Below, piece by piece: positions 1 to 44,992 of a DNA stretch of 44,992 nucleotides. The position numbers were made by a program, and so were the translations under genes. How positions within the stretch are numbered: the first letter of the stretch is position 1; each line of letters begins with the position of its first letter. The notes beneath the pieces are model-generated. The model was not told where the DNA came from, did not search any database, and worked only from the letters and a program-made list of their open reading frames with translations. This DNA comes from a phage: the sequence record NC_110914.1. One strand, given 5' to 3'.

Positions 1-208
1 TAACGGTAAGTATACCAGATTCATGAGTGCCATGACCAGCCTCAATGGCGTTATCGTTAAAGATTTAGCACCCATGTAGCCTGATTTTTATTCGATTAAG
101 CAATGGGATGGCAACATTTGTGTCGGATGTGATAGCCAATAAGATGTTCATTCGCGCCGCCGGAGAGGGAGGCGCGGTGAGGAACTGGTCAATAATTGGA
201 GTGCAGGT

Positions 209-691
209 TTAACGGTGGGCGTTTTTCATGATACGCGCTTTATCCACCTGCCATTCGCGCTCTTTGATATCTGAACGTTTATCGTGCTGTTTCTTACCTT
301 TGGCGACGCCGATTTTCACTTTGCACCAGGCATTTTTCCAGTACAGGGCGAGCGCCACTACGGTATAGCCTTCTCGATTGACGCGACCGTACAATGAGTC
401 CAGTTCGCGCTGGTTGAGAAGTAACTTGCGGGTACGGGTAGGATCGCACACCACATGCGTGGAGGCCACAGCCATTGGCGTGATGTTAGCGCCAAACAGA
501 AATGCCTCTCCGTCACGCAGAAGGACGTAGCTGTCGCTGATATTGGCTTTTCCTGCGCGCAGGGATTTAACCTCCCAGCCTTGCAGGGCAAGTCCCGCCT
601 CGAACTCTTCTTCGATAAAGTATTCGTGCCGGGCGCGCTTGTTAAGCGCGATGGTCGCTGAACCAGGTTTATGTGCTTTTTTCTTCGTCAT
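209..691 (-). CDS. smpB: SsrA-binding protein SmpB
   Basis: 160-aa ORF translation recognised as SmpB ([48 protein letters not shown]...); conserved neighbourhood with ratA/ratB/bamE/recN. Confidence 0.95.
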
Positions 692-822
692 AAGCGTCGT
701 GAATCATCGGTAATCTGAAATCGAAAACACCCCATATCAATCCTGCGGGGGACAAGGCTCTATCTTAGCATGAACCCGATGTTACCCAGCGCCGGGATAG
801 CGTTTTTTTTACAGCAGGATAA

Positions 823-1299
823 ATGATATTATTTGTTGGATTTTTGTTGATGGAAATTGTTATGCCTCAGATTAGCCGGACCGCACTGGTACCCTACAGC
901 GCGGAGCAAATGTATCAGTTAGTGAATGACGTTCAGTCTTATCCTCAGTTTTTGCCGGGTTGTACCGGAAGTCGGATTCTGGAGTCCACTCCTGGGCAGA
1001 TGACTGCGGCGGTAGATGTCTCTAAGGCTGGGATCAGCAAAACGTTTACTACCCGCAACCAGTTGACCAGTAACCAAAGTATTCTTATGAATCTGGTGGA
1101 TGGGCCGTTCAAGAAATTGATCGGTGGATGGAAGTTTACGCCGCTGAGCCAGGAGGCGTGTCGTATCGAGTTTCATCTCGATTTTGAGTTTACCAATAAG
1201 TTGATTGAACTCGCCTTTGGTCGCGTGTTTAAAGAGCTGGCGGCTAATATGGTCCAGGCTTTTACGGTTCGTGCGAAAGAGGTTTACAGTGCCAGGTAA
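823..1299 (+). CDS. ratA: Ribosome association toxin RatA (SRPBCC/polyketide cyclase-like)
   Basis: 158-aa ORF recognised as E. coli RatA/YfjG; divergent from smpB as in the E. coli chromosome. Confidence 0.9.
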
Positions 1300-1579
1300 A
1301 ATTGCCGTTGAGGTGGCTTATGCGCTACCTGAGAAGCAGTACCTGCAGCGCGTGACGCTGCAGGAGGGAGCGACGGTTGAAGAAGCTATTCGCGCCAGTG
1401 GCTTGCTGGAATTGCGTACCGATATCGATTTAACTAAAAACAAAGTCGGCATTTATAGCCGTCCGGCAAAACTGAGCGATAGTGTGCATGATGGCGATCG
1501 GGTGGAGATTTATCGCCCTCTCATTGCCGATCCGAAAGAGCTGCGCAGGCAACGAGCAGAAAAATCAGCGAATAAATAA
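1289..1579 (+). CDS. ratB: RatB / YfjF (UPF0125 family)
   Basis: ORF frame 1205..1579 is the reading frame; the 96-aa product probably starts at the GTG (VPGKIAVEV...) overlapping the ratA stop. Start choice is inference. Confidence 0.8.
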
Positions 1580-1588
1580 CAGACAGAA

Positions 1589-1616
1589 AAAAGGTGCTCA
1601 TTGAGCACCTTTTTTA
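1589..1616. terminator. Bidirectional rho-independent terminator between ratB and bamE
   Basis: GC-rich inverted repeat aaaaaaggtgctca-ttg-agcacctttttt flanked by A-run and T-run between convergent genes. Confidence 0.6.
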
Positions 1617-1640
1617 ACGTCTTTGAGAGCAACTTTATTA

Positions 1641-1982
1641 TTAGTTACCACTCAGCGCAGGTTTGTTATCAATGTTGGTCAACACACCGCTACTGTTAAA
1701 GGTCAGCGTCAGCGTTTGCTGCGTTACACCTTCATGACCTGGTTGCTGGCGGAAGACATAGAACCAGGTATTCGTACCAAATGGATCGGACATCAACGGT
1801 GTACCCAATGCGTACGCAACTTGTTGTTGCGTCATGCCAACGCGTATTTTGGATACGTCGTTAGCGGTCAGATAATTCCCCTGGTTGATGTCAGGACGGT
1901 AAACCACTCGCTCCAGAGTGGAACAGCCTGCGGTCAACATCAATAGTACTGCTGCTGCAGCAGTCAGCGTTTTACAGCGCAT
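1641..1982 (-). CDS. bamE: Outer membrane protein assembly factor BamE (SmpA)
   Basis: 113-aa ORF with lipoprotein signal (…[23 protein letters not shown]…), recognised as BamE. Confidence 0.9.
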
Positions 1983-2130
1983 AGTGATTTGATTCCTTTT
2001 CGGGCCCGAGCAGTACGTGGCTCATCTGTAATATGCCGATGATAATAGACCTTTCATCACTTTAAAACCTTTTGCTTTCCGGTCCTACGGCGTTTTGCTG
2101 TTTACTCTGACCGTGAAGCAGGAAAAAAGT

Positions 2131-3792
2131 TTACGCCGCAAGCAGTTCTTTCGCATTCGCCAGTGTGTTACGTGTGACTTCACTGCCACCAAGCAGGCGC
2201 GCCAGCTCTTGTAACCGCGCTTTTTTATCCAGGGATTGCATGTGTGTTTCTGTCATCGCACCATCGGTTTCTTTGCTGACAAAATAGTGTTGATGACCAC
2301 ATCCCGCGACTTGTGGCAGGTGGGTAACACACATCACCTGAGTTGATTCGCCAAGTTGACGCAGCAGTTTGCCGACAACTGCCGCTGTTGGACCGCTAAT
2401 CCCTACATCCACTTCATCAAAAATCAGTGCCGGGGTTTCCATTTTACGCGCCGTGATGACCTGAATTGCCAATGCGATGCGTGACAATTCACCACCGGAT
2501 GCGACTTTGGCAATAGGCTGCATTGGCTGACCTGGGTTGGTGGTTACCCGAAACTCAATACGATCGGCACCGTCAGCGCCCAGGTGATGCTCGTCAAATT
2601 TAACATCGATCGTAAACTGCCCATGCGGCATTGAGAGCGCATGCATACTGTCGGTGATCAGCTGTGCCAACTCATTTGCATAATGCTGGCGTTGCAGGTG
2701 TAATGCGTGCGCGGTTTCCAGTGCCTGCTGATGATGTTTCGTTACCGCCAGCGCGAGCGTTTCTTGTGAGTCGGCCTGATCGTCCAGTTGCTGCTGTTCT
2801 TCCAGTAGCGACTGGTAATACTGTGGCAATGCCTCAGGGCTGACGTGATGTTTACGTGCCAGCGAAATCTGTTTTGAGATGCGCTGTTCAAGTTCAAACA
2901 GTCGGTTGGGATCGAGATCCAGACGATCGCAGTAGTGGCGCAGTTCATCGCTGGCTTCAGCAATCTGGATGGTAGCTTCTTCCAGCATATCAAGTACGCC
3001 GGACAGTTTGCTGTCCATGCCAATCAATTCGCTCACCAGTTGTTTAGCCGTGTAAAGCTGACTTTGCAGGTTTGCGTCTTCACCGTCGGCCATTACTGCC
3101 AATGCATTCTGGCTGGTAGTCAGCAATTGACCGCTGTTCGCCAGACGTTTGTACTCTTCGTCGATTTGCTCAAACTCTCCGGGCTGCGGATTAAATTCGT
3201 TAAGTTCTTTTAATTGGTATTGCAGCAGTTCCGCACGGGCGGCGCGTTCCTGACTTAACTGTTGATGATGTGCGAGGTCACGGCAGCTTTGATGCCACAA
3301 CTGATAACGTGCGGTCATTTCCTGGAGCAGAGAGGTTTCATTGGCATAGCCATCAAGCAGGAATTTTTGGTGCTCGGGTTTGGTGAGTAACTGATGGGCG
3401 TGCTGACCATGGATCTGAATCAACAACTGGCCCAGTTCGCGAAGTTGTGACAGAGGAACAGCTGTACCGTTGATAAAACCTCGTGAGCGACCATCGCTAC
3501 TGATTACGCGACGAAGCAAACATTCATGACCGTCTTCAAGCTGGTTTTCTTCCAGCCAGCGCAGGGCCGCTGGCGTATCTTTCAGAGAAAAACGGGCGCA
3601 CAGGTCGGCACGAGCAGCGCCGGTACGCACCATGTCGGCTTCAGCGCGACCACCGAGACAAAGGCCGAGGGCATCTATTGCAATAGATTTACCCGCGCCG
3701 GTCTCGCCAGTTATTACGGTCATGCCGCTATGAAAATCAATCTCAAGCTCACGAACGATAGCAAAGTTGCTGATGGTCAGTTGTGCCAACAT
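2131..3792 (-). CDS. recN: DNA repair protein RecN
   Basis: 553-aa ORF; N-terminal Walker A (GETGAGKS), SMC-like coiled coil; recognised as RecN. Confidence 0.95.
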
Positions 3793-3820
3793 AGTTGTTT
3801 TCCTGTATGAAAAACCATTA

Positions 3821-3858
3821 CTGTTATTGTGTACAGTATAAACTGGTTTTATATACAG
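3821..3858. promoter_or_regulatory. LexA (SOS) boxes in the recN promoter region
   Basis: ctgttattgtgtacag (CTGT-N8-ACAG) and adjacent ctggttttatatacag upstream of the recN start; recN is a classical SOS gene with multiple LexA boxes. Confidence 0.7.
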
Positions 3859-3877
3859 TAAAGAGGCTGGCGTAAAA

Positions 3878-4756
3878 TTAGAATAATTTTTTTGACCAGC
3901 CGAGCTTGGTGCTTAATGTATTGAAATAACTGTAATCTTTCGGATGAATCAGATTCAGATGGTAATCACAGCGACGAATCAGGACATCTTCACCTTCCTG
4001 AATCGGCAGTGCTATCTGGCTGTCGCAACTGATTTCCAGGTCGTTACGGCGATGCGAAAAACGCAGACGGATCGTGCTGCTGCTGTTTATCACCAGCGGT
4101 CGCGCTGACAACGTATGCGGGAACATGGGCACCAGGGTAATCGCATCCAGAGAGGGTGTCAGAATAGGACCGCCCGCAGAGAGGGAATAGGCGGTGGAGC
4201 CTGTTGGCGTCGAAATAATCAGGCCATCAGAACGCTGAGAAAACGCAAAGATCTCGTCGATATACACTTCGAACTCAATCATATGCGCCACTTTGCCAGG
4301 ATGAAGTACCACTTCGTTAATCGCCGTGCTGATGCGTTTCTGGCAATCTTGCTGACAAACTTGCGCTTCCAGCAAAAAACGTTTCTCGCTGATGTAGTGG
4401 CCTTCCAGCACATCGGCTAATTGTTGCTGGGCGTTATCGGGATCAAGGTCGGTCAGGAAACCCAGGTTGCCACGGTTGATTCCAATAACTTTAATATCGT
4501 AACGGGCGAGTGTGCGTGCCGCGCCCAGCATATTACCGTCGCCACCAACGACTACCGCGAGATCAGCCAGTTGCCCAATCTCCGCGAGCGTGCCAGTTTT
4601 CACATTCTTCAGTTGCAGTTCGTGAGCGATTTGCTGCTCAACGATGACCTCGTAACCTTTTGTGTACAGCCAGCGGTAGAGCATTTCATGTGTTGTCAGT
4701 GCAGTGGGGTGCCGTGGGTGTCCCACAATGCCAATACACTTGAAATGATTATTCAT
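3878..4756 (-). CDS. nadK: NAD kinase
   Basis: 292-aa ORF with GGDGN motif; recognised as NadK. Confidence 0.95.
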
Positions 4757-4804
4757 TTTTCCGAGGTCCTTGTTGCGAAGATTGATGACAATGTGAGTGC
4801 TTCC

Positions 4805-4833
4805 CTTGAAACCCTGAAACTGATCCCCATAAT
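4805..4833 (+). promoter_or_regulatory. sigma-32 heat-shock promoter of grpE
   Basis: cccTTGAAAccctgaaactgatCCCCATAAT matches the sigma-32 consensus (CTTGAAA ... CCCCATnT) about 45 nt upstream of the grpE ATG. Confidence 0.75.
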
Positions 4834-4845
4834 AAGCGAAGTTAG

Positions 4846-5472
<627 letters not shown>

Positions 5473-5494
5473 TTTCTGTTTTCGTAATAATTCA

Positions 5495-5526
5495 CGGCCC
5501 TGCATGCGAATGCAGGGCCGTTTTCG
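5495..5526. terminator. Rho-independent terminator between grpE and yfjD (convergent)
   Basis: cggccctgcatgcgaatgcagggccg hairpin followed by ttttcg. Confidence 0.65.
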
Positions 5527-6789
5527 TTACTCCGCCACACTCTCGCGCAGCGGTTTCACAGGAAAAACTTTTACCTGCTTAATCATATTGTCCTGTACGT
5601 CGAGAATATCAATATCGTACTCGCCAATACGCACGCGGGTGCCTGCGACAGGGATCTCTTCCAGTGCCTCAAGAATGACGCCATTAACCGTGCGGGCATC
5701 ATCTTCCGGTAGATGCCAGTTAAAGGCTTTGTTGATTTCCCGCACGTTGGCAGTGCCATCAATAATCACCGAACCGTCGTTTTGCGGAGTGACTTCTTCG
5801 GCAAGTGTTGGCGACATCGACGTGGTGAAATCACCAACTATCTCTTCCAGAATATCTTCAACCGTCACCAGCCCCTGAATGTCTCCATATTCGTTGACGA
5901 CCAGGCCGACTTTCTTTTTGTTGCGCTGAAACTTCACCAACTGCGTGCTGAGGGGCGTACCTTCCGGGACAAAATAGATCTCGTCCGCGGCGCGCAGCAT
6001 GGTTTCTTTGGTGAACTCTTTTTTCTCCGACATCAACCGCCAGGCTTCACGTACTCGCAGCATACTGATGGCGTCGTCCAGCGAATCACGGTAGAGCACG
6101 ATGCGCCCGTGAGGTGAGTGGGATAGTTGGCGCAGAATCGATTTCCAGTCATCGTTGATATCAATACCGATAATTTCACTGCGCGGCACCATGATGTCAT
6201 CAACGGTCATCTTTTCCAGATCGAGCACAGACAGCAGCATATCCTGATTGCGACGGGAAATTTGTGAGCGCGACTCATGCACGATAGTGCGCAACTCTTC
6301 TTTGCTCAAAGAGCCGCTAACCACGATATCGGTTTTGATACCCATCATGCGCATCAGCATACGGGTGATAGCATTCAGCAACCAGACCAGCGGCATCATC
6401 AAAATTTGCAGCGGAGCCAGCAGAAAACTACTCGGATAAGCGACTTTTTCCGGGTACAGCGCGGCAATGGTTTTCGGCAATACCTCAGCAAAAACCAGTA
6501 CGACAAAAGTCAGCACACCAGTCGCAATTGCCACGCCCGCATCGCCGTACAAACGCATCCCAACAATAGTGCCGAGCGCGGAGGCAAGAATATTGACCAG
6601 GTTATTGCCGATTAATACCAGGCTTATCAGGCGGTCTGGCTTACGCAGCAATTTTTCGACGCGCTTGGCCGAGCGATTACCCTGTTTCGCCATATGTCGC
6701 AGACGATAGCGGTTGAGGGTCATCATTCCGGTTTCGGACCCGGAAAAATAGGCTGAAATGACCACCATGATGATCAGAATAATGATCAA
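5527..6789 (-). CDS. yfjD: CorC/HlyC-family inner membrane transporter (DUF21-CBS-CorC domains) YfjD
   Basis: 420-aa ORF with N-terminal TM region and CBS/CorC-like C-terminus; ORF-track start is a TTG. The annotated start may lie about 8 codons upstream (LEHISTTT...), start uncertain. Confidence 0.85.
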   Translation of the reverse strand: MIIILIIMVVISAYFSGSETGMMTLNRYRLRHMAKQGNRSAKRVEKLLRKPDRLISLVLIGNNLVNILASALGTIVGMRLYGDAGVAIATGVLTFVVLVFAEVLPKTIAALYPEKVAYPSSFLLAPLQILMMPLVWLLNAITRMLMRMMGIKTDIVVSGSLSKEELRTIVHESRSQISRRNQDMLLSVLDLEKMTVDDIMVPRSEIIGIDINDDWKSILRQLSHSPHGRIVLYRDSLDDAISMLRVREAWRLMSEKKEFTKETMLRAADEIYFVPEGTPLSTQLVKFQRNKKKVGLVVNEYGDIQGLVTVEDILEEIVGDFTTSMSPTLAEEVTPQNDGSVIIDGTANVREINKAFNWHLPEDDARTVNGVILEALEEIPVAGTRVRIGEYDIDILDVQDNMIKQVKVFPVKPLRESVAE

Positions 6790-6833
6790 CGTAGTAGTAG
6801 AAATGTGTTCCAGGGGAAACTCCTTTTCTGGGT

Positions 6834-7625
6834 TTAGCTGATTAACTGCTGGACAATTCGGCTGCCGAAGTAGGCCAGTGTCAGAATGACTGCACCCGCA
6901 ACGTTAAACCAGACGACGCGACGTCCACGCCATCCTTCATGATAATGTCCCCACAGCAGCACAATATAGACAAACCACGCCACGATAGAGAGCACGGCCT
7001 TGTCGATATTTTCCATGCTAAATAAGTTGTGCATGTAGAACAGGCCAGTGCAAAGCGTGAGCGTTAGCAGCACCACGCCAATCTGCGTGATGTGGAACAT
7101 TTTACGCTCGATACTCATTAATGGCGGCATTTCCTGGTTAAACGCCAGCTTCTTGTTCTTCAGTTGGTAATCAATCCACGCCAGTTGCAGCGCGTACAGG
7201 GCGGCGATAATCAGCGTGGCATAGGAAAAGAGCGATAAGCCAATGTGCACCAGCATCCCAGGCGTTGCTTCCAGATGAGTGATGTATTCATTGGGCATGA
7301 AGGTCGCCAGCGCCAGGTTGATAAGCGCAAAGGCATAGACAATGGGTAGCAGCAACCAGCCACGATTGCGAGAAGCCACAATGGTCATTACCGTACAGAT
7401 CATCAAACTGACCAATGAACCAACGTTCAGCAGGCTGAGGTTTTGTCCGCTATCACCGTCGGGCAGGATGCGGGCTTCCAGAGCGATTGCGTGGCAGACC
7501 AGCGCAATGACCGCAGAAATAATAGCCATGCGCCGCCAGCCGCCGTTTTTTTGCAGCAGACCGGGAACAATCAGCGCAAGACTGACGGAGTAGGCGACAA
7601 GCGCGAGCAGAGCAAAAACGGGCAT
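6834..7625 (-). CDS. ypjD: Inner membrane protein YpjD (cytochrome c assembly/CcsA-like family)
   Basis: Polytopic membrane ORF; start trimmed to the internal MPVFALLALVAYS... Met (263 aa) rather than the 288-aa longest ORF. Confidence 0.8.
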   Translation of the reverse strand: MPVFALLALVAYSVSLALIVPGLLQKNGGWRRMAIISAVIALVCHAIALEARILPDGDSGQNLSLLNVGSLVSLMICTVMTIVASRNRGWLLLPIVYAFALINLALATFMPNEYITHLEATPGMLVHIGLSLFSYATLIIAALYALQLAWIDYQLKNKKLAFNQEMPPLMSIERKMFHITQIGVVLLTLTLCTGLFYMHNLFSMENIDKAVLSIVAWFVYIVLLWGHYHEGWRGRRVVWFNVAGAVILTLAYFGSRIVQQLIS

Positions 7626-7791
7626 AGTGATGTCGACAGTTTGAGCAATAAGAAAGAGAAGCAGTATAGCGTCAGGTGAACGCTGCTCCAACCGTTGCAT
7701 AACAACAAAGACGCCTTCATGTTATACTGCGGCAAAATACTGATGATGTGTCGCGATTGCGGCCAACCGTTTCCACCCCAGGCGAGAGACA

Positions 7792-9153
7792 ATGTTTGAT
7801 AATTTAACCGATCGTTTGTCGCGCACGCTGCGCAATATCAGTGGCCGTGGACGCCTCACTGAAGACAACGTAAAAGATACGCTGCGCGAAGTGCGCATGG
7901 CGCTGCTGGAGGCGGACGTCGCTCTGCCGGTAGTGCGTGAGTTTATCAATCGCGTAAAAGAGAAAGCGGTTGGTCATGAAGTTAATAAGAGCCTGACGCC
8001 GGGGCAGGAGTTCGTCAAAATCGTCCGTAACGAACTGGTTGCGGCGATGGGCGAAGAGAACCAGACCCTGAACCTGGCTGCGCAACCGCCTGCGGTCGTG
8101 CTGATGGCAGGCCTGCAAGGTGCCGGTAAAACAACCAGCGTTGGTAAACTCGGTAAGTTCCTGCGCGAGAAGCACAAGAAGAAAGTGCTGGTGGTTTCTG
8201 CCGACGTCTATCGCCCGGCGGCAATCAAACAGCTTGAGACGCTGGCTGAGCAGGTGGGCGTTGATTTCTTCCCTTCTGATGTTGGTCAGAAGCCGGTTGA
8301 TATTGTTAACGCGGCGTTGAAAGAAGCCAAACTGAAATTCTACGACGTGCTGCTGGTGGATACCGCTGGTCGTCTGCACGTTGACGAAGCGATGATGGAC
8401 GAGATCAAACAAGTCCATGCGTCGATTAACCCGGTTGAAACCCTGTTTGTGGTTGACGCCATGACCGGTCAGGATGCGGCCAATACGGCAAAAGCATTTA
8501 ATGAAGCGTTACCGCTTACCGGCGTAGTGTTGACCAAAGTGGACGGCGATGCCCGCGGCGGTGCGGCGCTCTCTATTCGTCACATCACTGGCAAACCGAT
8601 CAAGTTCCTCGGTGTTGGCGAGAAAACTGAGGCGCTGGAGCCGTTCCATCCGGACCGCATCGCGTCGCGTATTCTCGGCATGGGCGACGTACTGTCGCTG
8701 ATCGAAGATATCGAAAGCAAAGTTGACCGCGCGCAGGCAGAGAAATTAGCCAGCAAGCTGAAAAAAGGCGACGGCTTCGATCTCAACGACTTCCTTGAGC
8801 AGCTGCGGCAGATGAAAAATATGGGCGGCATGGCCAGCTTGATGGGCAAACTGCCGGGCATGGGGCAGATCCCGGATAACGTCAAGTCGCAGATGGACGA
8901 TAAAGTGCTGGTGCGTATGGAAGCCATCATCAACTCAATGACGATGAAAGAGCGCGCTAAGCCAGAAATCATCAAAGGTTCACGTAAGCGTCGTATCGCC
9001 GCCGGTTGCGGGATGCAGGTACAGGACGTTAACCGCCTTCTGAAGCAGTTCGACGACATGCAGCGCATGATGAAGAAAATGAAGAAGGGCGGAATGGCGA
9101 AGATGATGAGAAGCATGAAAGGGATGATGCCGCCGGGATTTCCTGGTCGCTAA
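7792..9153 (+). CDS. ffh: Signal recognition particle protein Ffh
   Basis: 453-aa ORF; GTPase motifs (GLQGAGKTT, DTAGR) and Met-rich C-terminal M domain. Confidence 0.95.
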   Translation: MFDNLTDRLSRTLRNISGRGRLTEDNVKDTLREVRMALLEADVALPVVREFINRVKEKAVGHEVNKSLTPGQEFVKIVRNELVAAMGEENQTLNLAAQPPAVVLMAGLQGAGKTTSVGKLGKFLREKHKKKVLVVSADVYRPAAIKQLETLAEQVGVDFFPSDVGQKPVDIVNAALKEAKLKFYDVLLVDTAGRLHVDEAMMDEIKQVHASINPVETLFVVDAMTGQDAANTAKAFNEALPLTGVVLTKVDGDARGGAALSIRHITGKPIKFLGVGEKTEALEPFHPDRIASRILGMGDVLSLIEDIESKVDRAQAEKLASKLKKGDGFDLNDFLEQLRQMKNMGGMASLMGKLPGMGQIPDNVKSQMDDKVLVRMEAIINSMTMKERAKPEIIKGSRKRRIAAGCGMQVQDVNRLLKQFDDMQRMMKKMKKGGMAKMMRSMKGMMPPGFPGR

Positions 9154-9294
9154 TCGGCCTGGCTTGTTTGCCATTTTGGCACCGGGGTGTGCTCGTCATC
9201 CTCACGTACTGCGTGTACGCTCCGGTGACTGCGCGCACTCCGGCACCAAACTGGCTGCACCGCCGACGGCCTTTTACAGCAGAGTTAGCAACTG

Positions 9295-9650
<356 letters not shown>

Positions 9651-9668
9651 TCTGTCACGGTGGTCATG

Positions 9669-10217
9669 ATGAGCAAACAACTCACCGCGCAAGCACCTGT
9701 TGATCCCATCGTTTTGGGAAAAATGGGTTCGTCTTACGGTATTCGTGGGTGGCTCAGAGTGTTTTCTTCCACCGAAGACGCCGAAAGCATTTTTGACTAT
9801 CAGCCCTGGTTTATCCAGAAGGCGGGTCAGTGGCAGCAAGTCCAGCTGGAAAGCTGGAAGCACCACAATCAGGACATGATCATCAAGCTGAAAGGCGTTG
9901 ACGATCGTGATGCGGCGAACCTACTGACGAATTGTGAAATTGTCGTGGATTCATCGCAGCTGCCTCAGCTTGAAGAGGGTGACTACTACTGGAAAGACCT
10001 GATGGGCTGCCAGGTAGTAACCACTGAAGGCTACGATCTCGGTAAAGTCGTCGATATGATGGAAACCGGATCTAATGATGTTCTCGTCATTAAGGCAAAC
10101 CTGAAAGATGCGTTTGGTATCAAGGAACGTCTCGTACCGTTCCTCGATGGGCAGGTTATCAAGAAAGTCGATCTCACTACTCGTTCAATCGAAGTAGATT
10201 GGGATCCTGGTTTTTAA
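9669..10217 (+). CDS. rimM: Ribosome maturation factor RimM
   Basis: 182-aa product starting [10 protein letters not shown]...; operon position after rpsP. Confidence 0.9.
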
Positions 10218-10247
10218 ACCACCGGATAAACGGTAAAAGACGGCGCT

Positions 10248-11015
10248 ATGTGGATTGGCATAATTAGCCTGTTTCCTGAAATGTTCCGCGCAATTACCGA
10301 TTACGGGGTAACTGGCCGGGCAGTTAAAAATGGCCTGCTGAGCATCCAGAGCTGGAGTCCTCGCGACTTCACGCATGACCGGCACCGTACCGTGGACGAT
10401 CGTCCTTACGGCGGCGGACCGGGGATGTTAATGATGGTGCAACCTTTGCGGGACGCCATTCATGCAGCAAAAGCCGCGGCGGGTGAAGGCGCAAAGGTGA
10501 TTTATCTGTCACCACAGGGACGCAAGCTTGATCAAGCGGGCGTCAGCGAACTGGCAACGAATCAAAAATTGATTCTGGTGTGCGGTCGCTACGAAGGTAT
10601 AGATGAGCGCGTGATCCAAACCGAAATTGACGAAGAATGGTCAATCGGCGATTACGTTCTCAGTGGTGGTGAGTTACCAGCAATGACGCTGATTGACTCC
10701 GTTTCCCGGTTTATTCCGGGAGTACTGGGACATGAAGCCTCGGCAACGGAAGATTCCTTTGCTGAAGGATTGCTGGATTGCCCGCACTATACGCGGCCTG
10801 AGGTGTTAGAAGGGATGGAAGTTCCGTCAGTGTTACTGTCGGGCAACCATGCCGAGATACGTCGCTGGCGTTTGAAACAGTCGCTGGGCCGTACCTGGCT
10901 TAGAAGACCTGAACTTCTGGAAAACCTGGCTCTGACTGAAGAGCAAGCAAGGTTGCTGGCGGAGTTCAAAACGGAACACGCACAACAGCAACATAAACAT
11001 GATGGGATGGCGTAA
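10248..11015 (+). CDS. trmD: tRNA (guanine37-N1)-methyltransferase TrmD
   Basis: 255-aa ORF recognised as TrmD. Confidence 0.95.
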
Positions 11016-11053
11016 GCCCCCGAGATATCAGTTTACCCAGGATAAGAGATTAA

Positions 11054-11404
<351 letters not shown>

Positions 11405-11438
11405 TAACGTATTCGCGCTACATCCAAAGCGTGTTATG

Positions 11439-11472
11439 AAACAAGGGGTTAGCGAATTGCTAACCCCTTTTT
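11439..11472 (+). terminator. rplS operon rho-independent terminator
   Basis: ggggttagcgaattgctaacccc hairpin followed by ttttt immediately after rplS. Confidence 0.75.
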
Positions 11473-11547
11473 CATTGGTGGTGGCGGCAAATTGGCGGCA
11501 GAGATTGGCGCGATGGCGACAGATATAAAAAACCTGCCGAAGCAGGT

Positions 11548-11766
11548 TCAAAGCCAAAGTTGCTGTTGTTGGTTTCTGATGGGATGTGGCGGAGCAGGAT
11601 CAACAGTGCCCGGTTTCACAATGAATCTTGATAGCGTCTCAAAAGTGATAAATGTACATCCGCAATTTATGTTCTGGCATTGGTGATAACGTTCTTTCGT
11701 TTCGGTGCTAAGGTACCGGCTAGTACGAGCATGTGCGGCGTTTTGGCATAACGGGCAGTGCATCAT
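11548..11766 (-). CDS. ogr: Late gene transcriptional activator Ogr (186 B homologue), C4 zinc finger
   Basis: 72-aa ORF MMHCPLCQNAAHARTSRYLSTETKERYHQCQNINCGCTFITFETL..., strongly similar to remembered P2 Ogr. Confidence 0.9.
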   Translation of the reverse strand: MMHCPLCQNAAHARTSRYLSTETKERYHQCQNINCGCTFITFETLSRFIVKPGTVDPAPPHPIRNQQQQLWL

Positions 11767-11841
11767 AATTTTTCCCCCTGCTGGCGCGTTTGAGGGAATA
11801 ATAAACTCTAAAATTGCATTTGCAAGTTATGATTTGCTTTT

Positions 11842-13011
11842 TTATATTTCGCTTTCCTCTGAGCTGTACTCTATATCAGATAGCTTAACCTCAAGCTCTA
11901 ACCCCGTCGTGAAGCCACTATTATTCAGAATGTGAGTTACTTTACTGATTAACCATACCTGTTCGTCTATTACGCGCTTAAAGCCCGACACACGTACAGG
12001 CGTCTCAGGAAATAAATCCGCTCGCCCTAGCGCCAGTGTGATTGAAAACTCCGCAACGCCTCGCTGCAGTTTATCCCACTTAGCCTGAGCGGCACGCATC
12101 GCCTGCGCCTTTGATGCGTAGACCGTTGTCAGCGCCAGCACGTTATCGGCTTCACCGGCCATATACTCACCCTCGCGAGCCTCCTGCTCTTTTTTGGCCT
12201 TTGTCTTTTTGCTGACAGGCTTTGCTTTCGGGTGCTCCAGTGCGCGTAGGTGTTTCTCTTTTGGCTGGCGTTTCAGCGTCACTTTTTGCTTTTGCGGCTT
12301 CGGGTCTTTGGTGTGCAACCATTTTGCCGTTACGCCGGTATAAGCCCCACGGTCGGCAATAGCAAATTGATGACGGTCACCATTGCTACGGGGCAGCGTC
12401 ATTTGCGGGATGGGTCTGCCGCTGGCCGTCATCGCACTACCGGCTTTCAGAAACAGCAATTTCCCCGCTTTCACTGACACCGCAGCTCCGTTTCGGTCAG
12501 CTAGCCGGGTCAGAAACACCGCGTCGGACTCCTGCGACTGGTCGATATGCGGTACCGGGATTTTTTTCAGTGAATCAGCGACACTGGCCGTCAGTTTATT
12601 GCGTTTTGCGATGGTGCTGACCAGTTCTCCGATGGTGGTGTCATGCCATGACTCTTCACGCCTGGAATTTAGCGTGCCGCGAAAGTCCGCGCTGCGCGCC
12701 CGGATGGTCAGGGTGTCAGGCGCTCCCCGGTGCTCAATCTCATCGACCGTAAAATCCCCCTTATTCAGCAACGCCGAGCCCTGCCAGCCAAGCCACAGCG
12801 TCAGCACTGCCCCGCGCAGGGGTAACTCAACTTTCCCGTCGGTATCATCAAGCTCAATATCGAGCTGGTCAGCCTCAAAACCCCGGTTATCGGTCATGGT
12901 GAGAGAAATCAATCGGTCACTAAAATTGCTGGTAATGTCCTGGCTGTTCAGCGTCAACATAAATGCCGGTGCAAGGCTGGCACCGGCGTCAATTGCCATC
13001 CCCGTTATCAT
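11842..13011 (-). CDS. D: Tail protein gpD (late control D)
   Basis: 389-aa ORF at the P2 gpD position; size and order match D-U-T-E-FII-FI. Confidence 0.85.
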   Translation of the reverse strand: MITGMAIDAGASLAPAFMLTLNSQDITSNFSDRLISLTMTDNRGFEADQLDIELDDTDGKVELPLRGAVLTLWLGWQGSALLNKGDFTVDEIEHRGAPDTLTIRARSADFRGTLNSRREESWHDTTIGELVSTIAKRNKLTASVADSLKKIPVPHIDQSQESDAVFLTRLADRNGAAVSVKAGKLLFLKAGSAMTASGRPIPQMTLPRSNGDRHQFAIADRGAYTGVTAKWLHTKDPKPQKQKVTLKRQPKEKHLRALEHPKAKPVSKKTKAKKEQEAREGEYMAGEADNVLALTTVYASKAQAMRAAQAKWDKLQRGVAEFSITLALGRADLFPETPVRVSGFKRVIDEQVWLISKVTHILNNSGFTTGLELEVKLSDIEYSSEESEI

Positions 13012-13493
13012 GCAGTGAAACCTCCGGGCATACCCTGCAGTTTATCTGTCAAATTACCGGCAGAGCCGAGAAGCTCACTGGCCTGTTTATTCAGGTCACC
13101 AAACATCTCTGTCAGCGATTCATCAACCCGTTTTAGCGAAAGCGTGAAATCAATCTTTCTGGCCGCACCATCACTGAAAAACTCGGTGCGTGTAGTCGAT
13201 ACTTTATCGACGATATACATCCCGAGGATATTTCCGGTTCCCTCTATCAACGGCCACGCTCTGCCTTCATTGGCCATCACCTCTACAGCCTTTAGTGAGA
13301 TCCAACCGCCAGTGATAGCGGGGTATAGCGTACCAGCAAGCTGTATAGAGGTTTCCCCCTCGCCAAGAAACTGATAGGCAGGTGGTTTACCCACCCGGTC
13401 ATTGGACACCCAGCGATAATCTTTCGAATGCTGCATCGACTGGTAAGGCAGGGTGCGAAGTTCAAACACAAACATTCCGAGAGCAAGCATCAT
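13008..13493 (-). CDS. U: Tail protein gpU
   Basis: 161-aa ORF overlapping D by 4 nt; P2 gpU-like by position and size. Confidence 0.8.
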   Translation of the reverse strand: MMLALGMFVFELRTLPYQSMQHSKDYRWVSNDRVGKPPAYQFLGEGETSIQLAGTLYPAITGGWISLKAVEVMANEGRAWPLIEGTGNILGMYIVDKVSTTRTEFFSDGAARKIDFTLSLKRVDESLTEMFGDLNKQASELLGSAGNLTDKLQGMPGGFTA

Positions 13494-13506
13494 CGTTTAA
13501 TCCCCC

Positions 13507-15951
13507 TCAATAGTCGTGGGTCATGTTGGCACGCTGGCGGGCGCGTTTATCGCGCTCAATCTGTTCGAGCGTGTCGCGTAGTTGTCTGTCAAGCTGATGC
13601 CCCGGCGCAACACCTCCCGGCAGATTGATGTTGTATTCGCTTTTGCTCTGGTCAATGTAAGAGCGCCCCGCCGGTGCGGTAACTGGCTGATAAGCCTGAT
13701 AGCCGCCATATGTGCTGGTTGCCGGGATGTAGGAATTACCCTGTGTGGCGGCATTGGTTTTGGCGGCGGTCTGGTCGAGGCTGTCCGACTCTTTGTTGAT
13801 GATGCCGAGCTTTTCGAGAAGCCAGTCGACACCGCTGCGCAGCTTGTTAAAAACATTGAGCGGAGCCATCAAGGCAGAGGCCAGTGCCTGACCAAATATG
13901 ACGCCGACATTTTTGCAGCTATCAAGCGTTTCCTGTGTGGCCTTAACCGGTGCTATCAGGTCTTTAAACCACTGCCAGACGCCGCGCAGTTTCTCGCCGA
14001 GACCATCAAAAATGGGAGCCAGTGGAGCTAACATTTCCCCGACTGGGGCAAAGGCACTCATGATGCCTTCAATCACTCCCGAGAAAAATGCGCTGATGGG
14101 CTCCCAATATTTACGGATGAGTAGCGCCCCCGCCACAATCGCCGCACCGACGGCCACTATCGGCCAGGTAATCGCACCGAGCGCTGTCGCAATGGCACTA
14201 CCGACGACAGTAAAGACCGTACCCAGCACGCCAGCAGCGGCGATAATTGCATTAATCCCCATGACAACCGGCCACGCAACGAGACCAATGCCGCCGATGA
14301 TACCAATCAGCGCCAGCGCACCACCGGCGATGATGCCGATAGTTTCCGCTAACTCCTTGTTGTCTTTGATCCAGTCATCAAGCTTTAGCACATACCGTGT
14401 TGCTGTCTGAGTTAGCTGACGCAATGAGCTATCTTGCTGGTCATAGAGGTCAGTGCCGACCGCCTCATATGCTGACTGGAACTCCTTGAAGTCGCCGCCG
14501 AGGTTATCCTGCATAACCTTGACCAGCTCCTCTGTTTTACCGTCTGAATCCTTTATCGTGGCAGTTAGCTTATCGAGTTTTCCGCTTGCCGCTGCCGCCA
14601 TAAGGACACTTGCAGACTTCATAGCCTCCTCGCCGAATATCGTTTTCACGTACTCGGCCTTTTGTGAGGTACCAAGATTGTTGCGCTTAAAACTGGCCTG
14701 CATTTCTTTCAGGATGGTAAATAGCGGGCGCGTATTGCCTTTGCTGTCTGAGGTTTTAACTCCCAGCTCTTTGAGAGCATCGTATGCTTTGCCTGTGGGT
14801 GCCTGTAGTCTCGTTATAACAGCAGCGCCGCCAGTCCCAGCCATTGACCCCCTGATGTTATTATCATGAAGTGTGCCGGTAATCGCCGCCGCCTGTTCAA
14901 GACTCACCCCAGCATTTTTCGCAACAGGGGCAAGGTAACTTAATGAGTCACTTAGTCCCTGAAAATCAGCGGTGGTTTTGTTCATCGTGGTTGAAAGAAC
15001 ATCACCGATATGCGCAGCCGCGTCATTAGAAAGTTGAAAGGCGGCTTTTGTCCCCATCAACAGTTGCGCGTTTTCCTCCATTGTTTTTTTGTTTGCAAGC
15101 GACAGGTTGAGAGTCACAGGTGTCATGGCCGCTATAGCCGCCGCATCACCACCACCTTTTGCAATGATAATCTGCGCACTGGCTGCATCATCAGCAGAAG
15201 CGGCTGTATTGTCACCGAGCTGGCGCGCCTGTTTGCGTAACGCCTGCATTTCTGGCGACTGCTTATCGACCCCGAGCACAGCCTGCAGCTCGGAGTTTTT
15301 TTGCGCAAAGTCATAACCGGGCATCAGCAATTTAACCCCGGCCATCGTTCCCGCTGTCGCAATACCGACCCCGGCAGCACCTGCAGCGGCCATGTTACCG
15401 GCAAGCTCCTTACCCGATTTATATCGCTCTTTCACTCGGTTTAGGTGCGCCTGCTGTGCGCTGACCTTCGCCAATGCTTCACGCTGCCGGTTGAGCTGCG
15501 CCGTCGTCTCGCTGATACGTGTTTTAAGCCCCCGCTCATCGTTTGCCAGATTGCGGGTATTGATACCGGCGGCACCCAGCTCGCGTTGCTGGCGTTTAAC
15601 CGACTCGGTGAGGCTGTTGTATTTAACCTGCAGCCCCTCGGCGGCACGTTTTGCGGATTCGAGCACCTGTGCCTGCGCTCGCGTCGGGCGCTCAGTATTT
15701 TTGAATTGCGTGGCAAGCGCTTCAGCCTCGCGCTTTGCCTTCTCCAGCGACTGGCCGGTTACGGCCAGTTGAGCGCTGGTTTTGCGAAAGCCGTCGATTT
15801 TCGCGGCCTGCCCGTTCAGGTCACGCAGCCCTTTTTGTGTGTCGCGAATATCGCCCGACAGGGTTTTACTCGCGGTCTGGATGGATTTAAGCGGTCGGGT
15901 CGCCTGGTCGACCGCTTTCAGCAAAACCTCAAGTCTCAGGTTATTACTCAT
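13507..15951 (-). CDS. T: Tail tape measure protein gpT
   Basis: 814-aa ORF, Ala/Gly-rich with coiled-coil and internal TM-like segment, at the P2 gpT position. Confidence 0.9.
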   Translation of the reverse strand: MSNNLRLEVLLKAVDQATRPLKSIQTASKTLSGDIRDTQKGLRDLNGQAAKIDGFRKTSAQLAVTGQSLEKAKREAEALATQFKNTERPTRAQAQVLESAKRAAEGLQVKYNSLTESVKRQQRELGAAGINTRNLANDERGLKTRISETTAQLNRQREALAKVSAQQAHLNRVKERYKSGKELAGNMAAAGAAGVGIATAGTMAGVKLLMPGYDFAQKNSELQAVLGVDKQSPEMQALRKQARQLGDNTAASADDAASAQIIIAKGGGDAAAIAAMTPVTLNLSLANKKTMEENAQLLMGTKAAFQLSNDAAAHIGDVLSTTMNKTTADFQGLSDSLSYLAPVAKNAGVSLEQAAAITGTLHDNNIRGSMAGTGGAAVITRLQAPTGKAYDALKELGVKTSDSKGNTRPLFTILKEMQASFKRNNLGTSQKAEYVKTIFGEEAMKSASVLMAAAASGKLDKLTATIKDSDGKTEELVKVMQDNLGGDFKEFQSAYEAVGTDLYDQQDSSLRQLTQTATRYVLKLDDWIKDNKELAETIGIIAGGALALIGIIGGIGLVAWPVVMGINAIIAAAGVLGTVFTVVGSAIATALGAITWPIVAVGAAIVAGALLIRKYWEPISAFFSGVIEGIMSAFAPVGEMLAPLAPIFDGLGEKLRGVWQWFKDLIAPVKATQETLDSCKNVGVIFGQALASALMAPLNVFNKLRSGVDWLLEKLGIINKESDSLDQTAAKTNAATQGNSYIPATSTYGGYQAYQPVTAPAGRSYIDQSKSEYNINLPGGVAPGHQLDRQLRDTLEQIERDKRARQRANMTHDY

Positions 15952-16431
15952 TGTGGTGTCCGCTACGCTGCAGCGCCTTTTCGCGCCATGTGATGAGCTC
16001 GGTCAGGCTCAGGGAATAGAGATCTGATAGCGGCCAGTGGAATATCACCGCGATATCCGCCATCAGGTCATCGGTCGACAGGTCGGGCGGGAAATCTACT
16101 CCGCCGAAGCCGGTGACAAAAAACCAATCACCTTAGCGGCCAACGACAGCATATCGGGCAGGTTCATTGCGGTAAGCTCCTGCGCCGTAAGCGCGGGGTA
16201 GGTCATGCGTGGCAATACCTTAATCAGCGCATCGACTTCGGACTGCGCCACCGCTGCCAGACTGACACCGCGCAGGGTACCGGCGTTCGGCTCAATCAGT
16301 GTGACTTTATCAATCGTCTGACCGGCGCGCTTAATCGGCTTGTCGAGGGTCACGACGTTCGGGTTTACGGTGTCAATTTCATTGCCAGCCATATCAACAA
16401 ATTCAGCGGTTTTACGTGGTGCTTTTGCCAT
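15944..16431 (-). CDS. E: Tail assembly chaperone gpE and frameshift product gpE+E'
   Basis: gpE ORF 16096..16431 (111 aa). Slippery TTTTTTG (about 16117..16123, minus strand) allows a -1 shift; the -1 frame hand-translates to ...VDFPPDLSTDDLMADIAVIFHWPLSDLYSLSLTELITWREKALQRSGHHNE, ending just before the T start. Confidence 0.8.
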
Positions 16432-16494
16432 GATGTTTTTCTCTGCTCTGAATGGGGATTAATAACCGGCCAGCAGTGCTGACCGGTCAGGGAA

Positions 16495-17013
16495 TTACAG
16501 CCCGATTGCGCGGCGGTGCTGTTCCAGACGGTCGACGCCGTTCACCTTCTCAACCATGTTGACGGTGTCGATTTCGATGACGTCGCTACCATCAATCGTG
16601 AGGCGGTAATAGGTGCATACGGTCGACAGTTTGGTCGAGGTGTTTTCACCCTGCTTATTCTCGCCGCCGTCGATTTCTTTATGACGGCCACGCATGACCA
16701 CCTCGACCGCCACGATTTCGCCAGTGTCGTCACGTTGGTAAGAGCCAGCAAAACGCAACGGCACAGCGTCAGCACCCGGCGCGGCGTACTGCGCCCACAG
16801 CGCCACATCAGGCAGGCCACCGACAGACCATTCGACGGTGAGCGCATCATCGTCGAGACCAAGGTCAATCGCCGCCGCGCCATTCATGCCGCCGCCGCGA
16901 TAGTTTTCGAGCTTGCGGGTCAGCTTCGGCAGCGTCACGGATTCCACAACGCCCATGTAGCTAAGGCCGTCATTGAACATGTTCAGATATTTAAGTTTGC
17001 GGGGTAGTGCCAT
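16495..17013 (-). CDS. FII: Tail tube protein gpFII
   Basis: 172-aa ORF at the P2 FII position. Confidence 0.85.
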   Translation of the reverse strand: MALPRKLKYLNMFNDGLSYMGVVESVTLPKLTRKLENYRGGGMNGAAAIDLGLDDDALTVEWSVGGLPDVALWAQYAAPGADAVPLRFAGSYQRDDTGEIVAVEVVMRGRHKEIDGGENKQGENTSTKLSTVCTYYRLTIDGSDVIEIDTVNMVEKVNGVDRLEQHRRAIGL

Positions 17014-17028
17014 GTTGTTTCAGGCTCC

Positions 17029-18234
17029 TTAGCTGTTGACCGATTCGGCCAGATCCACCAGATATTTATCGGTGATACGCTGGCGCAGGGTTAGGCTTTC
17101 CAGTGGTGGAACCGGTGTATAGTCGTAGTCGATATACAGTTTCCCGGCCTTGAGGGTTTCCTTATCGTTCGATTCCTCGTCGAACCAGCATTCACCGTCC
17201 ACGATGTAGCCGTTTGATTTCAGCTCGCGGAATTTGGCGTTAATGCCGTCGACAATGTCACGGATAAGTGATGCGGTGATGGGCTTATCGACCGCCCACA
17301 TGTGCGCCTCGGCCATCGTGTCGGCCAGCACCTGCGCGGTGCGGGTGTAGTTCTCAAACAGGAAAAGCGGGTCATCAGAGCAGGTGCGGTTACCCCAAAA
17401 GCGGAAGCCATCCTTACGCACCAGTGTCGTGACCCCGGCCTCGTTGAGCAGATCAGCATCGGTGCCGGATGCCTGCAAATCCCAAAACACTGACGCACTG
17501 ATGCCGGTAACACCCTGCACGCCGACGTTAGACAGGGTTTTGTGCCAGCCGACGGTCTGGTCGATATAGGCACGCAGGCCGAGTGCGCGCGCAGTTGCGT
17601 ATGCCGGTGCGGTGGCGTTTGTGGTGGTATCCCATGCAAGGAAATCAGGCCAGATGACCATCAGCTCGCGCTGGCTGAAATTCTCGCGATAGGCCATCGC
17701 CTCGGAAATGGTTTTACAACCCCATGCGCTGACATAACCAAACGCGCGCAGGCTGATACAGACCGAAGCAAGTGCGACTGCGACCTCTTTGGTATCGAGA
17801 CCCGGCACGCCGAGAATGCGCGGCTTAACGCCGGTGACTGCTTCGGCAGTCAACAGCGCCTTGATGCCGGTATATTTACCGTTCTCATCCGTGCCGCCGA
17901 TGATATTGGAAATGGTCTGCGCTTCGGCGTCTTCTCCGGTACCTTCGGCAACACGCACGACAACTGTGACGGGTTTTGACTGGTCGGCGATAGCCTGCAG
18001 GGAGGCAGACAACGTGCCTTTTTTACCGGCTTTTGCAATGGCGCTCTGCACATTGGTAATCAATACCGGTTCGTTGAGGGGGAATGTCTCGGCATCCGCA
18101 TCGCTGGCCGTGCAGACCATGCCGACAATTGCGGTTGCAACAGTGGAAATGACGCGGGTGCCGTCGTTAATCTCAAGCACCTGCACGCCGTGGTGAAAAT
18201 CACTCATCCGGTTAACTCCGTGGTTAGTGGGCAA
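17029..18234 (-). CDS. FI: Tail sheath protein gpFI
   Basis: 401-aa ORF at the P2 FI position. Confidence 0.9.
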   Translation of the reverse strand: MPTNHGVNRMSDFHHGVQVLEINDGTRVISTVATAIVGMVCTASDADAETFPLNEPVLITNVQSAIAKAGKKGTLSASLQAIADQSKPVTVVVRVAEGTGEDAEAQTISNIIGGTDENGKYTGIKALLTAEAVTGVKPRILGVPGLDTKEVAVALASVCISLRAFGYVSAWGCKTISEAMAYRENFSQRELMVIWPDFLAWDTTTNATAPAYATARALGLRAYIDQTVGWHKTLSNVGVQGVTGISASVFWDLQASGTDADLLNEAGVTTLVRKDGFRFWGNRTCSDDPLFLFENYTRTAQVLADTMAEAHMWAVDKPITASLIRDIVDGINAKFRELKSNGYIVDGECWFDEESNDKETLKAGKLYIDYDYTPVPPLESLTLRQRITDKYLVDLAESVNS

Positions 18235-18237
18235 GTG

Positions 18238-18552
18238 TTATTGTCCTGGCTGGTCTGTTGAGGGGCTATTTGTCAGTGTTGGGCGATGTCTGACACATTG
18301 AGACATCAGCAACGGATGCGGGAAATTGTTTGTATAGCGTTGAGATACCCGAGGCGATCCAGTTTCCAGACCACAAGCGTATCGCCCTCTGACAAGGTTC
18401 TGAGTAACCTCTTTAGCCCCGGCCAGTCTGATTGATGTTTTGCCGCTGATTTTATCTTCGAAAATCAGCTCACATCCTGCGCACTCCAGTTCATTTCGCT
18501 GTAATGCGGTGTTCTGGTCATTTGTTGATACACGTACATAACCGATAAACAT
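18238..18552 (-). pseudogene. Hin/Gin/Pin-family serine DNA invertase remnant (frameshifted and 3'-truncated)
   Basis: Minus-strand translation gives MFIGYVRVSTNDQNTALQRNELECAGCELIFEDKISGK (catalytic Ser motif); the conserved GDTLVVWKLDRLG block is only in another frame, and the rest of the ~190-aa protein is absent before FI. Confidence 0.75.
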
Positions 18553-18618
18553 GAGAAATAACCCGGTAAAAAGTCGGAAACATGCCAGCTGAACGGAATA
18601 TCTGCATTTTCTAAAAGG

Positions 18619-18644
18619 TTGGTTTGGGAGAAGCGGCAAAACGG
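18619..18644. repeat. Left inverted repeat / crossover site of the invertible tail-fibre segment
   Basis: ttggtttgggagaagcGgcAaaacgg is the reverse complement of 20138..20163 with 2 mismatches. Confidence 0.7.
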
Positions 18645-18986
18645 AATGTAGGTAACGGGCAAAACCAAATTCCGGATATGGCGGCGTTTGCCAGTTCACT
18701 TTCATCAACGGGTTTTCAAAAACTCCCTTCAGGTCTGATTATTCAGTGGGGTATTGTCAGTGGAGCATCAAACTATACGGTGACTTACCCGGTAACATTC
18801 CCAAATCGTTCACTTGCGCTGTTGGCTGTGCCACATACAACGTCGGTGGCTGGTATATCTGCAATGGGCATAGCGAACTGTTCTGATATCAGCAAATCAC
18901 AGTTCTATATAATTGTTGGCGGTATATCTCAGGGAGAAATTGTCAAATATGAAAGGTCCTGTTTTTGGGTAGCAATCGGTGTATAG
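18624..18986 (+). CDS. Alternative (silent) tail-fibre C-terminal cassette Sv'
   Basis: Translation GEAAKRNVGNGQNQIPDMAAFASSLSSTGFQKLPSGLIIQWG... parallels the active H C-terminus; frame opens inside the inverted repeat, no own start. Confidence 0.65.
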   Translation: MGEAAKRNVGNGQNQIPDMAAFASSLSSTGFQKLPSGLIIQWGIVSGASNYTVTYPVTFPNRSLALLAVPHTTSVAGISAMGIANCSDISKSQFYIIVGGISQGEIVKYERSCFWVAIGV

Positions 18987-18994
18987 GTATATCT

Positions 18995-19390
18995 ATGATT
19001 TATTTCTCAAAATCGACTAATGGTTTTTTCTTTGATGGTATAAACAGCGACATGCCTGCTGACATTGTTGAGATAAGTACAGACTTATACAATGAATTAA
19101 TTGCCGGACAGCAGGAAGGGGGGAAATTAATCACGTCAGATGAAAATGGTTTACCGGTACTGAAATCTCCGGCGATTGATTATGTCGCACGTGCGGAAAA
19201 TCAGCGAATGCAGTTACTTGCTCATGCCGATAATGTCACAGCTGACTGGCGAGTGGAATTAATGCTTGGTGATATCAGCAGTACAGATAAAGAAAAACTA
19301 TCCGCCTGGATGAACTACAAAAAAGAAGTAAAAGCCGTCGACACTTCGACGGCTCCTGAGATTAGCTGGCCTGAGTTACCGGAGGCGTAG
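18995..19390 (+). CDS. Alternative tail-fibre assembly protein (Tfa')
   Basis: C-terminus ...WMNYKKEVKAVDTSTAPEISWPELPEA resembles the Tfa/gpG family; start trimmed to MIYFSKS...; 3' ends overlap the other tfa. Confidence 0.7.
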   Translation: MIYFSKSTNGFFFDGINSDMPADIVEISTDLYNELIAGQQEGGKLITSDENGLPVLKSPAIDYVARAENQRMQLLAHADNVTADWRVELMLGDISSTDKEKLSAWMNYKKEVKAVDTSTAPEISWPELPEA

Positions 19391-19805
19391 GCCATTCAAT
19401 ATCTGGCGCACTGGAAGTATTGACCTGTTCCAGTGCGTCCAGGTAATCCAGCCACAAATTATATTGCGCCAGTTCGTCACCGTTCAGACGACCAATAGCT
19501 GCTTTACCGGGCCATTGCTTACTGTTCATGTAGTCGTTTGCCTGGTTGATTTTTTTCTGCTTTTCGGCGTTCGCAGCTTCCACTTCTTCATCGTGACTTA
19601 ACGGTGGTAAATCCACCCATACAGGCTGCCCATTTTCATCAGCGCCGCGGGTTTGCCCTTCTGGTGGCATTCCTGAATATGTGAGAAAAACGTCATCAGA
19701 AACACCTACTAAGTCATCTGGCCAGGTGTTGGCTGCTATGTACAGCGACTTCATTTCTTCAGGGTAAAAACCTAGAGTTGATGGAGAAAAATAATAAAGA
19801 GTCAT
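19362..19805 (-). CDS. G: Tail-fibre assembly protein (gpG-like Tfa), active orientation
   Basis: 147-aa ORF immediately downstream of H; C-terminus ...LEQVNTSSAPDIEWPTPP typical of Tfa. Confidence 0.8.
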   Translation of the reverse strand: MTLYYFSPSTLGFYPEEMKSLYIAANTWPDDLVGVSDDVFLTYSGMPPEGQTRGADENGQPVWVDLPPLSHDEEVEAANAEKQKKINQANDYMNSKQWPGKAAIGRLNGDELAQYNLWLDYLDALEQVNTSSAPDIEWPTPPVTQAS

Positions 19806-19806
19806 A

Positions 19807-20769
19807 TCAGCTTCCTATTGCGAACCAGCGAAAGACATAAACCCCAGATGTTGCATCACAGCGCATCAGGAAATTTGTTTTTGTAAAACTTCCTGCCGCT
19901 CCCGCAATAACCTTTCCACCACCATTGTCGTAAGAGACTACAACCTGATGGCAAATGTTCGGAAAAGAAACCGAGAAGTTAATTGCATTTCCCGTATTAC
20001 CTGTCGCACCCACTCCGGCTGTTGCTGATCCCCATTGAATGATTAAGCCGCTAGGTAGTTTTTGATATCCAGCAGCACCCGTTACAGACAAAAATGAATT
20101 TATATCTGGAATCTGGTTTTCCCCTGTTCCGACATCCCGTTTCGCTGCTTCTCCCAAACCAAGGTTTTTAAGAACGTCGCCGGCCAGTCCCGCGTCAACC
20201 ATTTCTTTCAGAGCATTAGCGATTAACGGGTACTGCTTGTGTGGATTGGCGGCCTCAACATGTTTTTTCATCAGGTCATCAGCATATCCTTTCACCTCGA
20301 TAATCTTGTCGTCGACATACTGGCGCGTTGCCAGCACGACTGCCGGGTCGATTTTCAGGGTGATTGCCGATGTGCTCGACACAATCAGAATCATGCGAAT
20401 GGTCTGCGTGCGACCGCTTCCCTCCTGCAGTTGTGGCTTGTAGGTCTCCGGACAGTTCGCCACGGCAATCAGAATACCATCATCGTCATAGAGACCAATC
20501 TCGCGGATCCAGAAACCACCTTCATTCTCGGGAATAATCTGTTCCGCGATAATCTGACTGGTATTGGCCGGGTCAACGGTCAGCAGGTTCAGCGGCGCGA
20601 TGCGTTTCTGGTTAATGAGCTTCGTCTGCGCCGGGTCAGGGGTCGGCAACGTACCATTCGCATCACCGACGGCCATCTGCGTCAGGTTGAGTTTGGTACC
20701 GAGTGCCGCCGCGTTCGCCAGCCGCGCCGCGCCCTGATTGGTCAGAATGGCAAAATATTTTGCGGTCAT
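19807..20769 (-). CDS. H: Tail fibre protein gpH (short variant)
   Basis: 320-aa ORF with P2 gpH-like N-terminal region (MTAKYFAILTNQGAARLANA...) and a variable C-terminus inside the invertible segment. Confidence 0.85.
   Translation of the reverse strand: MTAKYFAILTNQGAARLANAAALGTKLNLTQMAVGDANGTLPTPDPAQTKLINQKRIAPLNLLTVDPANTSQIIAEQIIPENEGGFWIREIGLYDDDGILIAVANCPETYKPQLQEGSGRTQTIRMILIVSSTSAITLKIDPAVVLATRQYVDDKIIEVKGYADDLMKKHVEAANPHKQYPLIANALKEMVDAGLAGDVLKNLGLGEAAKRDVGTGENQIPDINSFLSVTGAAGYQKLPSGLIIQWGSATAGVGATGNTGNAINFSVSFPNICHQVVVSYDNGGGKVIAGAAGSFTKTNFLMRCDATSGVYVFRWFAIGS
20138..20163. repeat. Right inverted repeat / crossover site of the invertible segment
   Basis: Reverse complement of the left repeat; adjacent near-palindrome aaaaaccttggttt resembles hix/gix-type sites. 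Confidence 0.7.
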
Positions 20770-21374
20770 GCGTTCACTCTCAGATTATCAATCAAATGGA
20801 TGGCCGAGGCCGGGTAATATTCACCGCCGACGACAATCTCCTCGGGGGTGTAGGGGTAAACAGTCAGCGCGTCGCCGTGATAGCATCCCGCGCCGACATA
20901 CAGTTCGCCGGTCGAGCTCAGACTGATAGCCAGCCCGGTCAGGTGGCGACTTGCCGGTTTGGCGTCTTCAATCAGGCGCTCAAGCTCCTGATACATTTCG
21001 TCAGTGATGCCGCTGTCGAGGACGCCAACAACGAGGCGGAATGTGCCTGGCTCCTCGTCGAGTTGCCACCACTCGCGCACCTCAATCAGAAAGCCGAGCG
21101 GCTCGACGACCCGACGCAATGCGCTGATGGTGCCTTTGTGCTGATGGACGAAAAACGAGGACGCGCAGACGCTGCGCTTTGTCGCCTCCGGCCATTTCTC
21201 ATCCCACCTGTCGACCGACAGCGCCCACGCCAGATACGGCAGCAGCTTTACCGGGCAGGTGCGCCAGTTCCACAGGGTGCGCAGCGGTACCGGCACGCGC
21301 TGAATCTCAGAGAACGCAGCGGCGGCGGCGACCTCCAGCGGCGACGAGCCAACGGGTAATAGCCGGTCATTCAT
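20766..21374 (-). CDS. I: Baseplate assembly protein gpI
   Basis: 202-aa ORF at the P2 gpI position. Confidence 0.8.
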   Translation of the reverse strand: MNDRLLPVGSSPLEVAAAAAFSEIQRVPVPLRTLWNWRTCPVKLLPYLAWALSVDRWDEKWPEATKRSVCASSFFVHQHKGTISALRRVVEPLGFLIEVREWWQLDEEPGTFRLVVGVLDSGITDEMYQELERLIEDAKPASRHLTGLAISLSSTGELYVGAGCYHGDALTVYPYTPEEIVVGGEYYPASAIHLIDNLRVNA

Positions 21375-22275
21375 CTGAGCCCCCGATAGTTATCTGGTAC
21401 TCGGTACAGTTCGACGCCTGCGACTTACTCAGCACTATGTCGGCCTGCGGTGATGTCAGCTCGACACGCTGCACCCCCTCAACATGCAGCGCCGCATAAA
21501 TGGCTGACAGACGGATATCACGCCCGAGGCGGTGCTGCGCGCTGATGTAGCTCTGCAGCTTCTGCTCTGACGCCTGCCTGATGGGTTCAGATTCGGGGCC
21601 GGGGTAAACATAGATCGTCGCGTCAATCTGGTACGGCACAATCTCGGCTGACTGGACGGTCACCCGGTCAGCTACCGGGCGCACATCTTCGGCGTTCAGC
21701 GCTTTATCAACAATCGCCAGTAGCTCAGGGCTGGCAGTGCCGTCCCCCTCACGCGATAGCACGGTAATCGTCACGCAGGCTGGCGACGGGCTGGCGACCG
21801 AAACGTCAGCGACCCGCCCGTCGGCGCTGCGGCCGTGATACTCATATGCACCGACCGGACCCGCCACGCTCAATCCCTCAAACGCCTGTTGCGTGCGCAG
21901 TCGCAGGTCGGTATCAGATTCCATAACGGCAGGTGTCGGCGGGATGGTGGTATCATCCGCCGGGGTGATGGTCAGGCGTTCGGTATTATTGTTCCCGGCT
22001 ACGACGTCGAGGTCGTTACCGGCGGAGTAGGCCAGCGTCACCGCCTGTGCGGCTTCGTTCACCCGCTGACGCCAGATAACTTCACGGTAGGCGTTTTCCT
22101 GCAGCAGCTTAACAACCGGCTCTGACTCAAGTGTGAGCGTCCGGGCAATGGCCTCCTGCTGGTCTTCTGGATAGAGCGATATCAGCGTCGCTTTGCGTTC
22201 CGCAAGGATGGTTTCATAGTCCAGTTCCTCAACCACATCGGGAACGGGTAACTGACTCAGGTCAACGGTTGCCAT
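21367..22275 (-). CDS. J: Baseplate wedge protein gpJ
   Basis: 302-aa ORF; P2 gpJ size and position. Confidence 0.85.
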   Translation of the reverse strand: MATVDLSQLPVPDVVEELDYETILAERKATLISLYPEDQQEAIARTLTLESEPVVKLLQENAYREVIWRQRVNEAAQAVTLAYSAGNDLDVVAGNNNTERLTITPADDTTIPPTPAVMESDTDLRLRTQQAFEGLSVAGPVGAYEYHGRSADGRVADVSVASPSPACVTITVLSREGDGTASPELLAIVDKALNAEDVRPVADRVTVQSAEIVPYQIDATIYVYPGPESEPIRQASEQKLQSYISAQHRLGRDIRLSAIYAALHVEGVQRVELTSPQADIVLSKSQASNCTEYQITIGGSDE

Positions 22276-22281
22276 AGTTAT

Positions 22282-22629
22282 TTAACTCAGTGAAACAGTG
22301 GTTGAAACTGACGCACCGGTATCGGTACGCATCCCGGTAATATCGACATACATCTCGCCAGCGTCGCCGGCCTCAAAGCTGATGGATGTAAGCCTGATGC
22401 GCGGTTCCCACTTCTGGATAGCCGAATAGCAAGCCACCATAATTTGCAGCCTGAGCGCCGGGTTTTGCGGCATATCAATCAGCGCCGACAGAAGCGAGCC
22501 ATATTCACGACGCATCACCCGCGAGCCGACCGGCGTCAGCAGAATATCGCGCATGCTCTGGCTGATATGCTCGGTATCGCTGATGCCAAGGCCGGTATTT
22601 CGGTTCATCCCCTGATAGCGCGCCGTCAT
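22282..22629 (-). CDS. W: Baseplate protein gpW
   Basis: 115-aa ORF at the P2 gpW position. Confidence 0.85.
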   Translation of the reverse strand: MTARYQGMNRNTGLGISDTEHISQSMRDILLTPVGSRVMRREYGSLLSALIDMPQNPALRLQIMVACYSAIQKWEPRIRLTSISFEAGDAGEMYVDITGMRTDTGASVSTTVSLS

Positions 22630-23267
22630 AACGGTGCCCCCGTTTGCCCGCCGCTGTCGCCCGGGTGTTTATGGGTGTGGAGTACCTTGCCATTAGACGA
22701 CAGTGACCCGCCGGTATGTTCGATATTGCCGCTCATCTTGCCGCCTTTCTGCACCTCAAGCGTCGCCGTCGTTAGCTTATTGGTGCAAATCACCTCCGGG
22801 GTGTCGAGGGTGATACTGGTCGAGGCTTTCACCAGTACCAGCGGTACGGTTGCGGTGATGGACTCCGATGCCGTCACGTCGGCCGTTTTTATGCCGCTGA
22901 CCGTCAGCGCGCCGGTTTCGGGCTCGTACTCAATGACCGCACCATCAGGGAAAGCCACATGCCACGCATCCGCCGAGGCAGACGGGGCGGGGTTATCGTC
23001 GGAGAAAATACCCGGCAGCACGAAAGCGGTATCAAGCTCGCCACCGATTGCCAGCAGCAGAACCTGCTCACCGACCGAGGGAGCCCACCACGTCCGCGAA
23101 CGACCGGCGCGGGTGGTCAGCCAGTTCAGCCATGTAGTCTGGATCCCGCCGCTTTGTACGCGGCACAGCCCCTGCACAGTATCGACCTCAGTCACCACGC
23201 CTGAGCGGATGAGGTTGCGAATGGCACGTGCTAACTCTTGAATGGTGTTTAATGTGTTCATGAACAA
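22626..23267 (-). CDS. V: Baseplate spike protein gpV
   Basis: 213-aa ORF at the P2 gpV position. Confidence 0.85.
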   Translation of the reverse strand: MFMNTLNTIQELARAIRNLIRSGVVTEVDTVQGLCRVQSGGIQTTWLNWLTTRAGRSRTWWAPSVGEQVLLLAIGGELDTAFVLPGIFSDDNPAPSASADAWHVAFPDGAVIEYEPETGALTVSGIKTADVTASESITATVPLVLVKASTSITLDTPEVICTNKLTTATLEVQKGGKMSGNIEHTGGSLSSNGKVLHTHKHPGDSGGQTGAPL

Positions 23268-23398
23268 AGAATGCCGATTGTTAAAGCCAAGAGCAAAACG
23301 ATTCAGCTGTATGCTCTTCTACACAATTCGGTGTGCATTCATGTATCATTTGAGTGTTGACTCATTCGAAAATCACACAAAACATATGGCAGGTAGTA

Positions 23399-24235
23399 AT
23401 GAAAAGAACTTCATCTTTTAGGCGTACAATAAGCAATATGAAATATATTATAGGTATCTTTTTTTTATACTCCGGGCTTATAGTAGGGTTGTCTGTTTAT
23501 AATGATAACTACAACTCAAAATTCATGGAGAATTTTCTTGTTAATGCAAATTCTTCAATTTTAGACTTTCTTGTTTTGGGTGTGATTCTTTACTATTTTG
23601 AAAATAAAAGGCAAAATAAAGATGCTATTCACGAACTAATTGAAGATCTTGAAAATCTGGCAAAGCATTCTTCTGCAGAACTGAATATTATGAAGATAAA
23701 AATCATACGTCAGTTAAATGCTAAAGGAATATATAACATTCAAGTTCCAAGGATTGAACTTGATAAAATGTCCACTATCAAATATTTACATTTTAAAGAC
23801 GCTGACTTAACCGGCTTGAATATGAGCGAATCATACATTAGAGATTGTTCTTTCGATAATTGCACAATTCAAGCTCTAAATATTACAGGCAATAGAGTTA
23901 AGAGTGTTAAATTCAAAAACTGCAAGCTAAGAAATATTAAGGCATTTAATACATGTTTTCAAAATGTCACTTTCGAAAACTGCAGTTTTGAAGGGGGGTA
24001 TTTTACAGATAGCGAAATGAAAAGCTGCATATTAAAAGGATGTGATTTTAAATCCGTTACTTATGAAGGGGCTAACATGCGGAATGCAAATCTATTAAAT
24101 TCAATTAACATTAGCGTTAAAGAACTTGTTAAAGCAAAAAACATAGATTATTTAATTTGTGATGAGCAAATTAAAAATGAAATAAGAAAGGAAAACCCAG
24201 CAATAAAAATATCGAGAGGAATAATACGAGGTTAG
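23399..24235 (+). CDS. Membrane-anchored pentapeptide-repeat protein (cargo gene between V and S)
   Basis: AT-rich ORF opposite to flanking late genes. N-terminal hydrophobic segments (YIIGIFFLYSGLIVGLSVY; LDFLVLGVILYYF), then pentapeptide-like repeats (CSFDNCTIQALNITGNRVKSVKFKNCKLRNIKAFNTCFQNVTFENCSFEGGYF...). ORF track starts at GTG 23354; an ATG at about 23399 (MKRTSSFRR...) is more plausible. Confidence 0.6.
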   Translation: MKRTSSFRRTISNMKYIIGIFFLYSGLIVGLSVYNDNYNSKFMENFLVNANSSILDFLVLGVILYYFENKRQNKDAIHELIEDLENLAKHSSAELNIMKIKIIRQLNAKGIYNIQVPRIELDKMSTIKYLHFKDADLTGLNMSESYIRDCSFDNCTIQALNITGNRVKSVKFKNCKLRNIKAFNTCFQNVTFENCSFEGGYFTDSEMKSCILKGCDFKSVTYEGANMRNANLLNSINISVKELVKAKNIDYLICDEQIKNEIRKENPAIKISRGIIRG

Positions 24236-24325
24236 GGAATCGAACCCAACTCAGTGGGCACGCCCACCTAGACACCAGTCCACCTCTATCGCTGAGTTAT
24301 ATAATAATTCTCAGCGAATCCAAAG

Positions 24326-24781
24326 TCAATGGCGTTGACATAAAGCATCCATAATTAAACTCTCAACTTTTTGTAAGTCTGATGAAGAGTATCCGAGCAA
24401 CGGTCGCGCCTCGTACTGCACATCCCGGCTGTTGCGGTTTGGCCGGTCTTTTAGGCCGTACTGATGCACCCGCGCCATGCGCTGCACCTTGCCGGTAAAC
24501 TCCACCACCGCCGCACTGTCGCTGCCTTTGGCTTTCATAAAGCGACTGGTGCGCAGTTTGGCGAACATTTCACGTTTAATCCGACCTTTCTTGCTCCGCA
24601 CCGGCTGGCGCTTTCGTGCCGCATACGGGGTGCCGTCGGGTGCCTGCTGGCGCTTGATACGCTGTTGCTGACTGGTACGCAGCTTTTTCGCAACCTCAAC
24701 CGCCATTTGCCGACGTGCCGCCGGTGACAGGCTGGCAATCAGACCGGCAAGGCGTTCCTGCAGCGCGGTTAATTCACTCAT
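24326..24781 (-). CDS. S: Tail completion protein gpS
   Basis: 151-aa ORF at the P2 gpS position. Confidence 0.8.
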   Translation of the reverse strand: MSELTALQERLAGLIASLSPAARRQMAVEVAKKLRTSQQQRIKRQQAPDGTPYAARKRQPVRSKKGRIKREMFAKLRTSRFMKAKGSDSAAVVEFTGKVQRMARVHQYGLKDRPNRNSRDVQYEARPLLGYSSSDLQKVESLIMDALCQRH

Positions 24782-25250
24782 CCCACTTACTCACCAGTTC
24801 GCCGTTAACGTACAGCTCGACCGGGCGCGTCACCGGCTCAGGCAGTGGCTGCTCAGGGGCATAGCTGACGTGCAGCGCGCCGTCGACCTCTTTGACGAGC
24901 GTGCGCTCGGTGAGCCTCAGGCTGATACTGATATCGAGCGAATCGTCGTTATTGATATCAATAATCCAGGTGAATCCTTTTTCCCGCCCGTCGTCGGTGG
25001 TCATAATGTCCGGCTGATGTTCACGCAGCCACGCCTGCACCGGCACGAATATCAAATCAAGGTCACCGGTGAAGTCGGTCACCACCACGTTAAGCACGTA
25101 CACCTTTTCAAACGACAGCGAGCTCGCCAGTCGGGAATCGGTATGGCCGTTGTCGGCAAAAAGGCGCAGCATATCGGGATTATTTCGGAGCTGCGGCACG
25201 GCGTTAATCAGCGCTTTGCGCAGGCTTTTGTGCTTCTGCATCGAGTTCAT
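24774..25250 (-). CDS. R: Tail completion protein gpR
   Basis: 158-aa ORF at the P2 gpR position. Confidence 0.8.
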   Translation of the reverse strand: MNSMQKHKSLRKALINAVPQLRNNPDMLRLFADNGHTDSRLASSLSFEKVYVLNVVVTDFTGDLDLIFVPVQAWLREHQPDIMTTDDGREKGFTWIIDINNDDSLDISISLRLTERTLVKEVDGALHVSYAPEQPLPEPVTRPVELYVNGELVSKWDE

Positions 25251-25494
25251 CCTGACAGTGTTTGACGGTTTTAACCTGCAGCGCGCAGGCGGTCAGCGCG
25301 CCCTCAAGACGGCGGATATCTGCGCTCAGGTCACCATTGGTTTTCGGGTCACTTCCCGGCATCGGACAAAGGCTCACCCTCGGGCATCCGCTGACCACAA
25401 TCACCGGCACTGGCACAGGCGGTGCGGGTGTGCAGCCGACGCACAACATCAGGCAAAGCAGCGTTATACCAGCGGCGAAAGGCTTCATTTTCAT
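25204..25494 (-). CDS. lysC: Outer-membrane lipoprotein spanin LysC (Rz1-like)
   Basis: 96-aa ORF with lipobox (LCVGCTPAPP) and Pro-rich region, overlapping lysB out of frame as expected for o-spanins. Confidence 0.7.
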   Translation of the reverse strand: MKMKPFAAGITLLCLMLCVGCTPAPPVPVPVIVVSGCPRVSLCPMPGSDPKTNGDLSADIRRLEGALTACALQVKTVKHCQDELDAEAQKPAQSAD

Positions 25495-25762
25495 TAAGTA
25501 ACCTCGTTATCGTCTGCTCACGGCGGCTGGCCTCTGCGCTGGCCTTTGCGAGCTGCTCGCGCAGTTCCACCTGCGCGGATTCATTACGTCGGGCAAGCTG
25601 ACCGGCAACACTGAGCTGATTTTTCAGCATTCCAATCGTCGTCTTTTGTTCGCTTGCGACGCGGTTTGCCGTCTCAAAGGAGCGGGATAAATTGCCGTTC
25701 TCATGGCGCAACCACAGCAGCCCGAGCACGGCCAGCACCAGCAGCGTTATCAGGATTTTCAT
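25349..25762 (-). CDS. lysB: Inner-membrane spanin LysB (Rz-like)
   Basis: N-terminal TM (MKILITLLVLAVLGLLWL) plus coiled-coil periplasmic domain; start trimmed to the internal Met whose ATG overlaps the K stop. Confidence 0.7.
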   Translation of the reverse strand: MKILITLLVLAVLGLLWLRHENGNLSRSFETANRVASEQKTTIGMLKNQLSVAGQLARRNESAQVELREQLAKASAEASRREQTITRLLNENEAFRRWYNAALPDVVRRLHTRTACASAGDCGQRMPEGEPLSDAGK

Positions 25763-26256
25763 GCCATCACCCCGCCAGCCGTGCGCCACACAGTGACCAG
25801 TTTGTCGAGGCTGTGCTCACGCTGGCCGTAACCTGCACCCGGCAGCGACGCCCATATATTGCGGCAACGTGAAATTGCTCGCTCAATACGCCCCGCTTTA
25901 ATATCCTCAATGGCACCGCGCTCCCGGATTAACTGAATCGCAAGTTTGTCCTGCGACAACGGGCTGAAATCAGGCAATGCGAGCTGTTTCTGATAGTGCG
26001 GCCAGTAGAGATAAAGCTGCTGGTAACGCCCTGATGCCGTGGATTTTTCGCCGCGTCGATTAAACACTTTCGCTGGTCTGCCATGTGCGAAAGGGTGATC
26101 GGTGTAGTCGGTGAAAATTTCCGGCTTGCCATCAATGCCAGTGACAATGACGTCGTAACCACGATTTTTCGTCAGCGGATGCGTCGCCGTCCCTTCGGAA
26201 TAGGCCAGCATGTCCAGAAACGCGGCGATATTCTGGTGAGTATTAATGACCGGCAT
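25759..26256 (-). CDS. K: Endolysin gpK (lysozyme-like)
   Basis: 165-aa product from MPVINTHQNIAAFLDMLAYSEGT...; the longer 242-aa track ORF is treated as a spurious upstream extension. Confidence 0.85.
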   Translation of the reverse strand: MPVINTHQNIAAFLDMLAYSEGTATHPLTKNRGYDVIVTGIDGKPEIFTDYTDHPFAHGRPAKVFNRRGEKSTASGRYQQLYLYWPHYQKQLALPDFSPLSQDKLAIQLIRERGAIEDIKAGRIERAISRCRNIWASLPGAGYGQREHSLDKLVTVWRTAGGVMA

Positions 26257-26539
26257 CGCTATCCCCCTTTTGTGACTTAAAGCGGCGCTGAATGGCGATT
26301 TCCACCACCTGATAACCTGCAATGCCGAGCATGGATCCAATCCCACAAACGGCAGGCAGTGACATATCTGGAAACTGCACCAGAACAACACCGGCGACCA
26401 TTGAAACAAAACCGCCGAGCAGCATGCGGCCGATAAACAGGCGCGGGGTAATGGGCTCACCACCCGCCAGCACTTTTCCGACAACAATCATCACGCCAAT
26501 CACAAACAGTGACAGGACGCCTTTTTCCCCTTCTGTCAT
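26243..26539 (-). CDS. Y: Holin gpY
   Basis: 98-aa ORF with hydrophobic TM segments and charged C-terminus, immediately upstream of the endolysin. Confidence 0.8.
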   Translation of the reverse strand: MTEGEKGVLSLFVIGVMIVVGKVLAGGEPITPRLFIGRMLLGGFVSMVAGVVLVQFPDMSLPAVCGIGSMLGIAGYQVVEIAIQRRFKSQKGDSDAGH

Positions 26540-26542
26540 GGT

Positions 26543-26746
26543 TTACTCCCAAAGGTTGATAGTTTCTGTTACGGGTGACGATGCCACGTCGGGCAGGTCA
26601 ATTGCCGTGCCATGCGGCAGAATGACGCCCAGCTCAGACAGACCGGGATTAGCCTGCAGCACCGCCTCGACCACGCCCTCAGTGCGCCCGTAATACCGGG
26701 CGCAAAGCGCGTCGATGGTGTCGCCCTGCATCGCGTAGACTTTCAT
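26543..26746 (-). CDS. X: Tail protein X
   Basis: 67-aa ORF at the P2 gpX position. Confidence 0.8.
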   Translation of the reverse strand: MKVYAMQGDTIDALCARYYGRTEGVVEAVLQANPGLSELGVILPHGTAIDLPDVASSPVTETINLWE

Positions 26747-27255
26747 CAGAGCTGACCCACGATACAGCGCGGCTTATCCTGCAGGCGCGAGACCGACCAG
26801 CGCATATCCCGCCACAGGTCATCAATGGTGGTTTCGACGCTGTCGGCTTTTTTGTCACCCTTGCCGGTGGCCTCAACCCCGCGATAACGCTCATACAGGG
26901 TGGCGGTCGCCATCGCCGTCACGGCGCTGAGGTAGTGGAAAACGCGCACATTCTCGCCGTCGATTTCCTCGGCGTCAGGCACGTCGGCCAGTGTCTTAAA
27001 CCCTGCGGCAATCTGGCGCAGCCGGTAGTCGTAAAGCTCCGCATTGGTTTCCGCCATGCCGGTCTTGATGGCGTTGCGCAGGCGCGCATCGGAAACCGTC
27101 TGCTCAAGGCGCATCAGCTCGCGCACCCGCTTCGGATCCACATCAGGGAAAAAGAACGTGTTTTTAATCACTGCGTCGCCCGTCTCCGGTGCGGGAATCA
27201 CCACGCCCGGTACGTCCTGCGGTTCGTCGGGCTGATTCAGTATTACTGTCGTCAT
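26746..27255 (-). CDS. L: Head completion/stabilization protein gpL
   Basis: 169-aa ORF, same size as P2 gpL, correct position. Confidence 0.85.
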   Translation of the reverse strand: MTTVILNQPDEPQDVPGVVIPAPETGDAVIKNTFFFPDVDPKRVRELMRLEQTVSDARLRNAIKTGMAETNAELYDYRLRQIAAGFKTLADVPDAEEIDGENVRVFHYLSAVTAMATATLYERYRGVEATGKGDKKADSVETTIDDLWRDMRWSVSRLQDKPRCIVGQL

Positions 27256-27348
27256 GACAACCTCATTAGGTTGGGCGGTGGACGCCGGTCGCCGTCAGGG
27301 TCAAAACCCGCTTTGACCGGCGTGCCGCCCGGCTCGGGGAGCGTTCAG

Positions 27349-28098
27349 TTAACCGGCGGTTTTTACCGCCTTTGGTGGACGCCCGCGCTTTGCCGCCGGT
27401 TTGGTGGCAGGTTTGCGCGTGCGCGGTTTAGTCGTTTTACGGGGCGCGGCATCGGGCTTAGGCTTCAATGCCCGCTCCAGTCGCTCAATCTCTTTGCGCA
27501 CACCGGCATTGCGGTCGAGCTGCATCGCGCGCTGAAACTGTGCCAGTGCTTCGGCGCTCTGACCGGCATCGCGCAGGGTTAGACCGGTCACCTTATGCAG
27601 TCGAGCGCGCACCATATCGGGAACGTCAGCGCCGTCGGTCAGGCTAAGGGTGGTCAGCAGTAATGCGAGGTCGACAGGCTCACCGGCATCGCGCAGGCGC
27701 AGCGCGGCAATCGCCACCTCCTCAACCAGCATGTAAGGTGGCGTGCGGCGATAGTCAGAGGTGAGGCCGTGCTTCAGCGCGTATGGCGCAATTTCCAGCG
27801 CGCCAGCGATATCACCGGCATCGAGACGCCACAGCATGACTGTCATCAGAATGTCATCCTGCGCACCACGGCCATCAGCCAGCACACCGGCGACCCACGG
27901 CGCATAGAACGGCAGCAGCTCACGCTTTTTCGCGGCTTTCAGTTCGTTTGAACGGATGGTTTTCAACGTGCGGCGGTCATCGGCCAGCTTTACCAGCATC
28001 TGCTCGTAGGCGGTTGCATGGCGCAGCGGGGCTTGTTCCCGCTGCGCGGCTTGAGAGGCCGAGACCCGCATCATGTGACGCTGTGCGGGGCTCGTCAT
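27349..28098 (-). CDS. M: Terminase small subunit gpM
   Basis: Start trimmed to the internal MTSPAQRHMMRVSA... Met (about 249 aa) to avoid the overlap with N; track ORF is 27349..28194. Confidence 0.8.
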   Translation of the reverse strand: MTSPAQRHMMRVSASQAAQREQAPLRHATAYEQMLVKLADDRRTLKTIRSNELKAAKKRELLPFYAPWVAGVLADGRGAQDDILMTVMLWRLDAGDIAGALEIAPYALKHGLTSDYRRTPPYMLVEEVAIAALRLRDAGEPVDLALLLTTLSLTDGADVPDMVRARLHKVTGLTLRDAGQSAEALAQFQRAMQLDRNAGVRKEIERLERALKPKPDAAPRKTTKPRTRKPATKPAAKRGRPPKAVKTAG

Positions 28099-28102
28099 GG
28101 GC

Positions 28103-29170
28103 TTACTCTCCGCTTTCCGGTGCTGCAGGTGCGGTGAAATCGCCCAGGGTGATGTTTTCCAGCAGACACCCGGCGGCATACGCCTCGACCACATAGTCGA
28201 TATTCATTGACTCGTAGTTTTCCACGCGGTCTTTTTTCGGGTTTTCATCAATGCTGCGGCGGTGGCTCTCATCCATGAAATAGATAGAGAGGTTTTCCAG
28301 CGTTGTCACTAACACGGCATTCGCCGGGAAGTACGGCACACGCACAGCAGGCAGGTTGCCGATTCGCTTCTGGCTGATGATGATATCTGCCGCGAGCGCT
28401 TCGCTGTTTTCTTGCGGCTTGTTCACCAGTGGGAAATATTTGTCGGCCAGCAGCTTACGGCCAACGATGGCAACGAGTTTCGGGTCATCCTGATAAACCT
28501 CGTCAATCAGGTTGTTGGTAGCATCCATCACCAGCGCGTCGAGGTTCTCATAGTCGCCGTTTTTACCGACGCGAATCACTGCCGAAACGACCTTACCGTC
28601 AGCATCGGTGATATTGCTCATCACACGCGTCGGGGCTTCGTTGCGGTATTTCTGCAGCCAGCCGATGGCTACATCCTGCAGCATCGGATTTTTGGTGCGG
28701 TCAGAGGTGGCGGCGCGGGTGGTACCGTTAAAACCGGCCATGATGAAATCGAGCGCCTGACGCTTAACAATGGCGTCACGGATGCGGCGCTGAAAGTCCT
28801 GAAAACGCGCCCACAGGTCGAGGGTTTTATATTTCAGATGGAAGTCAAAGTTAATCTGGTCGCACTCGTACTTGTTGGACTCAAGCGCGGTGAAGTCTGC
28901 GGTCTTACGCTCATCATCGCCCGAGGTGTCGGTCGTGCTGGCGATAGTACCGGTCACACCGACGCCGATTTTCTCACCCTTCATTTCTGCGACCGGCAGA
29001 ATGTTAATCGTCTGCAGAAACGCGGATGACTCCTGCACTTTGTTCATCAGCGTTTGCGTGACGGACGGCTCGACGGTGAATTTTTTACTGACGTCATCAG
29101 TGCTGATGCCGTTCAGCTCAGCGACGCGGGTCAGATAGGCATTGAACTTAAAACGGGTTTCCGGGCGCAT
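28103..29170 (-). CDS. N: Major capsid protein gpN
   Basis: 355-aa ORF MRPETRFKFNAYLTRVAELNGI... matching remembered P2 gpN. Confidence 0.9.
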   Translation of the reverse strand: MRPETRFKFNAYLTRVAELNGISTDDVSKKFTVEPSVTQTLMNKVQESSAFLQTINILPVAEMKGEKIGVGVTGTIASTTDTSGDDERKTADFTALESNKYECDQINFDFHLKYKTLDLWARFQDFQRRIRDAIVKRQALDFIMAGFNGTTRAATSDRTKNPMLQDVAIGWLQKYRNEAPTRVMSNITDADGKVVSAVIRVGKNGDYENLDALVMDATNNLIDEVYQDDPKLVAIVGRKLLADKYFPLVNKPQENSEALAADIIISQKRIGNLPAVRVPYFPANAVLVTTLENLSIYFMDESHRRSIDENPKKDRVENYESMNIDYVVEAYAAGCLLENITLGDFTAPAAPESGE

Positions 29171-29246
29171 AGTATTTCCTGTTTGAATTTATCGGTTAGT
29201 CACTGCATCGGGCGGAGTTACCGCCCGGTTTCTGGTCTGCGGTTTA

Positions 29247-30101
29247 TCAGCAGTCGGTCAGCAGCTCATCGCCACCACCGCCGCTGGCTTTCGTGCGTCG
29301 CGGCTGGCTGAAACTTTCGGTTTTGTCGAGGGTGGCTTTCAGGGCGGAAAATGCCTGGCTGGTTTCTTCAATCTTGCCGGTCAGTTCCTGTTTAAAGGTG
29401 GTAAGCGCGGCTTCCATAGCGGAAAGACGCTTATCCTGCGCAGTGAGGTTGGTCTGCACATGCTCGCTGACGGTGGTCACCGCTTCATGCACATCATTCA
29501 GGCGCGCATCGTCGCTGACCTGCTTACGGCTGAAAATGGCTTTCACCTTATCTGCCAGGCTGTTTAGCACCGTATCGGGAACGTCTTCAAATTCCAGTTC
29601 GGCCAGCGTGGCAGCGGAAAAGACGTTTTCAGGGTTGGCCTTAAAGCGCTGCAGAGGGTTGTGCTTCGCGTTGCGGCAGAATTCGAGGTATTCAGTGCCG
29701 AGGCTCGCCGGGTCATCGGTGACAGCAAGGCCGACGAGGTAGCATTTGCCGGTATTGGCAAAATTCGGCTGAATTTCCATTGAGGTGTAGACCTTCTGCA
29801 ATTTTTTATTCATCGCAATCAGGTCGTCGGTTGGGGTGATTCTGGCGAACAACGCCCATTTGCCGTTAAGCGCAGAATCGTCGTCAATTATTTCAGCTTT
29901 CAGTTCAACCACATCGCCTAAGCGTTTGAAGTCGCCATCAGGAAAGAGACCGCGAATATGCTCAAGGTTAATGCGGCAACCGTAGACGCGAGGGTCAAAC
30001 GATTCGGCCATTTCCTGAATATCGTTGCCGCTGATAATGCGGCCGTCGCAGGTGTCACCCTCGACGCCGATGCGAAAGAATTTTGAGACTTTTTTTGCCA
30101 T
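29247..30101 (-). CDS. O: Capsid scaffolding protein gpO
   Basis: 284-aa ORF at the P2 gpO position, divergent from P-Q. Confidence 0.85.
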   Translation of the reverse strand: MAKKVSKFFRIGVEGDTCDGRIISGNDIQEMAESFDPRVYGCRINLEHIRGLFPDGDFKRLGDVVELKAEIIDDDSALNGKWALFARITPTDDLIAMNKKLQKVYTSMEIQPNFANTGKCYLVGLAVTDDPASLGTEYLEFCRNAKHNPLQRFKANPENVFSAATLAELEFEDVPDTVLNSLADKVKAIFSRKQVSDDARLNDVHEAVTTVSEHVQTNLTAQDKRLSAMEAALTTFKQELTGKIEETSQAFSALKATLDKTESFSQPRRTKASGGGGDELLTDC

Positions 30102-30266
30102 TGTCAGGAGTCCTGAGGTTGAGGTTACTGGTCACCGCCAGTTTCCAGACTCAGGACACGCCAGACCACCAATGACGACTGGACAACCGCCCACACAACA
30201 GCACCTTAGCGAATCACTGACGGCCATTAAGTAGCCTTGCCCTGAATCCACTACGGCGAGGCATCA

Positions 30267-32036
30267 ATGACCATTTCCACCGATACAACCTTGTTGCATG
30301 ACCCGCGACGGCAGGCATCGCTGCTTTACTGGCAGGGTTTTTCCGTGCCACAGATTGCCGAAATGCTGCAGGTCAAGCGCCCGACCGTGCAGAGCTGGAA
30401 GCAGCGTGACGGCTGGGACGGCATCGCGCCGATTTCCCGCGTTGAAAGCAGCCTTGAGGCTAGGCTGATTCAGCTCATCGCCAAGCCGCAAAAGACAGGG
30501 GGTGATTTCAAAGAGATTGACCTGCTCGGACGGCAGATTGAACGGTTGGCGCGAGTCAACCGCTACAGCCAGACCGGCAACGAAGCCGACCTTAACCCCA
30601 ACGTCGCCAACCGCAACAAAGGGGAGCGCAAAAAGCCGAAAAAGAATTTTTTCAGCGACGAGGCTATCGATAAACTAGAGGAATTATTTTTCGACCAGTC
30701 TTTCGAGTACCAGTTGCAGTGGTACCGCGCAGGACTGGAGCACCGTATTCGTGACATTCTCAAATCCCGCCAGATTGGCGCGACATTCTATTTCTCCCGC
30801 GAGGCACTGCTGCGCGCACTCAAAACCGGCCATAACCAGATATTTTTATCAGCCAGTAAAACGCAGGCTTACGTGTTCCGCGAATACATCATCCAGTTTG
30901 CGCGACTGGTCGACGTTGACCTGACTGGCGACCCGATTGTCATCGGTAACAACGGCGCAAAACTGATTTTTCTCGGTACCAATTCCAACACCGCGCAGAG
31001 CCATAACGGCGATCTGTATGTCGATGAAATATTCTGGATCCCGAATTTTCAGAAACTGCGCAAAGTCGCCTCGGGCATGGCCTCGCAAAAGCACCTGCGC
31101 TCGACCTATTTTTCGACACCTTCCACGCTGGCGCACGGCGCTTACCCCTTCTGGTCTGGCGAGCTGTTCAACAAGGGGCGCAGCCGGATTGCCGACCGCA
31201 TCGAAATCGACATCAGTCACAGCGCGCTCGCCGGTGGCCAGCTCTGCGACGATGGCCAGTGGCGGCAGATTGTCACCATTGAGGACGCCCTTGCGGGTGG
31301 CTGCACCCTGTTCGACCTCGACCAGCTCAAACGCGAAAACAGTGATGAGGACTTTAAGAACCTGTTTATGTGCGAGTTTGTCGACGATAAAGCGTCGGTA
31401 TTCCCGTTCGAGGAGCTGCAGCGCTGCATGGTCGATGTAATGGAGGAATGGGAGGACTTTGCCCCGTTCGCCGACCATCCGTTCGGCTCTCGTCCTGTCT
31501 GGATTGGCTACGACCCGTCACACACCGGCGACAGTGCCGGGTGCGTCGTGCTCGCGCCGCCGGTGGTCTCTGGTGGCAAGTTCCGCATGCTGGAGCGCCA
31601 CCAGTGGAAGGGCATGGATTTTGCAGCACAGGCAGAGGGCATCCGCAAGCTGACCGAGAAATACAACGTCGAATACATCGGCATTGACGCAACCGGCCTC
31701 GGTCTCGGCGTGTTCCAGCTGGTGCGCTCATTTTACCCGGCGGCACGCGGCATCCGTTACACACCTGAAATGAAAACCGCAATGGTACTCAAGGCGAAAG
31801 ACACCATTCGCCGTGGCTGTCTGGAGTACGACGCCGGAGCAACCGACGTCACGCAGTCGTTTATGTCCATCCGCAAAACCATGACCAGCAGCGGGCGCAG
31901 CGCCACCTATGAGGCCAGCCGCACCGAGGAAGCCAGCCACGCCGATATCGCATGGGCGACCATGCACGCCCTGTTAAACGAACCGCTTTCTGCCGGTAGC
32001 GGCATGCAGCCTAAATCTATTCTGGAGTTCAACTAA
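30267..32036 (+). CDS. P: Terminase large (ATPase) subunit gpP
   Basis: 589-aa ORF (P2 gpP about 590 aa) at the expected position. Confidence 0.9.
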   Translation: MTISTDTTLLHDPRRQASLLYWQGFSVPQIAEMLQVKRPTVQSWKQRDGWDGIAPISRVESSLEARLIQLIAKPQKTGGDFKEIDLLGRQIERLARVNRYSQTGNEADLNPNVANRNKGERKKPKKNFFSDEAIDKLEELFFDQSFEYQLQWYRAGLEHRIRDILKSRQIGATFYFSREALLRALKTGHNQIFLSASKTQAYVFREYIIQFARLVDVDLTGDPIVIGNNGAKLIFLGTNSNTAQSHNGDLYVDEIFWIPNFQKLRKVASGMASQKHLRSTYFSTPSTLAHGAYPFWSGELFNKGRSRIADRIEIDISHSALAGGQLCDDGQWRQIVTIEDALAGGCTLFDLDQLKRENSDEDFKNLFMCEFVDDKASVFPFEELQRCMVDVMEEWEDFAPFADHPFGSRPVWIGYDPSHTGDSAGCVVLAPPVVSGGKFRMLERHQWKGMDFAAQAEGIRKLTEKYNVEYIGIDATGLGLGVFQLVRSFYPAARGIRYTPEMKTAMVLKAKDTIRRGCLEYDAGATDVTQSFMSIRKTMTSSGRSATYEASRTEEASHADIAWATMHALLNEPLSAGSGMQPKSILEFN

Positions 32037-32037
32037 A

Positions 32038-33084
32038 ATGGGTAAACAAAAATCCCGTAAAGCCAACGCACAAAAGGCCAGCAAACCACAACAACTGACC
32101 GCCAGCGCACCGCCAAAAACGACAGCGTTCACCTTCGGCGAGCCGGTGCCGGTGCTCGATAAGCGCGACATTCTGGATTACGTCGAGTGCATCAGTAACG
32201 GCAAATGGTACGAGCCGCCGGTCAGCTTCTCAGGGCTGGCAAAGAGCCTGCGCTCTGCCGTGCATCACAGCTCGCCAATTTATGTTAAGCGTAACGTGCT
32301 CGCGAGCACCTACATTCCGCACCCGTTGTTATCCCGTCAGGATTTCAGCCGCTTTGCGCTCGATTATCTGGTGTTCGGTAACGCCTTTCTTGAGCAGCGC
32401 CACAGCGTCACCGGCCAGTTAATCAAACTGCTGGCCTCGCCAGCCAAATACACCCGACGCGGAGTCGACGATTCGATTTTCTGGTTTGTGGAAAACTTCA
32501 CCCAGCCGCACGAGTTCGCGCCTGATACCGTGTTTCACCTGCTGGAGCCCGACATTAATCAGGAGATTTACGGCCTGCCCGAATATCTCAGCGCGCTAAA
32601 TTCCGCCTGGCTGAATGAATCCGCGACGCTGTTCCGCCGCAAGTATTATCAGAACGGCGCGCACGCGGGTTACATCATGTATGTGACTGACCCGGCGCAG
32701 AGCGCGACCGACGTCGAATCGCTGCGCGAGGCGATGCGCAACTCAAAAGGGCTCGGCAACTTTAAGAACCTGTTTTTCTACGCTCCCGGCGGAAAACCGG
32801 ACGGCATCAAAATCGTGCCACTGAGCGAGGTCGCCACAAAGGATGACTTTTTCAACATCAAGAAGGCCAGTGCCGCCGATCTGATGGACGCGCACCGCGT
32901 ACCGTTCCAGCTCATGGGCGGCAAGCCCGAGAATATCGGTTCACTCGGTGATGTTGAGAAGGTGGCAAAGGTATTTGTGCGCAACGAGCTGTCGCCGCTA
33001 CAGGACCGGTTCAGGGAGGTAAATGACTGGCTCGGCATGGAGGTCATCAGATTCAAAGAGTACACCCTCGACAACCCAGAATAA
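32038..33084 (+). CDS. Q: Portal protein gpQ
   Basis: 348-aa ORF directly after P; P2 gpQ-like size and position. Confidence 0.9.
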   Translation: MGKQKSRKANAQKASKPQQLTASAPPKTTAFTFGEPVPVLDKRDILDYVECISNGKWYEPPVSFSGLAKSLRSAVHHSSPIYVKRNVLASTYIPHPLLSRQDFSRFALDYLVFGNAFLEQRHSVTGQLIKLLASPAKYTRRGVDDSIFWFVENFTQPHEFAPDTVFHLLEPDINQEIYGLPEYLSALNSAWLNESATLFRRKYYQNGAHAGYIMYVTDPAQSATDVESLREAMRNSKGLGNFKNLFFYAPGGKPDGIKIVPLSEVATKDDFFNIKKASAADLMDAHRVPFQLMGGKPENIGSLGDVEKVAKVFVRNELSPLQDRFREVNDWLGMEVIRFKEYTLDNPE

Positions 33085-33161
33085 CTTAGGCCGCCACAAT
33101 CTCTGCGCTCATTATTGAAGATGCAATCTGCGAAAGCTATAGTGCATCGAATATCAAAACA

Positions 33162-34166
33162 ATGGGCGCGGAGATTAATATTTTGGAAACTGATTTTAAA
33201 ATAACCCTCGAAGGTTTCGCTACTGAGCAAGAAGCAAATAATATCGGTAATTTCACACTAGAAGCTATCCGAGCTTTAACAAAAAATCTCAATCTTGATA
33301 TCTCCAAATTAAAATGCGTGATTGTTTCCTATAACTTCAGTGAAGCTCTTCAAAAGGTAACATCCTCTTACCAACACAAATCCCCTAGTTCATTTACCAA
33401 TAGCAAACAGGGCGCAGCCGTCGGGCAGTTAGTAACAAAAATTGGCAATGATGGGCTATGTGAAGAATATACCCTTGTGCTATCGATTGATTTTTTTGTT
33501 GAGCTTTTCAATGATGGTAGCTTCTTAAAACTGAAAGAAGAAGGATACCTCGCAGTCATCCATCGCATTCACCATGAATTAGTGCACGTACATGAAAAAA
33601 ACTTACTAACATGCTTAGCCCAAAACTTTACAGTCAACGAGTATGGTAGCGCGCTTCTTATCTCAGCCACGCGTGCATGGTCTGAATATCTCGCTAATTA
33701 CATGTCTTCGGGGTCTGCCCCTCAAGAAACTATCGATTTATTTTTAGAGAATCTTGACACTGTTGTAAATGAAGTATCTGACGAGATTGAAAAACTCATC
33801 TGGGGTTATAAGTACGGTAATATTTCTCTGAATGACATGTATCTCGAAGTAAAAAAACGTATCAGGCTAATCATCAACTCTTATGCTTATGCGATGGGTT
33901 ATGTCCATTCTCTAAACATCAATATTAAAGAATACGATCCAAAGCTATCCCTTACACTATCCAACTCAAAGATAAGATATCAATTATCAGAATTAGGCAT
34001 TGCTTTTCAGAATCTTTATGGGAAGTTTAATGACCAGCACATTACAGGTTTTGGTGATTTTCGGGAGATAACAATAATCATTGATGAAATATTCAAGCAG
34101 TTTGGGCTTGTTTTAGAGTGTCCCGATTGGTCTGGCGACGGTGAACTCTACATACATGTAAATTAG
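33162..34166 (+). CDS. Hypothetical HExxH-motif protein (cargo gene between portal and cos)
   Basis: 334-aa AT-rich ORF with HRIHHELVHVHE (HExxH) and a Glu about 20 residues downstream (NEYG), suggestive of a zinc metallopeptidase fold. No recognised homologue from memory. Confidence 0.55.
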   Translation: MGAEINILETDFKITLEGFATEQEANNIGNFTLEAIRALTKNLNLDISKLKCVIVSYNFSEALQKVTSSYQHKSPSSFTNSKQGAAVGQLVTKIGNDGLCEEYTLVLSIDFFVELFNDGSFLKLKEEGYLAVIHRIHHELVHVHEKNLLTCLAQNFTVNEYGSALLISATRAWSEYLANYMSSGSAPQETIDLFLENLDTVVNEVSDEIEKLIWGYKYGNISLNDMYLEVKKRIRLIINSYAYAMGYVHSLNINIKEYDPKLSLTLSNSKIRYQLSELGIAFQNLYGKFNDQHITGFGDFREITIIIDEIFKQFGLVLECPDWSGDGELYIHVN

Positions 34167-34386
34167 TTTAATCATAGTAGAAACATAATTAGCAGTTTGA
34201 ATCCTGCCACTCCTGTAAAGCCGCTGCTCCTGGTGGCTTTTCCATGCACACCACCATCACGCATCAGATGCGTCTCACGCGCACGAACACACCCGACCAC
34301 CAACGAACCAGCAGCGACCACGACAGCGCCATCACGACGCGCTCAGAGGATAATTTTTATTATTACGCATCACTGCTGGCGCGCAA

Positions 34387-34405
34387 TGCTTTCCCCGCCA
34401 CGCCT
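34387..34405. other. Candidate cos site (19-nt cohesive end)
   Basis: Reverse complement GGCGTGGCGGGGAAAGCAT is 17/19 identical to the remembered P2 cohesive end GGCGAGGCGGGGAAAGCAC, in a GC-rich non-coding gap pointing toward Q as in P2. Confidence 0.6.
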
Positions 34406-34641
34406 GCCCGCTTTATGGGGCGGTTTTAATGCAGTTGCATGACCACTCTGGATCCCCGCCAGCTCTTGCGGCGCACGTACAAAACGGGTAACCCCGGCGC
34501 ATGCAGAACCATGCACCTGTTGCATGCACAGCTTATTTATTGATAAATCACCTTAAATTTACAAAAATTACGGACATTGATTCTTTCCAAACATGATAGC
34601 CTCTCGATAATTATCGAGCCTATTTTTGAACGGAGAAAGAT

Positions 34642-35583
34642 ATGCAAGGTGAAGTTGACGAACAGCAACCCAATGAGATTATGTCGGAGTTTGGATACTA
34701 TCCAGTAGAAGTTAACATTGAGACTGAACAATTTTCTTTGCTTACTTTACCTGGTCTCAATGAGAAAGTGGAGCGTGTTAATAATGATAAAAACGTTGTG
34801 AAAGGTTGGATATACCCTGGAAACCAAGATGTATATAACCTTAATGGTGGCATATCCACAATGCCTTATAGTCACCGAGTATTCAGTATGCCCAAAACGC
34901 ACACACTAAAATTAAAAAATACATCCTCGTTAGAAACTCTCAACTTTATTGTGTGGTGCCTTTCTTTTTTCAAGGGAATAAGATTGACAACCACTGACGC
35001 TGGTTTTTTAGATGCAACCACTATCAAGCCCACTAAGTTAACCGACTTTATTCTCGTTGGATGCTCTGAAAAAGAAGTCATAGAACTGGCTCTTAATTAT
35101 ATAAATGGCAAACATAAGGATGCGCACTCCCCCAAAAGAATTGCGGCAGTGGTGCATGCACTATTCTTATCTCAAAACCCACAATACCTTTCTTTTGAAA
35201 AATTCCAGTACCTTTACATGGCACTTGATGGGTGCTTTGCTTTGTCGTGGGCTGAGCATGACAAGGCTCCTGATAAAAAACCGCCAAATCATTACAAGCG
35301 ATTAAAGTGGATGTGCAAAATTTATGGGTTATCAATCCCCACATGGGTGTCAGGTAAAAAAAACATTTCTGGCATCCGCAATGATAATTTTCATGAGGCT
35401 ATTTTTTTTGGTCAACCGCTTGGTTTCTCAAGTGTTAACAACAGTCAATATGGTAACGATATATTGCTGCAAATGCAGGCACTGGTATGTCGCCTATTAG
35501 CGGCAATACTGTCGGTTAATGATTGCAGTTATCTCAAATCTTCGGTCAACTCACGAGATTACCATTCATTAAAAATAAATTAA
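34642..35583 (+). CDS. Hypothetical protein with R-x4-H motif (cargo gene at the P2 old/tin position)
   Basis: 313-aa AT-rich ORF with its own AT-rich upstream region and a GGAG-type RBS; contains ...GIRNDNFHEAIFF... (R-x4-H, possibly HEPN-like). No recognised homologue from memory. Confidence 0.55.
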   Translation: MQGEVDEQQPNEIMSEFGYYPVEVNIETEQFSLLTLPGLNEKVERVNNDKNVVKGWIYPGNQDVYNLNGGISTMPYSHRVFSMPKTHTLKLKNTSSLETLNFIVWCLSFFKGIRLTTTDAGFLDATTIKPTKLTDFILVGCSEKEVIELALNYINGKHKDAHSPKRIAAVVHALFLSQNPQYLSFEKFQYLYMALDGCFALSWAEHDKAPDKKPPNHYKRLKWMCKIYGLSIPTWVSGKKNISGIRNDNFHEAIFFGQPLGFSSVNNSQYGNDILLQMQALVCRLLAAILSVNDCSYLKSSVNSRDYHSLKIN

Positions 35584-35657
35584 TGCTAACGCCTCGCGGT
35601 GCTCGTTGTTCAACCCCCGCCAGTACTGAAAGCGAGTTTCAGAACCGGCGGCGTTTG

Positions 35658-35867
35658 CTATCGTCGACGTGGTGGTGGTGCGTATTGTTTCGACCTGCTG
35701 ATGCTATCCAGCTTGCCGTAATTATCCCTGACTATTTCGGCACACCCGACCAGCTCTGCGGGTGTCAAATTCTCATTGACCATTATCTGCTGCAAACGAT
35801 GAACGATGGCCATCAGTTTGATGCTTTTAGTTTTGTGTTGCGGTATTTCACCTGGTAGTCGATGCAT
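35658..35867 (-). CDS. Small hypothetical protein (weak call)
   Basis: 69-aa ORF between two ~50-bp direct repeats; protein-like composition but no supporting motif. Confidence 0.25.
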   Translation of the reverse strand: MHRLPGEIPQHKTKSIKLMAIVHRLQQIMVNENLTPAELVGCAEIVRDNYGKLDSISRSKQYAPPPRRR

Positions 35868-36066
35868 ATTATCACCCTCAATGAATTTTAATCAGTGCCG
35901 TCAAAACGCCACTATAAAACCATCTCAGGTCATGCCTCATTAATCATGGGCGTGTCATCAATAGCACATTGAGAAATTTTGAAAGGCAGGACTTAAGCCT
36001 CGTGGGCTCGTTACTCAACCCCGCCGACGCAAAAAGCTAGTTTTTGCGCCAGCACGGTTATTATGT

Positions 36067-36297
36067 TTAACGCCAGCTATCGTCTTCCCAAATCTCTTGT
36101 AATATGCTGCCTAATGTTTCTCTGTCCGCCTCTTTATCGAATCCGATAGCCTCTACACCAGTCATTGACCCTTTCTTAACGTTAACTTTTGTTGCAGGAA
36201 AAACGCATTGTACTCGATGTGTTATTTCATTTTGAAAAGCATCAATGATCTGTTGCCCTAATTTTTGCTCTTTATCCAACGTGATATTGATTCTCAT
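36067..36297 (-). CDS. DinI-like protein (C-terminal-domain equivalent of 186 Tum)
   Basis: 76-aa ORF MRINITLDKEQ...RVQCVFPATKVNVKKGS...ETLGSILQEIWEDDSWR resembling remembered DinI; LexA box upstream of the two-ORF unit. Confidence 0.75.
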   Translation of the reverse strand: MRINITLDKEQKLGQQIIDAFQNEITHRVQCVFPATKVNVKKGSMTGVEAIGFDKEADRETLGSILQEIWEDDSWR

Positions 36298-36300
36298 AAT

Positions 36301-36483
36301 CTAATCAGCCTTATAAAAATTATCATCTTCGGTTTCGTTATTTTCGCTGTTTGCTAGGTCTGCAATGAGAGTGAGCGCGAGCTTTAAGTCTGATGGCTTG
36401 CAGTTTGCAATCAGAGATACCTCGGCAATAAATTGCACACAAGCCCACTTTTGCTGCGTTCGGCTGAAATGTTCGCCAACCAT
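36301..36483 (-). CDS. Small protein upstream of and in frame with the DinI-like ORF (possible N-terminal part of a Tum-like antirepressor)
   Basis: 60-aa ORF separated from the DinI-like ORF only by an in-frame TAG; GGGAGG RBS before its ATG. Confidence 0.5.
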   Translation of the reverse strand: MVGEHFSRTQQKWACVQFIAEVSLIANCKPSDLKLALTLIADLANSENNETEDDNFYKAD

Positions 36484-36504
36484 GAAGTCCCTCCCATAGG
36501 GTTA

Positions 36505-36520
36505 CTGTATATTTATACAG
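36505..36520. promoter_or_regulatory. LexA box overlapping the promoter of the Tum-like module
   Basis: Perfect CTGTATATTTATACAG (CTGT-N8-ACAG) about 20 nt upstream of the 36483 start, overlapping a TTGCCA ... TATAAAT promoter-like element on the minus strand. Confidence 0.75.
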
Positions 36521-36596
36521 TAGCACGTATTGGCAAAAGATGGGAAGAAAAAAAACGAATAGAGCGATTGCTGTATGTGCATGATATGGATATGAA

Positions 36597-38819
36597 TTAC
36601 TCATGTATTGGTTTTGATGCTTCAGCCATCGCCGCAACACGATTAAGGATTTTCCGAGCTTTAGCTTCATGCGATGGTGCTGCGGAAAATATTTCTCCTT
36701 TGGCCGTTCCGCGTAGCCATTTACCATCAAAACAACTTTTACCACCGGCCATCAGGTGCAGGGCTTCGCCCCGGCTGATATTAATGCCGGTTGTCAGATG
36801 TATCTCATCGATAGTTTTAGCTATAGCTGCGTTTTGCTCATCCGTTCCGTGGATGAATTTTCGCCGTGCTGCTGGCTTTTGCTTCCTGAGTCGGTTGGTC
36901 AATTCTCGTCTTTCACGCCGACTCAGTGGTTTTGTTAAATCCAGTATCGGTGGATCGCTTTCGCTTCCCGTACAGTTATTGACAGAACTCCGAGGGACGG
37001 CTTTGCCGTCCTGAAGGTCAACGGCCAAATCAACAGCACGCTTCGGAACAATCTTCCACTGAGTGAGCCGGGTTAAAATCGGGCTTCCTGCACCTATGGA
37101 GGAATCGTAGACCCCCTTAATACATACCGTTTCCTCACCGTACTGATTAAGCTCGGTACGCGGTTCATACAGTGTGCGCACCTGTAAATCATCGCGACGG
37201 ACAAACGGCCCACCCTGAGCATTAACATAACCAGCCCAGTCACCAGCGTCGGCGGCATCATGGACGGCGGCAAACTCAACGCTCAGACCGTGCGCGGTTT
37301 CGGTATCAGCGAGGCGACGCAACTCACGGTAAACCGTCACCGGCGCACCACCAATAAACTGAAACTGACGGATGTGCCAGCGCGCAGCCCATGCTGAAAC
37401 GGCGGGGGCTGTCTCTTTCAGCAGCTCACCGCTTTCATCATCGGTTTCACCATCGAGAGCATAACCGTCGATATTTTTTGAAATGTATTTAGCAACATAG
37501 CCGGTTGCGCTGCCTTTCTCCGGGTCAATGGACTCCGCGTGGAAACGTGCTTTTTTGGATTTATCGCTTTTCAGTTCGTGGCGGTCTTCTTTCCATGCGT
37601 ATTTACGGACGATGGAGCGAACATATTCAACATCTTCCGGCAGCATGAACATCAGCATGTGCCAGTGTGGAGTGCCGTCGTGATGGGGCTCGGCGACACG
37701 AATACCGAAAATACGGACATCTTCCCGATGTAGTTTGGCACGGATACGCGCCCAGATACCGGTTAGATAGTTTTGCGTGTCAGCCGGGCTGGCACCGCTC
37801 CATTTGCTGTTACGGTAACCGGCTTTAGTCGTGGCGTGATATTTTGACGGCGCGGTTAGAGTGTAAAACTCACCGACATAACCGAGCTCATTACAGATGT
37901 TTTCAAACCCACGAATGCGGGTCATGAGCTCACAGCGGCGAATCGCAGGGTTAGCAACTGAGCCATCATATTTTTCAATTAGGCTGATACGGTTGCCGTC
38001 TTCGTCTTCGAGATCCAGACCTTTGAGAAATTCACGAGTGCGGCGCTTTTGTTCACGCCAGTCAGTCACGCAGTTTTTACTCGCGTAAGTGTTTTTTTTC
38101 TTACTGACGTTGCCGACTGCAATTTGCAGGTGTTCGCGCCACGTAGCTGCTACACGGCGCAAACGACCGCGCCACCACCCATCGTTAAACATTTTGGCGA
38201 TAGCCGGTGCGATTTCATCCGCACCGACATATTTTTTTTCAACCCGCTCCCAATGTGGTGGGATAACGTTGAATTGGAGGGAAATAAAGCCAGCACGAAT
38301 ATACCAGGTGTACAGCGTTTTAAGCTCGCCGAATCCGTGGTCATTAATGTTGGCAAGTTCACCACGAATGAAATTAGCAATATCAGCGGCCAACAGGTCA
38401 ACATCAGCGCGCGACATGTCCGGGAGACGGTTATATCGGGCGACCATATTAACCATGCGTGACGACAGATATTGCATTTGCTGAGTATCAAAATGACTTC
38501 CAAAAACAGCGGTTGATACCTTGCTGTTGATACCAGCGCATTCGTATTTTTTTGCGACCAGTTCAAGACGCGGCAATGCCTTTTTGCAGAAGCTGATTAA
38601 AAATGCATTGGCTCGTTGACTACCCTGATTTTGCTCCAGCACCGCAGCAGTGCGATAAACATCTAACCGCACGCAGTCGGGCTGGAGAGAAAGCACCTTT
38701 TTTGCATGCAGCAAAGCCGCGAACATACGGTCGCGGCGATGCTGTTGCTCATAAGTAAGGTATGGGCTGGAGATTGCCGACCGTGGGACGTTCCACGGAT
38801 AAGCGAATTGAACAGCCAA
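36597..38819 (-). CDS. A: Replication initiation protein gpA (rolling-circle nickase)
   Basis: 740-aa ORF (P2 gpA about 761 aa) at the expected position downstream of the early genes. Confidence 0.85.
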   Translation of the reverse strand: MAVQFAYPWNVPRSAISSPYLTYEQQHRRDRMFAALLHAKKVLSLQPDCVRLDVYRTAAVLEQNQGSQRANAFLISFCKKALPRLELVAKKYECAGINSKVSTAVFGSHFDTQQMQYLSSRMVNMVARYNRLPDMSRADVDLLAADIANFIRGELANINDHGFGELKTLYTWYIRAGFISLQFNVIPPHWERVEKKYVGADEIAPAIAKMFNDGWWRGRLRRVAATWREHLQIAVGNVSKKKNTYASKNCVTDWREQKRRTREFLKGLDLEDEDGNRISLIEKYDGSVANPAIRRCELMTRIRGFENICNELGYVGEFYTLTAPSKYHATTKAGYRNSKWSGASPADTQNYLTGIWARIRAKLHREDVRIFGIRVAEPHHDGTPHWHMLMFMLPEDVEYVRSIVRKYAWKEDRHELKSDKSKKARFHAESIDPEKGSATGYVAKYISKNIDGYALDGETDDESGELLKETAPAVSAWAARWHIRQFQFIGGAPVTVYRELRRLADTETAHGLSVEFAAVHDAADAGDWAGYVNAQGGPFVRRDDLQVRTLYEPRTELNQYGEETVCIKGVYDSSIGAGSPILTRLTQWKIVPKRAVDLAVDLQDGKAVPRSSVNNCTGSESDPPILDLTKPLSRRERRELTNRLRKQKPAARRKFIHGTDEQNAAIAKTIDEIHLTTGINISRGEALHLMAGGKSCFDGKWLRGTAKGEIFSAAPSHEAKARKILNRVAAMAEASKPIHE

Positions 38820-38820
38820 T

Positions 38821-39042
38821 TTATACCCCCCGATAGTGTTTGTTTTTTAGCTCTACGATTTGCTGGCAGGTTACGCAAAAAGCCACGCCCGGAATCGCAA
38901 TGCGGCGAGCTTCCGGGATTGGTGCGTCACATTCCTCGCAAAGAAAACGGGAAGGTGCAGCGATACGGGTGCGTGCGTTGCTGATGTGGCGTTCGCGGTC
39001 TTCCTGCTCGCGCAGTTGTGCTAAATCCATTGCGTCGGCCAT
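38821..39042 (-). CDS. TraR/DksA-family C4 zinc-finger protein
   Basis: 73-aa ORF with CEECDAPIPEARRIAIPGVAFCVTCQ (CxxC-N17-CxxC), typical of phage TraR/DksA-like proteins. Confidence 0.7.
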   Translation of the reverse strand: MADAMDLAQLREQEDRERHISNARTRIAAPSRFLCEECDAPIPEARRIAIPGVAFCVTCQQIVELKNKHYRGV

Positions 39043-39269
39043 TAGTGCAGCTCCTGTGATTCATTCTCAAAGCGGGTTGCTTCACGGCGCAGCAGTTCGG
39101 CAGCTTCGGTGCCGCTCATTCCCTCTCTGGTAATATGGATAGCCAGCGCCTCAAGGCGGATGGAAACAGCGAGCGCGCGGTCTTTACGCTCTTCTTTTTT
39201 TGCATCGGTCAGCAATACGGCCAGCGCATCGCTATCAGTGTTAAAACTACGGATTTCGGTATTACGCAT
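39042..39269 (-). CDS. Small early-operon protein, function unknown
   Basis: 75-aa ORF, translationally coupled in the early operon between cII and A. Confidence 0.5.
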   Translation of the reverse strand: MRNTEIRSFNTDSDALAVLLTDAKKEERKDRALAVSIRLEALAIHITREGMSGTEAAELLRREATRFENESQELH

Positions 39270-39336
39270 AATTAACTCTCCTGATTTCGGGCAATAAGAT
39301 GCCCGGCGGGTTTACGCCATTAAATTTCTGTTTGGA

Positions 39337-39675
39337 TTAATTCGGCATGGTTAGCCGTTTGGGAAATAAGCTCACTACTGCACGAAAATGATTCATCGCT
39401 GTAATAAGCGCCTTTTTCTCGTCAGTAGTCAGCTCACTTAATTCGAGTTCATGACGAGCCGCCGGTATTTTTGCCAGAAAGAAAATAGCGGCCAGCGCCC
39501 GATTATTTTCTTCAAATTGTGGGTCACGTTTATCGCGCATATCATCGACAAAACGTTCAACCTCTTTCCAGCTATCGCCCCAATATCTCGCGCGCAATTC
39601 GGCAACATGATTGAGACCGGCCAGACGTTCACCCGCTTTTAGCGGAACAGTCGCGGAAACAGCTTCGATAGCCAT
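39337..39675 (-). CDS. Early-operon hypothetical protein
   Basis: 112-aa ORF in the early operon; a 68-aa ORF at 39639..39845 overlaps it and cannot be resolved by eye. Confidence 0.5.
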   Translation of the reverse strand: MAIEAVSATVPLKAGERLAGLNHVAELRARYWGDSWKEVERFVDDMRDKRDPQFEENNRALAAIFFLAKIPAARHELELSELTTDEKKALITAMNHFRAVVSLFPKRLTMPN

Positions 39676-39846
39676 GATCCCCCCCGCTTTTGAGTAGAGA
39701 GGCCAGCCAGTAAATCAGCCTGCGAGTGGCTCGGGTGCCAGCGCTTGCCGTCCTTACCTGCGATCCAGCCGTGGCCGTAGTGCATGCCGGGGCTTTGCTT
39801 AACGAGCAGAGATGCGAATGACGGTTCACTTTTCAGCATACGCACC

Positions 39847-40356
39847 TCAAATCAGACCAAACGATGCGCCAATACCGCTCATGGTATCGACCACGCTCGA
39901 CATAGCTGGATTAGTCTGCAGACGTGCATGCAGCGCCAGAGCCGACAATGACAACATGCGAATGCCGGAGTTAACGCTTTCAATCATGTTGTGCTTACGG
40001 GCAATGGTCAGACGTTCATCAGATACCGCGCCGCTCGCCAGTTCGCCGAGTTCACGCATTGCGCGCATGACATAAGACTGCAATTTGTCTTTAGCCAACT
40101 CATTAACCGGCACGCATGGTAGGCAGTGAATCTGCGCTAAAAAACCATCAATGAGGGTTGAGTCTTCGGTCAGGTCAGTCAGCAGCCACAATTCAGACGG
40201 CGTGAACTGGTGAGGCTGTTCCGGGTTGAGCTTGTTACGTAACGTTTGAACGTTCATACCTGCACGCTCGGCCAGCTTCGCCATGTTGTGACGCTGTGCG
40301 AAAATGCGGCATGCTTCGTCATAGTGGGGATGTTTGGAAACCTGAAAATCAAACAT
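39847..40356 (-). CDS. cII: 186-type CII transcriptional activator
   Basis: Product from MFDFQVSKHPHYDEACRIFAQRHNMAKLAERAGMNVQTLRNKLNPEQPHQFTPSELWLLTDL... is near-identical to remembered phage 186 CII; start trimmed from the track ORF. Confidence 0.85.
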   Translation of the reverse strand: MFDFQVSKHPHYDEACRIFAQRHNMAKLAERAGMNVQTLRNKLNPEQPHQFTPSELWLLTDLTEDSTLIDGFLAQIHCLPCVPVNELAKDKLQSYVMRAMRELGELASGAVSDERLTIARKHNMIESVNSGIRMLSLSALALHARLQTNPAMSSVVDTMSGIGASFGLI

Positions 40357-40388
40357 GGTTAAATTCCCTCTAACTTGCATAATCAAAT

Positions 40389-40760
40389 TCAGTTAAGAGC
40401 GGTGCGCTGGTCGATGTAGCGACAATCAATCGCTTGTTGAGTCAGCTTATCGCGCCATGCTTTTACGTTTACGAGGGTTCGGCTTCGTTTAGCAGCTTCC
40501 TCTTTGTTGGAAAAGTCTTTGGTCGGAGCTTTGAGAAGGACTCCCTCATCGAGCCATTGCCAGACCAGACGCTCGCTAACACCGCGAGTAGCGGCGAAGT
40601 CTTTCACAGTCATCGTGTCTGACATAGCGGAGCGAATCATTGTCTGTAGAGCTGGCAGCATGGCGGTAACGATGGCATCAAACTGTGTTGGATTTAGCAG
40701 CACAGTTTGATTTTGTGAGTTTTGCGAGTCGTGCGTCGAGATTGATTTTGCATCTGACAT
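40389..40760 (-). CDS. Apl/Cox-like excisionase/transcriptional regulator (first gene of the early operon)
   Basis: First early-operon ORF, divergent from cI, with an HTH-like segment (TVKDFAATRGVSERLVWQWLDEGVLL); true start may be an internal Met (83-90 aa). Confidence 0.55.
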   Translation of the reverse strand: MSDAKSISTHDSQNSQNQTVLLNPTQFDAIVTAMLPALQTMIRSAMSDTMTVKDFAATRGVSERLVWQWLDEGVLLKAPTKDFSNKEEAAKRSRTLVNVKAWRDKLTQQAIDCRYIDQRTALN

Positions 40761-40881
40761 ATCGCATTATCTCCTGTTGTTTGAAATGTAGTGCAGTGGT
40801 GTGCATCTTGGTCGATGAATGCCACTATAGATCGTAAAAAGTTTTCTGTAAACACCCATAAAATTATCTGTAGGGGGTTTT
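40761..40881. promoter_or_regulatory. Lysis-lysogeny switch region (face-to-face pR/pL promoters and operators expected)
   Basis: 121-bp AT-rich intergenic region between divergent cI and apl-like genes, as in 186/P2; individual promoters not mapped. Confidence 0.55.
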
Positions 40882-41742
40882 ATGAGTTCTGAGCTTGATG
40901 TTCAGTGGCGTGTTAGTGCAACGAACGGCGTATTGGAACGCTTAATGTCAGCCTATGGGGTCAAGATGCAAAAGGATTTGGCTGACCTGCTAGGTATCGC
41001 TAAACACAGCGTTAGCGGCTGGGTTCAGCGTGATGCAATACCTGGCAATGTCATAGTTAGGTGTTGTCTTGACACGGGAGCTGATATCAATTGGCTTGTA
41101 AATGGAGAGCTTGCAAATGCAAATCACGAGCGAGCCAGTTGCAAGTTAAAAGGCAAAGAGCTTTATGACGAGATTATGACGAATGGTGGTAAAACCGTTT
41201 TGCGTAGGATTCTTGATGCGTATGGCTTTACCATGCAAAAGGAGCTCGGTGATTTGCTCGGCATTTCCTCTGGCACAATTAGCACATGGGTAAGGCGAGA
41301 TTTTTTCCCTGGTGATGTTGTTGTTACATGCGCTCTTGATACCGATACGTCACTGGAATGGTTAGCAACAGGCAAGGGGCAAATGCGAGCTAACAGGGAA
41401 GATGTCACATCTGGTTTTTCTATTAAAAAATCTCGTCTTGAATCTGGTGAGCTTAAGGATGCAGGAACGTGGCATCCTGACCCCTCAATGATTCCTTCTA
41501 ACTCAGGGGAATTGATTTTTGTTGACGGTGTAGCTGCCTCTTGGCTTGTCGACTGTTCTGCTTCGAATATAAGTAATGGTCGCTGGTTAATTGATATCGA
41601 CGGCGCTCTTGATGTTTTTGATGTAATTCGTTTACCTGGTGGAAAAGTCAGGTTGTCAAATAAGTCTGCTGAGTTTGAATGCAACATTACCGACATTACG
41701 CCTGCCGGGGTTGTAGTTTTCACATTGGAAAAACACGTATAA
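40882..41742 (+). CDS. cI: CI-type immunity repressor with tandemly duplicated N-terminal HTH domain
   Basis: 286-aa ORF divergent from the early operon; two related N-terminal segments (...LERLMSAYGVKMQKDLADLLGIAKHSVSGWVQRDAIPGNVIVRCCLDTGADINWLVNGE and ...LRRILDAYGFTMQKELGDLLGISSGTISTWVRRDFFPGDVVVTCALDTDTSLEWLATGK). No LexA-like Ser/Lys cleavage motif seen. Confidence 0.7.
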   Translation: MSSELDVQWRVSATNGVLERLMSAYGVKMQKDLADLLGIAKHSVSGWVQRDAIPGNVIVRCCLDTGADINWLVNGELANANHERASCKLKGKELYDEIMTNGGKTVLRRILDAYGFTMQKELGDLLGISSGTISTWVRRDFFPGDVVVTCALDTDTSLEWLATGKGQMRANREDVTSGFSIKKSRLESGELKDAGTWHPDPSMIPSNSGELIFVDGVAASWLVDCSASNISNGRWLIDIDGALDVFDVIRLPGGKVRLSNKSAEFECNITDITPAGVVVFTLEKHV

Positions 41743-41750
41743 GGGAAATT

Positions 41751-42089
41751 ATGAAACGTAAACTCTTTTTAGCTATGCTTCTTACCTTTTCTTTTGGCTC
41801 CTTAGCCGCTGAAAAAACACAGGATTTAGATGGCGCTAAGTTTGGTGAGGATTGGCCGTTAACTTTTGAAAAAGCTACGGTGTCTTGCGTTAACGGTAAG
41901 TATGCCTTTGTATACGACAAAGCAACTGATGACCGATACCCATTAAATGGTTTTGCTATTGATGGAGTAAAGTCTGGAAAGCTTGAGGGGAGCAATATTG
42001 ATGCTGTTTGGAAAGACAGTCCAGAGTATGCAGGTGTAAAAATTCCTTTGGATCCTGTAATGGATGCCGCAACAGCACTTTGCGAATAA
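41751..42089 (+). CDS. Small secreted protein of unknown function (moron between cI and int)
   Basis: 112-aa product with signal peptide (MKRKLFLAMLLTFSFGSLAAEKTQ); start trimmed from ORF 41679..42089; co-directional with cI and int. Confidence 0.6.
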   Translation: MKRKLFLAMLLTFSFGSLAAEKTQDLDGAKFGEDWPLTFEKATVSCVNGKYAFVYDKATDDRYPLNGFAIDGVKSGKLEGSNIDAVWKDSPEYAGVKIPLDPVMDAATALCE

Positions 42090-42111
42090 TTAGAGTTGCC
42101 TCGGTGACATT

Positions 42112-43161
42112 ATGACTGTAAGTAAGCAAAAAAATGGCAAATGGTTATGCGAGCTCTATCCAAATGGTCGAGAAGGGCGGCGTATACGTCGGCAATTCAA
42201 TACCAAAGGTGAGGCCGAGGCATTCGAAGCATTTACCAAAAGCGAGAGTGAAGATAAGCCGTGGCTTGGCAAGAAAGAAGACCGCCGACGCTTAAGCGAG
42301 ATTATTCAGCTTTGGCACAATTTGCACGGTCAAGCGTTAGTCGCCAGTAAGTCGAGGTTAGCAAAGCTTCAAATCGTATGTAATGGGCTTGGTGACCCGA
42401 TTGCATCTCGCCTTACCGCGAAAGACTGGGCTCATTATCGTGACCGTCGATTACGTGGTGAAATAGACAACGGTTATCATAAAGACCCCTCGAAATGGAT
42501 CGCCAAACCTATAACCGTCAATCGCGAACAACAATACCTAGAAGCAGTGTTTAATGAGCTCCGCCGGTTAGGGGAGTGGAGCCTACCCAATCCACTTGAT
42601 GGGATCCGAGTATTCAAAGAGGCTGAGAAAGAAATGTCCTGGCTAACTTTGTCTCAGCTCCCGGAGCTGTTTCGAGCCTGCGAGCAATACGGCAAAGAAG
42701 ACCTCACCATGATTGTTAAGGTGTGCCTTGCAACCGGCGCTCGATGGGGGGAAGCGGAGAGATTGACCCGCCCTCAACTTTCTCCATATAAACTGACGTT
42801 CACCAAAACCAAAGGTAAGAAGAATCGCACAGTTCCTATTCCTAAATGGCTGTACGACGAGTTGTCCGTACGTCAAGGCAGAATGTTTAAACCCTGCTAT
42901 CAGGAGTTTAAGAAGATGCTCAAACTAACGAATATTGAATTGACGGAAGGGCAGAAGACGCACGTTTTGCGTCATACTTTTGGTGCGCATTTTATGATGA
43001 ACGGCGGGAATATACTGGTACTGCAGAAAATTCTCGGGCATGCCAATATTCGAGAAACAATGAAGTATGCACACTTTGCTCCTGACCACCTTGAACAAGC
43101 TGTAACCCTTAATCCGTTATCGCTGTATGTTGGCGACAATATGGCGGCAGAGGTTGCATAA
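42112..43161 (+). CDS. int: Tyrosine integrase
   Basis: 349-aa ORF with C-terminal catalytic region (...HVLRHTFGAHFMMNGGNILVLQKILGHANIRETMKYAHFAPDHL...) at the prophage edge next to yfiB. Confidence 0.9.
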   Translation: MTVSKQKNGKWLCELYPNGREGRRIRRQFNTKGEAEAFEAFTKSESEDKPWLGKKEDRRRLSEIIQLWHNLHGQALVASKSRLAKLQIVCNGLGDPIASRLTAKDWAHYRDRRLRGEIDNGYHKDPSKWIAKPITVNREQQYLEAVFNELRRLGEWSLPNPLDGIRVFKEAEKEMSWLTLSQLPELFRACEQYGKEDLTMIVKVCLATGARWGEAERLTRPQLSPYKLTFTKTKGKKNRTVPIPKWLYDELSVRQGRMFKPCYQEFKKMLKLTNIELTEGQKTHVLRHTFGAHFMMNGGNILVLQKILGHANIRETMKYAHFAPDHLEQAVTLNPLSLYVGDNMAAEVA

Positions 43162-43282
43162 CACTGCAATTCATTGCATTAAAAATTACTTTAACTAATT
43201 GTTTTATATGGTAAGCGTTTGTTTGTTGCGGGGTGTTAATAGGAGCGTCTTAACTAAGATTTCGCTTAAGCGACATCCTGTT

Positions 43283-43317
43283 AAGAAGGGCTGGCCAATT
43301 GGCTGGCCCTTTTTTTG
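43283..43317. terminator. Rho-independent terminator between int and yfiB
   Basis: gggctggccaattggctggccc hairpin followed by ttttttt on the plus strand and preceded by an A-run. Confidence 0.6.
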
Positions 43318-43333
43318 TCTGTTTGCTCGTGTT

Positions 43334-43816
43334 TTAAGGGGTTGTAATCACCACTGCGACGCGGCGGTTCTCGGCGCGGCCCTGGGCGGTCTTGTTACTG
43401 GCTATGGGATATTTTTTTCCTAAACCCTGTGTGGTGAGATTGCTGCGTGGAATTTTTCCACCCATAGCCCATGCATCGGCCACGACATTCGCCCGTTTCA
43501 ATGATAAGCCTTCGTTGTAACTGTCTTCACCATAGTTATCGGTGTGTCCATCCATACGGGCATGTGTTAGCCCTGTCGAGGCCAATTTGGCTGCCATGGT
43601 TTGGATCTGTTGCTGGCTTTCCGGGAGCAATTTGTAGTCATTTTTTGCGAACAGAATGGCATCTGATAAGCCCAGCGACCAGTCGCCGGCGGATTCAGTA
43701 AATCCATAAGATTGCATAGCGACGACTTGCTCAGGAGTAAACTTTCCCTGAGGGGACTGGCAGCCAGTCAGTACTAGCGAGGTGAAAATCAGGGGTGCTA
43801 CCAGGTGCTTTATCAT
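43334..43816 (-). CDS. yfiB: OmpA-family lipoprotein YfiB
   Basis: 160-aa ORF with lipobox (LVLTGCQ) and OmpA-like C-terminal domain; recognised as YfiB. Confidence 0.9.
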   Translation of the reverse strand: MIKHLVAPLIFTSLVLTGCQSPQGKFTPEQVVAMQSYGFTESAGDWSLGLSDAILFAKNDYKLLPESQQQIQTMAAKLASTGLTHARMDGHTDNYGEDSYNEGLSLKRANVVADAWAMGGKIPRSNLTTQGLGKKYPIASNKTAQGRAENRRVAVVITTP

Positions 43817-43831
43817 ATCGATATATCCTTG

Positions 43832-44992
43832 TTATCTCACCAGCTTTTCGGCACGCTGGTGTTTGGCCTGATACATATTGTGATCGGCCAGCTCTTGTAA
43901 TTTTTCCGCAGAAGCGTGCGCAATGGTCATTGCGTAACCAATGCTTAATGTCATGGTGGTCTGATGGCCATTATGAAGATCAAACGGGCGATTAAAGATT
44001 TGTGTCAGTGCTGAGCATATCTGCTGCACTTCAGATTCCGACTGTACATCATAGAGCACCATCGCGAATTCATCGCCGCCCAGGCGGTATGCTTTATGTT
44101 GCAGCCCGCCAAATTCAGCTAACCGTTTTGCGATTTCAATCAAGACTCTATCGCCCGTCGCATGACCCCAGGTATCATTGATATATTTGAAATTATCGCC
44201 ATCAAGAAATAGTAACGCCGACGTTTTTCGGGCATCGGAACTGTTCATCAACGTGTTGATACCGCTACGAAACGCTGCGCGGTTAGCCAGCCCGGTTAAT
44301 GGGTCATGTAGTGCGGTACGTAGAAGCTGCGCATTTTTGGCCTGTAAACGAAGCTGCCACTCTTCCATTTCATCCAGCAGACTGTTGAAGTCGAGAGCGA
44401 AGCGGTGAAACTCTGCGATACGTTCTTCCGAAACTCGTCGGGAAAAATTGCGGTTGGAACGCACATCATGTACGACATCGGTGATGTTTTTTAACGCTTC
44501 AACCAGACCCTTGTGCAAATGGCGGGTGAGGGTAATTGCGATGCCTGATGCCAGCAGAATGCAGGCGGTCAGGACAGCGAGCGAAAACCAGATGAAATGG
44601 CTGATTGAACTGTCGCGAGCGGTTAAGCGAACTTCGCCAATGGTTTCACCATTGTGACGAATCGGCTGAACGATGGGGGCAGGGAAGAGCCAGTGGCTTA
44701 TGAAATTACTGAAAGTATCGCCTGGATCCTTACGGGTGTAATGCCAGGATGCCAGAATATTTTGCTGCTTATCACGCACTTCTGCAGTTGAAAATTGGCC
44801 TTGCTGCCCCAGCGCTGCCAGTGTTTCAGTTGCTGCAGAGCCATCGGCAAAAACGACCGCTGCTTCCAGACTGTAAGTCATTGTTGCTGCTGTCAGTGCC
44901 AGGTTTTTTTGCGCGTACTGTTTCAGGGTCAGCACCGAGGTCACGGAAAGCAGCAACCAGATCAGCATCATAGTGATAAATATGCTGGTCAT
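43832..44992 (-). CDS. dgcN: Diguanylate cyclase DgcN (YfiN), partial at window end
   Basis: TM/periplasmic/HAMP architecture then GGDEF domain (YRLGGDEF); the frame runs to the window edge, so the true N-terminus may be outside. Confidence 0.85.
   Translation of the reverse strand: MTSIFITMMLIWLLLSVTSVLTLKQYAQKNLALTAATMTYSLEAAVVFADGSAATETLAALGQQGQFSTAEVRDKQQNILASWHYTRKDPGDTFSNFISHWLFPAPIVQPIRHNGETIGEVRLTARDSSISHFIWFSLAVLTACILLASGIAITLTRHLHKGLVEALKNITDVVHDVRSNRNFSRRVSEERIAEFHRFALDFNSLLDEMEEWQLRLQAKNAQLLRTALHDPLTGLANRAAFRSGINTLMNSSDARKTSALLFLDGDNFKYINDTWGHATGDRVLIEIAKRLAEFGGLQHKAYRLGGDEFAMVLYDVQSESEVQQICSALTQIFNRPFDLHNGHQTTMTLSIGYAMTIAHASAEKLQELADHNMYQAKHQRAEKLVR

Follow-up and report, generated by a model that had tools for sequence, protein, structure and literature searches.

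The tail-fibre switch of a P2-like prophage in Escherichia coli strain 222 has been inverted at least twice within the strain's own lineage since a deletion in the adjacent invertase gene. Considered by type, the element is a Din-type tail-fibre host-range switch like those of Mu (G), P1 (C) and e14 (P); the type is known, and this one is an orphan variant of it, probably dependent on an enzyme in trans. The probable explanation is that the switch lost its own invertase, remained a working substrate and is flipped in trans by a serine recombinase of another mobile element, with a putative enhancer kept in what is left of the invertase gene. The window, that is, the whole stretch of 44,992 nucleotides analysed (sequence record NC_110914.1), holds the module between the H/G genes and the sheath gene FI. 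The carrier is an otherwise complete P2-like prophage integrated beside rplS, with the P2-type late-gene order V-W-J-I-H-G ... FI-FII-E-T-U-D-ogr and P2-type capsid and terminase genes, as read from the open reading frames and from RefSeq, where the identical prophage is annotated in strains 2779, 5283 and 98210; its closest phage matches are Peduoviridae.

The coordinates of the module are collected in Table 1. An inverted repeat of 67 nt with 82% identity (18613-18679 / 20102-20168) holds both 26-bp sites, and the Din half-site consensus TTxTCxxAAACC with its central 2-bp core is present at each of them, the inner half-sites being identical and the core being AA/TT. The crossover falls at codon 203 of H, and residues 1-211 stay the same whichever way the segment lies. 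The two cassettes have about 40% identity, and the two chaperone genes, which are convergent and overlapping, have 32%; GC content is 43-47% in the invertible segment versus 55-63% in the flanking tail genes. Inversion in silico between the central dinucleotides produces exactly the 324-aa H protein (WP_136499904.1) annotated in strains 2779 and 98210, whose inversion breakpoint is located in the right site. H is complete in either orientation (320 or 324 aa), ending each time in a Gp53-like C-terminus and followed by a Caudo_TAP gene, and each flip of the segment trades one Gp53-like receptor-binding tip, together with its chaperone, for the other pair. An earlier note on this DNA had described junction inverted repeats, two alternative C-terminal cassettes and two convergent tfa genes, all of which are present, and had read them as a host-range switch resembling that of Mu G, a reading that holds.

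Table 1. Features of the invertible tail-fibre module and its neighbouring invertase remnant, in window coordinates
Feature	Position	Strand	Evidence or description
Tail-fibre gene H	19807-20769	minus	ORF, 320 aa; Phage_tail_fib N-terminus, Gp53-like C-terminus
Constant N-terminal part of H, codons 1 to ~202	20163-20769	minus	PF12571 Phage_tail_fib, E=8e-63
Right crossover site, TTCTCCCAAACC AA GGTTTTTAAGAA	20149-20174	plus	26-bp Din consensus; central dinucleotide 20161-20162
Left, invertase-proximal crossover site, TTCTCCCAAACC AA CCTTTTAGAAAA	18607-18632	minus	26-bp Din consensus; central dinucleotide 18619-18620
Cassette A, variable H C-terminus now fused to H	19807-20160	minus	PF21882 Gp53-like_C, E=9e-17
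Cassette B, alternative promoterless H C-terminus, silent in the window's orientation	18621-18986	plus	PF21882, E=1e-14
tfa A, tail-fibre assembly chaperone paired with cassette A	19362-19805	minus	PF02413 Caudo_TAP, E=3e-31; WP_061350397.1
tfa B, chaperone paired with cassette B	18995-19390	plus	PF02413, E=2e-24; WP_061350398.1
Invertible segment	18621-20160		1,540 bp between central dinucleotides
Serine-invertase pseudogene	18266-18552	minus	ATG at 18552, stop at 18266; tblastn against the Cartapus invertase; alignments to the 30EVA2, Cartapus and E7 genes; reading frames
Putative Fis-dependent recombinational enhancer in the retained 5' stub	18455-18535	minus	Suggested by position and similarity

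With Mu G/Gin, P1 C/Cin and e14 P/PinE the module has in common two 26-bp sites in inverted orientation, placed inside a tail-fibre ORF and each built around a central dinucleotide, as well as two alternative C-termini, each with a tfa-type chaperone in convergent arrangement. It differs from all three in that its cognate invertase is a pseudogene, which leaves a cis-only switch, and from Mu in scale, the segment measuring 1.54 kb as against ~3 kb and H reaching only 320/324 aa. Its place between H/G and FI is that of the intact modules of P2-like phages and prophages, namely Cartapus, the E. coli E7 prophage, the P2-like prophages of EPEC E2348/69 and Fels-2 with Fin, and inversion in E. coli P2-like prophages has been demonstrated experimentally (PMC4272514). 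The invertases of these modules are, however, intact, with 189-197 aa. Cartapus and the E7 prophage have the same site sequences as the window, including the imperfect invertase-proximal site CGTTTATGAAAA. The left site is indeed less palindromic than the right, as had been remarked before, but this is not a sign of decay, because the same imperfection stands beside the intact Cartapus and E7 invertases.

The adjacent invertase gene itself is dead, through a frameshift of +4 nt near codon 40 (about 18431-18438) and an internal deletion of 309 nt with its junction at 18348/18349 (DRLG | GISTLYKQF). What remains is codons 1 to ~68 plus the last 27 codons; the PF00239 Resolvase match covers only profile positions 2-55 of 145, RefSeq labels the locus 'recombinase family protein, frameshifted', and no intact adjacent serine invertase of ~190 aa, with catalytic domain, E-helix and C-terminal HTH, is found. 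Alignment with intact P2-like invertases, which had been recommended as a check, confirms the decay, and the earlier description of a frameshifted, non-functional gene stands, whereas its statement that only the N-terminal region survives has to be amended: the C-terminus was not simply lost, as its final codons persist beyond the gap. A 156-aa ORF at 18238-18708 is not accepted as a gene, being the pseudogene frame continuing through upstream non-coding DNA. The same deletion junction occurs, as a single piece with at least 97.9% identity, in 35 of 5,426 genomes, the 35 being complete E. coli genomes. The nearest full-length relatives reach only 78-89% identity in N-terminal DNA.

The retained 5' stub spans the position of a putative Fis-dependent enhancer. 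The centre of the proximal site lies ~67 bp from the invertase start codon, the same distance as between gix and gin in Mu, and a Fis-like core, GCGCAGGATGTGAGC at 18468-18482, aligns with the Mu sequence GTGCAGGATGTGAAC; in Salmonella the enhancer is located ~100 bp from hixL (PMC3798978). The first lesion begins only downstream of the candidate enhancer stretch, whose sequence recurs unchanged in the CH423 lineage, to which we return below.

The earlier note had considered the switch probably locked in one orientation, which at lineage level is not supported by comparison of the window with its closest relatives: the identical pseudogene is present in both orientations among sister genomes that are 0-2 SNPs apart over 37-38 kb. 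Over 38,640 nt, the window and strain 2779 are separated by only 2 SNPs plus an exact reverse complement of 18621-20160 with zero mismatch. Strain 98210 has 0 SNPs over 36,952 nt outside the segment and the opposite orientation, its segment matching that of 2779, and strain 5283 has the window's orientation, yet carries the derived ffh allele (position 8632, Ala281Thr) that it has in common with 2779. All four combinations of ffh SNP and orientation therefore exist, so that at least two flips must have followed the deletion; this evidence is a comparison between genomes, every assembly giving one consensus orientation. In this lineage the exchange is confined to a 16-nt identical run with the central AA/TT. 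The SNPs that separate the window from its sisters fall as 0 in the 27 kb of prophage compared and 2 in the 11.5-kb chromosomal flank.

A second case is provided by CH423/CH425, an unrelated, outbreak-like hospital clone within which the segment is inverted as well. The genomes of CH423/CH458 and CH425 are at most 13 bp apart in size, and a 1,865-bp segment is exactly inverted between them, the exchange being placed within the 15 bp that the arms have in common; this type of segment shows 93-97% identity to e14 P segments. CH423 has an intact pinR in a Rac-like prophage, and a second 'Din-like place' was counted in the clone by blastn with the invertase N-terminus, a count that gives presence without coordinates. 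The intact pinR was rejected as the source of this second place, being too diverged from Din genes, as was a pinH-like 168-nt fragment beside ypjA in CH423, which is degenerate and whose match is too weak. The e14 element with pinE was looked for at icd in CH423 and is absent there.

For the window's lineage, a search for a second Din-type invertase was made by distant blastn with the 204-nt invertase N-terminus, under which Mu gin, taken as a sensitivity control, would score E ~1e-16. On the chromosomes of strain 222 and its seven sisters (103, 5283, 2779, FDAARGOS_1280, 98210, 98192 and 98224) only the pseudogene itself matched, and the Pin/Hin/Gin homologue that had been proposed as a check was accordingly not found there. 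Extra loci were inferred from the change in places per record between queries with and without an added test gene, which indicates presence only and gives no coordinates; the additional places obtained with a 491-nt query are not invertases, since they disappear with the N-terminus-only query, and correspond to sheath or tail-fibre junction matches. Neither an intact pinQ nor an intact pinR was found in strain 222 or its seven sisters, and the tail-fibre end of the Rac-like prophage of strain 2779 holds no pinR. The sole pinQ-like gene of the lineage is frameshifted at ~codon 101 by an extra G, which turns GGGTGG into GGGGGGG (G7), and 26 genomes share this identical allele, the eight strains being those among them that carry the prophage; in-frame alleles of 591 nt are common in other genomes. 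As for plasmids, the complete plasmids 1-3 of strain 2779 encode only the tyrosine recombinase Rci and the Tn5403 resolvase, and there is no candidate invertase in the part read of its plasmid 4, the smallest, or in the initial 50 kb of a single plasmid from either of strains 222 and 5283. All plasmid sequence read from these three strains contains only Rci, Tn3-family resolvases, a 190-aa resolvase-like protein and truncated tnpR genes.

Flipping in trans by a recombinase encoded elsewhere, which we consider probable, has counterparts in the action of PinQ/PinR on e14 P, of Fin of Fels-2 on the Salmonella H segment and of PinE on Mu G. Fin and PinE act on foreign segments, and PinQ/PinR invert the e14 P segment at TTGGTTTGGGAGAAGG, a core that is one base apart from the core here, TTGGTTTGGGAGAAGC (PMC12529663; Kirigo et al. 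2025). In a K-12 pinE deletion, on the other hand, PinQ/PinR at native levels left the P segment unflipped (PMC12529663). The trans enzyme could be a Din-family invertase, members of which are known to cross-complement, or alternatively one of PinQ/PinR type, and the reaction would use the two sites together with the putative enhancer surviving in the pseudogene stub. These systems differ from the present one in that their helper is known and intact, whereas the window's lineage has a frameshifted pinQ and no Din-type gene was found in it. With a frameshifted pinQ and, on the chromosome, no further Din-type gene, the strain probably flips its segment rarely or episodically; an occasional flip would then be owed to a transient phage or plasmid, to leaky pinQ or to some enzyme so far unrecognised. 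The proviso of the earlier note, that the segment may be frozen unless an invertase is supplied in trans, is compatible with these findings; no intact candidate to supply it was found on the strain's own chromosome.

A more far-reaching version of the same idea, which we hold to be rather unlikely, is that of a cis-only module, its invertase reduced to an enhancer stub, that undergoes recurrent flips in a clinical E. coli clone lacking any recognisable intact invertase. If this were true, either a recombinase not yet known for Din sites or a rescue of pinQ via the G7 tract would be at work, and prophage host-range switches would commonly be run by a shared, cell-wide recombinase pool.

Rescue of the lineage's own pinQ can also be considered by itself: slippage at G7, be it transcriptional, translational or by reversible mutation, would yield a little full-length PinQ and rare flips. 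In these genomes the gene is the only recognisable relative of a reported trans-acting flipper; it is broken by no more than one surplus G in a homopolymer, and inversion by PinQ at the same core sequence has been reported for e14. There is nevertheless little to expect from this source, because G7 stands in all 26 genomes with the allele, with no length variation visible, and because the DNA-binding helix of PinQ is unlike that of Din invertases. Serine invertases work as tetramers, so that trace amounts should be very inefficient, and van de Putte et al. in 1984 reportedly saw no gin-complementing activity in e14-cured K-12. Taken together, we regard this route as quite unlikely.

It is very unlikely that the switch is frozen in every lysogen, the two orientations having arisen by independent lysogenisation or prophage replacement from a phage population mixed earlier in an invertase-bearing host. 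The prophage does look complete, the lineage has yielded no intact invertase candidate, and the distribution of SNPs between prophage and flank is the one expected of a prophage younger than the strain split. However, this contrast is not significant (p about 0.09, an estimate), and strains 222 and 98210 are identical across the whole 37 kb, flank included. The identical phage would have had to enter near-identical hosts repeatedly, at the same site and despite superinfection immunity, and the phage collection searched contains no isolated phage bearing this pseudogene; nor is the inversion between CH423/CH458 and CH425 accounted for.

Inversion could in principle also dispense with a site-specific recombinase and proceed by RecA-dependent or short-homology (template-switch) exchange involving the two inverted repeats, perhaps with selection enriching the products. 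As the exchange can be placed only within the longest identical run (16 nt here, 15 nt in the CH clone), its position fits either route; no invertase candidate was found, and a far larger prophage-bounded inversion, polymorphic in the same clone, attests that homologous inversion occurs in these genomes. Yet an identity of 15-16 bp is far under the length needed for efficient RecA recombination, and exchanges of this kind are rarer by orders of magnitude than the data call for, with at least two flips among four haplotypes with 0-2 SNPs per 37 kb, plus the flip in the hospital clone. The exchange interval is, moreover, the canonical Din crossover core in two unrelated cassette sets, and this route has a remoter chance still. 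Finally, assembly artefacts, to which inverted repeats can mislead assemblers that deliver one consensus per genome, are a negligible prospect, given that both states recur in independent complete assemblies (Boston, Houston, Alexandria, Islamabad), with breakpoints base-exact at the expected dinucleotide and the H frame intact in both.

Segment orientation is an unstable marker for annotation and typing, and can differ between isolates with no other difference in 37 kb. The clone is a natural test case, in which at least two flips took place although both the cognate invertase and pinQ are dead. It lends itself to finding out what enzymes can act on Din-type sites in trans, and whether the invertase gene has kept its 5' stub on account of the putative enhancer there. 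Invertible tail-fibre modules set phage host range, and a 2025 study of the e14 element credits them, in addition, with the ability to alter the susceptibility of the lysogen to other phages. A switch of this kind can outlive its own recombinase and stay active, and the annotation of an adjacent pseudogene should not be read as 'locked'.

The invertible tail-fibre switch proposed in the earlier note is present in all its parts, as judged from open reading frames, domain matches, the inverted repeat and an inversion performed in silico. It is harboured by a P2-like prophage integrated beside rplS. The minus-strand late genes of this prophage run from V, W, J, I, H and tfa through the switch to sheath FI, tube FII, E, T, U, D and ogr, and the GC content of the switch region is 43-47% versus 55-63% in the adjoining tail genes. 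Both crossover sites, of the type used by the Hin/Gin/Cin/Pin (Din) serine invertases, sit within a 67-nt inverted repeat of 82% identity, and inversion of 18621-20160 yields an H protein of 324 aa identical to that annotated in a sister strain. The two H forms have their first 211 residues in common, their tips being ~40% identical and their chaperones ~32%.

Features of the tail-fibre switch (window coordinates)
Feature	Position	Strand	Basis
H tail-fibre gene, 320 aa	19807-20769	-	N-terminus Phage_tail_fib, E=8e-63; C-terminus Gp53-like
Caudo_TAP chaperone gene after H	19362-19805	-	domain match
Second chaperone gene, facing the H side	18995-19390	+	domain match
Second Gp53-like C-terminus, promoterless	18621-18986	+	domain match
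Right Din-type site, 26 bp	20149-20174		TTCTCCCAAACC AA GGTTTTTAAGAA
Left Din-type site, 26 bp	18607-18632	-	TTCTCCCAAACC AA CCTTTTAGAAAA

The left site, proximal to the invertase, is indeed the less palindromic, although this is no sign of decay: the corresponding site (…AA CGTTTATGAAAA) is equally imperfect in phage Cartapus and in the P2-like prophage of E. coli E7, whose invertases are intact, so that the asymmetry, judging from these sequences, is a family trait. Elsewhere in the prophage, a pentapeptide-repeat protein gene (23354-24235, +; 293 aa; Pentapeptide_4 E=2e-16; 28-31% GC) lies on the strand opposite to the late genes, with baseplate gene V on one side and the following late gene on the other, where P2 has its orf30 moron hotspot; it is kept in all sister prophages.

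Locking of the segment in one orientation, also proposed earlier, finds no support at the lineage level, since both orientations occur in near-identical sister genomes with the same pseudogene. The chromosomes of E. coli 222, 103 (Boston) and 5283 (Houston) are 100% identical to the window across 3 kb around the switch. Strain 2779 (Houston), with pseudogene and flanks identical to those of the window, differs over 38,640 nt by two SNPs (23 and 8632) and the exact reverse complement of 18621-20160, the changeover of identity falling within TTGGTTTGGGAGAAGC, a stretch made up of the central TT/AA and the inner half-site. Strain 98210 (Alexandria) has the opposite orientation, yet shows no difference from the window in the 36,952 nt compared outside the segment, and 5283, oriented as the window, has in common with 2779 a derived allele of ffh (Ala281Thr, position 8632). 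All four combinations of ffh SNP and orientation exist, which implies at least two flips since the invertase was lost. A separate, independent case is that of the Islamabad hospital strains CH423, CH458 and CH425 (the CH clone), with the same truncated invertase, a different cassette set and genome sizes at most 13 bp apart; what distinguishes them is a 1,865-bp segment that is exactly inverted, its arms having just 15 bp in common. The segment is thus not locked at the lineage level, the flips being seen between genomes, each represented by one assembly.

Separate lysogenic events, with phages drawn from a population of mixed orientation, are an unlikely source of these differences, because the flanks are identical and the CH clone also argues against them. 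Inversion by short-homology recombination would be compatible with the position of the exchange, but the implied rate would call for far more than 15-16 bp of identity, which makes this explanation very improbable. An assembly artefact is excluded, because the breakpoints are base-exact and recur across independent assemblies.

Cassette sets vary between strains of the P2-like prophage lineage that has this truncated invertase. The CH423 set (3253-5143 of stretch L004) matches e14 P segments (stfP/stfE and tfaP/tfaE beside pinE) at 93-97% identity, which indicates that whole invertible cassettes have been swapped between e14-like elements and P2-like prophages.

The invertase remnant (18266-18552, minus strand) was aligned to the region of the intact 197-aa invertase of the E7 prophage. 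From the crossover site on, the window matches nt 1-290 of this stretch at 78% identity and the match restarts only at nt 600; hence 309 nt are missing, the junction lying at 18348/18349 (…KLDRLG | GISTLYKQF…), and a 4-nt insertion is found at ~18431-18438, near codon 40. The deletion takes away the part of the catalytic domain beyond the junction, together with the E-helix and most of the HTH, so that no active enzyme can come from the pseudogene. The frameshift and inactivity stated in the earlier note therefore stand, but not a simple C-terminal loss, since the gap is internal and the last 27 codons are kept, with the stop at 18266. The junction is common to 35 of 5,426 complete E. coli genomes (at least 97.9% identity), and the CH423 sister lineage has another small indel where the window has its insertion; thus, the deletion is ancestral and decay went on afterwards. 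A 156-aa ORF (18238-18708, -) was rejected as a gene, as it is the invertase start frame prolonged at both ends, on the upstream side over the crossover site and on the downstream side through the remnant that is out of frame. The nearest full-length relative of the pseudogene, in 30EVA2 (L006, 2146-2699; 89% N-terminal DNA identity), is itself annotated as frameshifted, and invertase decay beside tail-fibre switches may be common.

The search for a flipping enzyme relied on DNA similarity and RefSeq annotation, with partial coverage of plasmids. Din-family genes are very frequent in E. coli, a 204-nt N-terminal query matching 3,634 of 5,426 genomes; on the chromosomes of the eight window-lineage genomes, where the earlier note had suggested looking for a Pin/Hin/Gin homologue, this query matches the pseudogene alone and reveals no second Din-type gene (as a control, Mu gin, 72% identical, would give ~95 bits, E ~1e-16). 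A 3-kb anchor query joined to pinR found one more place in each of these genomes than the anchor alone, namely pinQ in a Qin-like prophage (2,443,907-2,444,498 in 2779, L027:18908-19499; 2,644,302-2,644,893 in 222, L029:14303-14894). This pinQ carries one extra G (GGGTGG to GGGGGGG), shifting the frame at about codon 101; 26 complete genomes from many laboratories, all eight included, have precisely this allele, so the frameshift is real and fixed. In-frame 591-nt alleles are common in other genomes. Plasmids 1-3 of 2779 encode only a shufflon tyrosine recombinase and a Tn5403 resolvase, and the covered portions of the 222 and 5283 plasmids only resolvase-type genes. The CH clone, by contrast, has an intact pinR plus one further Din-like locus by the 204-nt query. 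CH423 also has a degenerate, pinH-like fragment of a Din-type invertase, 168 nt long (L020, 40430-40597) and spanning ~residues 40-95; it is flanked by ypjCB and ypjA, at ~20 kb from the P2-like prophage.

Two further observations concern these replicons. An inversion of ~200 kb or more (~2.44-2.65 Mb; L024-L029) is polymorphic within the clone, bounded by two lambdoid prophages (Qin-like and Rac-like) whose J and lom genes are identical but oppositely oriented: pinQ lies at 2.644 Mb (+) in 222 versus 2.438 Mb (-) in 103, genomes of the same size, 2779 being like 103. Plasmid pMB9272_3 of 2779 (L016), a 48.9-kb phage-plasmid with a myovirus tail module, carries at 12125-16360 a full tail-fibre gene followed on the same strand by an N-terminally truncated second one and tfa, with no recombinase annotated; this array may be a remnant of cassette exchange.

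Action in trans has precedents: inversion of the e14 P segment at TTGGTTTGGGAGAAGG is reported for PinQ and for PinR, the two being 99% identical, and the same study cites action on the Salmonella H segment by Fin of Fels-2 and on Mu G by PinE (Kirigo et al. 2025, PMC12529663). That e14 P core is one base off the core of the window. Complete deletion of pinE locks the P segment despite pinQ and pinR (PMC12529663), as would be expected if the enhancer lay within the 5' end of pinE. In Salmonella, the enhancer is ~100 bp from hixL (PMC3798978). The Mu enhancer is located within the first codons of the invertase gene. The same applies to hin and cin. In the window, the distance from site centre to ATG is ~67 bp, as in Mu, the first 40 invertase codons are free of lesions, and GCGCAGGATGTGAGC at 18468-18482, a Fis-like core, can be aligned to GTGCAGGATGTGAAC of Mu; the surviving 5' stub thus covers the expected cis element and would carry a putative Fis-dependent enhancer, for which it may have been kept.

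Most likely, the element is a Din-type switch that has been orphaned but remains competent in cis and is flipped by an enzyme acting in trans, and flipping in the window's strain is probably rare or episodic. The activity might come from a passing phage or plasmid invertase, from a leaky pinQ, or from an enzyme not yet tied to Din sites. Functionally, the element resembles Mu G, P1 C, e14 P and the switches of intact P2-like prophages, but lacks a functional adjacent invertase, one of the defining features of that family. While flipping in trans is already known, what is new is a tail-fibre switch devoid of its invertase that still flips in a clone without a recognisable helper.

What the first reader, a model, noticed from the sequence alone, without database searches (positions are those of the whole stretch)
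23354..24235. Membrane-anchored pentapeptide-repeat protein as cargo between baseplate gene V and tail gene S
An AT-rich gene on the opposite strand sits inside the otherwise co-directional late operon, at the P2 orf30-type variable position. Known pentapeptide-repeat proteins (Qnr, MfpA, McbG) are soluble DNA mimics that protect gyrase; an N-terminally membrane-anchored version on a prophage is unusual and could act in superinfection exclusion or toxin protection.
Basis: partly seen in the sequence, partly recalled or inferred. Interest (0 to 1): 0.75.

Follow-up and report, generated by a model that had tools for sequence, protein, structure and literature searches.

The report
Prophage membrane pentapeptide protein with tRNA-like partner
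A foreign, AT-rich gene in a known cargo slot of a P2/186-type prophage encodes an inner-membrane protein with a cytoplasmic pentapeptide-repeat beta-helix and always travels with a small tRNA-shaped element, which makes it a good but untested candidate for a new phage-exclusion module.

Summary
An 837-nt gene (23399-24235, +; 30% GC against 58-62% flanks) lies antisense between baseplate spike gene V and tail gene S of a 186-like prophage. This is the position and orientation of P2 orf30. The protein has two N-terminal transmembrane helices, a helical linker and a confidently predicted pentapeptide beta-helix.

It is not Qnr/MfpA-like: the repeat domain is basic, membrane-tethered and far below the family cut-offs. 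It is not HalA or SLATT either.

The family recurs at this slot in Escherichia, Salmonella, Enterobacter, Klebsiella and Yersinia prophages, in a lambdoid prophage cargo region, and on small plasmids or contigs beside restriction-modification and toxin-antitoxin genes. TM2, with a near-invariant Asp, is the most conserved block.

New here: a ~65-nt tRNA-like element (24226-24290, minus strand) abuts the stop codon. Its core 11-mer persists in homologues of only 25-30% protein identity. Its central hairpin covaries, and a conserved sigma-70-like promoter points into it.

Best reading: a lysogen-expressed membrane effector for phage exclusion, probably regulated by a convergent tRNA-like small RNA. 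Function and RNA expression are inferred, not shown.

The parts
23399..24235 (+). CDS of the two-TM pentapeptide-repeat protein (278 aa plus stop). The mechanical ORF starts at the GTG at 23354.
   Evidence: ORF list. RefSeq start in 100%-identical E. coli loci. Pfam pentapeptide families above cut-off. PHROG 12514, function unknown, E 2e-142.
23444..23500 (+). TM helix 1 (residues 16-34), preceded by a basic N-terminus (K2, R3, R8, R9, K15), so the N-terminus is predicted to be cytoplasmic.
   Evidence: Kyte-Doolittle window maximum 1.93. AF2 helix 3-34. Topology follows the positive-inside rule and is an inference.
23534..23596 (+). TM helix 2 (residues 46-66, FLVNANSSILDFLVLGVILYY). It is the most conserved block of the protein and carries a polar stripe N49/S52-53/D56.
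   Evidence: Top-residue frequency 0.93 in A1 and 0.51 in A2, against 0.36-0.76 elsewhere. Invariant N49, S53, D56, F57, L60, G61, V62, L64, Y65, Y66 in A1. D56 is at least 90% conserved in the distant set A2.
23597..23749 (+). Cytoplasmic helical linker (residues 67-117): the continuation of the TM2 helix to residue 87, then helix 93-108.
   Evidence: AF2 secondary structure, pLDDT 86-92.
23750..24112 (+). Pentapeptide-repeat right-handed quadrilateral beta-helix (residues ~118-238, about 24 repeats). It is basic.
   Evidence: Pfam. AF2 pLDDT 92-97. Foldseek matches to MfpA, AlbG and Qnr. PDB profile hits fall only in this region. Net charge +4, pI 8.7.
24226..24290 (-). Conserved tRNA-like element. 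It has a 5-bp closing stem (GAGGU/ACCUC), a mini D-arm (GAC-UGGU-GUC), a variable covarying hairpin and a T-arm (GGG-UUCGAUU-CCC). It overlaps the stop codon of the CDS.
   Evidence: More conserved than the CDS across alleles. 7 of 7 strict-pattern hits in viral contigs lie directly 3' of a homologue. The 11-mer GGAATCGAACC is present right after the stop in the 25-30%-identical plasmid homologues and overlaps the 3' end of the ORF in two metagenome homologues. Cloverleaf MFE folds. 83.5% of cells paired against 48-57% in slid controls, with 4 compensatory pairs. Covariance model hit of 85.5 bits here, and independent hits in L034 (E 3e-5) and L033 (E 0.019). It is not a tRNA by ARAGORN or Rfam.
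24301..24329 (-). Candidate sigma-70 promoter (TTGACT-17-TATTAT) pointing into the tRNA-like element. The -35 hexamer overlaps the gpS stop codon.
   Evidence: Scan gives 10 of 12 matches. A TTGAC(T/A) -35, a 16-17 bp spacer and a -10 with A2 and T6 are found in 11 of 13 diverged loci, at near-constant distance in the nine enterobacterial loci. The -35 is invariant in A3. Transcription has not been shown.
23308..23325 (.). TGT-N12-ACA dyad, the likely late-activator (Ogr/B-type) site of the pV promoter that serves gene V.
   Evidence: Pattern match. Its centre lies about 55 nt from the V ATG at 23261, the same geometry as the annotated P2 pV activator site and start. The motif alone is not rarer than chance (6 found, 10.6 expected), so only the position is informative.
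23320..23349 (+). Weak promoter-like site (TACACA-18-TATCAT) upstream of the CDS. An AGGT ribosome-binding site lies 7 nt before the ATG.
   Evidence: Consensus scan, 9 of 12 matches. Sequence. Not evidence of function.
23262..24392 (.). The swapped cassette relative to 186-like prophages with an empty slot. It includes the V upstream region, the CDS, the tRNA-like element and the last 22 codons of gpS.
   Evidence: BLASTN break-points against an empty-slot E. coli prophage and five alternative-cargo loci. 186, PSP3 and relatives lack the insert.
22626..23261 (-). Flank: gpV baseplate spike.
   Evidence: Pfam Phage_base_V, Phage_spike and Apex. RefSeq annotation.
24326..24781 (-). Flank: gpS / 186 O virion morphogenesis (tail completion) protein.
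   Evidence: Pfam Phage_tail_S, E 3.7e-36. RefSeq annotation.

Best explanation
The locus is a self-contained accessory module carried in the orf30-type inter-operon slot of a P2/186-like prophage. It consists of (i) a gene for an inner-membrane protein with topology N-in, TM1, short periplasmic loop, TM2, C-in, whose cytoplasmic part is a helical stalk plus a basic pentapeptide-repeat beta-helix, and (ii) a convergent, promoter-equipped, ~65-nt tRNA-like element that overlaps the gene's stop codon.

I propose that it acts in phage exclusion for the lysogen. The conserved polar TM2 (N49, S52/53, D56) would form an oligomeric pore or ion path. The beta-helix would be the cytoplasmic sensor or gate. 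The tRNA-like RNA would restrain the protein, either as an antisense regulator of the mRNA 3' end or as a ligand of the basic beta-helix. On this view, infection that perturbs the RNA or binds the helix leads to membrane depolarisation or a block of DNA entry.

Shown:
- gene, composition, slot and fold;
- conservation pattern of the protein;
- linkage and structural conservation of the RNA-like element;
- genomic contexts.

Inferred:
- topology and oligomeric pore;
- expression of either gene in the lysogen;
- RNA-protein or RNA-mRNA interaction;
- anti-phage phenotype.
For: Foreign cargo in a variable slot:
- 30% GC against about 60% in the flanks.
- The insert is absent from 186, PSP3 and many E. 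coli prophages.
- It has the same position and orientation as the non-essential P2 orf30, between the terminator and the pV activator site.
- At least six alternative cassettes occupy the slot in E. coli. One is PD-T4-7-like at PADLOC E 1.7e-9.
- A 2026 survey reports defence hotspots within the P2 late genes.

The family is tied to mobile elements and defence neighbours:
- The V-S slot in five genera, at 52-81% identity.
- A lambdoid prophage cargo region.
- A Psychrobacter plasmid that also carries a SinI restriction-modification system and an HNH endonuclease about 2.8-4.3 kb away.
- An Acinetobacter plasmid, between a RelE/ParE toxin-antitoxin pair and a restriction endonuclease.
- Contigs beside MvaI/BcnI and Type I restriction-modification genes.

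The membrane part is functional rather than a mere anchor:
- TM2 is the most conserved block, with a near-invariant Asp.

Fold:
- AF2 mean pLDDT 85.8. Foldseek matches pentapeptide proteins.

Precedent:
- HalA of Hailong is a pentapeptide-repeat plus ion-channel effector held shut by a nucleic acid.
- The beta-helix here is basic, which is compatible with nucleic-acid binding.

The RNA partner:
- The strand call (minus) rests on four points: the canonical T-loop and UGGU loop; lower MFE on the minus strand in 13 of 13 sequences; 14 against 3 strand-specific G-U cells; and the conserved promoter.
Against: - There is no experimental or transcript evidence.
- No hit to any validated defence family: PADLOC gives only a weak SLATT hit in 1 of 29 members, and PHROG lists the family as function unknown.
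- HalA similarity is confined to generic repeats (44.9 bits against a cut-off of 250).
- More distant two-TM plus pentapeptide homologues sit in apparently housekeeping neighbourhoods (pdxA-ksgA-mgtE...greA) and lack the tRNA-like element. The ancestral function may therefore not be defence.
- The covariation evidence rests on 9 related sequences, and only the central hairpin shows compensatory changes.
- The MFE z-scores are modest.
- The -10 hexamers are weak in several loci.
- The element is on the same strand as the late S operon, so it could instead be a 3' processing or terminator structure.
Confidence: 0.45

Rival explanations
1. Non-lethal superinfection exclusion. The inner-membrane protein blocks genome ejection or translocation of incoming phages, in the manner of P22 SieA or T4 Imm. 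The beta-helix contacts injected proteins or DNA at the cytoplasmic face. The tRNA-like element only tunes expression.
For: Prophage moron, inner-membrane topology and cytoplasmic domain. The slot holds exclusion-type cargo. Prophage Sie proteins are typically small inner-membrane proteins (PMC10883804, listed).
Against: Strict conservation of polar and acidic residues inside TM2 and a dedicated structured-RNA partner are more typical of regulated toxic effectors. The family also occurs on small plasmids and beside restriction-modification genes outside prophages.
Confidence: 0.2
2. A toxin-antitoxin-like addiction or stabilisation module. The membrane protein is a toxin and the convergent tRNA-like RNA is its antisense (type I-like) or protein-binding (type III-like) antitoxin. 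The module stabilises the prophage or plasmid and has no primary anti-phage role.
For: A convergent small-RNA-like element overlaps the 3' end of the mRNA and has its own conserved promoter. The family is present on small plasmids. Linkage is tight across 25-30% protein identity.
Against: Type I toxins are short peptides, not 278-aa proteins with a 120-residue beta-helix. No toxicity data exist. Many toxin-antitoxin systems double as defence systems, so this rival overlaps the main explanation.
Confidence: 0.12
3. A host-physiology or lysogenic-conversion function unrelated to phages, such as ion homeostasis or envelope signalling, inherited from housekeeping two-TM pentapeptide proteins.
For: Distant homologues with the same architecture lie in conserved core-gene neighbourhoods. 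The family as a whole is large and unannotated.
Against: The clade that carries the element is found only on prophages and plasmids and beside restriction-modification or toxin-antitoxin genes. It shows rapid allelic turnover at a swap-prone slot.
Confidence: 0.15
4. Qnr/MfpA/McbG-type DNA mimic that protects gyrase from quinolones or microcin-type toxins, here tethered to the membrane.
For: Shared pentapeptide beta-helix fold, with Foldseek hits to MfpA, AlbG and Qnr. Weak NCBIfam hits to Qnr and MfpA models.
Against: Scores are 27-28 bits against cut-offs of 240-360. The domain is basic (pI 8.7, net +4), whereas DNA mimicry by MfpA and Qnr depends on an acidic surface (established knowledge, Hegde et al. 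2005). Membrane tethering by two TM helices would keep it away from nucleoid-bound gyrase. No Qnr-type loops or dimerisation module were identified.
Confidence: 0.03

Closest known systems
HalA, effector of the Hailong anti-phage system (PDB 9nyi; NCBIfam NF051894)
   Same: It is a membrane protein that combines a pentapeptide-repeat domain with a membrane-permeabilising part. It is held inactive by a nucleic-acid ligand (oligo-dA), and infection relieves the block. It is the best NCBIfam hit of the window protein.
   Different: The domain order is reversed: HalA has the repeats N-terminal and an IRK-type K+ channel domain C-terminal, while this protein has two TM helices first and no IRK hit. 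The score is 44.9 bits against a cut-off of 250, and only the repeats align. There is no HalB nucleotidyltransferase neighbour. The candidate partner here is a genome-encoded tRNA-like RNA, not enzymatically made DNA.
P2 orf30 and the P2-like accessory slot between S and V
   Same: The position is identical (after the O-operon terminator, before the pV activator site). Both are on the opposite strand, AT-rich and non-essential cargo.
   Different: P2 Orf30 (261 aa) is a different protein: P2's own genome is absent from the six hits of a tblastn search of the phage collection with the window protein. It also has no tRNA-like element. 186 itself has an empty slot.
Qnr / MfpA / AlbG / McbG pentapeptide-repeat topoisomerase protectors
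   Same: Right-handed quadrilateral beta-helix of pentapeptide repeats.
   Different: Those proteins are soluble, acidic DNA mimics of about 180-220 aa. This one is membrane-anchored, basic and far below the family cut-offs.
Type I (3'-overlapping antisense RNA) and type III (RNA-binding) toxin-antitoxin systems
   Same: A potentially toxic membrane protein paired with a small structured RNA that is encoded convergently and overlaps the 3' end. The pair is carried on prophages and plasmids.
   Different: The protein is far larger than type I toxins. The RNA is tRNA-shaped rather than a simple antisense hairpin or a repeat array. No expression or toxicity data exist.
tRNA / tRNA-Sec and tRNA-like RNAs
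   Same: Canonical T-arm (GG-UUCGAUU-CC), a D-arm with the UGGU tetraloop typical of tRNA-Sec, and a closing acceptor-like stem. Rfam aligns it to tRNA-Sec in a structurally sensible way. A relaxed pattern also pulls out true tRNA-Sec and tRNA-Asp genes.
   Different: It has only ~62-68 nt, a 5-bp acceptor stem, no 7-nt anticodon loop and no variable arm. ARAGORN calls no tRNA. Rfam scores 14 bits against a gathering score of 47, E 2.3.
SLATT two-TM effector domains (for example the RT-associated SLATT of DRT systems)
   Same: An N-terminal pair of TM helices in a mobile-element-borne protein. There is a weak PADLOC hit (E 6e-5 with the long ORF, 0.0027 with the annotated start).
   Different: Only 1 of 29 family members hits the model. 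There is no Pfam SLATT hit. I treat the hit as a compositional match.

Membership tests
Pentapeptide-repeat proteins (Pfam PF00805/PF13599/PF13576) | Tandem A(D/N)LXX-type five-residue repeats scoring above the Pfam gathering cut-offs | tested here: met
   PF13599 scores 60.4 bits (cut-off 38), PF00805 38.5 (20.2) and PF13576 36 (27).
Pentapeptide-repeat proteins (Pfam PF00805/PF13599/PF13576) | Right-handed quadrilateral beta-helix fold | tested here: met
   The AF2 beta-helix at residues 118-235 has pLDDT 92-97. Foldseek probability is 1.0 to MfpA, AlbG, Qnr and designed solenoids. This is a prediction, not a solved structure.
Qnr/MfpA-type DNA-mimic topoisomerase protectors | Sequence membership (NCBIfam Qnr/MfpA models at curated cut-off) | tested here: not met
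   27-28 bits against cut-offs of 240-360.
Qnr/MfpA-type DNA-mimic topoisomerase protectors | Soluble protein with a strongly acidic, DNA-like surface | tested here: not met
   Two TM helices. The repeat domain has net charge +4 and pI 8.7, and the family mean is +3.3.
Qnr/MfpA-type DNA-mimic topoisomerase protectors | Protection of gyrase or topoisomerase IV from quinolones or toxins | not testable with these tools
   Needs MIC and gyrase assays.
HalA (Hailong effector) | NCBIfam NF051894 at cut-off, with full-length alignment | tested here: not met
   44.9 bits against 250. Only profile positions 22-130 of 338 align (the repeats). PDB 9nyi matches residues 82-155 only, E 9e-6.
HalA (Hailong effector) | C-terminal IRK-type ion-channel domain | tested here: not met
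   No IRK or ion-channel Pfam hit at E <= 0.1. The TM helices are N-terminal.
HalA (Hailong effector) | Adjacent HalB nucleotidyltransferase | tested here: not met
   The neighbours are gpV and gpS only. This is a single-gene cassette in all loci examined.
SLATT two-TM effectors | Family-wide match to SLATT profiles | tested here: not met
   1 of 29 members hits PADLOC RTasSLATT, at E 0.0027. No Pfam SLATT hit.
P2 orf30-type accessory slot | Located between the S (O-operon) 3' end and the pV activator site and V start, on the opposite strand, and variable among relatives | tested here: met
   P2 annotation. TGT-N12-ACA lies 55 nt from the V ATG. Empty and alternative cassettes occur in 70 E. 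coli prophages.
Known anti-phage defence systems (PADLOC-DB v2) | Significant match to a defence protein model | tested here: not met
   Only the weak SLATT hit.
Known anti-phage defence systems (any) | Reduces plaquing or burst of phages when expressed | not testable with these tools
   Needs plaque and liquid-infection assays.
tRNA genes | Recognised by tRNA finders or Rfam at threshold, with a 7-bp acceptor stem and a 7-nt anticodon loop | tested here: not met
   ARAGORN finds none. Rfam tRNA-Sec scores 14.2 bits against 47. The acceptor stem has 5 bp and the central hairpin has a 4-6-nt loop.
Structured non-coding RNA (generic) | Conserved secondary structure with compensatory substitutions, beyond controls | tested here: inconclusive
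   83.5% paired against 48-57% in slid controls. The covariation score was reached by 1 of 500 shuffles. There are 4 compensatory pairs, all in one helix, from 9 related sequences. The covariance model finds distant copies at E 3e-5 and 0.019.
Type I toxin-antitoxin systems | Small (<60 aa) hydrophobic toxin with a cis-antisense RNA antitoxin | tested here: not met
   The protein is 278 aa. The antisense arrangement is inferred from sequence only.

The most novel reading that the evidence does not exclude
A previously undescribed two-part immune module. A genome-encoded, tRNA-Sec-like mini-RNA binds the basic pentapeptide beta-helix of a two-TM pore protein and keeps it closed. This would be an RNA counterpart of oligo-dA gating of HalA. 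Phage-induced loss, cleavage or sequestration of the tRNA mimic (for example by phage tRNA-targeting nucleases, tRNA-modifying or tRNA-repair enzymes, or host transcription shut-off) would open the pore and abort infection. The module would then be a decoy-tRNA guard carried in the late region of P2-like prophages and on small plasmids.
Probability: 0.15. Interest if true: 0.9.

Novelty: new variant of a known kind. Interest (0 to 1): 0.66.

Why it matters
If the module excludes phages, three things follow.

- It would add a single-gene-plus-RNA system to the defence repertoire of P2-like prophages, at a slot (orf30) whose cargo has hardly been studied.
- It would give a second, architecturally inverted example of a pentapeptide-repeat-gated membrane effector after HalA.
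- It would give a function to a large, unannotated family of ~280-aa two-TM pentapeptide proteins.

The tRNA-like partner is directly testable by Northern blot, deletion and pull-down. If real, it would be a new way of using tRNA mimicry in bacterial conflict systems. The gene is present in clinical E. coli, Klebsiella, Enterobacter, Salmonella and Yersinia, so it could matter for phage-therapy host range.

Tried and rejected
- **SLATT homology of the N-terminus.** The PADLOC hit is not shared by the family: only 1 of 29 members hits. Rejected.
- **A real tRNA or tmRNA gene, or an att remnant, after the stop codon.** ARAGORN finds none in the window or in seven related loci. Rfam finds nothing near threshold. 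A decaying att relic is unlikely, because the 11-mer and its position survive in homologues of 25-30% identity on plasmids and prophages without integrases.
- **The search for related loci with the distant alignment A2.** With A1 in genome contigs it returned a single Paenibacillus locus, which lacks the element.
- **Relaxed DNA patterns for the element.** In viral and metagenome contigs they were swamped by genuine tRNAs (tRNA-Trp, tRNA-Sec, tRNA-Asp) and by tRNA-like sequences not linked to pentapeptide genes. These add nothing to the association. Only the strict pattern is informative.
- **P2 Orf30 against the 261-aa UPF0489 cargo of another E. coli prophage.** No similarity.
- **Hailong primary paper.** Not held. 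HalA facts were taken from secondary sources.
- **Literature searches.** Searches for a described membrane pentapeptide defence or exclusion protein, or a tRNA-like partner, found none apart from HalA, a phage anti-Sucellos pentapeptide protein, and pentapeptide-repeat fusions to Orc/Cdc6 proteins in predicted conflict systems.
- **TGT-N12-ACA as a genome-wide signal.** It is not enriched (6 found against 10.6 expected). Only its position is meaningful.
Full report
**1. What is there**

The window is a P2-family prophage of the 186 (Eganvirus) type. Megablast of 22600-24800 hits Klebsiella, Escherichia, Erwinia, Yersinia and Salmonella P2-like phages and 186 itself at 90-97% identity, but only over the two flanks.

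Between the spike gene V (22626-23261, minus; Phage_base_V, Phage_spike, Apex) and the tail-completion gene S (24326-24781, minus; Phage_tail_S) lies an ORF on the plus strand. GC falls from 57-64% to 29-31% across it.

RefSeq annotates the identical sequence in 14 of 5,426 complete E. coli genomes as a 278-aa 'pentapeptide repeat-containing protein' starting at the ATG at 23399. Residues before Met14 are conserved among homologues, so that start, not the mechanical GTG at 23354, is the better one.

**2. The slot**

In P2 the annotated order is S, the O-operon terminator, Orf30 (opposite strand, 'nonessential'), the pV activator-binding site, then the V start, which is also the transcription start.

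The window has a TGT-N12-ACA dyad at 23308-23325. Its centre is about 55 nt from the V ATG, the same geometry as in P2. The gene therefore sits between two late operons, not inside one.

Against a 97%-identical E. coli prophage with an empty slot, homology breaks at 23261 and resumes at 24393. The swapped segment (23262-24392) therefore includes the V upstream region and the last 22 codons of S.

Seventy E. coli genomes carry this V/S backbone. Their slots hold one of the following:
- nothing;
- this allele (14 genomes);
- a second pentapeptide allele;
- a PD-T4-7-like protein (PADLOC E 1.7e-9);
- a HIT-family protein plus a hypothetical protein;
- a UPF0489 protein;
- a pair of hypothetical proteins;
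- a 347-aa hypothetical protein.

A 2026 preprint on more than 1,500 P2-like prophages reports defence hotspots within the late genes. The classic 2022 study examined only the gpA-gpQ hotspot.

**3. The protein**

Kyte-Doolittle analysis gives two hydrophobic segments, residues 16-34 and 46-66. AlphaFold2 with the family alignment gives mean pLDDT 85.8 and pTM 0.71. The model has helices 3-34, 42-87 and 93-108, then a beta-helix over residues 118-235 (pLDDT 92-97) with a small C-terminal cap.

Foldseek against the PDB returns MfpA, AlbG, Qnr and designed pentapeptide solenoids at probability 1.0. A profile search of PDB sequences matches only the repeat region, including HalA (9nyi) at E 9e-6.

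The basic N-terminus and the KRQNK stretch after TM2 predict an N-in/C-in topology, with the beta-helix in the cytoplasm. This is an inference from the positive-inside rule.

TM2 (FLVNANSSILDFLVLGVILYY) is by far the most conserved block. Its top-residue frequency is 0.93 in close homologues and 0.51 in distant ones, against 0.36-0.76 elsewhere. Asp56 is at least 90% conserved even at about 20-40% identity. A passive anchor would not be the most constrained part of a protein, so I infer a functional, probably oligomeric, membrane element.

The repeat domain is basic (net +4, pI 8.7; family mean +3.3). That is the opposite of the acidic DNA mimics.

**4. Family and contexts**

The word-indexed search finds 29 clusters, all but one (Paenibacillus) from Enterobacterales or unnamed assemblies. 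Exhaustive profile searches find many more full-length ~270-310-aa relatives.

Alleles of 52-81% identity occupy the same V-S slot, antisense, in Salmonella, Enterobacter, Klebsiella and Yersinia prophages. A 339-aa form sits in the cargo end of a lambdoid prophage in Citrobacter, beside SRAP, umuDC and dinI.

Homologues of 25-30% identity are found in these settings:
- a Psychrobacter plasmid, between its mobilisation and replication genes, which also carries a SinI restriction-modification system and an HNH endonuclease about 2.8-4.3 kb away;
- an Acinetobacter plasmid, between a RelE/ParE pair and a restriction endonuclease;
- contigs beside MvaI/BcnI or Type I restriction-modification genes.

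More distant members (~20%) lie in conserved housekeeping neighbourhoods. This cautions against assuming defence for the whole superfamily.

**5. Comparison with known families**

- NCBIfam's best hit is HalA, but at 44.9 bits against a cut-off of 250 and only over the repeats.
- Qnr and MfpA models score 27-28 bits against cut-offs of 240-360.
- PADLOC gives only a weak RT-associated SLATT hit. It is absent from the other 28 members tested, so I reject it.
- PHROG 12514 matches at E 2e-142 but has no known function.
- HalA is described as a pentapeptide-repeat plus IRK-channel protein whose channel is blocked by HalB-made oligo-dA. The window protein has the opposite domain order, no IRK domain and no HalB. 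It may work like HalA, but it is not a member.

**6. The unexpected part: a tRNA-like element**

The DNA just after the stop codon is more conserved than the coding sequence across alleles. CGAGG(Y)TAGGGAATCGAACC and GAC(R)CCAG..C...CTCTAT are invariant, and they flank a hairpin whose sequence changes completely while its pairing is kept.

A strict pattern for this element found 7 loci in 2.9 million viral contigs. All 7 lie immediately 3' of a homologue of 52-100% identity.

The 11-mer GGAATCGAACC lies within about 8 nt after the stop codon in the Psychrobacter and Acinetobacter plasmid homologues. In two metagenome homologues it overlaps the 3' end of the ORF. Where the ORF reads through the element, it explains odd C-terminal tails such as ...EGIEP and ...EVRESNPTQ.

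On the minus strand the element folds as a cloverleaf with four parts:
- a 5-bp closing stem;
- a GAC-UGGU-GUC mini D-arm;
- a variable hairpin;
- a canonical T-arm (UUCGAUU loop).

Rfam aligns it sensibly but non-significantly to tRNA-Sec (14.2 bits, E 2.3). ARAGORN calls nothing.

On nine distinct enterobacterial copies, 83.5% of cells pair, against 48-57% when partners are slid. The covariation score is reached by 1 of 500 shuffles, and four pairs of the central hairpin show compensatory changes.

A covariance model built from those nine copies finds one hit in the window (24226-24290, minus; 85.5 bits, by construction). It also finds full-length hits at the expected place in two distant loci (26.8 bits, E 3e-5; and 17.4 bits, E 0.019). 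It finds none in the alternative-cargo loci, in P2, or in the housekeeping-type loci.

Four lines favour the minus strand:
- the T-loop and UGGU motifs are canonical only on that strand;
- MFE is lower on the minus strand in 13 of 13 sequences;
- there are 14 against 3 strand-specific G-U cells;
- a sigma-70-like promoter (TTGACT-17-TATTAT, 24329 to 24301) has its -35, spacer and the key -10 positions conserved in 11 of 13 loci, at near-constant distance in the nine enterobacterial loci.

Transcription itself has not been shown. The element is also co-oriented with the S operon, so a role as a 3' processing or terminator structure is not excluded.

**7. Mechanism proposed**

I propose a lysogen-expressed inner-membrane effector. 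Conserved TM2 would form a pore or ion path in an oligomer, and the basic beta-helix would sense or gate from the cytoplasm. A convergent tRNA-like RNA would restrain it, by antisense pairing with the mRNA 3' end or by binding the helix. The outcome would be phage exclusion, by abortive infection or by blocking entry.

The anatomy and linkage are shown. The function, topology, oligomerisation and RNA role are inferred. I put 0.45 on this family of explanations. The rivals are listed separately, with the Qnr-like reading at 0.03.

**8. Novelty and verdict**

The gene is already annotated generically and the slot is known. No function, no defence assignment and no RNA partner have been described in the libraries and papers I could search.

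I class it as a new variant of a known kind: a membrane effector with a pentapeptide sensor, as in Hailong, but with inverted architecture and a candidate tRNA-like regulator. Interest is 0.66. It is a well-defined, cheap-to-test candidate with a surprising conserved RNA-like partner, but it rests entirely on comparative sequence evidence.

Noticed in passing
window 33100-36600: A second AT-rich island (39-44% GC) lies between the portal gene (32038-33084) and replication gene A (36597-38819, minus). This is the classical P2 gpA-gpQ defence hotspot. Its ORFs of 334, 313, 111 and 193 aa have no Pfam or PADLOC hit, so it may hold an unrecognised defence system.
   Followed up: partly
window 24324-24392: The last 22 codons of gpS belong to the swapped cassette, not to the conserved backbone. 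The gpS stop codon (TGA) lies inside the conserved -35 hexamer TTGACT of the candidate small-RNA promoter.
   Followed up: partly
L013-L018 (E. coli prophages, same V-S slot): Alternative cargo at the slot: a second pentapeptide allele, a PD-T4-7-like protein (PADLOC E 1.7e-9), a HIT-family protein with a 173-aa partner, a UPF0489-domain protein, a pair of 170-aa and 140-aa hypotheticals, and a 347-aa hypothetical on the late-gene strand. None carries the tRNA-like element.
   Followed up: partly
L021:2731-2760 (IMG/VR contig): The 5' part of the element (GAGGTTAGGGAATC) is tandemly duplicated just upstream of the intact copy.
   Followed up: no
L158-L270 (metagenome contigs): 58 sequences from mostly GC-rich soil metagenomes have the same layout: T-arm, a hairpin, then GACRCCAG. 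They score 16-35 bits with the covariance model, are not called as tRNAs by ARAGORN, and are not next to pentapeptide genes. The same scan also pulled out 24 tRNA-Sec genes. They may be unusual or degenerate tRNA-Sec-like genes.
   Followed up: partly
window 24291-24315: An inverted repeat GCTGAG-N13-CTCAGC lies between the element and gpS, with the candidate -10 hexamer in its loop. No U-tract follows on either strand, so it is not a canonical terminator for either the cargo gene or the S operon.
   Followed up: no
window 18000-20000 and 11000-12000: There are further dips in GC (45-47%) within the prophage. The first lies at about 18-20 kb, just downstream of the baseplate genes and probably in the tail-fibre region. 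The second is at 11-12 kb. They were not examined.
   Followed up: no
P0005/P0007/P0008-type homologues (339 aa): A long form of the protein carries an extra N-terminal extension of about 60 residues before TM1. It occurs both in the V-S slot (Enterobacter cloacae) and in a lambdoid prophage (Citrobacter). Its role is unknown.
   Followed up: no

What the first reader, a model, noticed from the sequence alone, without database searches (positions are those of the whole stretch)
33085..36596. AT-rich cargo island spanning cos between the portal gene and replication gene A
This 3.5-kb block has visibly lower GC than the flanking phage backbone, except for the GC-rich cos core. It holds two unrelated orphan genes plus the Tum module, consistent with horizontally acquired cargo at a recognised P2-family variable region.
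Basis: partly seen in the sequence, partly recalled or inferred. Interest (0 to 1): 0.5.

Follow-up and report, generated by a model that had tools for sequence, protein, structure and literature searches.

The report
Known P2-family cos hotspot, uncharacterised cargo
The AT-rich block is real and is the well-known variable "cargo" slot next to the packaging site of P2/186-type prophages. Here it holds two independently acquired, uncharacterised single genes, a predicted HEPN RNase and a predicted zinc protease, that are most likely anti-phage defence genes.

Summary
Region 33085-36596 has 41.4% GC, the lowest of any 3.5-kb stretch in the window (mean 51.4%). It contains a GC-rich block of 58% around a cos site identical to that of phages 186 and PSP3.

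This is the portal(Q)-cos-replication(A) hotspot described by Rousset et al. 2022. It has four parts:
- A 1.1-kb insert carrying OrfA, between the portal stop codon and the portal terminator.
- The conserved cos block.
- A 1.05-kb insert carrying OrfB.
- A gp37-like/TumB/TumA SOS operon with a perfect LexA box. This part is backbone of the PSP3 lineage, not swappable cargo.

OrfA and OrfB occur independently of each other, and sister prophages with the same backbone lack both.

Neither protein matches Pfam, NCBIfam or PADLOC. Structure prediction points to a gluzincin-type metallopeptidase for OrfA (invariant HExxH plus Glu). For OrfB it points to a C-terminal HEPN domain (invariant RNxxxH).

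Both are already listed without annotation in Rousset's Table S5B, as systems #76 and #11. I found no record of either being tested.

I propose that both are lysogen-expressed abortive-infection effectors, which is inferred. The locus is ordinary; the cargo is modestly new.

The parts
32038..33084 (+). Portal gene (P2 Q / 186 W homologue). This is the left conserved anchor of the hotspot.
   Evidence: Pfam Phage_portal, phrog_68. The last 185 bp are 94% identical to 186 and PSP3.
33085..34217 (+). Left-arm AT-rich insert (GC 0.378). It lies between the portal stop codon and the portal-operon terminator, and is absent from 186, PSP3 and E. coli 81EVA.
   Evidence: Homology to 186, PSP3 and 81EVA breaks at 33084/5 and resumes at 34218-34231. 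GC.
33162..34166 (+). OrfA, 334 aa from the ATG at 33162. RefSeq and most homologues start at the TTG at 33183 (327 aa), which has a GGAG 9 nt upstream. Predicted cytoplasmic gluzincin-type zinc metallopeptidase of an unmodelled family. It is Rousset Table S5B system #76.
33115..33143 (+). Candidate sigma-70 promoter for OrfA (TTGAAG-17-TATAGT).
   Evidence: Consensus scan. This is weak evidence: site counts in the region are not above shuffled controls.
34218..34533 (.). Conserved GC-rich cos block (GC 0.582). It includes the portal-operon terminator equivalent at about 34216-34245.
   Evidence: 82-89% identical to both genome ends of 186 and PSP3 and to the empty-site prophage 81EVA. Terminator-like hairpin at 34223-34237 followed by T-rich sequence. 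186 annotates its tW terminator at the matching position.
34386..34404 (-). The 19-nt cohesive-end (cos) sequence GGCGTGGCGGGGAAAGCAT.
   Evidence: Exact match to the annotated cos of 186 (U32222) and PSP3 (AY135486).
34534..35584 (+). Right-arm AT-rich insert (GC 0.377). PSP3 has gp38 here, 186 has orf97, and 81EVA has nothing.
   Evidence: Homology breakpoints at 34533/34534 and 35584/35585 against 186, PSP3, 81EVA, EC12 and MB06232.
34642..35583 (+). OrfB, 313 aa, with GGAG 8 nt upstream of the ATG. An N-terminal alpha/beta domain of unknown fold is followed by a C-terminal HEPN domain carrying RNxxxH. It is the homologue of ORF313 of P2-EC67 and belongs to the family of Rousset Table S5B system #11.
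35585..35657 (-). Conserved, roughly 73-nt structured element, copy 1. It forms the right boundary of the OrfB insert.
   Evidence: 94.5% identical to the segment just after orf97 in 186. A paralogous copy lies at 35997-36070. PSP3 also has two copies. The minus-strand fold is -30.6 kcal/mol, z -2.9.
35658..35867 (-). gp37-like small gene (69 aa), part of the lineage backbone.
   Evidence: 90% identical to PSP3 gp37. phrog_11386. Present in the empty-site prophage 81EVA.
35997..36070 (-). Conserved structured element, copy 2. It corresponds to the 186 t95a partial terminator just after TumB.
   Evidence: Alignment. Hairpin arms at 36017-36035 and 36041-36059. Fold -32.1 kcal/mol, z -4.3. Terminator-like site. 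Position of t95a in 186.
36067..36297 (-). TumB, a DinI-like protein (76 aa).
   Evidence: Pfam DinI, E 1.7e-17. 70% identical to residues 71-146 of 186 Tum. PSP3 tumB sits at the same position.
36301..36483 (-). TumA (60 aa), the presumed antirepressor half of the split Tum.
   Evidence: 98% identical to PSP3 TumA, which is annotated 'UV induction of prophage'. phrog_1993. There is no BLASTP similarity to the N-terminal half of 186 Tum.
36503..36522 (.). LexA box TACTGTATATTTATACAGTA in the SOS promoter of the Tum operon.
   Evidence: It is the only match in the window, with 0 expected in 100 shuffles. 186 annotates its LexA site and p95 promoter at the equivalent place.
36597..38819 (-). Replication gene A, the right conserved anchor of the hotspot. 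RefSeq places the start at 38726.
   Evidence: Pfam Phage_GPA, E 2.4e-130. RefSeq annotation.

Best explanation
The window is an E. coli chromosome carrying a PSP3/186-type (Eganvirus) prophage. Region 33085-36596 is that phage family's accessory-gene hotspot, which runs from the portal gene across cos to replication gene A.

Shown:
- The block is a mosaic. Two AT-rich single-gene cassettes sit on either side of a conserved GC-rich cos block. OrfA lies between the portal stop codon and the portal-operon terminator. OrfB lies between the cos block and a conserved roughly 73-nt structured element.
- Next comes the lineage-conserved SOS operon: LexA box, TumA, TumB/DinI, terminator-like element, gp37-like.
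- The two cassettes come and go independently in prophages with the same backbone.
- Both are under purifying selection.
- Both also occur outside P2-like phages, in variable islets and defence islands.

Inferred:
- Both cassettes are expressed from their own promoters in the lysogen and protect it against other phages by abortive infection or exclusion.
- OrfB is a latent HEPN ribonuclease. Its N-terminal domain senses an infection cue, and its RNxxxH site then cleaves RNA (tRNA, rRNA or mRNA) and stops translation.
- OrfA is a cytoplasmic HExxH zinc endopeptidase with a helical C-terminal lid. It is kept inactive until a phage product licenses cleavage of an essential host or phage protein. 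This would work like the Lit protease of prophage e14, although OrfA is not a Lit family member.
- The Tum operon is not cargo. It is the SOS-inducible antirepressor switch that makes this lineage UV-inducible.
For: Locus identity:
- Portal, A and cos annotations.
- Published hotspot (PMC9122126; PMC13586616; bioRxiv 10.1101/2024.10.15.618418).
- The exact protein arrangement is listed in Rousset Table S5A. OrfA is system #76 with 51 occurrences, and the OrfB family is system #11 with 218 occurrences.

Mosaic structure and independent assortment:
- Breakpoints against 186, PSP3, 81EVA, EC12 and MB06232.
- Salmonella prophages carry OrfA without OrfB, or OrfB without OrfA.
- OrfB-like genes sit in the same cos-adjacent slot in P2-type backbones with different neighbours.
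- A Yersinia P2-like phage has an OrfA homologue (59% identity) in the same slot.

Composition.

Functional genes: dN/dS 0.15-0.34 and confident folds.

Defence association:
- The P. aeruginosa OrfB homologue lies about 3 kb from a Gabija-like AAA/OLD-TOPRIM plus UvrD pair.
- The Psychromonas OrfA homologue lies in a type I restriction-modification island.
- Other copies are in a Tn7-like cargo region and in small variable islets.

Tum operon.
Against: - There is no experimental evidence for defence by either gene, and neither appears in the tested sets of Rousset et al..
- Several homologue contexts are uninformative. The Aeromonas OrfB sits among housekeeping genes and the Shewanella OrfA sits near groESL.
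- Rousset et al. note that part of the hotspot cargo is not defensive, for example plasmid partition genes and cdt toxin.
- The promoter predictions are no better than chance. Expression in the lysogen is therefore unproven.
- OrfA lies upstream of the portal-operon terminator, so it could be a late gene.
- The geometry of the metal site in the OrfA model could not be inspected.
Confidence: 0.7

Rival explanations
1. The cargo genes serve the phage's own lytic cycle or counter-defence rather than defending the lysogen. OrfA would be co-transcribed with the late terminase-portal operon and act as a protease on host or defence proteins. OrfB would be a host-shutoff or anti-defence RNase.
For: OrfA is on the same strand as the terminase (P) and portal (Q) genes. 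It is inserted upstream of the portal-operon terminator equivalent at about 34223-34245, so late transcripts should read into it. The Yersinia homologue has the same placement after portal and ogr. Own-promoter predictions are weak.
Against: Both genes are missing from prophages with an identical portal protein, or identical TumA and TumB proteins, that appear intact. Both families also occur as lone genes outside any phage. Anti-defence genes were found in only 28 of 1511 P2-like elements.
Confidence: 0.12
2. The genes are lysogenic-conversion factors unrelated to phage defence, such as virulence or fitness factors for extra-intestinal E. coli. Alternatively they are selfish toxin or addiction modules that stabilise the prophage.
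For: Most of the 17 exact carriers come from human clinical samples, including blood and urine, or from poultry. The hotspot is known to carry non-defence cargo such as cdt toxin and partition systems. HEPN domains are common toxins of toxin-antitoxin systems.
Against: From reading the OrfA sequence, I see no signal peptide or membrane segment. No adjacent antitoxin-like gene travels with OrfB, and its neighbours differ in every context. The families are spread over environmental Gammaproteobacteria including Psychromonas, Shewanella, Colwellia and Acinetobacter.
Confidence: 0.1
3. The low GC is a local compositional property of the cos-proximal region, for example DNA bending or packaging signals, or a need for H-NS binding. 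Under this view it is not a mark of foreign acquisition, and the ORFs are incidental or decaying.
For: The conserved Tum operon is also below backbone GC, at 0.385-0.44. So low GC alone does not separate cargo from backbone here. One carrier, TW10598, has a frameshifted OrfA.
Against: The sequence that is actually conserved around cos is GC-rich (0.582). Empty-site prophages keep only that block. The GC steps coincide with the homology breakpoints. Both ORFs show purifying selection, invariant catalytic motifs and confident folds.
Confidence: 0.03

Closest known systems
P2-family gpA-cos-gpQ defence hotspot: the old/tin ('TO') region of P2 and orf97 of 186 (Rousset et al. 2022, Cell Host Microbe, PMC9122126; Moura de Sousa et al. 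2026, PMC13586616)
   Same: Same position between portal and replication gene A, next to cos. It is AT-rich. The content swaps between near-identical prophages. The exact arrangement and both proteins are already in Rousset's Tables S5A and S5B.
   Different: No recognised defence system is present according to PADLOC v2. This example shows that the hotspot is really two slots, one on each side of cos, that fill independently. In this lineage the A-proximal part is a fixed SOS operon.
Single-gene HEPN abortive-infection nucleases: ApeA, AbiV, the HEPN domain of AbiA, HepS of Gifsy-1, RnlA/LsoA
   Different: No sequence-model match to HEPN_Apea, ApeA_NTD1, Abi_2, AbiV or any PADLOC or Pfam model, for 91 family members. 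The N-terminal alpha/beta domain has no significant structural match. RNase activity, target and trigger are unknown.
Lit, the cell-death zinc metallopeptidase of prophage e14, which cleaves EF-Tu when triggered by the T4 Gol peptide (function stated from my own knowledge)
   Same: Both are roughly 300-aa prophage-encoded cytoplasmic HExxH proteins without partner genes. The local motif is similar: RIHHELVHV in OrfA and ILHHEISHV in Lit.
SOS operon of coliphage 186 (p95, tum, orf97) and tumA/tumB of Salmonella phage PSP3
   Same: LexA box upstream. TumA is 98% and gp37 is 90% identical to PSP3. TumB is 70% identical to the C-terminal half of 186 Tum. The terminator-like elements and gene order are the same.
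   Different: Tum is split into two ORFs as in PSP3, not fused as in 186. TumA has no detectable similarity to the N-terminal half of 186 Tum. OrfB takes the place of orf97 in 186 and gp38 in PSP3.

Membership tests
P2-family Q-cos-A accessory/defence hotspot | Located between the portal gene (gpQ) and replication gene A, next to cos | tested here: met
   Portal 32038-33084, cos 34386-34404, A from 36597. Definition taken from PMC9122126.
P2-family Q-cos-A accessory/defence hotspot | Gene content varies between otherwise closely related prophages | tested here: met
   81EVA is empty, EC12 has DUF2188, and MB06232 and TW10598 have OrfA with different right arms. Genome counts are 26, 93 and 17 of 5426.
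P2-family Q-cos-A accessory/defence hotspot | Carries a recognisable anti-phage system | tested here: not met
   No PADLOC v2 hit for any of the five proteins, apart from a chance-level hit for the DinI-like protein. Newer DefenseFinder models could not be run.
HEPN superfamily (OrfB) | All-alpha HEPN helical-bundle fold | tested here: met
HEPN superfamily (OrfB) | Conserved Rx4-6H catalytic motif | tested here: met
   R246-N247-D-N-F-H251 lies in helix 242-255. It is invariant in 56 homologues. H251 is invariant and R246/N247 are at least 90% conserved in 35 distant homologues.
HEPN superfamily (OrfB) | Metal-independent RNase activity, usually as a dimer | not testable with these tools
   Needs biochemistry.
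ApeA (HEPN_Apea) defence family | Match to the Pfam HEPN_Apea / ApeA_NTD1 or PADLOC ApeA models | tested here: not met
   No hit at E<=0.1-1 for 56 plus 35 family members. One UniRef name ('Apea-like HEPN domain-containing protein') on homologue P0115 is the only link.
Gluzincin (zincin) metallopeptidases (OrfA) | HExxH on an active-site helix | tested here: met
   H138, E139 and H142 are invariant and lie inside helix 126-148.
Gluzincin (zincin) metallopeptidases (OrfA) | Third zinc ligand is a Glu on the next helix | tested here: inconclusive
   E175 is invariant within W173-S174-E175-Y176 on helix 160-185, 33 residues after H142.
Gluzincin (zincin) metallopeptidases (OrfA) | Thermolysin-like catalytic-domain fold | tested here: met
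Lit peptidase family | Sequence-profile membership | tested here: not met
   The PADLOC Lit model finds Lit as a positive control but not OrfA or its family. hhalign probability is 5%.
186/PSP3 SOS (Tum) operon | LexA operator at the promoter | tested here: met
   TACTGTATATTTATACAGTA at 36503-36522, with 0 expected by chance. 186 has a LexA site at the equivalent position.
186/PSP3 SOS (Tum) operon | DinI-like C-terminal part and Tum N-terminal part | tested here: met
   TumB is 70% identical to 186 Tum residues 71-146. TumA is 98% identical to PSP3 TumA. TumA has no detectable similarity to the N-terminal half of 186 Tum.
186/PSP3 SOS (Tum) operon | Antirepressor activity against CI | not testable with these tools
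   Needs an induction assay.

The most novel reading that the evidence does not exclude
OrfA and OrfB each found a new anti-phage family that current defence-annotation tools miss.

OrfB would be a widespread family (657 clusters at 50% identity) of single-gene HEPN abortive-infection nucleases with a new sensor domain. It is the 11th most common cargo of the E. coli P2 hotspot.

OrfA would be a Gammaproteobacteria-restricted cytoplasmic gluzincin that kills or arrests infected cells by proteolysis. That would make it a mechanistic analogue of Lit with an unrelated sequence.

A bolder variant is that the two cos-flanking slots act as a unit in the circular or prophage form, with read-through from OrfA across cos into OrfB. 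Independent assortment makes this unlikely.
Probability: 0.35. Interest if true: 0.55.

Novelty: new member of a known kind. Interest (0 to 1): 0.3.

Why it matters
The locus itself adds nothing new. It is one of the best-studied phage hotspots.

The practical value is the annotation. Two recurrent cargo genes are carried as 'hypothetical' in every resource checked here (RefSeq, Pfam, NCBIfam, PHROGs, PADLOC v2 and the Rousset tables). They now have testable catalytic predictions:
- OrfB: a HEPN RNase, with R246 and H251 as the key residues.
- OrfA: a zinc peptidase, with H138, E139, H142 and E175 as the key residues.

OrfB's family is common: 218 of 18,150 E. coli hotspot loci, and hundreds of clusters elsewhere. 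Confirming it as a defence gene would close a visible gap in defence-system annotation.

The dissection also shows that the hotspot is two independent slots bounded by short conserved anchors: the portal stop and terminator, the cos block, and a repeated 73-nt hairpin element. This is useful for automated delimitation of cargo.

Tried and rejected
- Sequence-family searches gave nothing for OrfA or OrfB. This covers Pfam on single sequences and on 56, 38 and 35 family members, NCBIfam, and PADLOC.
- PDB profile searches returned only chance hits: ribonucleotide reductase R2, and a flagellar protein.
- Rfam found no RNA family in 32900-36800 at E<=1.
- The AFDB50 fold library was unavailable.
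- The original description of P2-EC67 ORF313 (Odegrip et al. 2006, J Bacteriol) is not held.
- Accession-number searches of the literature found nothing outside Rousset's supplement. The supplements of the 2026 NAR paper are not held.
- I suspected that Rousset's tested 'Putative HEPN' from E. coli S88 (pFR103) was OrfB. It is a different, longer protein.
- I considered OrfA to be a Lit homologue. This was rejected.
- I considered OrfA and OrfB to be a two-gene system. This was rejected because each occurs without the other.
- I considered gp37-like to be an OrfB partner or antitoxin. This was rejected because it is conserved in PSP3 and 81EVA, which lack OrfB.
- Promoter scanning gave candidates, but no more than in shuffled sequence.
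- The RefSeq CDS at 34370-34525, which overlaps cos, was judged probably spurious.

Full report
**1. What the window is**

The RefSeq annotation of an identical sequence (E. coli strain 222, NZ_CP020516) shows host genes from smpB to rplS. A P2-family prophage follows, from ogr at about 11.5 kb to the integrase at about 43.2 kb, and then yfiB.

The prophage has 186/PSP3-type features: CI, Apl/Cro, CII, Fil and a Tum module. Its closest sequenced phages at this locus are Salmonella phage PSP3 and relatives, of the genus Eganvirus.

**2. The observation**

GC is 0.414. This is the lowest of any 3512-bp window in the 45 kb (mean 0.514, sd 0.036). Within the interval the profile is not uniform:

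| Segment | GC |
|---|---|
| 33085-34217 | 0.378 |
| 34218-34533 | 0.582 |
| 34534-35584 | 0.377 |
| 35585-36596 | 0.440 |

Third-position GC of the two large ORFs is 0.36 and 0.37, against 0.60 ± 0.10 for 33 backbone genes.

The GC-rich core holds the 19-nt cohesive-end sequence GGCGTGGCGGGGAAAGCAT at 34386-34404, reverse-complemented. It is identical to the annotated cos of 186 and PSP3.

**3. Anatomy from comparison with relatives**

I aligned the region to both ends of 186 and PSP3, and to E. coli prophages that share the same portal, TumA or TumB proteins. This gives sharp homology breakpoints that coincide with the GC steps.

- Homology stops at the portal stop codon (33084/5) and resumes at 34218-34231. 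The resumption point is where 186 places the portal-operon terminator tW. OrfA is therefore a 1.1-kb insertion between the portal gene and its terminator.
- The cos block 34218-34533 is conserved at 82-89%.
- Homology breaks again at 34533/4 and resumes at 35585. This second insert carries OrfB. PSP3 has gp38 in that place, and 186 has orf97 (annotated 'expression from plasmid blocks 186 infection').
- From 35585 onward everything is backbone. The gp37-like gene is 90% identical to PSP3 gp37. TumB is DinI-like and 70% identical to the C-terminal half of 186 Tum. TumA is 98% identical to PSP3 TumA. A perfect LexA box lies at 36503-36522, and then gene A.

A conserved, roughly 73-nt hairpin-forming element occurs twice, at 35585-35657 and 35997-36070. 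It is also present in 186 and, in two copies, in PSP3.
- Copy 2 corresponds to the 186 partial terminator t95a.
- Copy 1 is the exact right boundary of the OrfB insert.

**4. Is the cargo variable?**

Yes, and the two sides vary independently.

- Strain 81EVA has the backbone with neither gene. EC12 has a DUF2188 gene on the left arm and nothing on the right.
- MB06232 has OrfA with a different small gene on the right. TW10598 has a frameshifted OrfA.
- Among 5426 complete E. coli genomes, 408 carry related flanks. Of these, 26 carry OrfA, 93 carry an OrfB-like gene (17 at 99% identity or more), and 17 carry both.
- In Salmonella, a 90%-identical OrfA is very common in a 186-type prophage that lacks OrfB. 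A 96%-identical OrfB sits in a PSP3-type prophage that lacks OrfA.
- OrfB-like genes at 74-91% protein identity occupy the same cos-adjacent slot, in the same orientation, in P2-type backbones with different neighbours. One partner set is ORF226 plus DUF2158, as in P2-EC67. Another is a hypothetical protein plus an ImmA/IrrE peptidase, in ST131.
- A 59%-identical OrfA sits after the portal and ogr genes in a Yersinia P2-like prophage.

**5. Relation to the literature**

This interval is the hotspot that Rousset et al. (2022) analysed. They found 1,650 arrangements in 18,150 E. coli loci, with validated defence systems among them. It is confirmed as the main P2 defence hotspot in a 2026 study and in an independent hotspot survey.

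The exact protein string of this window is in their Table S5A, labelled 'hypothetical + hypothetical + hypothetical + DinI + hypothetical': WP_001622301 + WP_001622299 + WP_001622297 + WP_001622296 + WP_000232651.

In their curated Table S5B:
- The identical OrfA sequence is system #76 (51 occurrences, no Pfam).
- An OrfB homologue is system #11 (218 occurrences, no Pfam).

Neither is in their lists of cloned systems. The 'Putative HEPN' they cloned from strain S88 is a different protein. I found no paper that mentions either protein.

**6. What the two cargo proteins are**

Both have PHROG families of unknown function. Neither has any Pfam, NCBIfam, PADLOC or PDB-sequence relative, even when whole family alignments are scanned. 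Both are under purifying selection, with dN/dS of 0.15-0.34.

*OrfB* (313 aa)
- The family has 398 clusters by word-indexed search and 657 representative clusters by exhaustive profile search. Members are almost all about 300 aa with the same two-domain layout, and they span Enterobacterales, Aeromonas, Pseudomonas, Acinetobacter and Stenotrophomonas.
- The AlphaFold2 model (pLDDT 82.7) has an N-terminal alpha/beta domain and a C-terminal helical bundle.
- The canonical HEPN motif R246-N-x-x-x-H251 lies in a helix. It is invariant in close homologues and essentially invariant in distant ones.
- Other invariant residues (H87, G112, E186, G261, R284) have no assigned role.
- The N-terminal domain has no significant structural match.

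*OrfA* (334 or 327 aa)
- The family is small, about 106 clusters, and is confined to Gammaproteobacteria.
- The model is confident (pLDDT 90.8).
- H138-E139-x-x-H142 is invariant on helix 126-148. The invariant W173-S174-E175-Y176 sits on the next helix. E175 is the likely third metal ligand; this is inferred, because I could not inspect the geometry.
- The C-terminal half is an all-helical domain.
- From reading the sequence, I see no signal peptide.
- OrfA is not a Lit homologue. The PADLOC Lit model detects Lit but not OrfA, and hhalign gives a probability of 5%.

**7. Genomic company outside P2-like phages**

OrfB homologues:
- In a P. aeruginosa island, about 3 kb from a Gabija-like pair (AAA/OLD-TOPRIM plus UvrD), along with ParB and DUF932 genes.
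- In a Tn7-like cargo region in Stenotrophomonas.
- Next to a Peptidase_M78 gene and a 'Cytotoxic'-domain gene in Acinetobacter.
- As a lone gene between housekeeping genes in Aeromonas.

OrfA homologues:
- In a type I restriction-modification island in Psychromonas.
- Beside a prophage end and a YafO toxin gene in Kosakonia.
- Near a NERD-domain gene in Shewanella.

This pattern fits mobile single-gene modules that frequent defence islands. The sample is small, and some contexts are neutral.

**8. Most likely mechanism**

The mosaic structure and independent turnover are shown. What follows is inferred.

In the lysogen, each cassette is transcribed from its own promoter. Candidates lie at 33115-33143 and at 34540-34611, but the evidence is weak.

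- OrfB is held inactive until its N-terminal domain detects an infection cue. The HEPN site then cleaves RNA and aborts the infection.
- OrfA is a cytoplasmic zinc endopeptidase gated by its helical domain. It cleaves an essential target when triggered, in the manner of Lit.
- The Tum operon is the LexA-controlled antirepressor switch of the prophage, not cargo.

My estimates: about 0.9 that the locus description is right, about 0.55 that OrfB is a defence nuclease, and about 0.4 that OrfA is a defence protease.

**9. Rivals**

- A role in the phage's own lytic cycle or in counter-defence is the most serious rival for OrfA, because OrfA lies upstream of the portal-operon terminator.
- A non-defence conversion or addiction role is possible.
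- A purely compositional explanation is excluded by the empty-site prophages.

**10. Verdict**

There are two corrections: it is two cassettes, not one island, and the Tum module is backbone.

The locus is already well known, and the specific genes are catalogued but uncharacterised. The new content is the fold-level and motif-level functional prediction for two recurrent 'hypothetical' cargo families. Interest is low to moderate.

Noticed in passing
window 23399-24235 (+): This is the most AT-rich gene in the window (GC 0.296, GC3 0.265). It encodes a pentapeptide-repeat protein inserted between baseplate gene V and tail-completion gene S, on the opposite strand to its neighbours. That makes it a second cargo slot, in the position I recall as 'orf30' of P2. 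It has a weak, sub-threshold NCBIfam hit to the Hailong effector HalA (44.8 bits against a cut-off of 250), probably driven by the repeats. There is no convincing PADLOC hit.
   Followed up: partly
window 35585-35657 and 35997-36070 (also L004 2843-2914 in 186; L003 599-661 and 1014-1086 in PSP3): A conserved, roughly 73-nt hairpin-forming element is repeated after successive genes of the SOS operon. The two copies have different stem sequences, and both still form a strong hairpin. Copy 2 is the 186 t95a-type partial terminator. Copy 1 is 94.5% identical to 186 and marks the exact right boundary of the OrfB insert. It may serve as a recombination anchor for cassette exchange. There is no Rfam match.
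   Followed up: partly
window 41751-42089 (+): A small DUF2511 gene (GC 0.41, GC3 0.31) lies between the CI repressor and the integrase. This is a further minor accessory slot of P2-like phages reported in the literature.
   Followed up: no
window 18306-19805: A frameshifted recombinase (invertase) pseudogene sits next to two oppositely oriented tail-fibre-assembly genes and a gp53-like fragment, with GC of 0.43-0.47. This looks like a now-locked invertible tail-fibre (host-range) segment.
   Followed up: no
window 34370-34525 (-): RefSeq annotates a 51-aa 'hypothetical protein' (WP_164966458.1) that overlaps the cos cohesive-end sequence inside the conserved GC-rich block. 186 and PSP3 annotate no gene there. 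It is probably a spurious call.
   Followed up: partly
L023 (E. coli ST131) 3501-5676; L030 (Acinetobacter) 5232-7954: In two unrelated contexts an OrfB-family gene is divergently adjacent to an ImmA/IrrE (Peptidase_M78) gene plus a small unknown gene. This may be coincidence, or it may be a recurrent partnership.
   Followed up: no
window 33162 vs 33183: The start codon of OrfA is ambiguous. An ATG at 33162 gives 334 aa, as in Rousset's table. A TTG at 33183 gives 327 aa, as in RefSeq WP_225568245 and most homologues. The TTG is preceded by GGAG at 9 nt, and residues 1-7 are modelled with pLDDT below 50.
   Followed up: partly
L018 (E. coli TW10598) 563-1566: OrfA is split into two ORFs by a frameshift in 1 of the 26 E. 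coli carriers. This is a rare pseudogenised copy of hotspot cargo.
   Followed up: no

What the first reader, a model, noticed from the sequence alone, without database searches (positions are those of the whole stretch)
33162..34166. Uncharacterised HExxH protein inserted between the portal gene and cos
In P2 only about 150 bp separates Q from cos; here a 1-kb AT-rich gene sits there, co-directional with P-Q. The HHELVH motif with a downstream Glu suggests a gluzincin-like metallopeptidase. I cannot match it to a known defence or anti-defence family from memory, and the location is a known variable cargo region of P2-like phages.
Basis: partly seen in the sequence, partly recalled or inferred. 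Interest (0 to 1): 0.8.

Follow-up and report, generated by a model that had tools for sequence, protein, structure and literature searches.

The report
Orphan zinc-peptidase gene in prophage hotspot
A 186/P2-like prophage carries, between its portal gene and its DNA-packaging site, a gene with its own promoter for an uncharacterised zinc-protease-like protein that moves alone between phages and defence islands, and is most plausibly an untested anti-phage gene.

The parts
33085..34230 (+). Cargo insert relative to phage 186 (1,146 bp, GC 0.38)
   Evidence: blastn against 186: homology stops at 33084 and resumes at 34231. GC values.
33115..33143 (+). Sigma-70 promoter of the cassette (-35 TTGAAG 33115-33120, 17-nt spacer, -10 TATAGT 33138-33143)
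   Evidence: Consensus scan. ATTGAnn-N17-TATAGTG is conserved between the P2-borne copies and the recombinase-linked cassettes of Serratia, Enterobacter and Buttiauxella, whose flanks are unrelated. Activity not tested.
33170..33173 (+). Shine-Dalgarno GGAG, 9 nt before TTG 33183
   Evidence: Invariant GAG/GGAG-N9-TTG in all 8 aligned upstream regions.
33183..34166 (+). CDS of the zincin-like protein (327 aa from TTG; the longer ORF from ATG 33162 gives 334 aa)
33570..33602 (+). Active-site motif H137-H138-E139-L-V-H142-V-H144-E145-K-N147 (334-aa numbering), on model helix 126-148
   Evidence: H137, H138, E139, H142, E145 and N147 are invariant in the close family. E139 and H142 are invariant and H138 >=90% in the superfamily. 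Helix.
33678..33698 (+). W173-S-E175-Y-L-A-N179: putative third zinc ligand Glu on the next long helix (160-185)
   Evidence: W173, S174, E175, Y176, A178 and N179 are invariant. W173, E175 and A178 are >=90% in the superfamily. Helix. Ligand role is inferred from gluzincin topology.
34217..34245 (+). Terminator-like hairpin plus U-run, homologue of 186 tW, now downstream of the cargo gene
34231..34533 (.). Conserved cos region shared with 186-like phages
   Evidence: blastn against 186 and against the Escherichia sp. and Citrobacter prophages.
34386..34404 (.). 19-nt cohesive-end sequence (reverse complement GGCGTGGCGGGGAAAGCAT, 186 type)
   Evidence: Exact single match. Annotated as cos in U32222.

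Best explanation
The gene is a mobile single-gene cargo cassette (moron) carrying its own sigma-70 promoter, SD and weak TTG start. It was inserted between the portal stop codon and the late-operon terminator of a 186-like prophage. The inferred zinc ligands are the two His of HExxH and Glu175, and Glu139 is the inferred catalytic base. A roughly 125-residue C-terminal helical domain of unknown role follows. The most likely function is protection of the lysogen against other phages. In that model the enzyme is made at a low level in the lysogen, and on infection it cleaves an essential host or phage protein and aborts or blocks the infection. This is the same logic as the e14 protease Lit, in an unrelated protein family. 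Shown here: the gene is real and under selection; the motif is conserved; the fold is zincin-like; the cassette is autonomous and its promoter is conserved; it rides on mobile elements and sits in hotspots. Inferred: zinc binding, proteolysis, expression in the lysogen, the defence role, the trigger and the target.
Against: There is no experimental phenotype, and no PADLOC or other defence model matches. The defence-neighbour sample is small: 5 of 13 non-P2 chromosomal contexts, with no formal enrichment test, and some contexts are uninformative. Rousset et al. note that the hotspot also holds non-defence cargo such as partition systems and cytolethal distending toxin. The gene lies upstream of the late-operon terminator with no terminator after Q, so late read-through expression is possible. 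The promoter is not recognisable in the second P2-like lineage. I could not inspect model coordinates, so the metal-site geometry is unverified. Foldseek finds no significant structural neighbour. One fused relative (P0139) has RExxH instead of HExxH.
Confidence: 0.45

Rival explanations
1. It is a lytic-cycle or counter-defence protease. It would be transcribed by read-through from the late P-Q operon and would degrade a host defence protein, or a competitor's or satellite's protein, during P2-like phage growth.
For: It is co-directional with and immediately downstream of the portal gene (or portal plus Ogr) in two divergent P2-like lineages. It lies upstream of the tW terminator, and no terminator is predicted between Q and the gene.
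Against: A conserved own promoter is shared with copies in non-phage contexts. Homologues sit in chromosomal defence islands and recombinase cassettes with no phage late operon. No isolated phage in 50,697 records encodes it.
Confidence: 0.15
2. It is a lysogenic-conversion factor unrelated to phage defence, for example a protease acting on host physiology, stress responses, inter-bacterial competition or virulence.
For: The hotspot also carries non-defence cargo. The gene occupies the position after zot in a filamentous prophage, which from my own knowledge is the slot where CTX phage carries ctxAB. In Serratia it lies among Hcp/DUF4225 T6SS-type modules. Several carrier E. coli strains are from human extraintestinal sources such as urine or blood, or are avian pathogenic strains.
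Against: There is no signal peptide and no recognisable secretion or effector-delivery domain (sequence; Pfam). Homologues occur in free-living marine Psychromonas, Colwellia, Shewanella and Agarivorans, and in soil Bacillales. Defence genes flank it in Colwellia.
Confidence: 0.15
3. It has a zincin-like fold but is not a peptidase. It could be a metal-dependent hydrolase acting on a nucleotide or nucleic acid (as in the YbeY-type or DUF45/YgjP-type zincin-like enzymes), or a catalytically irrelevant scaffold.
Confidence: 0.1
4. It is a regulatory protease of the prophage itself, an ImmA-like anti-repressor that cleaves the 186-type CI repressor or another regulator to control induction.
For: HExxH proteases of the M78 family do this in other mobile elements. 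The neighbourhood holds SOS-related cargo (DinI-like gene). In 186 the SOS-controlled tum region lies near cos (own knowledge).
Against: There is no M78 Pfam hit and no adjacent HTH partner. It is present in only about 2% of E. coli genomes carrying related portals. Homologues occur where there is no prophage repressor.
Confidence: 0.05
5. It forms a two-gene system with the 313-aa ORF (34642-35583) that becomes adjacent across cos in the circular or prophage form.
For: Both are AT-rich (GC 0.38), co-directional and without known function, and they are adjacent in the prophage.
Against: The Escherichia sp., Citrobacter and Salmonella prophages keep the HExxH gene but have other DNA in place of 34534-35584. 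The 313-aa gene occurs in P2-EC67 and several Yersinia and E. coli phages that lack the HExxH gene. No homologue of it is found next to distant HExxH genes.
Confidence: 0.03

Closest known systems
Lit protease of the e14 prophage (Pfam Peptidase_U49)
   Same: It is a prophage-borne, single-gene, cytoplasmic protein of about 300 aa with an HHExxH motif. It is the only classic example of a stand-alone zinc-metalloprotease phage-exclusion gene. From my own knowledge, Lit cleaves EF-Tu when the T4 Gol peptide is present. This is the proposed working analogy.
   Different: No homology is detectable. The profile-to-sequence hhalign gives probability 13.7% over only 18 columns at the motif, and there is no Peptidase_U49 Pfam hit. 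The third-ligand region and C-terminal domain are not alignable. Trigger and target here are unknown.
Gluzincin peptidases of clan MA(E): M1 aminopeptidase catalytic domains, M30 lugdulysin/hyicolysin, M9 collagenases, M4 thermolysin
   Different: Sequence identity is 8-12%, and neither single-sequence nor profile searches find any solved structure. There is no GxMEN exopeptidase motif. The protein is small, stand-alone and cytoplasmic, with its own C-terminal helical domain. Foldseek finds nothing significant.
ImmA/IrrE (M78) HExxH peptidases in defence and prophage loci (pFR104 'Peptidase + TM' from the same P2 hotspot, PD-lambda-2B, CapP)
   Same: They are HExxH zincins encoded in the same P2 hotspot or in defence operons.
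   Different: pFR104 is a 161-aa M78-type protein (HELAHHVLGH) with a TM partner. The M78 proteins cited here come with partner genes. The present protein has no M78 hit, is twice as long and stands alone.
P2 old/tin and other cargo of the gpA-gpQ hotspot of P2-like phages
   Same: It lies in the same hotspot, is AT-rich, has patchy distribution and swaps as a module. Rousset et al.'s Table S5A lists this very arrangement as all-hypothetical apart from DinI.
   Different: It lies on the Q side of cos, inside the late-operon 3' end, whereas old and tin, and the swapped modules seen here, lie on the A side. The protein family is unrelated and has never been tested.
PADLOC candidate PDC-S31 (DUF2971 single-gene candidate)
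   Same: Two distant relatives (P0139, P0204, about 595 aa) fuse a DUF2971/PDC-S31 domain to this zincin-like domain.
   Different: The PDC-S31 models cover only residues 2-282 of the fusions, not the zincin part. The window protein has no DUF2971 domain.

Membership tests
Gluzincin (clan MA(E)) metallopeptidase | HExxH motif on an alpha-helix, conserved across the family | tested here: met
   H138-E139-x-x-H142 lies on model helix 126-148. It is invariant in the close family. E139 and H142 are invariant and H138 >=90% across 78 divergent sequences.
Gluzincin (clan MA(E)) metallopeptidase | Third zinc ligand is a Glu on the next helix downstream of HExxH | tested here: inconclusive
   E175 (33 residues after H142) lies on helix 160-185 and is >=90% conserved. 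E/D145 is an alternative acidic candidate.
Gluzincin (clan MA(E)) metallopeptidase | Thermolysin-like zincin fold | tested here: met
Gluzincin (clan MA(E)) metallopeptidase | Zinc binding and peptide-bond hydrolysis | not testable with these tools
   This needs biochemistry.
Lit / Peptidase_U49 | Sequence homology to Lit (Pfam PF10463) | tested here: not met
   No Pfam hit at E<=1. hhalign of the A2 profile against E. coli K-12 Lit gives probability 13.7% over 18 columns.
ImmA/IrrE (Peptidase_M78) | Pfam M78 domain and an adjacent HTH/partner gene | tested here: not met
   No hit, and no conserved partner.
Any catalogued anti-phage defence system (PADLOC-DB 2.0) | Match to a defence-protein HMM | tested here: not met
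   0 families for the window protein. Among 78 relatives only the DUF2971 part of two fusions matches.
Cargo of the P2-like gpA-gpQ hotspot | Located between portal gpQ and replication gpA, next to cos, variable among related prophages | tested here: met
   The hotspot is defined in PMC9122126.
Anti-phage defence gene (functional class) | Reduces phage infection when expressed | not testable with these tools
   Only context evidence exists. This family was not among the systems cloned by Rousset et al..

The most novel reading that the evidence does not exclude
This would be the founding member of a new family of stand-alone zinc-metalloprotease immunity genes. It would share its logic with Lit but be evolutionarily unrelated. 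It spreads as a roughly 1.1-kb self-promoted cassette among P2-like phages (a Q-side-of-cos slot in two lineages), filamentous prophages, serine-recombinase cassettes and defence islands. Relatives occur in Gammaproteobacteria, Bacillales, Campylobacterota and on Bradyrhizobium plasmids (342 representative clusters).
Probability: 0.4. Interest if true: 0.65.

Novelty: new variant of a known kind. Interest (0 to 1): 0.55.

Why it matters
Protease-based phage exclusion by a single stand-alone metalloprotease is known essentially from one decades-old case, Lit. A second, unrelated and much more widely distributed family would show that this strategy is recurrent. It would also provide a tractable single-gene system for finding what is sensed and what is cleaved. 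The family is absent from Pfam, NCBIfam and PADLOC, so current defence annotation pipelines cannot see it, even though by the collection index it is frequent in Salmonella prophages. The case also shows that the P2-like hotspot extends to the portal side of cos, inside the 3' end of the late operon.

Tried and rejected
Single-sequence and profile HMM searches against PDB sequences gave only noise.

Foldseek against PDB and BFVD found nothing at E<=1e-3. The afdb50 library was unavailable.

The Lit homology hypothesis was rejected.

Identity with the 'Peptidase + TM' system cloned by Rousset et al. was rejected, because that system is an M78 protein.

A two-gene system with the 313-aa ORF across cos was rejected.

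I looked for a conserved partner gene among the roughly 300-aa upstream ORFs in the Psychromonas and Agarivorans loci. They are not homologous to each other.

I considered an invertible-segment idea for the recombinase-linked cassettes. Only weak inverted repeats were found, and they fall in DNA not conserved between the loci, so they are treated as chance.

A profile search of the 5.8-billion-protein set with A2 returned almost only close relatives because of the candidate cap.

The cos site could not be located in the second P2-like lineage by similarity.

Literature searches by accession, PHROG id and keywords found no description of this family.

Full report
**Observation**

The window holds a 186/P2-like prophage. 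P (terminase ATPase, 30267-32036) and Q (portal, 32038-33084, Pfam Phage_portal) read rightwards. They are followed by the ORF 33162-34166 (334 aa) named in the finding.

GC content falls from 0.56-0.57 in P and Q to 0.38 across the ORF, then rises again over cos. The 186-type cohesive-end sequence occurs once, at 34386-34404.

Comparison with phage 186 (U32222) fixes the boundaries. Homology runs to the portal stop at 33084 and resumes at 34231, inside the 186 tW terminator. So 1,146 bp replace 20 bp. The stop-to-cos gap is 1,301 nt here against 176 nt in 186. A tW-like hairpin with a U-run remains at 34217-34245, now downstream of the extra gene.

**Gene model**

RefSeq annotation of an identical E. 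coli prophage starts the gene at TTG 33183, giving 327 aa. Four lines of evidence support that start.

- Upstream regions from eight homologues in three kinds of context all have GGAG or GAGG nine nucleotides before a TTG at this position.
- Many homologues begin exactly there.
- Model residues 1-7 are disordered.
- The ATG at 33162 would place the SD inside the coding sequence.

I therefore take 33183-34166 as the CDS. Residue numbers below keep the 334-aa numbering.

**Is it a real gene?**

Yes. There are 78 clusters at 90% identity, all called 'hypothetical'. They come from Escherichia, Salmonella, Citrobacter, Klebsiella, Pectobacterium, Serratia, Enterobacter, Buttiauxella, Yersinia, Kosakonia, Shewanella and Psychromonas, down to 42% identity.

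An exhaustive profile search finds 342 representative clusters, mostly full-length proteins of 305-340 aa. Ka/Ks against the Salmonella copy is 0.23.

**What the protein is**

It has no Pfam, NCBIfam or PADLOC match. It falls in phrog_11743, of unknown function.

In the close family H137, H138, E139, H142, E145, N147 and W173-S-E175-Y-x-A-N are invariant. Across 78 divergent relatives (17-50% identity) E139 and H142 stay invariant, and H138, W173, E175 and A178 are at least 90% conserved.

An AlphaFold2 model built on the family alignment is confident, with pLDDT 90.8 and pTM 0.90. Its layout is:

- an N-terminal alpha/beta subdomain;
- the HExxH helix (126-148);
- a long helix carrying E175 (160-185);
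- a C-terminal helical domain (188-313);
- a terminal beta-hairpin.

Foldseek finds nothing significant in the PDB or BFVD, and its weak hits are again zincins. Sequence and profile searches find no solved relative.

The protein is thus a divergent member of the gluzincin structural class. Zinc binding and catalysis are inferred. I could not measure the metal-site geometry because model coordinates are not exposed. The N-terminus shows no signal peptide or membrane segment, so I take it to be cytoplasmic.

**What it is not**

It is not in the Lit family: the profile comparison with E. coli K-12 Lit aligns only 18 columns at the motif, with probability 13.7%.

It is not ImmA/IrrE. The 'Peptidase + TM' system that Rousset et al. 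cloned from this hotspot is a 161-aa M78 protein unrelated to this one.

**Autonomy and mobility**

The gene behaves as a single-gene cassette.

- *Independent of the A-side cargo.* The prophages of Escherichia sp. E1V33, Citrobacter amalonaticus and Salmonella keep it at the same junction but carry different DNA on the other side of cos. The 313-aa ORF module (34534-35584) is swapped out. Conversely, that 313-aa gene occurs in P2-EC67 and other phages that lack the HExxH gene.
- *Present in a second P2-like lineage.* In Yersinia enterocolitica and in a metagenome contig, a copy at 56-59% identity sits after portal plus an Ogr/Delta gene and before gpA, in the same orientation.
- *Filamentous prophage.* In one assembly from a public sequencing run the gene follows zot. 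From my own knowledge, this is the slot where CTX phage carries its toxin genes.
- *Recombinase-linked cassette.* In Serratia fonticola, Enterobacter ludwigii and Buttiauxella it is paired, divergently, with a 189-205-aa serine recombinase. Between the Serratia and Enterobacter loci the pair is 69-75% identical at the DNA level and the flanks do not align.
- *Conserved expression signals.* The motif ATTGAnn-N17-TATAGTG, the SD and the TTG start are conserved between the P2-borne copies and the recombinase cassettes. This argues that the cassette brings its own promoter (here -35 at 33115-33120, -10 at 33138-33143).
- *No conserved partner.* Neighbours of distant homologues are not homologous to one another.

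**Frequency**

The gene is in 26 of 5,426 complete E. coli genomes, always chromosomal and single-copy. One copy appears split into two annotated genes. A related portal is found in at least 1,191 genomes, and 68 records have a portal at least 90% identical. So the gene is far from universal in P2-like prophages.

No record among 50,697 phage genomes encodes it. In Salmonella the protein is very frequent in the assembly collection. Distant relatives lie on large plasmids of Paenibacillus, Brevibacillus, Pseudomonas amygdali and Bradyrhizobium.

**Function**

The gpA-gpQ interval of P2-like phages is a documented hotspot from which several anti-phage systems have been validated. It also holds non-defence cargo (PMC9122126; bioRxiv 10.1101/2022.05.12.491691; bioRxiv 10.64898/2026.02.27.708500).

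Rousset et al.'s Table S5A lists this very arrangement, with every gene except DinI called 'hypothetical'. From the gene order I infer that WP_001622301 is this protein. It was not among the systems they cloned.

Outside P2-like phages, 5 of 13 chromosomal contexts have a PADLOC-recognised gene within 5 kb:

- Colwellia, the clearest case: Shedu SduA, then a TIR protein immediately upstream and a PD-T4-7 homologue immediately downstream;
- Agarivorans: PDC-S14;
- Serratia: an Aga-type nuclease;
- Bacillus: AbiO/Nhi;
- Psychromonas: type I R-M and helicases.

A Paenibacillus plasmid copy lies near CoiA and a Pycsar effector. Two relatives are fused to DUF2971, the domain of the PADLOC candidate PDC-S31.

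This is suggestive, but the sample is small and there is no formal enrichment test.

I therefore commit, with moderate confidence, to the following reading. The gene encodes a latent cytoplasmic metallopeptidase, expressed from its own promoter in the lysogen, that excludes other phages by cleaving a host or phage protein on infection. This is the logic of Lit in an unrelated family.

The main rivals are:

- a late-expressed lytic or counter-defence protease, favoured by the position upstream of tW and the conserved orientation after the portal gene;
- a lysogenic-conversion factor unrelated to phages;
- a non-peptidase zincin-like hydrolase;
- an ImmA-like regulatory protease.

**Novelty**

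The hotspot and the idea of prophage-borne protease exclusion are both known. I rate it a new variant of a known kind. Interest is moderate until a phenotype is shown.

Noticed in passing
window 34534-35584 (ORF 34642-35583 +, 313 aa): A second AT-rich (GC 0.38) cargo module lies on the A side of cos. Its protein has no Pfam, NCBIfam or PADLOC hit and belongs to phrog_5937 (unknown function). It is present in P2-EC67 (AM157369) and in several Yersinia and E. coli P2-like phages. It is swapped out in otherwise similar prophages, so it is an independent candidate cargo or defence gene.
   Followed up: partly
window 36067-36297 (-) and 36301-36483 (-): A DinI-like gene (Pfam DinI, E 1.7e-17) and a 60-aa ORF (phrog_1993) lie between the cargo and gpA. 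The same DinI position recurs in the Salmonella prophages and in many arrangements listed by Rousset et al.
   Followed up: no
L006 7042-9011, L021 5116-6984, L028 7099-8984: In Serratia fonticola, Enterobacter ludwigii and Buttiauxella the HExxH gene is paired divergently with a 189-205-aa serine recombinase (Pfam Resolvase). Between the Serratia and Enterobacter loci the pair is conserved at 69-75% DNA identity while the flanks do not align. This may be a mobile or invertible unit. The inverted repeats found were weak and not conserved.
   Followed up: partly
L024 1180-9668: A 42%-identical homologue sits right after zot in a CTX-like filamentous prophage (Rep_trans, RstB, Zot, integrase). 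This is the slot where CTX phage carries its toxin genes.
   Followed up: no
L025 7627-7953, L026 7619-7945: A second P2-like lineage has an Ogr/Delta zinc-finger gene directly downstream of the portal gene, followed by the HExxH gene. In L025 a second Ogr_Delta gene is present elsewhere in the same prophage. The cos site of this lineage could not be found by similarity.
   Followed up: partly
L014 4023-12229 (Colwellia psychrerythraea): This is a compact defence island: Shedu SduA (E 1e-152), a TIR-domain protein (PDC-S35-like), the HExxH gene and a PD-T4-7 homologue.
   Followed up: partly
window 33088-33100 and 34217-34230: Both ends of the insert carry a GCCGC-containing remnant of the 186 tW stem ('aggccgccacaat' and 'aaagccgctgctcc'). 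This suggests insertion or recombination within the terminator stem.
   Followed up: no
P0139 / P0204 (about 595 aa): These proteins fuse an N-terminal DUF2971 (PDC-S31-type) domain to a C-terminal domain of this zincin-like family. P0139 has RExxH in place of HExxH.
   Followed up: partly

Follow-up and report, generated by a model that had tools for sequence, protein, structure and literature searches.

A single-gene cargo cassette of P2 defence hotspot #1 encodes a candidate HEPN-domain anti-phage protein with a conserved N-terminal domain

In an E. coli P2/186-type prophage, the gene ORF313 forms on its own a complete cargo cassette of P2 defence hotspot #1. Its product is a strong candidate for a new single-protein anti-phage defence family. 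The analysis covered the 44,992 nucleotides of sequence record NC_110914.1 (the window), which include a CI repressor gene (40882-41742), an integrase gene (42112-43161) and the tail genes S and V. On balance we predict that the ORF313 protein is an abortive-infection anti-phage RNase that combines a sensor with a HEPN domain.

ORF313 is a cargo gene in the old/tin slot

ORF313 runs from 34642 to 35583 on the plus strand and encodes 313 amino acids followed by a stop codon. The product, which includes the peptide IRNDNFHEA, is RefSeq entry WP_001622299.1 and is annotated 'hypothetical protein'. The start codon can be placed with certainty: the ATG at 34642 comes after a GGAG at 34632-34635 and, before that, an in-frame stop at 34627. 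The GC content of the gene (0.386) and of its cassette (0.377) is low compared with the whole window (0.512) and with the terminase and portal genes (0.565). The original prediction had described an AT-rich 313-residue frame containing IRNDNFHEA at 34642-35583, and coordinates, translation and GC content all agree with it. The local map is as follows.

30267-32036, terminase gene P
32038-33084, portal gene Q
33162-34166, ORF334, AT-rich
34231..34404, no strand assigned, cos region (outside the cassette), which aligns at 85-89% to positions 1-175 of 186, PSP3, SEN1 and EtG, the annotated left cohesive end
34530..35584, plus strand, variable cargo cassette of 1,055 bp (AT-rich leader plus a single gene); homology to prophages that lack ORF313 stops at 34529 and restarts at 35585
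34632..34635, plus strand, Shine-Dalgarno sequence GGAG, 6 nt 5' of the ATG as read from the sequence; AM157369 annotates a ribosome-binding site for ORF313
34642..35583, plus strand, ORF313
3' of ORF313 and before the DinI-like gene, opposite strand, 69-aa ORF
36067-36297, DinI-like gene (Pfam, 1.7e-17)
36597-38819, replication gene A

The gene order is therefore P, Q, ORF334, cos, ORF313, the 69-aa ORF, the DinI-like gene and gene A. In P2, old and tin are AT-rich cargo genes that adjoin cos and have their own promoter, and the lysogen excludes other phages. ORF313 occupies this old/tin slot, which has been published as P2 defence hotspot #1 (PMC9519451, PMC9122126). P2 Old shares the slot but is an ATPase joined to a TOPRIM nuclease, unrelated to ORF313 in sequence and fold. 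Consistent with the earlier statement that ORF313 is not Old-like, its product contains neither a Walker A nor a Walker B motif and matched no ATPase or TOPRIM model of Pfam.

The limits of the cassette were defined by prophages that lack it. Those of E. coli FDAARGOS_1253 and TW10598 share ~99% identity with the window up to 34529, and homology returns at 35585, one base past the stop codon; in both, 457 bp with an opposite-strand 64-aa ORF replaces the cassette. The same two prophages carry ORF334 without ORF313, and ORF334 lies on the other side of cos, leading us to reject it as a partner of ORF313. A search of 5,426 complete E. coli genomes found the cassette in 93 (1.7%), always chromosomal, nearly always in a single copy and at 78-100% DNA identity; some portion of the larger region 33100-36000 was matched in 408. 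Four E. coli alleles (100, 92.5, 83.5 and 78.9% DNA identity) share the order portal gene, cos, ORF313 homologue, other cargo and gene A. Their co-cargo varies, being either a 226-aa ORF with DUF2158 or a 199-aa ORF with an ImmA/IrrE peptidase. Six phage records hold the gene, all from temperate P2-like Peduoviridae of E. coli, Yersinia and Salmonella, and in all six it is the terminal gene, adjoining cos. The protein is 90% identical to the ORF313 of P2-EC67, which Odegrip and colleagues reportedly deposited in 2006.

ORF313 is thus a variable gene between portal/cos and gene A that is absent from related prophages, which is how cargo of hotspot #1 is defined. Its status as cargo follows from the exact boundaries, from the slot shared with differing co-cargo, from the low GC content and from the published hotspot. 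The claim that it is old/tin-slot cargo was strengthened both by the exact presence/absence boundaries and by the recurrence of the same slot in the four divergent E. coli alleles.

The C-terminal half is predicted to adopt the HEPN fold

Curated HEPN, Abi and defence profiles (Pfam, NCBIfam and PADLOC) matched neither ORF313, nor 92 relatives (36 close and 56 divergent), nor the family consensus. Two faint Pfam matches occurred in one member each, HEPN_RiboL-PSP with an E value of 0.074 and HEPN_Apea with 0.15. The 5,027 models of PADLOC-DB v2 gave no match to ORF313, and the 56 divergent relatives produced just three unrelated single-member matches (E 0.02-0.05). One member, A0A3A8EY04, carries the automatic UniProt name 'Apea-like HEPN domain-containing protein', and rerunning it against Pfam returned no such match. 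PDB sequences were searched with ORF313 itself and with profiles of its full length and of its C-terminal part; no HEPN protein emerged. The searches did return the N-terminus of NrdB (E ~0.01, or 0.35 for the stretch) and a ribose/galactose isomerase (E 0.005), both chance-level matches in which R and H are not preserved. A weak Pfam match of the C-terminal consensus to MauJ (E 0.044) was also set aside, as we found no documented link between MauJ and HEPN domains.

A first attempt with AlphaFold on 36 sequences gave a model of mediocre quality near the motif, and a Foldseek search of the PDB with this model returned nothing with E <0.2. A second model, built from an alignment of 56 divergent sequences, reached a mean pLDDT of 93.3 and a pTM of 0.91, with no segment below 50. 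It divides the protein as follows, with a linker helix (residues 143-155) joining the two domains.

34669..35061, plus strand, N-terminal alpha/beta domain, residues 10-140, proposed sensor or regulatory domain (AlphaFold model)
35122..35541, plus strand, C-terminal HEPN-fold domain, residues 161-300, with helix 1 at 163-176, helix 2 at 184-206, an insert at 207-241, helix 3 at 242-252 and helix 4 at 271-289 (AlphaFold model)

By definition, a HEPN domain has an up-down core of four helices, an insertion separating helices 2 and 3, and an Rx4-6H motif that ends helix 3 (Anantharaman et al., PMC3710099). Further hallmarks are a polar residue (N, D or H) right after the arginine and an acidic residue in helix 2, typically within Ex3[KR] (PMC3710099). 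HEPN RNases are also characterised by dimers that share a composite active site and by metal-independent cleavage, the products ending in 2',3'-cyclic phosphate (PMC3710099). The ORF313 model displays the four-helix core, and the insert that separates helix 2 from helix 3 contains an additional helix at residues 217-227. R246 and H251 are placed at the C-terminal end of the helix formed by residues 242-252, and the residue after the arginine is polar (N247, found in 95% of members). The candidate for the helix-2 acidic residue is the invariant E186, although its local sequence, E-K-F-Q-Y, differs from the Ex3[KR] form. Judged from the model, the C-terminal half of ORF313 very probably has the HEPN fold, and we consider it likely that the protein is an active RNase.

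Of the checks that the original prediction had proposed for a HEPN-type RNase, profile searching (Pfam Abi/HEPN, PADLOC) was negative throughout, and structure prediction returned a C-terminal HEPN-like four-helix fold. By its predicted fold and its motif the protein belongs to the HEPN superfamily, but it fits none of the named defence families. For the N-terminal domain we found no convincing structural neighbour, no Pfam match with its consensus and nothing in the PDB.

The R-x4-H motif is the most conserved feature of a widespread family

The protein contains a single R-x4-H (residues 246-251) and one R-x5-H (residues 166-172). Shuffling the ORF313 sequence produced an R-x4-H in 20% of cases and the more specific R[NDH]x3H in 3%. 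The caution with which the bare motif had been offered, as weak evidence for an RNase, was therefore justified.

ORF313 matches phrog_5937, a PHROGs family of unknown function, at 5.5e-197. The family comprises 398 clusters at 90% identity. A profile search of 50%-identity representatives matched 655 clusters at E<=1e-3, of which 446 also passed E<=1e-10; full-length matches mostly have ~290-330 aa and align end to end. The hosts include Enterobacterales, Aeromonas, Pseudomonas, Acinetobacter and Stenotrophomonas, and in Burkholderia and Bradyrhizobium the gene is plasmid-borne; altogether the hundreds of clusters span Gamma-, Beta- and Alphaproteobacteria.

Conservation was assessed in 56 members with 24-50% identity to ORF313. 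Just six columns are invariant (G112, E186, R246, H251, G261 and R284), and N247 and E252 are nearly so, at 95% and 91%. The motif occurs in 49 sequence variants among the 56 members, all of which retain R and H. Being invariant in every member and in every variant, the R246/H251 motif is the most conserved feature of the family. The residues of the predicted active site are encoded as follows.

35197..35199, plus strand, codon of E186, acidic and invariant in 56 sequences, at the start of helix 2, probably corresponding to the helix-2 acidic residue of HEPN domains (PMC3710099)
35377..35397, plus strand, codons of R246-N-D-N-F-H251-E252, the RNxxxHE motif with which helix 3 ends, predicted to be catalytic (conservation in 56 sequences)
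35491..35493, plus strand, codon of R284, invariant arginine in helix 4 (56 sequences)

R284 may take part in the active site or in RNA binding.

We also compared the conservation of the two domains. Among P2-borne alleles the identity of the N-terminal domain is 0.81 against 0.75 for the HEPN domain, and family-wide both values are 0.56. The most variable parts of the protein are the linker (0.69) and the insert that follows helix 2 (0.61). An N-terminal domain at least as conserved as the HEPN domain is unlike a fast-evolving sensor of phage proteins, a pattern that counts against its role as a sensor of this kind. We speculate that it would better suit recognition of a small molecule, a nucleic-acid fragment or another conserved ligand than of a fast-evolving phage protein. 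Should a protein be sensed after all, the insert and the linker might form the specificity surface.

Homologues travel as single genes in mobile, defence-rich neighbourhoods

Across about 14 sampled contexts we found no neighbouring gene that is shared and no antitoxin. Homologues move as lone genes, whether the vehicle is a prophage, an ICE, an integrase island, a Tn7-like element or a plasmid, and often adjoin Gabija, AbiH, TIR, restriction-modification or NACHT genes. The following arrangements were observed.

Providencia, first context: integrase island at smpB with DUF3800, the homologue, AbiH and a TIR protein
Providencia, second context: type I restriction-modification genes and GmrSD_C adjoining the homologue
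Providencia, third context: PIN_12, IS91, the homologue and AbiH
P. aeruginosa integrase islands: a small HTH gene, the homologue, a resolvase, an HNH gene and a SEFIR/TIR/NACHT protein
P. aeruginosa ICE-like island: DUF932, ParB and a Gabija pair at 3 kb
Pseudomonas sp. HLMP: the same trio of HTH gene, homologue and resolvase, with other cargo
Ectopseudomonas: the integrase end of a T4SS ICE
Stenotrophomonas: a Tn7-like element
Acinetobacter guillouiae: inserted on the opposite strand of an unrelated prophage, between its capsid and portal genes, with CHAT and AbiEi nearby
Acinetobacter seifertii: adjoining Peptidase_M78 and a Cytotoxic-domain gene
Buttiauxella: an island with HNH, SNase and DNA methylase genes
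Plasmids: homologues in four genera

Mobile surroundings with many defence genes make up the great majority of the sampled contexts. Aeromonas is the exception and an example of homologues at ordinary chromosomal sites, which count against the defence reading.

Relation to catalogued and characterized systems

The family has been recorded before without being recognized. Table S5A of Rousset et al. (2022; PMC9122126) lists WP_001622299, the exact protein of the window, together with the alleles WP_001161722, WP_032179103 and WP_001161210, as 'hypothetical'. In Table S5B of the same study (PMC9122126) the family is System #11 of 169, present at 218 of 18,150 loci, with a blank Pfam field and no note. 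The System #11 representative is an ORF313 allele (MQGKVDEQQSNDIEAEFGYYP...RNENFHEA...) and thus belongs to the same family, to which no fold, motif or function was assigned there. Its sequence is absent from that study's table of cloned and tested systems (PMC9122126). A 'Putative HEPN' system from a P2 locus (pFR103) was among those that Rousset et al. tested, but it is DUF4209, another protein and their System #13. We did not find the ORF313 family in the supplements of Vassallo et al. or of DefensePredictor, and a full-text literature search with accessions and peptides of the family returned no citing paper. According to a 2026 survey, the function-unknown genes of P2 hotspots are still largely untested.

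One of the closest characterized defences is ApeA (Gao et al. 2020; bioRxiv 10.64898/2026.01.26.701840), which is likewise encoded by a single gene and places a HEPN domain C-terminal to another region. ApeA is ligand-gated, and gating of this kind is proposed here for ORF313. ORF313 shares the single-gene character of ApeA, given that no neighbour is conserved in the sampled contexts. In contrast to ORF313, which has 313 residues, an alpha/beta N-terminal domain and no Mid domain, ApeA has ~580 residues, is almost all alpha-helical, consists of three domains (N, Mid and a split HEPN) and forms decamers or dodecamers. Neither Pfam PF18739 nor the PADLOC models of ApeA matched ORF313, and the faint HEPN_Apea match described above concerns just one of the 56 members.

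HepS of the Salmonella prophage Gifsy-1 (PMC13043305) resembles ORF313 in being prophage-borne and solitary, but it is a one-domain protein of <250 aa. With its extra 140-aa N-terminal domain, ORF313 falls outside this class of standalone HEPN proteins. The LT2 record of Gifsy-1 contained no ORF with R100 and H105 of HepS; STM2620, which has RNPAFH at residue 44, is a different protein.

Other defences that couple a sensor to HEPN include DS-11 (CBS-HEPN) and Csm6 (CARF-HEPN), as well as AbiA and AbiV; the N-terminal domain of ORF313 is not a CBS, CARF or polymerase domain. The minimal HepT/MNT toxins (7ae2, 5yep and 8xdj) consist of ~130-140 aa and are neutralised by an adjacent nucleotidyltransferase antitoxin, whereas ORF313 has an extra domain and no such neighbour in any sampled context. 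By analogy, ApeA, HepS and DS-11 are precedents for the mode proposed for ORF313 and would support it.

Proposed mode of action and alternative explanations

We infer that a lysogen would express ORF313 from the AT-rich leader of the cassette. Because no antitoxin or partner gene lies alongside, the protein would be kept inactive by default. Infection by a competing phage would then yield a trigger, which may be sensed by the N-terminal domain, by the variable insert between helices 2 and 3, or by both. HEPN domains would then pair, so that R246, N247, H251 and E252, aided by E186 and R284, could form a composite metal-independent RNase site. The analogy with ApeA, HepS, PrrC and RnlA makes mRNA or the anticodon loops of tRNA the most plausible targets. 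Cleavage of the RNA would arrest the cell before the invader finishes its cycle, resulting in abortive infection.

This scheme has four rivals. The C-terminal half might be no HEPN domain but a generic helical bundle resembling HEPN by convergence, with the conserved R and H serving another chemistry; we consider this very improbable. The fold could also be genuine and the domain non-catalytic, with four helices that bind a ligand or regulate, as in MtlR and the C-terminal domains of nucleotidyltransferases, and with a role in lysogenic conversion. Non-catalytic HEPN lineages typically lose Rx4-6H (PMC3710099), whereas the ORF313 family has an invariant R and H and conserves N247, E252 and E186 throughout; we judge this reading decidedly improbable.

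If the protein is an active nuclease, it might still serve something other than anti-phage immunity. One alternative is a HEPN toxin that benefits the mobile element, either by addiction or stabilisation or by attacking competing plasmids, ICEs or satellites, with no specific response to lytic phages. However, neither an antitoxin nor a conserved neighbour accompanies the homologues in the sampled contexts, the genes beside them are repeatedly bona fide anti-phage genes, and a solitary toxin that is constitutively active would kill its host, which argues for trigger-dependent activation; we judge this alternative unlikely. The other is an RNase or counter-defence factor that benefits the phage itself: while P2/186 develops or persists as a lysogen, it would process or destroy host RNAs, defence RNAs or nucleotide signals. 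That ORF313 is phage-encoded and adjoins cos speaks for this idea, as does the diversity of RNA substrates among HEPN nucleases. However, most P2/186-type prophages lack the gene (93 of the 5,426 E. coli genomes carry it, against 408 that match part of the region), the only phage records that hold it are the six temperate P2-like ones, and most homologues reside beside defence genes in bacterial islands, ICEs and plasmids instead of in phage genomes. A function of this kind is accordingly quite unlikely, and the sensor-plus-HEPN abortive-infection RNase is the reading we retain.

A bolder version of the retained reading, which we put forward tentatively and regard as doubtful, makes ORF313 the founder of a widespread and so far unrecognised single-protein immune family. 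Its N-terminal domain, a new fold, would sense a conserved small molecule or nucleic-acid fragment derived from infection and allosterically switch on the HEPN RNase. If ligand sensing of this type were true, ORF313 would represent a second, structurally independent solution to the ligand-gated logic of ApeA.

Novelty and implications

Cargo of the P2 hotspots is a substantial part of the E. coli immune landscape (PMC9519451), and many of its frequent entries are still 'hypothetical'. The eleventh most frequent P2 hotspot system of Rousset et al. here gains a concrete identity, with a predicted catalytic domain, the residues R246, H251, E186 and R284, and defined cassette ends. Solitary sensor-plus-HEPN abortive-infection nucleases in prophage hotspots were already known, and so was the ORF313 family as an unannotated catalogue entry. 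What is new is the HEPN domain assignment with defined predicted catalytic residues, the conserved N-terminal domain without known relative, the exact limits of the cassette, the breadth of the family and its defence-linked context.

Since new HEPN defences are found regularly, the greater interest of ORF313 lies in its N-terminal domain, a candidate new sensor module, and in the trigger to which it would respond. If validated, ORF313 would be a compact 313-aa sensor-plus-HEPN defence that is invisible to current annotation tools, and it would yield the missing PADLOC, DefenseFinder and Pfam models for hundreds of protein clusters. It would also provide a further system, beside ApeA, HepS and DS-11, for learning how solitary HEPN nucleases stay silent and get switched on.

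Signals flanking the gene

The leader and the downstream junction contain several elements whose function is predicted.

34540-34568, plus strand, second promoter-like site (consensus scan)
34584..34611, plus strand, promoter-like site TTTCCA, 16 nt, GATAAT (consensus scan, 9 of 12 matches; predicted function)
34603..34618, no strand assigned, perfect 16-nt palindrome CTCGATAATTATCGAG, overlapping the -10-like hexamer GATAAT
35611..35657, no strand assigned, inverted repeat with 21-nt arms that are 81% complementary, within a conserved ~75-bp junction just 3' of the stop codon

In P2-EC67 and 720R8, two further phages with the gene, the upstream region is conserved at 80-90% and the palindrome is imperfect, with two central mismatches. 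Promoter-like sites are not enriched in the upstream region (11 found against 7.7 +/- 3.3 in shuffles). The original prediction had described a promoter-like upstream region with a small palindrome: the palindrome is present, and bigger than claimed, but neither it nor the promoter gained statistical support. Lacking an excess over shuffles, and with the palindrome only partly conserved, the two are kept as features and not as regulatory elements; the palindrome is a possible, putative operator. The folding energy of the inverted repeat equals that of shuffled sequences (z = -0.02), and we regard the repeat as a candidate terminator or recombination junction. The element that contains it (35585-35660) recurs between modules in related prophages.

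Accessory genes and junctions around ORF313

The window contains several features besides ORF313, the gene for the candidate HEPN protein in the cassette adjoining cos:

33162-34166 (+), ORF334, a further cargo gene, likewise AT-rich (GC 0.376), with the portal gene on one side and cos on the other
35585-35660, an element of ~75 bp that includes an inverted repeat (35611-35657), with a weaker copy at 35997-36090
35658-35867 (-), a 69-aa ORF (phrog_11386, function unassigned), convergent with ORF313
23354-24235 (+), a 293-aa ORF, very AT-rich (local GC about 0.30)

ORF334 belongs to an unannotated family of 78 homologues (phrog_11743). Its invariant block, H134/H137/H138-E139-x-x-H142...E145, is at the level of sequence an HExxH-type metallopeptidase signature. 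Because related prophages carry ORF334 in the absence of ORF313, we regard it as cargo independent of ORF313. The 69-aa ORF is likewise found in prophages that lack ORF313 and is therefore part of the conserved backbone, outside the cassette.

At the junction 3' of ORF313, the ~75-bp element is repeated at module boundaries in related prophages, as at 5888-5963 and 6294-6367 of L009, a 186-type E. coli prophage locus without ORF313. It may represent a common terminator, or a recombination junction that aids cargo swapping; the folding energy of the inverted-repeat element at 35585-35660 was not better than that of shuffled sequences. The 293-aa ORF is an opposite-strand insertion that separates tail gene S (24326-24781) from tail gene V (22626-23267). 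It contains pentapeptide repeats (Pfam, 1.9e-16), its N-terminus is weakly SLATT-like (PADLOC RTasSLATT, 6e-5), and it is probably a further accessory cargo gene at the position of P2 orf30.

Neighbours of ORF313 homologues

In Pseudomonas integrase islands (L019-L021 and L030) the ORF313 homologue is preceded, at a distance of 50-300 bp, by a 73-aa HTH_31 (XRE-type) gene and has a resolvase gene downstream:

L019 (one of L019-L021), 7729-7950, HTH_31 gene upstream of the homologue
L030, 6478-6699, HTH_31 gene upstream of the homologue

This trio is kept across islands with differing cargo, and the HTH_31 gene could act as a local regulator. The P2 cassette with ORF313 has no HTH_31 gene. The allele of 79% identity, WP_001161722, regularly occurs with an ImmA/IrrE (Peptidase_M78) gene and an opposite-strand gene for a 199-aa hypothetical protein (E. 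coli locus L024, 5636-6787; Rousset Table S5A). A Peptidase_M78 gene also adjoins one Acinetobacter homologue. These co-occurrences may reflect either coincidence or a loose association.

Similarities and a second motif in the C-terminal half of ORF313

Residues 243-283 of ORF313 (window 35368-35490) weakly resemble the N-terminus of the E. coli ribonucleotide reductase subunit R2 (NrdB), ISGIRNDNFHEAIFFGQPL..., with E-values of about 0.01 for the full sequence and 0.35 for the stretch. As the match does not keep the R and H, this likeness, seen in sequence comparison, is probably due to chance. The C-terminal consensus of the ORF313 family weakly matched Pfam MauJ (PF17419; E 0.044) over nearly the full length (consensus aa 28-132 of 156, profile positions 15-114 of 116). 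Within the HEPN domain, helix 1 carries a second motif:

35137-35157 (ORF313 aa 166-172), R166-x5-H172 (RIAAVVH)

Among close relatives (alignment A1), conservation of R166 and of H172 is 90% or more; in the divergent set of 56 homologues (24-50% identity) it stays below 85%.

Follow-up and report, generated by a model that had tools for sequence, protein, structure and literature searches.

Two imperfect direct repeats in the 44,992-nt phage DNA analyzed here (NC_110914.1, hereafter the window) are copies of one discrete, conserved cis element of ~75 nt, which we have named E. E is a structured, strand-specific element under selection, comprising a hairpin of 18-20 bp with many G·U pairs, followed by a near-invariant tail of ~28 nt. 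The tail is conserved far beyond the neighboring genes, to a degree that none of the readings we examined accounts for. The segment between the two copies is an optional gene of the phage backbone together with its spacer, and not the cargo of the adjacent hotspot. The reading that we favor, to which we assign a probability of about 0.5, is that E is a module that protects, processes or insulates the 3' ends of mRNAs, and that it also provides a homology arm for the exchange of cargo and of the small gene unit found between the repeats.

Genomic context of the two copies

The window carries a P2/186-like (Peduoviridae) prophage, and over the 3.7 kb surrounding the repeats it matches E. coli strain 222 (NZ_CP020516) with complete identity. 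The features of this region are listed below with the basis of each assignment.

32038-33084, plus strand: portal gene Q (window map)
33162-34166, plus strand: ORF334 (window map)
34386-34404: cos 19-mer (window map)
up to ~34532: cos-right homology (alignment with 186, PSP3 and RCIP0057)
34533-35583, plus strand: hotspot cargo, consisting of ORF313 (34642-35583) and its upstream region (alignment with 186, PSP3 and RCIP0057)
35584-35664, minus strand: outer copy of E, E1 (nhmmer 78 bits; CM 95.4 bits, E-value 1e-30)
35586-35611, minus strand: conserved tail of E1, in RNA sense GAACAACGAGC-ACC-GCGAGGCGUUAG (near-invariant columns)
35612-35655, minus strand: hairpin of E1, AAC.CCGCCGGUUCUGAAA [CUCGC] UUUCAGUACUGGCGG.GUU (MFE and family covariation)
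35658-35867, minus strand: 69-aa gene, similar to PSP3 gp37 and W-phi gp92 (ORF list; phrog_11386, E-value 1.5e-47)
35868-35990, minus strand: spacer (125-nt) upstream of the 69-aa gene (homology pattern among relatives)
35991-36067, minus strand: inner copy of E, E2 (nhmmer 54 bits; CM 68.4 bits, E-value 4e-21)
36017-36059, minus strand: hairpin of E2 (inverted repeat and MFE)
36067-36297, minus strand: DinI-like TumB (Pfam DinI, E-value 1.7e-17; phrog_1993; PSP3 tumA/tumB annotation)
36301-36483, minus strand: TumA-like (PSP3 tumA/tumB annotation); the SOS (Tum) module, 36067-36483, lies upstream of E2
36503-36522: perfect LexA box (window map)
36597-38819, minus strand: replication gene A, gpA (window map)
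36975-36993, gpA-sense strand: ori nick-site motif TCGGAGTTCTGTCAATAAC, inside gene A

The genes gpA, tum and the 69-aa gene are all read from the minus strand of the window, called the sense strand here. Homologs of the 69-aa gene are annotated in PSP3 and W-phi; it has no Pfam or PADLOC match, and phrog_11386 carries no assigned function. The spacer accompanies this gene in PSP3-type phages and is not found in P2-type phages, such that the homology of P2-type phages to the window ends at 35867, whereas PSP3/SEN1-type matches continue through. The cargo gene encodes the same protein as ORF313 of P2-EC67 and lies outside the repeat pair, between cos and E1. E1 fills the entire gap between the stop codon of ORF313 (35581-35583, plus strand) and that of the 69-aa gene (35658-35660, minus strand), and E2 comes immediately after the DinI/TumB gene, whose stop codon is at 36067-36069.

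The presence of a pair of imperfect direct repeats at these places, which had been reported in a first-pass annotation of the DNA, is borne out by several measures. A degenerate pattern derived from the repeat matches twice in the 45-kb window and not once in 100 shuffles, nhmmer and the CM recover both copies, and the best match to E1 within the window is E2. Pairwise alignment places the similarity above chance, with a local score of 25 against a highest score of 17 among 2000 shuffles. The same annotation described the repeats as ~50 bp long and roughly 75% identical; each is in fact ~75-80 nt long and contains an inverted repeat, and the measured identity is lower, at 65% over an 81-column alignment or 70% (37/53) over the coordinates used originally.

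Both copies are predicted to fold more stably on the minus strand. The 80-nt stretch containing the E1 hairpin (35586-35665) has an MFE of -29.5 kcal/mol (z -2.4) when read as the minus strand and of -23.1 (z -0.7) as the plus strand; for the 79-nt stretch containing the E2 hairpin (35992-36070) the corresponding values are -32.6 kcal/mol (z -4.4) and -19.4 (z -0.9). The upper stem of E2, GCAAAAA/UUUUUGC, differs from CUGAAA/UUUCAG in E1 with full compensation, and the tail of E2 has diverged to GAGUAACGAGC--CCACGAGGCUUAAG. It is next to impossible that the resemblance between the copies is due to chance or is the functionless leftover of one duplication. The modest identity of the window copies (65-70%) would suit such an origin, but both match the family profile at an E-value of 1e-14 or better, hundreds of homologs show compensatory changes in the stem, and the tail has been kept between lineages with ~60% protein identity.

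E is a conserved hairpin with strand bias and a near-invariant tail

The E family was assembled from a pattern scan of IMG/VR, which yielded more than 120 stretches; following removal of 8 chance matches, 103 distinct copies were retained. Their alignment extends from AAACGCC to GCGTTAG, beyond which the sequences on both sides are unrelated, and their minus-strand consensus is 5'-AAC.CCGCCGGUGCUGAAA[CUCGC]UUUCAGUGCUGGCGG.GUU-GAACAACGAGC-nnn-GCGAGGCGUUAG-3'. Within the stem, 96.0% of the 1850 cells of the family alignment form standard pairs and both-sided changes are seen at 10 of 18 pairs, values that were reached by none of 500 shuffles; pairing drops to 29-50% when the register is slid. 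The first-pass annotation had suggested that the repeats could be a recombination scar, and by these same measures (96% paired, 10/18 pairs, 0/500 shuffles) that proposal does not hold, each copy being a selected structured element in its own right.

The strand bias seen in the window extends across the family. The hairpin has a mean MFE of -27.6 kcal/mol in the sense orientation versus -18.0 in the antisense orientation and is more stable in the former in 102 of 103 copies. Of the stem cells, 231 are G·U when read in sense, whereas 19 would be G·U in antisense. A second, independently sampled lineage, with gpA ~60% identical to that of the window, was fetched by gpA homology alone, so that the tail conservation measured in it is free of ascertainment bias. 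E is present at 41 of its 69 loci, with stems that are very different and compensated, a sense-strand MFE of -22.1 kcal/mol versus -15.7 (sense more stable in 32 of 34), and a tail, GGUUGAACAACGAGC...GCGAGGCGUUAG, that is almost unchanged.

Several specific candidates for the role of the tail and loop were considered and rejected. A loop-tail pseudoknot pairing CUCGC with GCGAG was set aside, as the mutual information is mostly phylogenetic and several loops cannot pair; one locus (L053) has a suggestive double change, CUCUC/GAGAG, which is insufficient to establish such a pairing. The TTGAAC of the tail resembles a -35 promoter element by eye and is followed by no acceptable -10. A Chi-like match (GCTGGTGG vs GCTGGCGG) is lost in the second lineage, and reading the plus strand as boxA-like (GCTCGTTGTTCAA) has no support from strand or conservation. 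Scanning the 45 kb of the prophage for a trans target of the tail revealed no complementary site with up to three mismatches.

Distribution of E

Among 5426 complete E. coli genomes, 485 contain E, in one or two places each, and it is also present in 95 phage records belonging to P2-like phages of Klebsiella, Escherichia, Yersinia, Salmonella or Erwinia. It is annotated in none of these 95 records, nor in that of 186. E was also found on 18 plasmids, and the two cases inspected are both P2-like prophages integrated in plasmids; among the plasmids and phages examined, none carries E outside a P2-like element. A 17-mer search returned 101 genome matches, mostly chance, with ~17 loci bearing a genuine E, and these are from Enterobacterales wherever record titles were shown.

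The occurrence of the repeat in other P2-like genomes, on which its interpretation had been made to depend, is readily confirmed: E is found in ~60% of the P2/186-like prophages in Enterobacterales. When loci were sampled by gpA homology only, it was present at 49 of 80 in the first set and, as given above, at 41 of 69 in the second, leaving 31/80 and 28/69 relatives (~40%) that lack it. Reference P2 also has no E. Since it is absent from reference P2 and from ~40% of relatives, E must be dispensable or replaceable. PSP3, SEN1 and others have the doublet too, and it encloses the same gene.

The whole window has no match in Rfam 15 at gathering thresholds, and permissive E-values give only chance-level matches (E-value above 2) for positions 35300-36400. 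Recent work on the hotspot (PMC9122126, PMC13586616) does not mention E, nor is it described in those papers examined that cite Nilsson et al. 2004 (MBE) or Odegrip et al. 2006 (J Bacteriol), although an earlier description is possible.

E lies at gene ends and at the hotspot border

E occupies the 3' untranslated space behind the last gene or genes on the gpA/Tum side of the backbone. Of 110 distinct upstream contexts, ~100 contain an ORF of 50 codons or more, on the same strand, whose stop lies at -6 to +11 nt relative to the first base of E; the ORFs ending there are tumB, the gp92-like gene, orf97 or others. At the other end of the element, the sequences of different phages diverge right after ...CGTTAG, and because inter-phage homology stops at this point, the cos-proximal cargo hotspot has its right border at the last base of the tail. 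In phages that carry no cargo (186, RCIP0057), E is followed by a ~22-nt linker, a canonical terminator and then cos-right. The linker and terminator are replaced in the window by ORF313 and its upstream region, and the outer end of E1 (35586) therefore forms the border of the hotspot on the gpA side. Several cargo junctions are located 20-26 nt past E rather than at E, and approximately one third of contexts have the arrangement E, linker and t95b-like terminator. The possibility that E is carried along with the cargo was rejected, because ORF313 adjoins E copies that have different variable triplets and stems.

A comparison with known arrangements identifies the unannotated stretch between orf97 and t95b of phage 186 (NC_001317) as the closest concrete relative of E, in an SOS-operon 3' region that reads tum - t95a - orf97 - [E] - t95b - cos. 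E1 shares 94.5% identity with nt 30342-30413 of 186. Both phages have E immediately after the final gene ahead of cos, inside the LexA-controlled p95 unit. Phage 186, however, possesses a single E followed by the canonical terminator t95b, whereas in the window ORF313 takes the place of linker and terminator and a second E lies between tumB and the 69-aa gene. In the GenBank annotation of 186 (NC_001317), the p95 terminator t95b is located 23 nt downstream of E; judging from this sequence arrangement, E would be transcribed in 186, and it is not itself the annotated p95 terminator there.

This arrangement bears on a simpler view, which we consider unlikely, in which E is a plain and possibly bidirectional terminator between the convergent backbone and cargo genes, each module having brought its own. 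E does fill the whole gap between the convergent stop codons of ORF313 and the 69-aa gene, relatives without E carry ordinary short hairpins at the corresponding position, and the plus-strand hairpin is followed by GUUUG/GUUUAUUAAUG. Of the two hallmarks of an intrinsic terminator, a G+C-rich hairpin is present in the 18-20 bp stem, but a 3' U-run is not: the sense strand has no U-tract after the hairpin (GGGGUUGAACAACG), and the plus strand offers only GUUUG behind a hairpin that is ~10 kcal/mol weaker and contains A·C mismatches. Sigma-70 and intrinsic-terminator scans called the full E hairpin on neither strand, and within the copies they picked out just one short inner stem of 5 pairs, in E2 (36053-36036, minus strand). 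In addition, t95b of 186 is a separate hairpin with its own U-run downstream of E, and a terminator would have no need of an invariant 28-nt flank.

Doublets, layouts and exchange

Of 167 E-bearing loci that were fetched, 134 have a single copy and 33 have two, with no locus exceeding two. The paired copies are always direct and 389-432 nt apart (33 loci), and wherever the flanks could be classified the pair surrounds the gp92-like gene. The layouts encountered are as follows.

P2-type: A-orf91-gp92-E-cargo
Midge / RCIP0057 type: A-tumAB-E-(cargo)
PSP3 type and the window: A-tumAB-E-gp92-E-cargo
186: A-tum-orf97-E-t95b-cos
L063: A-tum-orf97-E(decayed)-gp92-E

The earlier suggestion that cargo was acquired through the repeats is upheld insofar as E is linked to exchange at the hotspot border, but the pair does not flank cargo, since what it brackets is the 69-aa gene and its spacer. 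That interpretation was therefore partly right in spirit, because the repeats are tied to modular exchange at this border.

Phages that are otherwise similar differ in whether they have the [spacer-gp92-E] unit, which can be found behind tumB or orf97. Four loci (L013, L058, L094 and L142) have tumB-E-ORF313 with the same flanks and no unit, and L063 has the same spacer-gp92-E unit behind orf97. The single E of L094 is E2-type in its tumB-side half (GGUGCCGAAACUUGC) and E1-type in its tail and cargo-side flank, a hybrid that fits homologous exchange within E, as a single case read from its sequence. Internal copies decay, as seen in the diverged tail of E2 in the window and in the inner copy of L063, which has lost its loop and 3' arm.

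P2-like phages carry their own phage integrase elsewhere in the genome. It is very unlikely that E is instead a dedicated cassette recombination site, comparable to integron attC, at which modules are inserted in a site-specific manner. The likeness to attC is considerable: E is an imperfect palindrome with a variable, compensated stem, its hairpin is strand-biased as in attC bottom strands, it lies at the 3' ends of genes with sharp borders and unrelated flanks on both sides, and direct copies flank an optional gene. Site-specific recombination is also tied to the hotspot region in a title, that of Nilsson et al. 2004 (Mol Biol Evol 21:1). Unlike attC, E has no RYYYAAC...GTTRRRY cores; its 5' side is a loose fit (GTTCAAC, ACTCAAC), but its 3' side reads GTTTGCT or GTTATTA rather than GTTRRRY. 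There are no arrays, the 167 loci having at most two copies each and the classified doublets always lying around the gp92-like gene, and no E is found between cargo genes, even in multi-gene cargo. The cargo-side orf97 ends in an ordinary terminator without E, several cargo junctions fall beyond E by the 20-26 nt noted above, internal copies decay, and E bears no similarity to the gpA nick site. We found no sign of a dedicated site-specific mechanism at E.

E and single-stranded DNA replication

The strand on which the E hairpin is favored is the gpA-sense strand, which also bears the nick-site motif of the ori, TCGGAGTTCTGTCAATAAC, at a distance of 0.9-1.3 kb on the upstream side of E2 and E1. 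The element could thus be a hairpin signal in single-stranded DNA, on the strand displaced by gpA rolling-circle replication, for example a lagging-strand priming site or a site for helicase loading by the phage B protein. Such a signal would be an analog of the single-strand origins of rolling-circle plasmids or of primosome assembly sites, and a conserved unpaired sequence beside a variable stem is reminiscent of single-strand origins. We nevertheless regard this explanation as improbable. Reference P2 replicates well without E, and the absence of E from P2 and from ~40% of its close relatives does not match the general presence of single-strand origins throughout a replicon family. A replication signal would also have no need to abut same-strand stop codons, as E does in ~100 of 110 contexts. 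The polarity itself is a putative one, the strand nicked by gpA having been taken from the strand of the GenBank features.

A related candidate, in which E mimics the nick site of gpA (an HUH endonuclease), was rejected, as local alignment of the window ori (~36975-36993) with E1 on the two strands is no better than for shuffles (p 0.78 and 0.22). The 7-mer CGCCTCG is common to E and the P2 ori, but E stays the same where the ori sequences of P2 and 186 diverge.

Proposed role of E

We infer a function of E at the RNA level from its strand asymmetry and its position only; an asymmetry of this kind is equally expected if that strand acts as single-stranded DNA. In the mRNA 3'-end reading that we favor, the hairpin of E would act in the 3' UTR by blocking 3' exonucleases, by serving as a processing site, or both, and would insulate the Tum and gpA-side transcripts from cargo that is convergently transcribed and expressed in the lysogen. 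E itself would not be the terminator. A plain stabilizer hairpin would not need an invariant tail, and a putative factor may read the tail in a sequence-specific manner. As the last conserved backbone sequence, E may also act as a short homology arm. The doublet could have originated when a [spacer + 69-aa gene + E] unit came to lie behind a resident E, and exchange between E copies would then move or delete the unit and swap the adjacent cargo. Homologous exchange alone does not explain the origin of the first doublet.

A more far-reaching proposal, which we regard as a long shot, is that E is an undescribed strand-specific signal, in RNA or in displaced single-stranded DNA, whose invariant 28-nt tail is read by a conserved host or phage factor and which both defines the border of the defense hotspot and actively promotes the turnover of modules and cargo, perhaps through a pause, a nick or a processing step at one set position. 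If so, the doublet around the 69-aa gene would be the footprint of such an activity rather than of ordinary homologous exchange.

Hairpins that stabilize or process 3' UTRs are well known, and include REP elements near stop codons and the RNase III sites between the early genes of phage T7. Like these, E is a long, strand-specific hairpin a few bases from a stop codon, in an intercistronic (E2) or terminal (E1) position. Unlike hairpins of the REP or RNase III type, E has an invariant single-stranded tail and is known from sequence alone. The many dispersed chromosomal copies that characterize REP/BIME elements, numbering in the hundreds per host, are not seen for E, which has one or two copies per genome (485/5426 E. 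coli genomes) and only within P2-like prophages. Conserved linker or boundary sequences between modules are also a feature of mosaic (lambdoid) phages under the modular-evolution model, and E resembles them in being a short, conserved, non-coding module border with varied flanking genes and with hybrid copies that fit internal crossovers. It differs from such linkers in having a selected secondary structure of its own and a tail conserved far above the neighboring genes, and for these reasons E is not merely a neutral patch of homology. By analogy with these systems, E most resembles a structured non-coding border or 3'-UTR element.

Implications for the P2-like defense hotspot

The slot between gpA and gpQ in P2-like prophages is among the best-known reservoirs of anti-phage systems. 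The mechanism of exchange at this hotspot has been treated as open (PMC9122126, PMC13586616), and the latter study (2026 NAR) lists homologous, illegitimate or other recombination as possible, leaving the fast turnover of the slot unresolved. The present analysis places at the gpA-side border of the slot a discrete, selected and structured 75-nt element, found in most 186-like and many P2-like phages, whose terminal 28 nt are conserved far beyond the adjacent genes and which shows signs of crossovers within it. E is thus a candidate both for regulating the SOS (Tum) operon in cis as an RNA and for the point at which exchange takes place, and it can be used as a defined anchor to delimit hotspot cargo in genome scans. 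It also provides a caution for the reading of other prophages, in that imperfect direct repeats adjacent to a hotspot may be functional elements of the neighboring modules rather than the scars of insertion.

The hotspot and the Q-cos interval

The following features lie at or next to the cos end of the hotspot, the variable cargo slot that extends to the E1 copy of the conserved element E:

34386-34404, cos 19-mer ATGCTTTCCCCGCCACGCC
34405-34532, conserved cos-right region, directly after the cos 19-mer
34642-35583, + strand, ORF313 (cargo), phrog_5937

In alignments with the window, the homology of 186, PSP3, and RCIP0057 stops at ~34532, and on this sequence comparison the position is the border of the hotspot on the cos side. 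The window ORF313 is the same protein as P2-EC67 ORF313 (AM157369). Searches of Pfam and PADLOC returned no hit for it, and phrog_5937 has no assigned function. Because ORF313 adjoins E repeatedly, in both P2-type and 186-type backbones and at 76-100% identity, it is a candidate for an uncharacterized defense gene. One locus (L307 1-12077; NZ_CP018956, IncC plasmid pEC316_KPC) is a complete-looking P2-like prophage integrated in a conjugative KPC plasmid, and its hotspot carries, beside E, a reverse-transcriptase gene annotated as "RNA-directed DNA polymerase".

A further gene and the classical hotspot lie on opposite sides of cos:

33162-34166, + strand, ORF334, between portal gene Q and cos, phrog_11743

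ORF334 is present in only part of the relatives (L078, L089, L091, L132, L160, and L165) and had no match in Pfam or PADLOC. The Q-cos interval looks like a second variable slot.

Conservation and loss of E

The tail of E (~28 nt; 35586-35611 in the window, and loci L309-L387) is near-invariant across lineages whose replication proteins, gpA, are ~60% identical, and the adjacent stem varies freely across these same lineages. The tail matched no known motif, and no target or reader of it came to light. In a few lineages (L026, L060, and L071), a same-strand ORF begins 9-10 nt past the GAGG of the tail (…GAGGCGTTAGAAAATGGG…); in these, and not generally, the tail could also act as a ribosome-binding site.

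Two E copies have decayed: L204 (8490-8578) keeps the hairpin and has lost the tail, and the inner copy of L063 (680-725) keeps the tail and has lost the loop and 3' arm. The E-less relatives L149, L167, L180, and L194 carry a different short hairpin just after tumA (e.g., AAAGCCATGTA…TACATGGCTT), in the same position as E behind the last backbone gene, with its T-run on the cargo-direction strand.

Replication and SOS signals near E

Two further signals were located in the window:

36975-36993, - strand, ori nick-site motif TCGGAGTTCTGTCAATAAC, inside gene A
36503-36522, perfect LexA box TACTGTATATTTATACAGTA, upstream of the Tum module (the tumA-like gene and the DinI-like tumB)

The strand of the ori motif is also that of the stable hairpin of E. 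Given the perfect LexA box, the Tum module should be SOS-controlled, as in phage 186, and this control probably extends to E2, the 69-aa gene, and E1, which lie downstream of the module.
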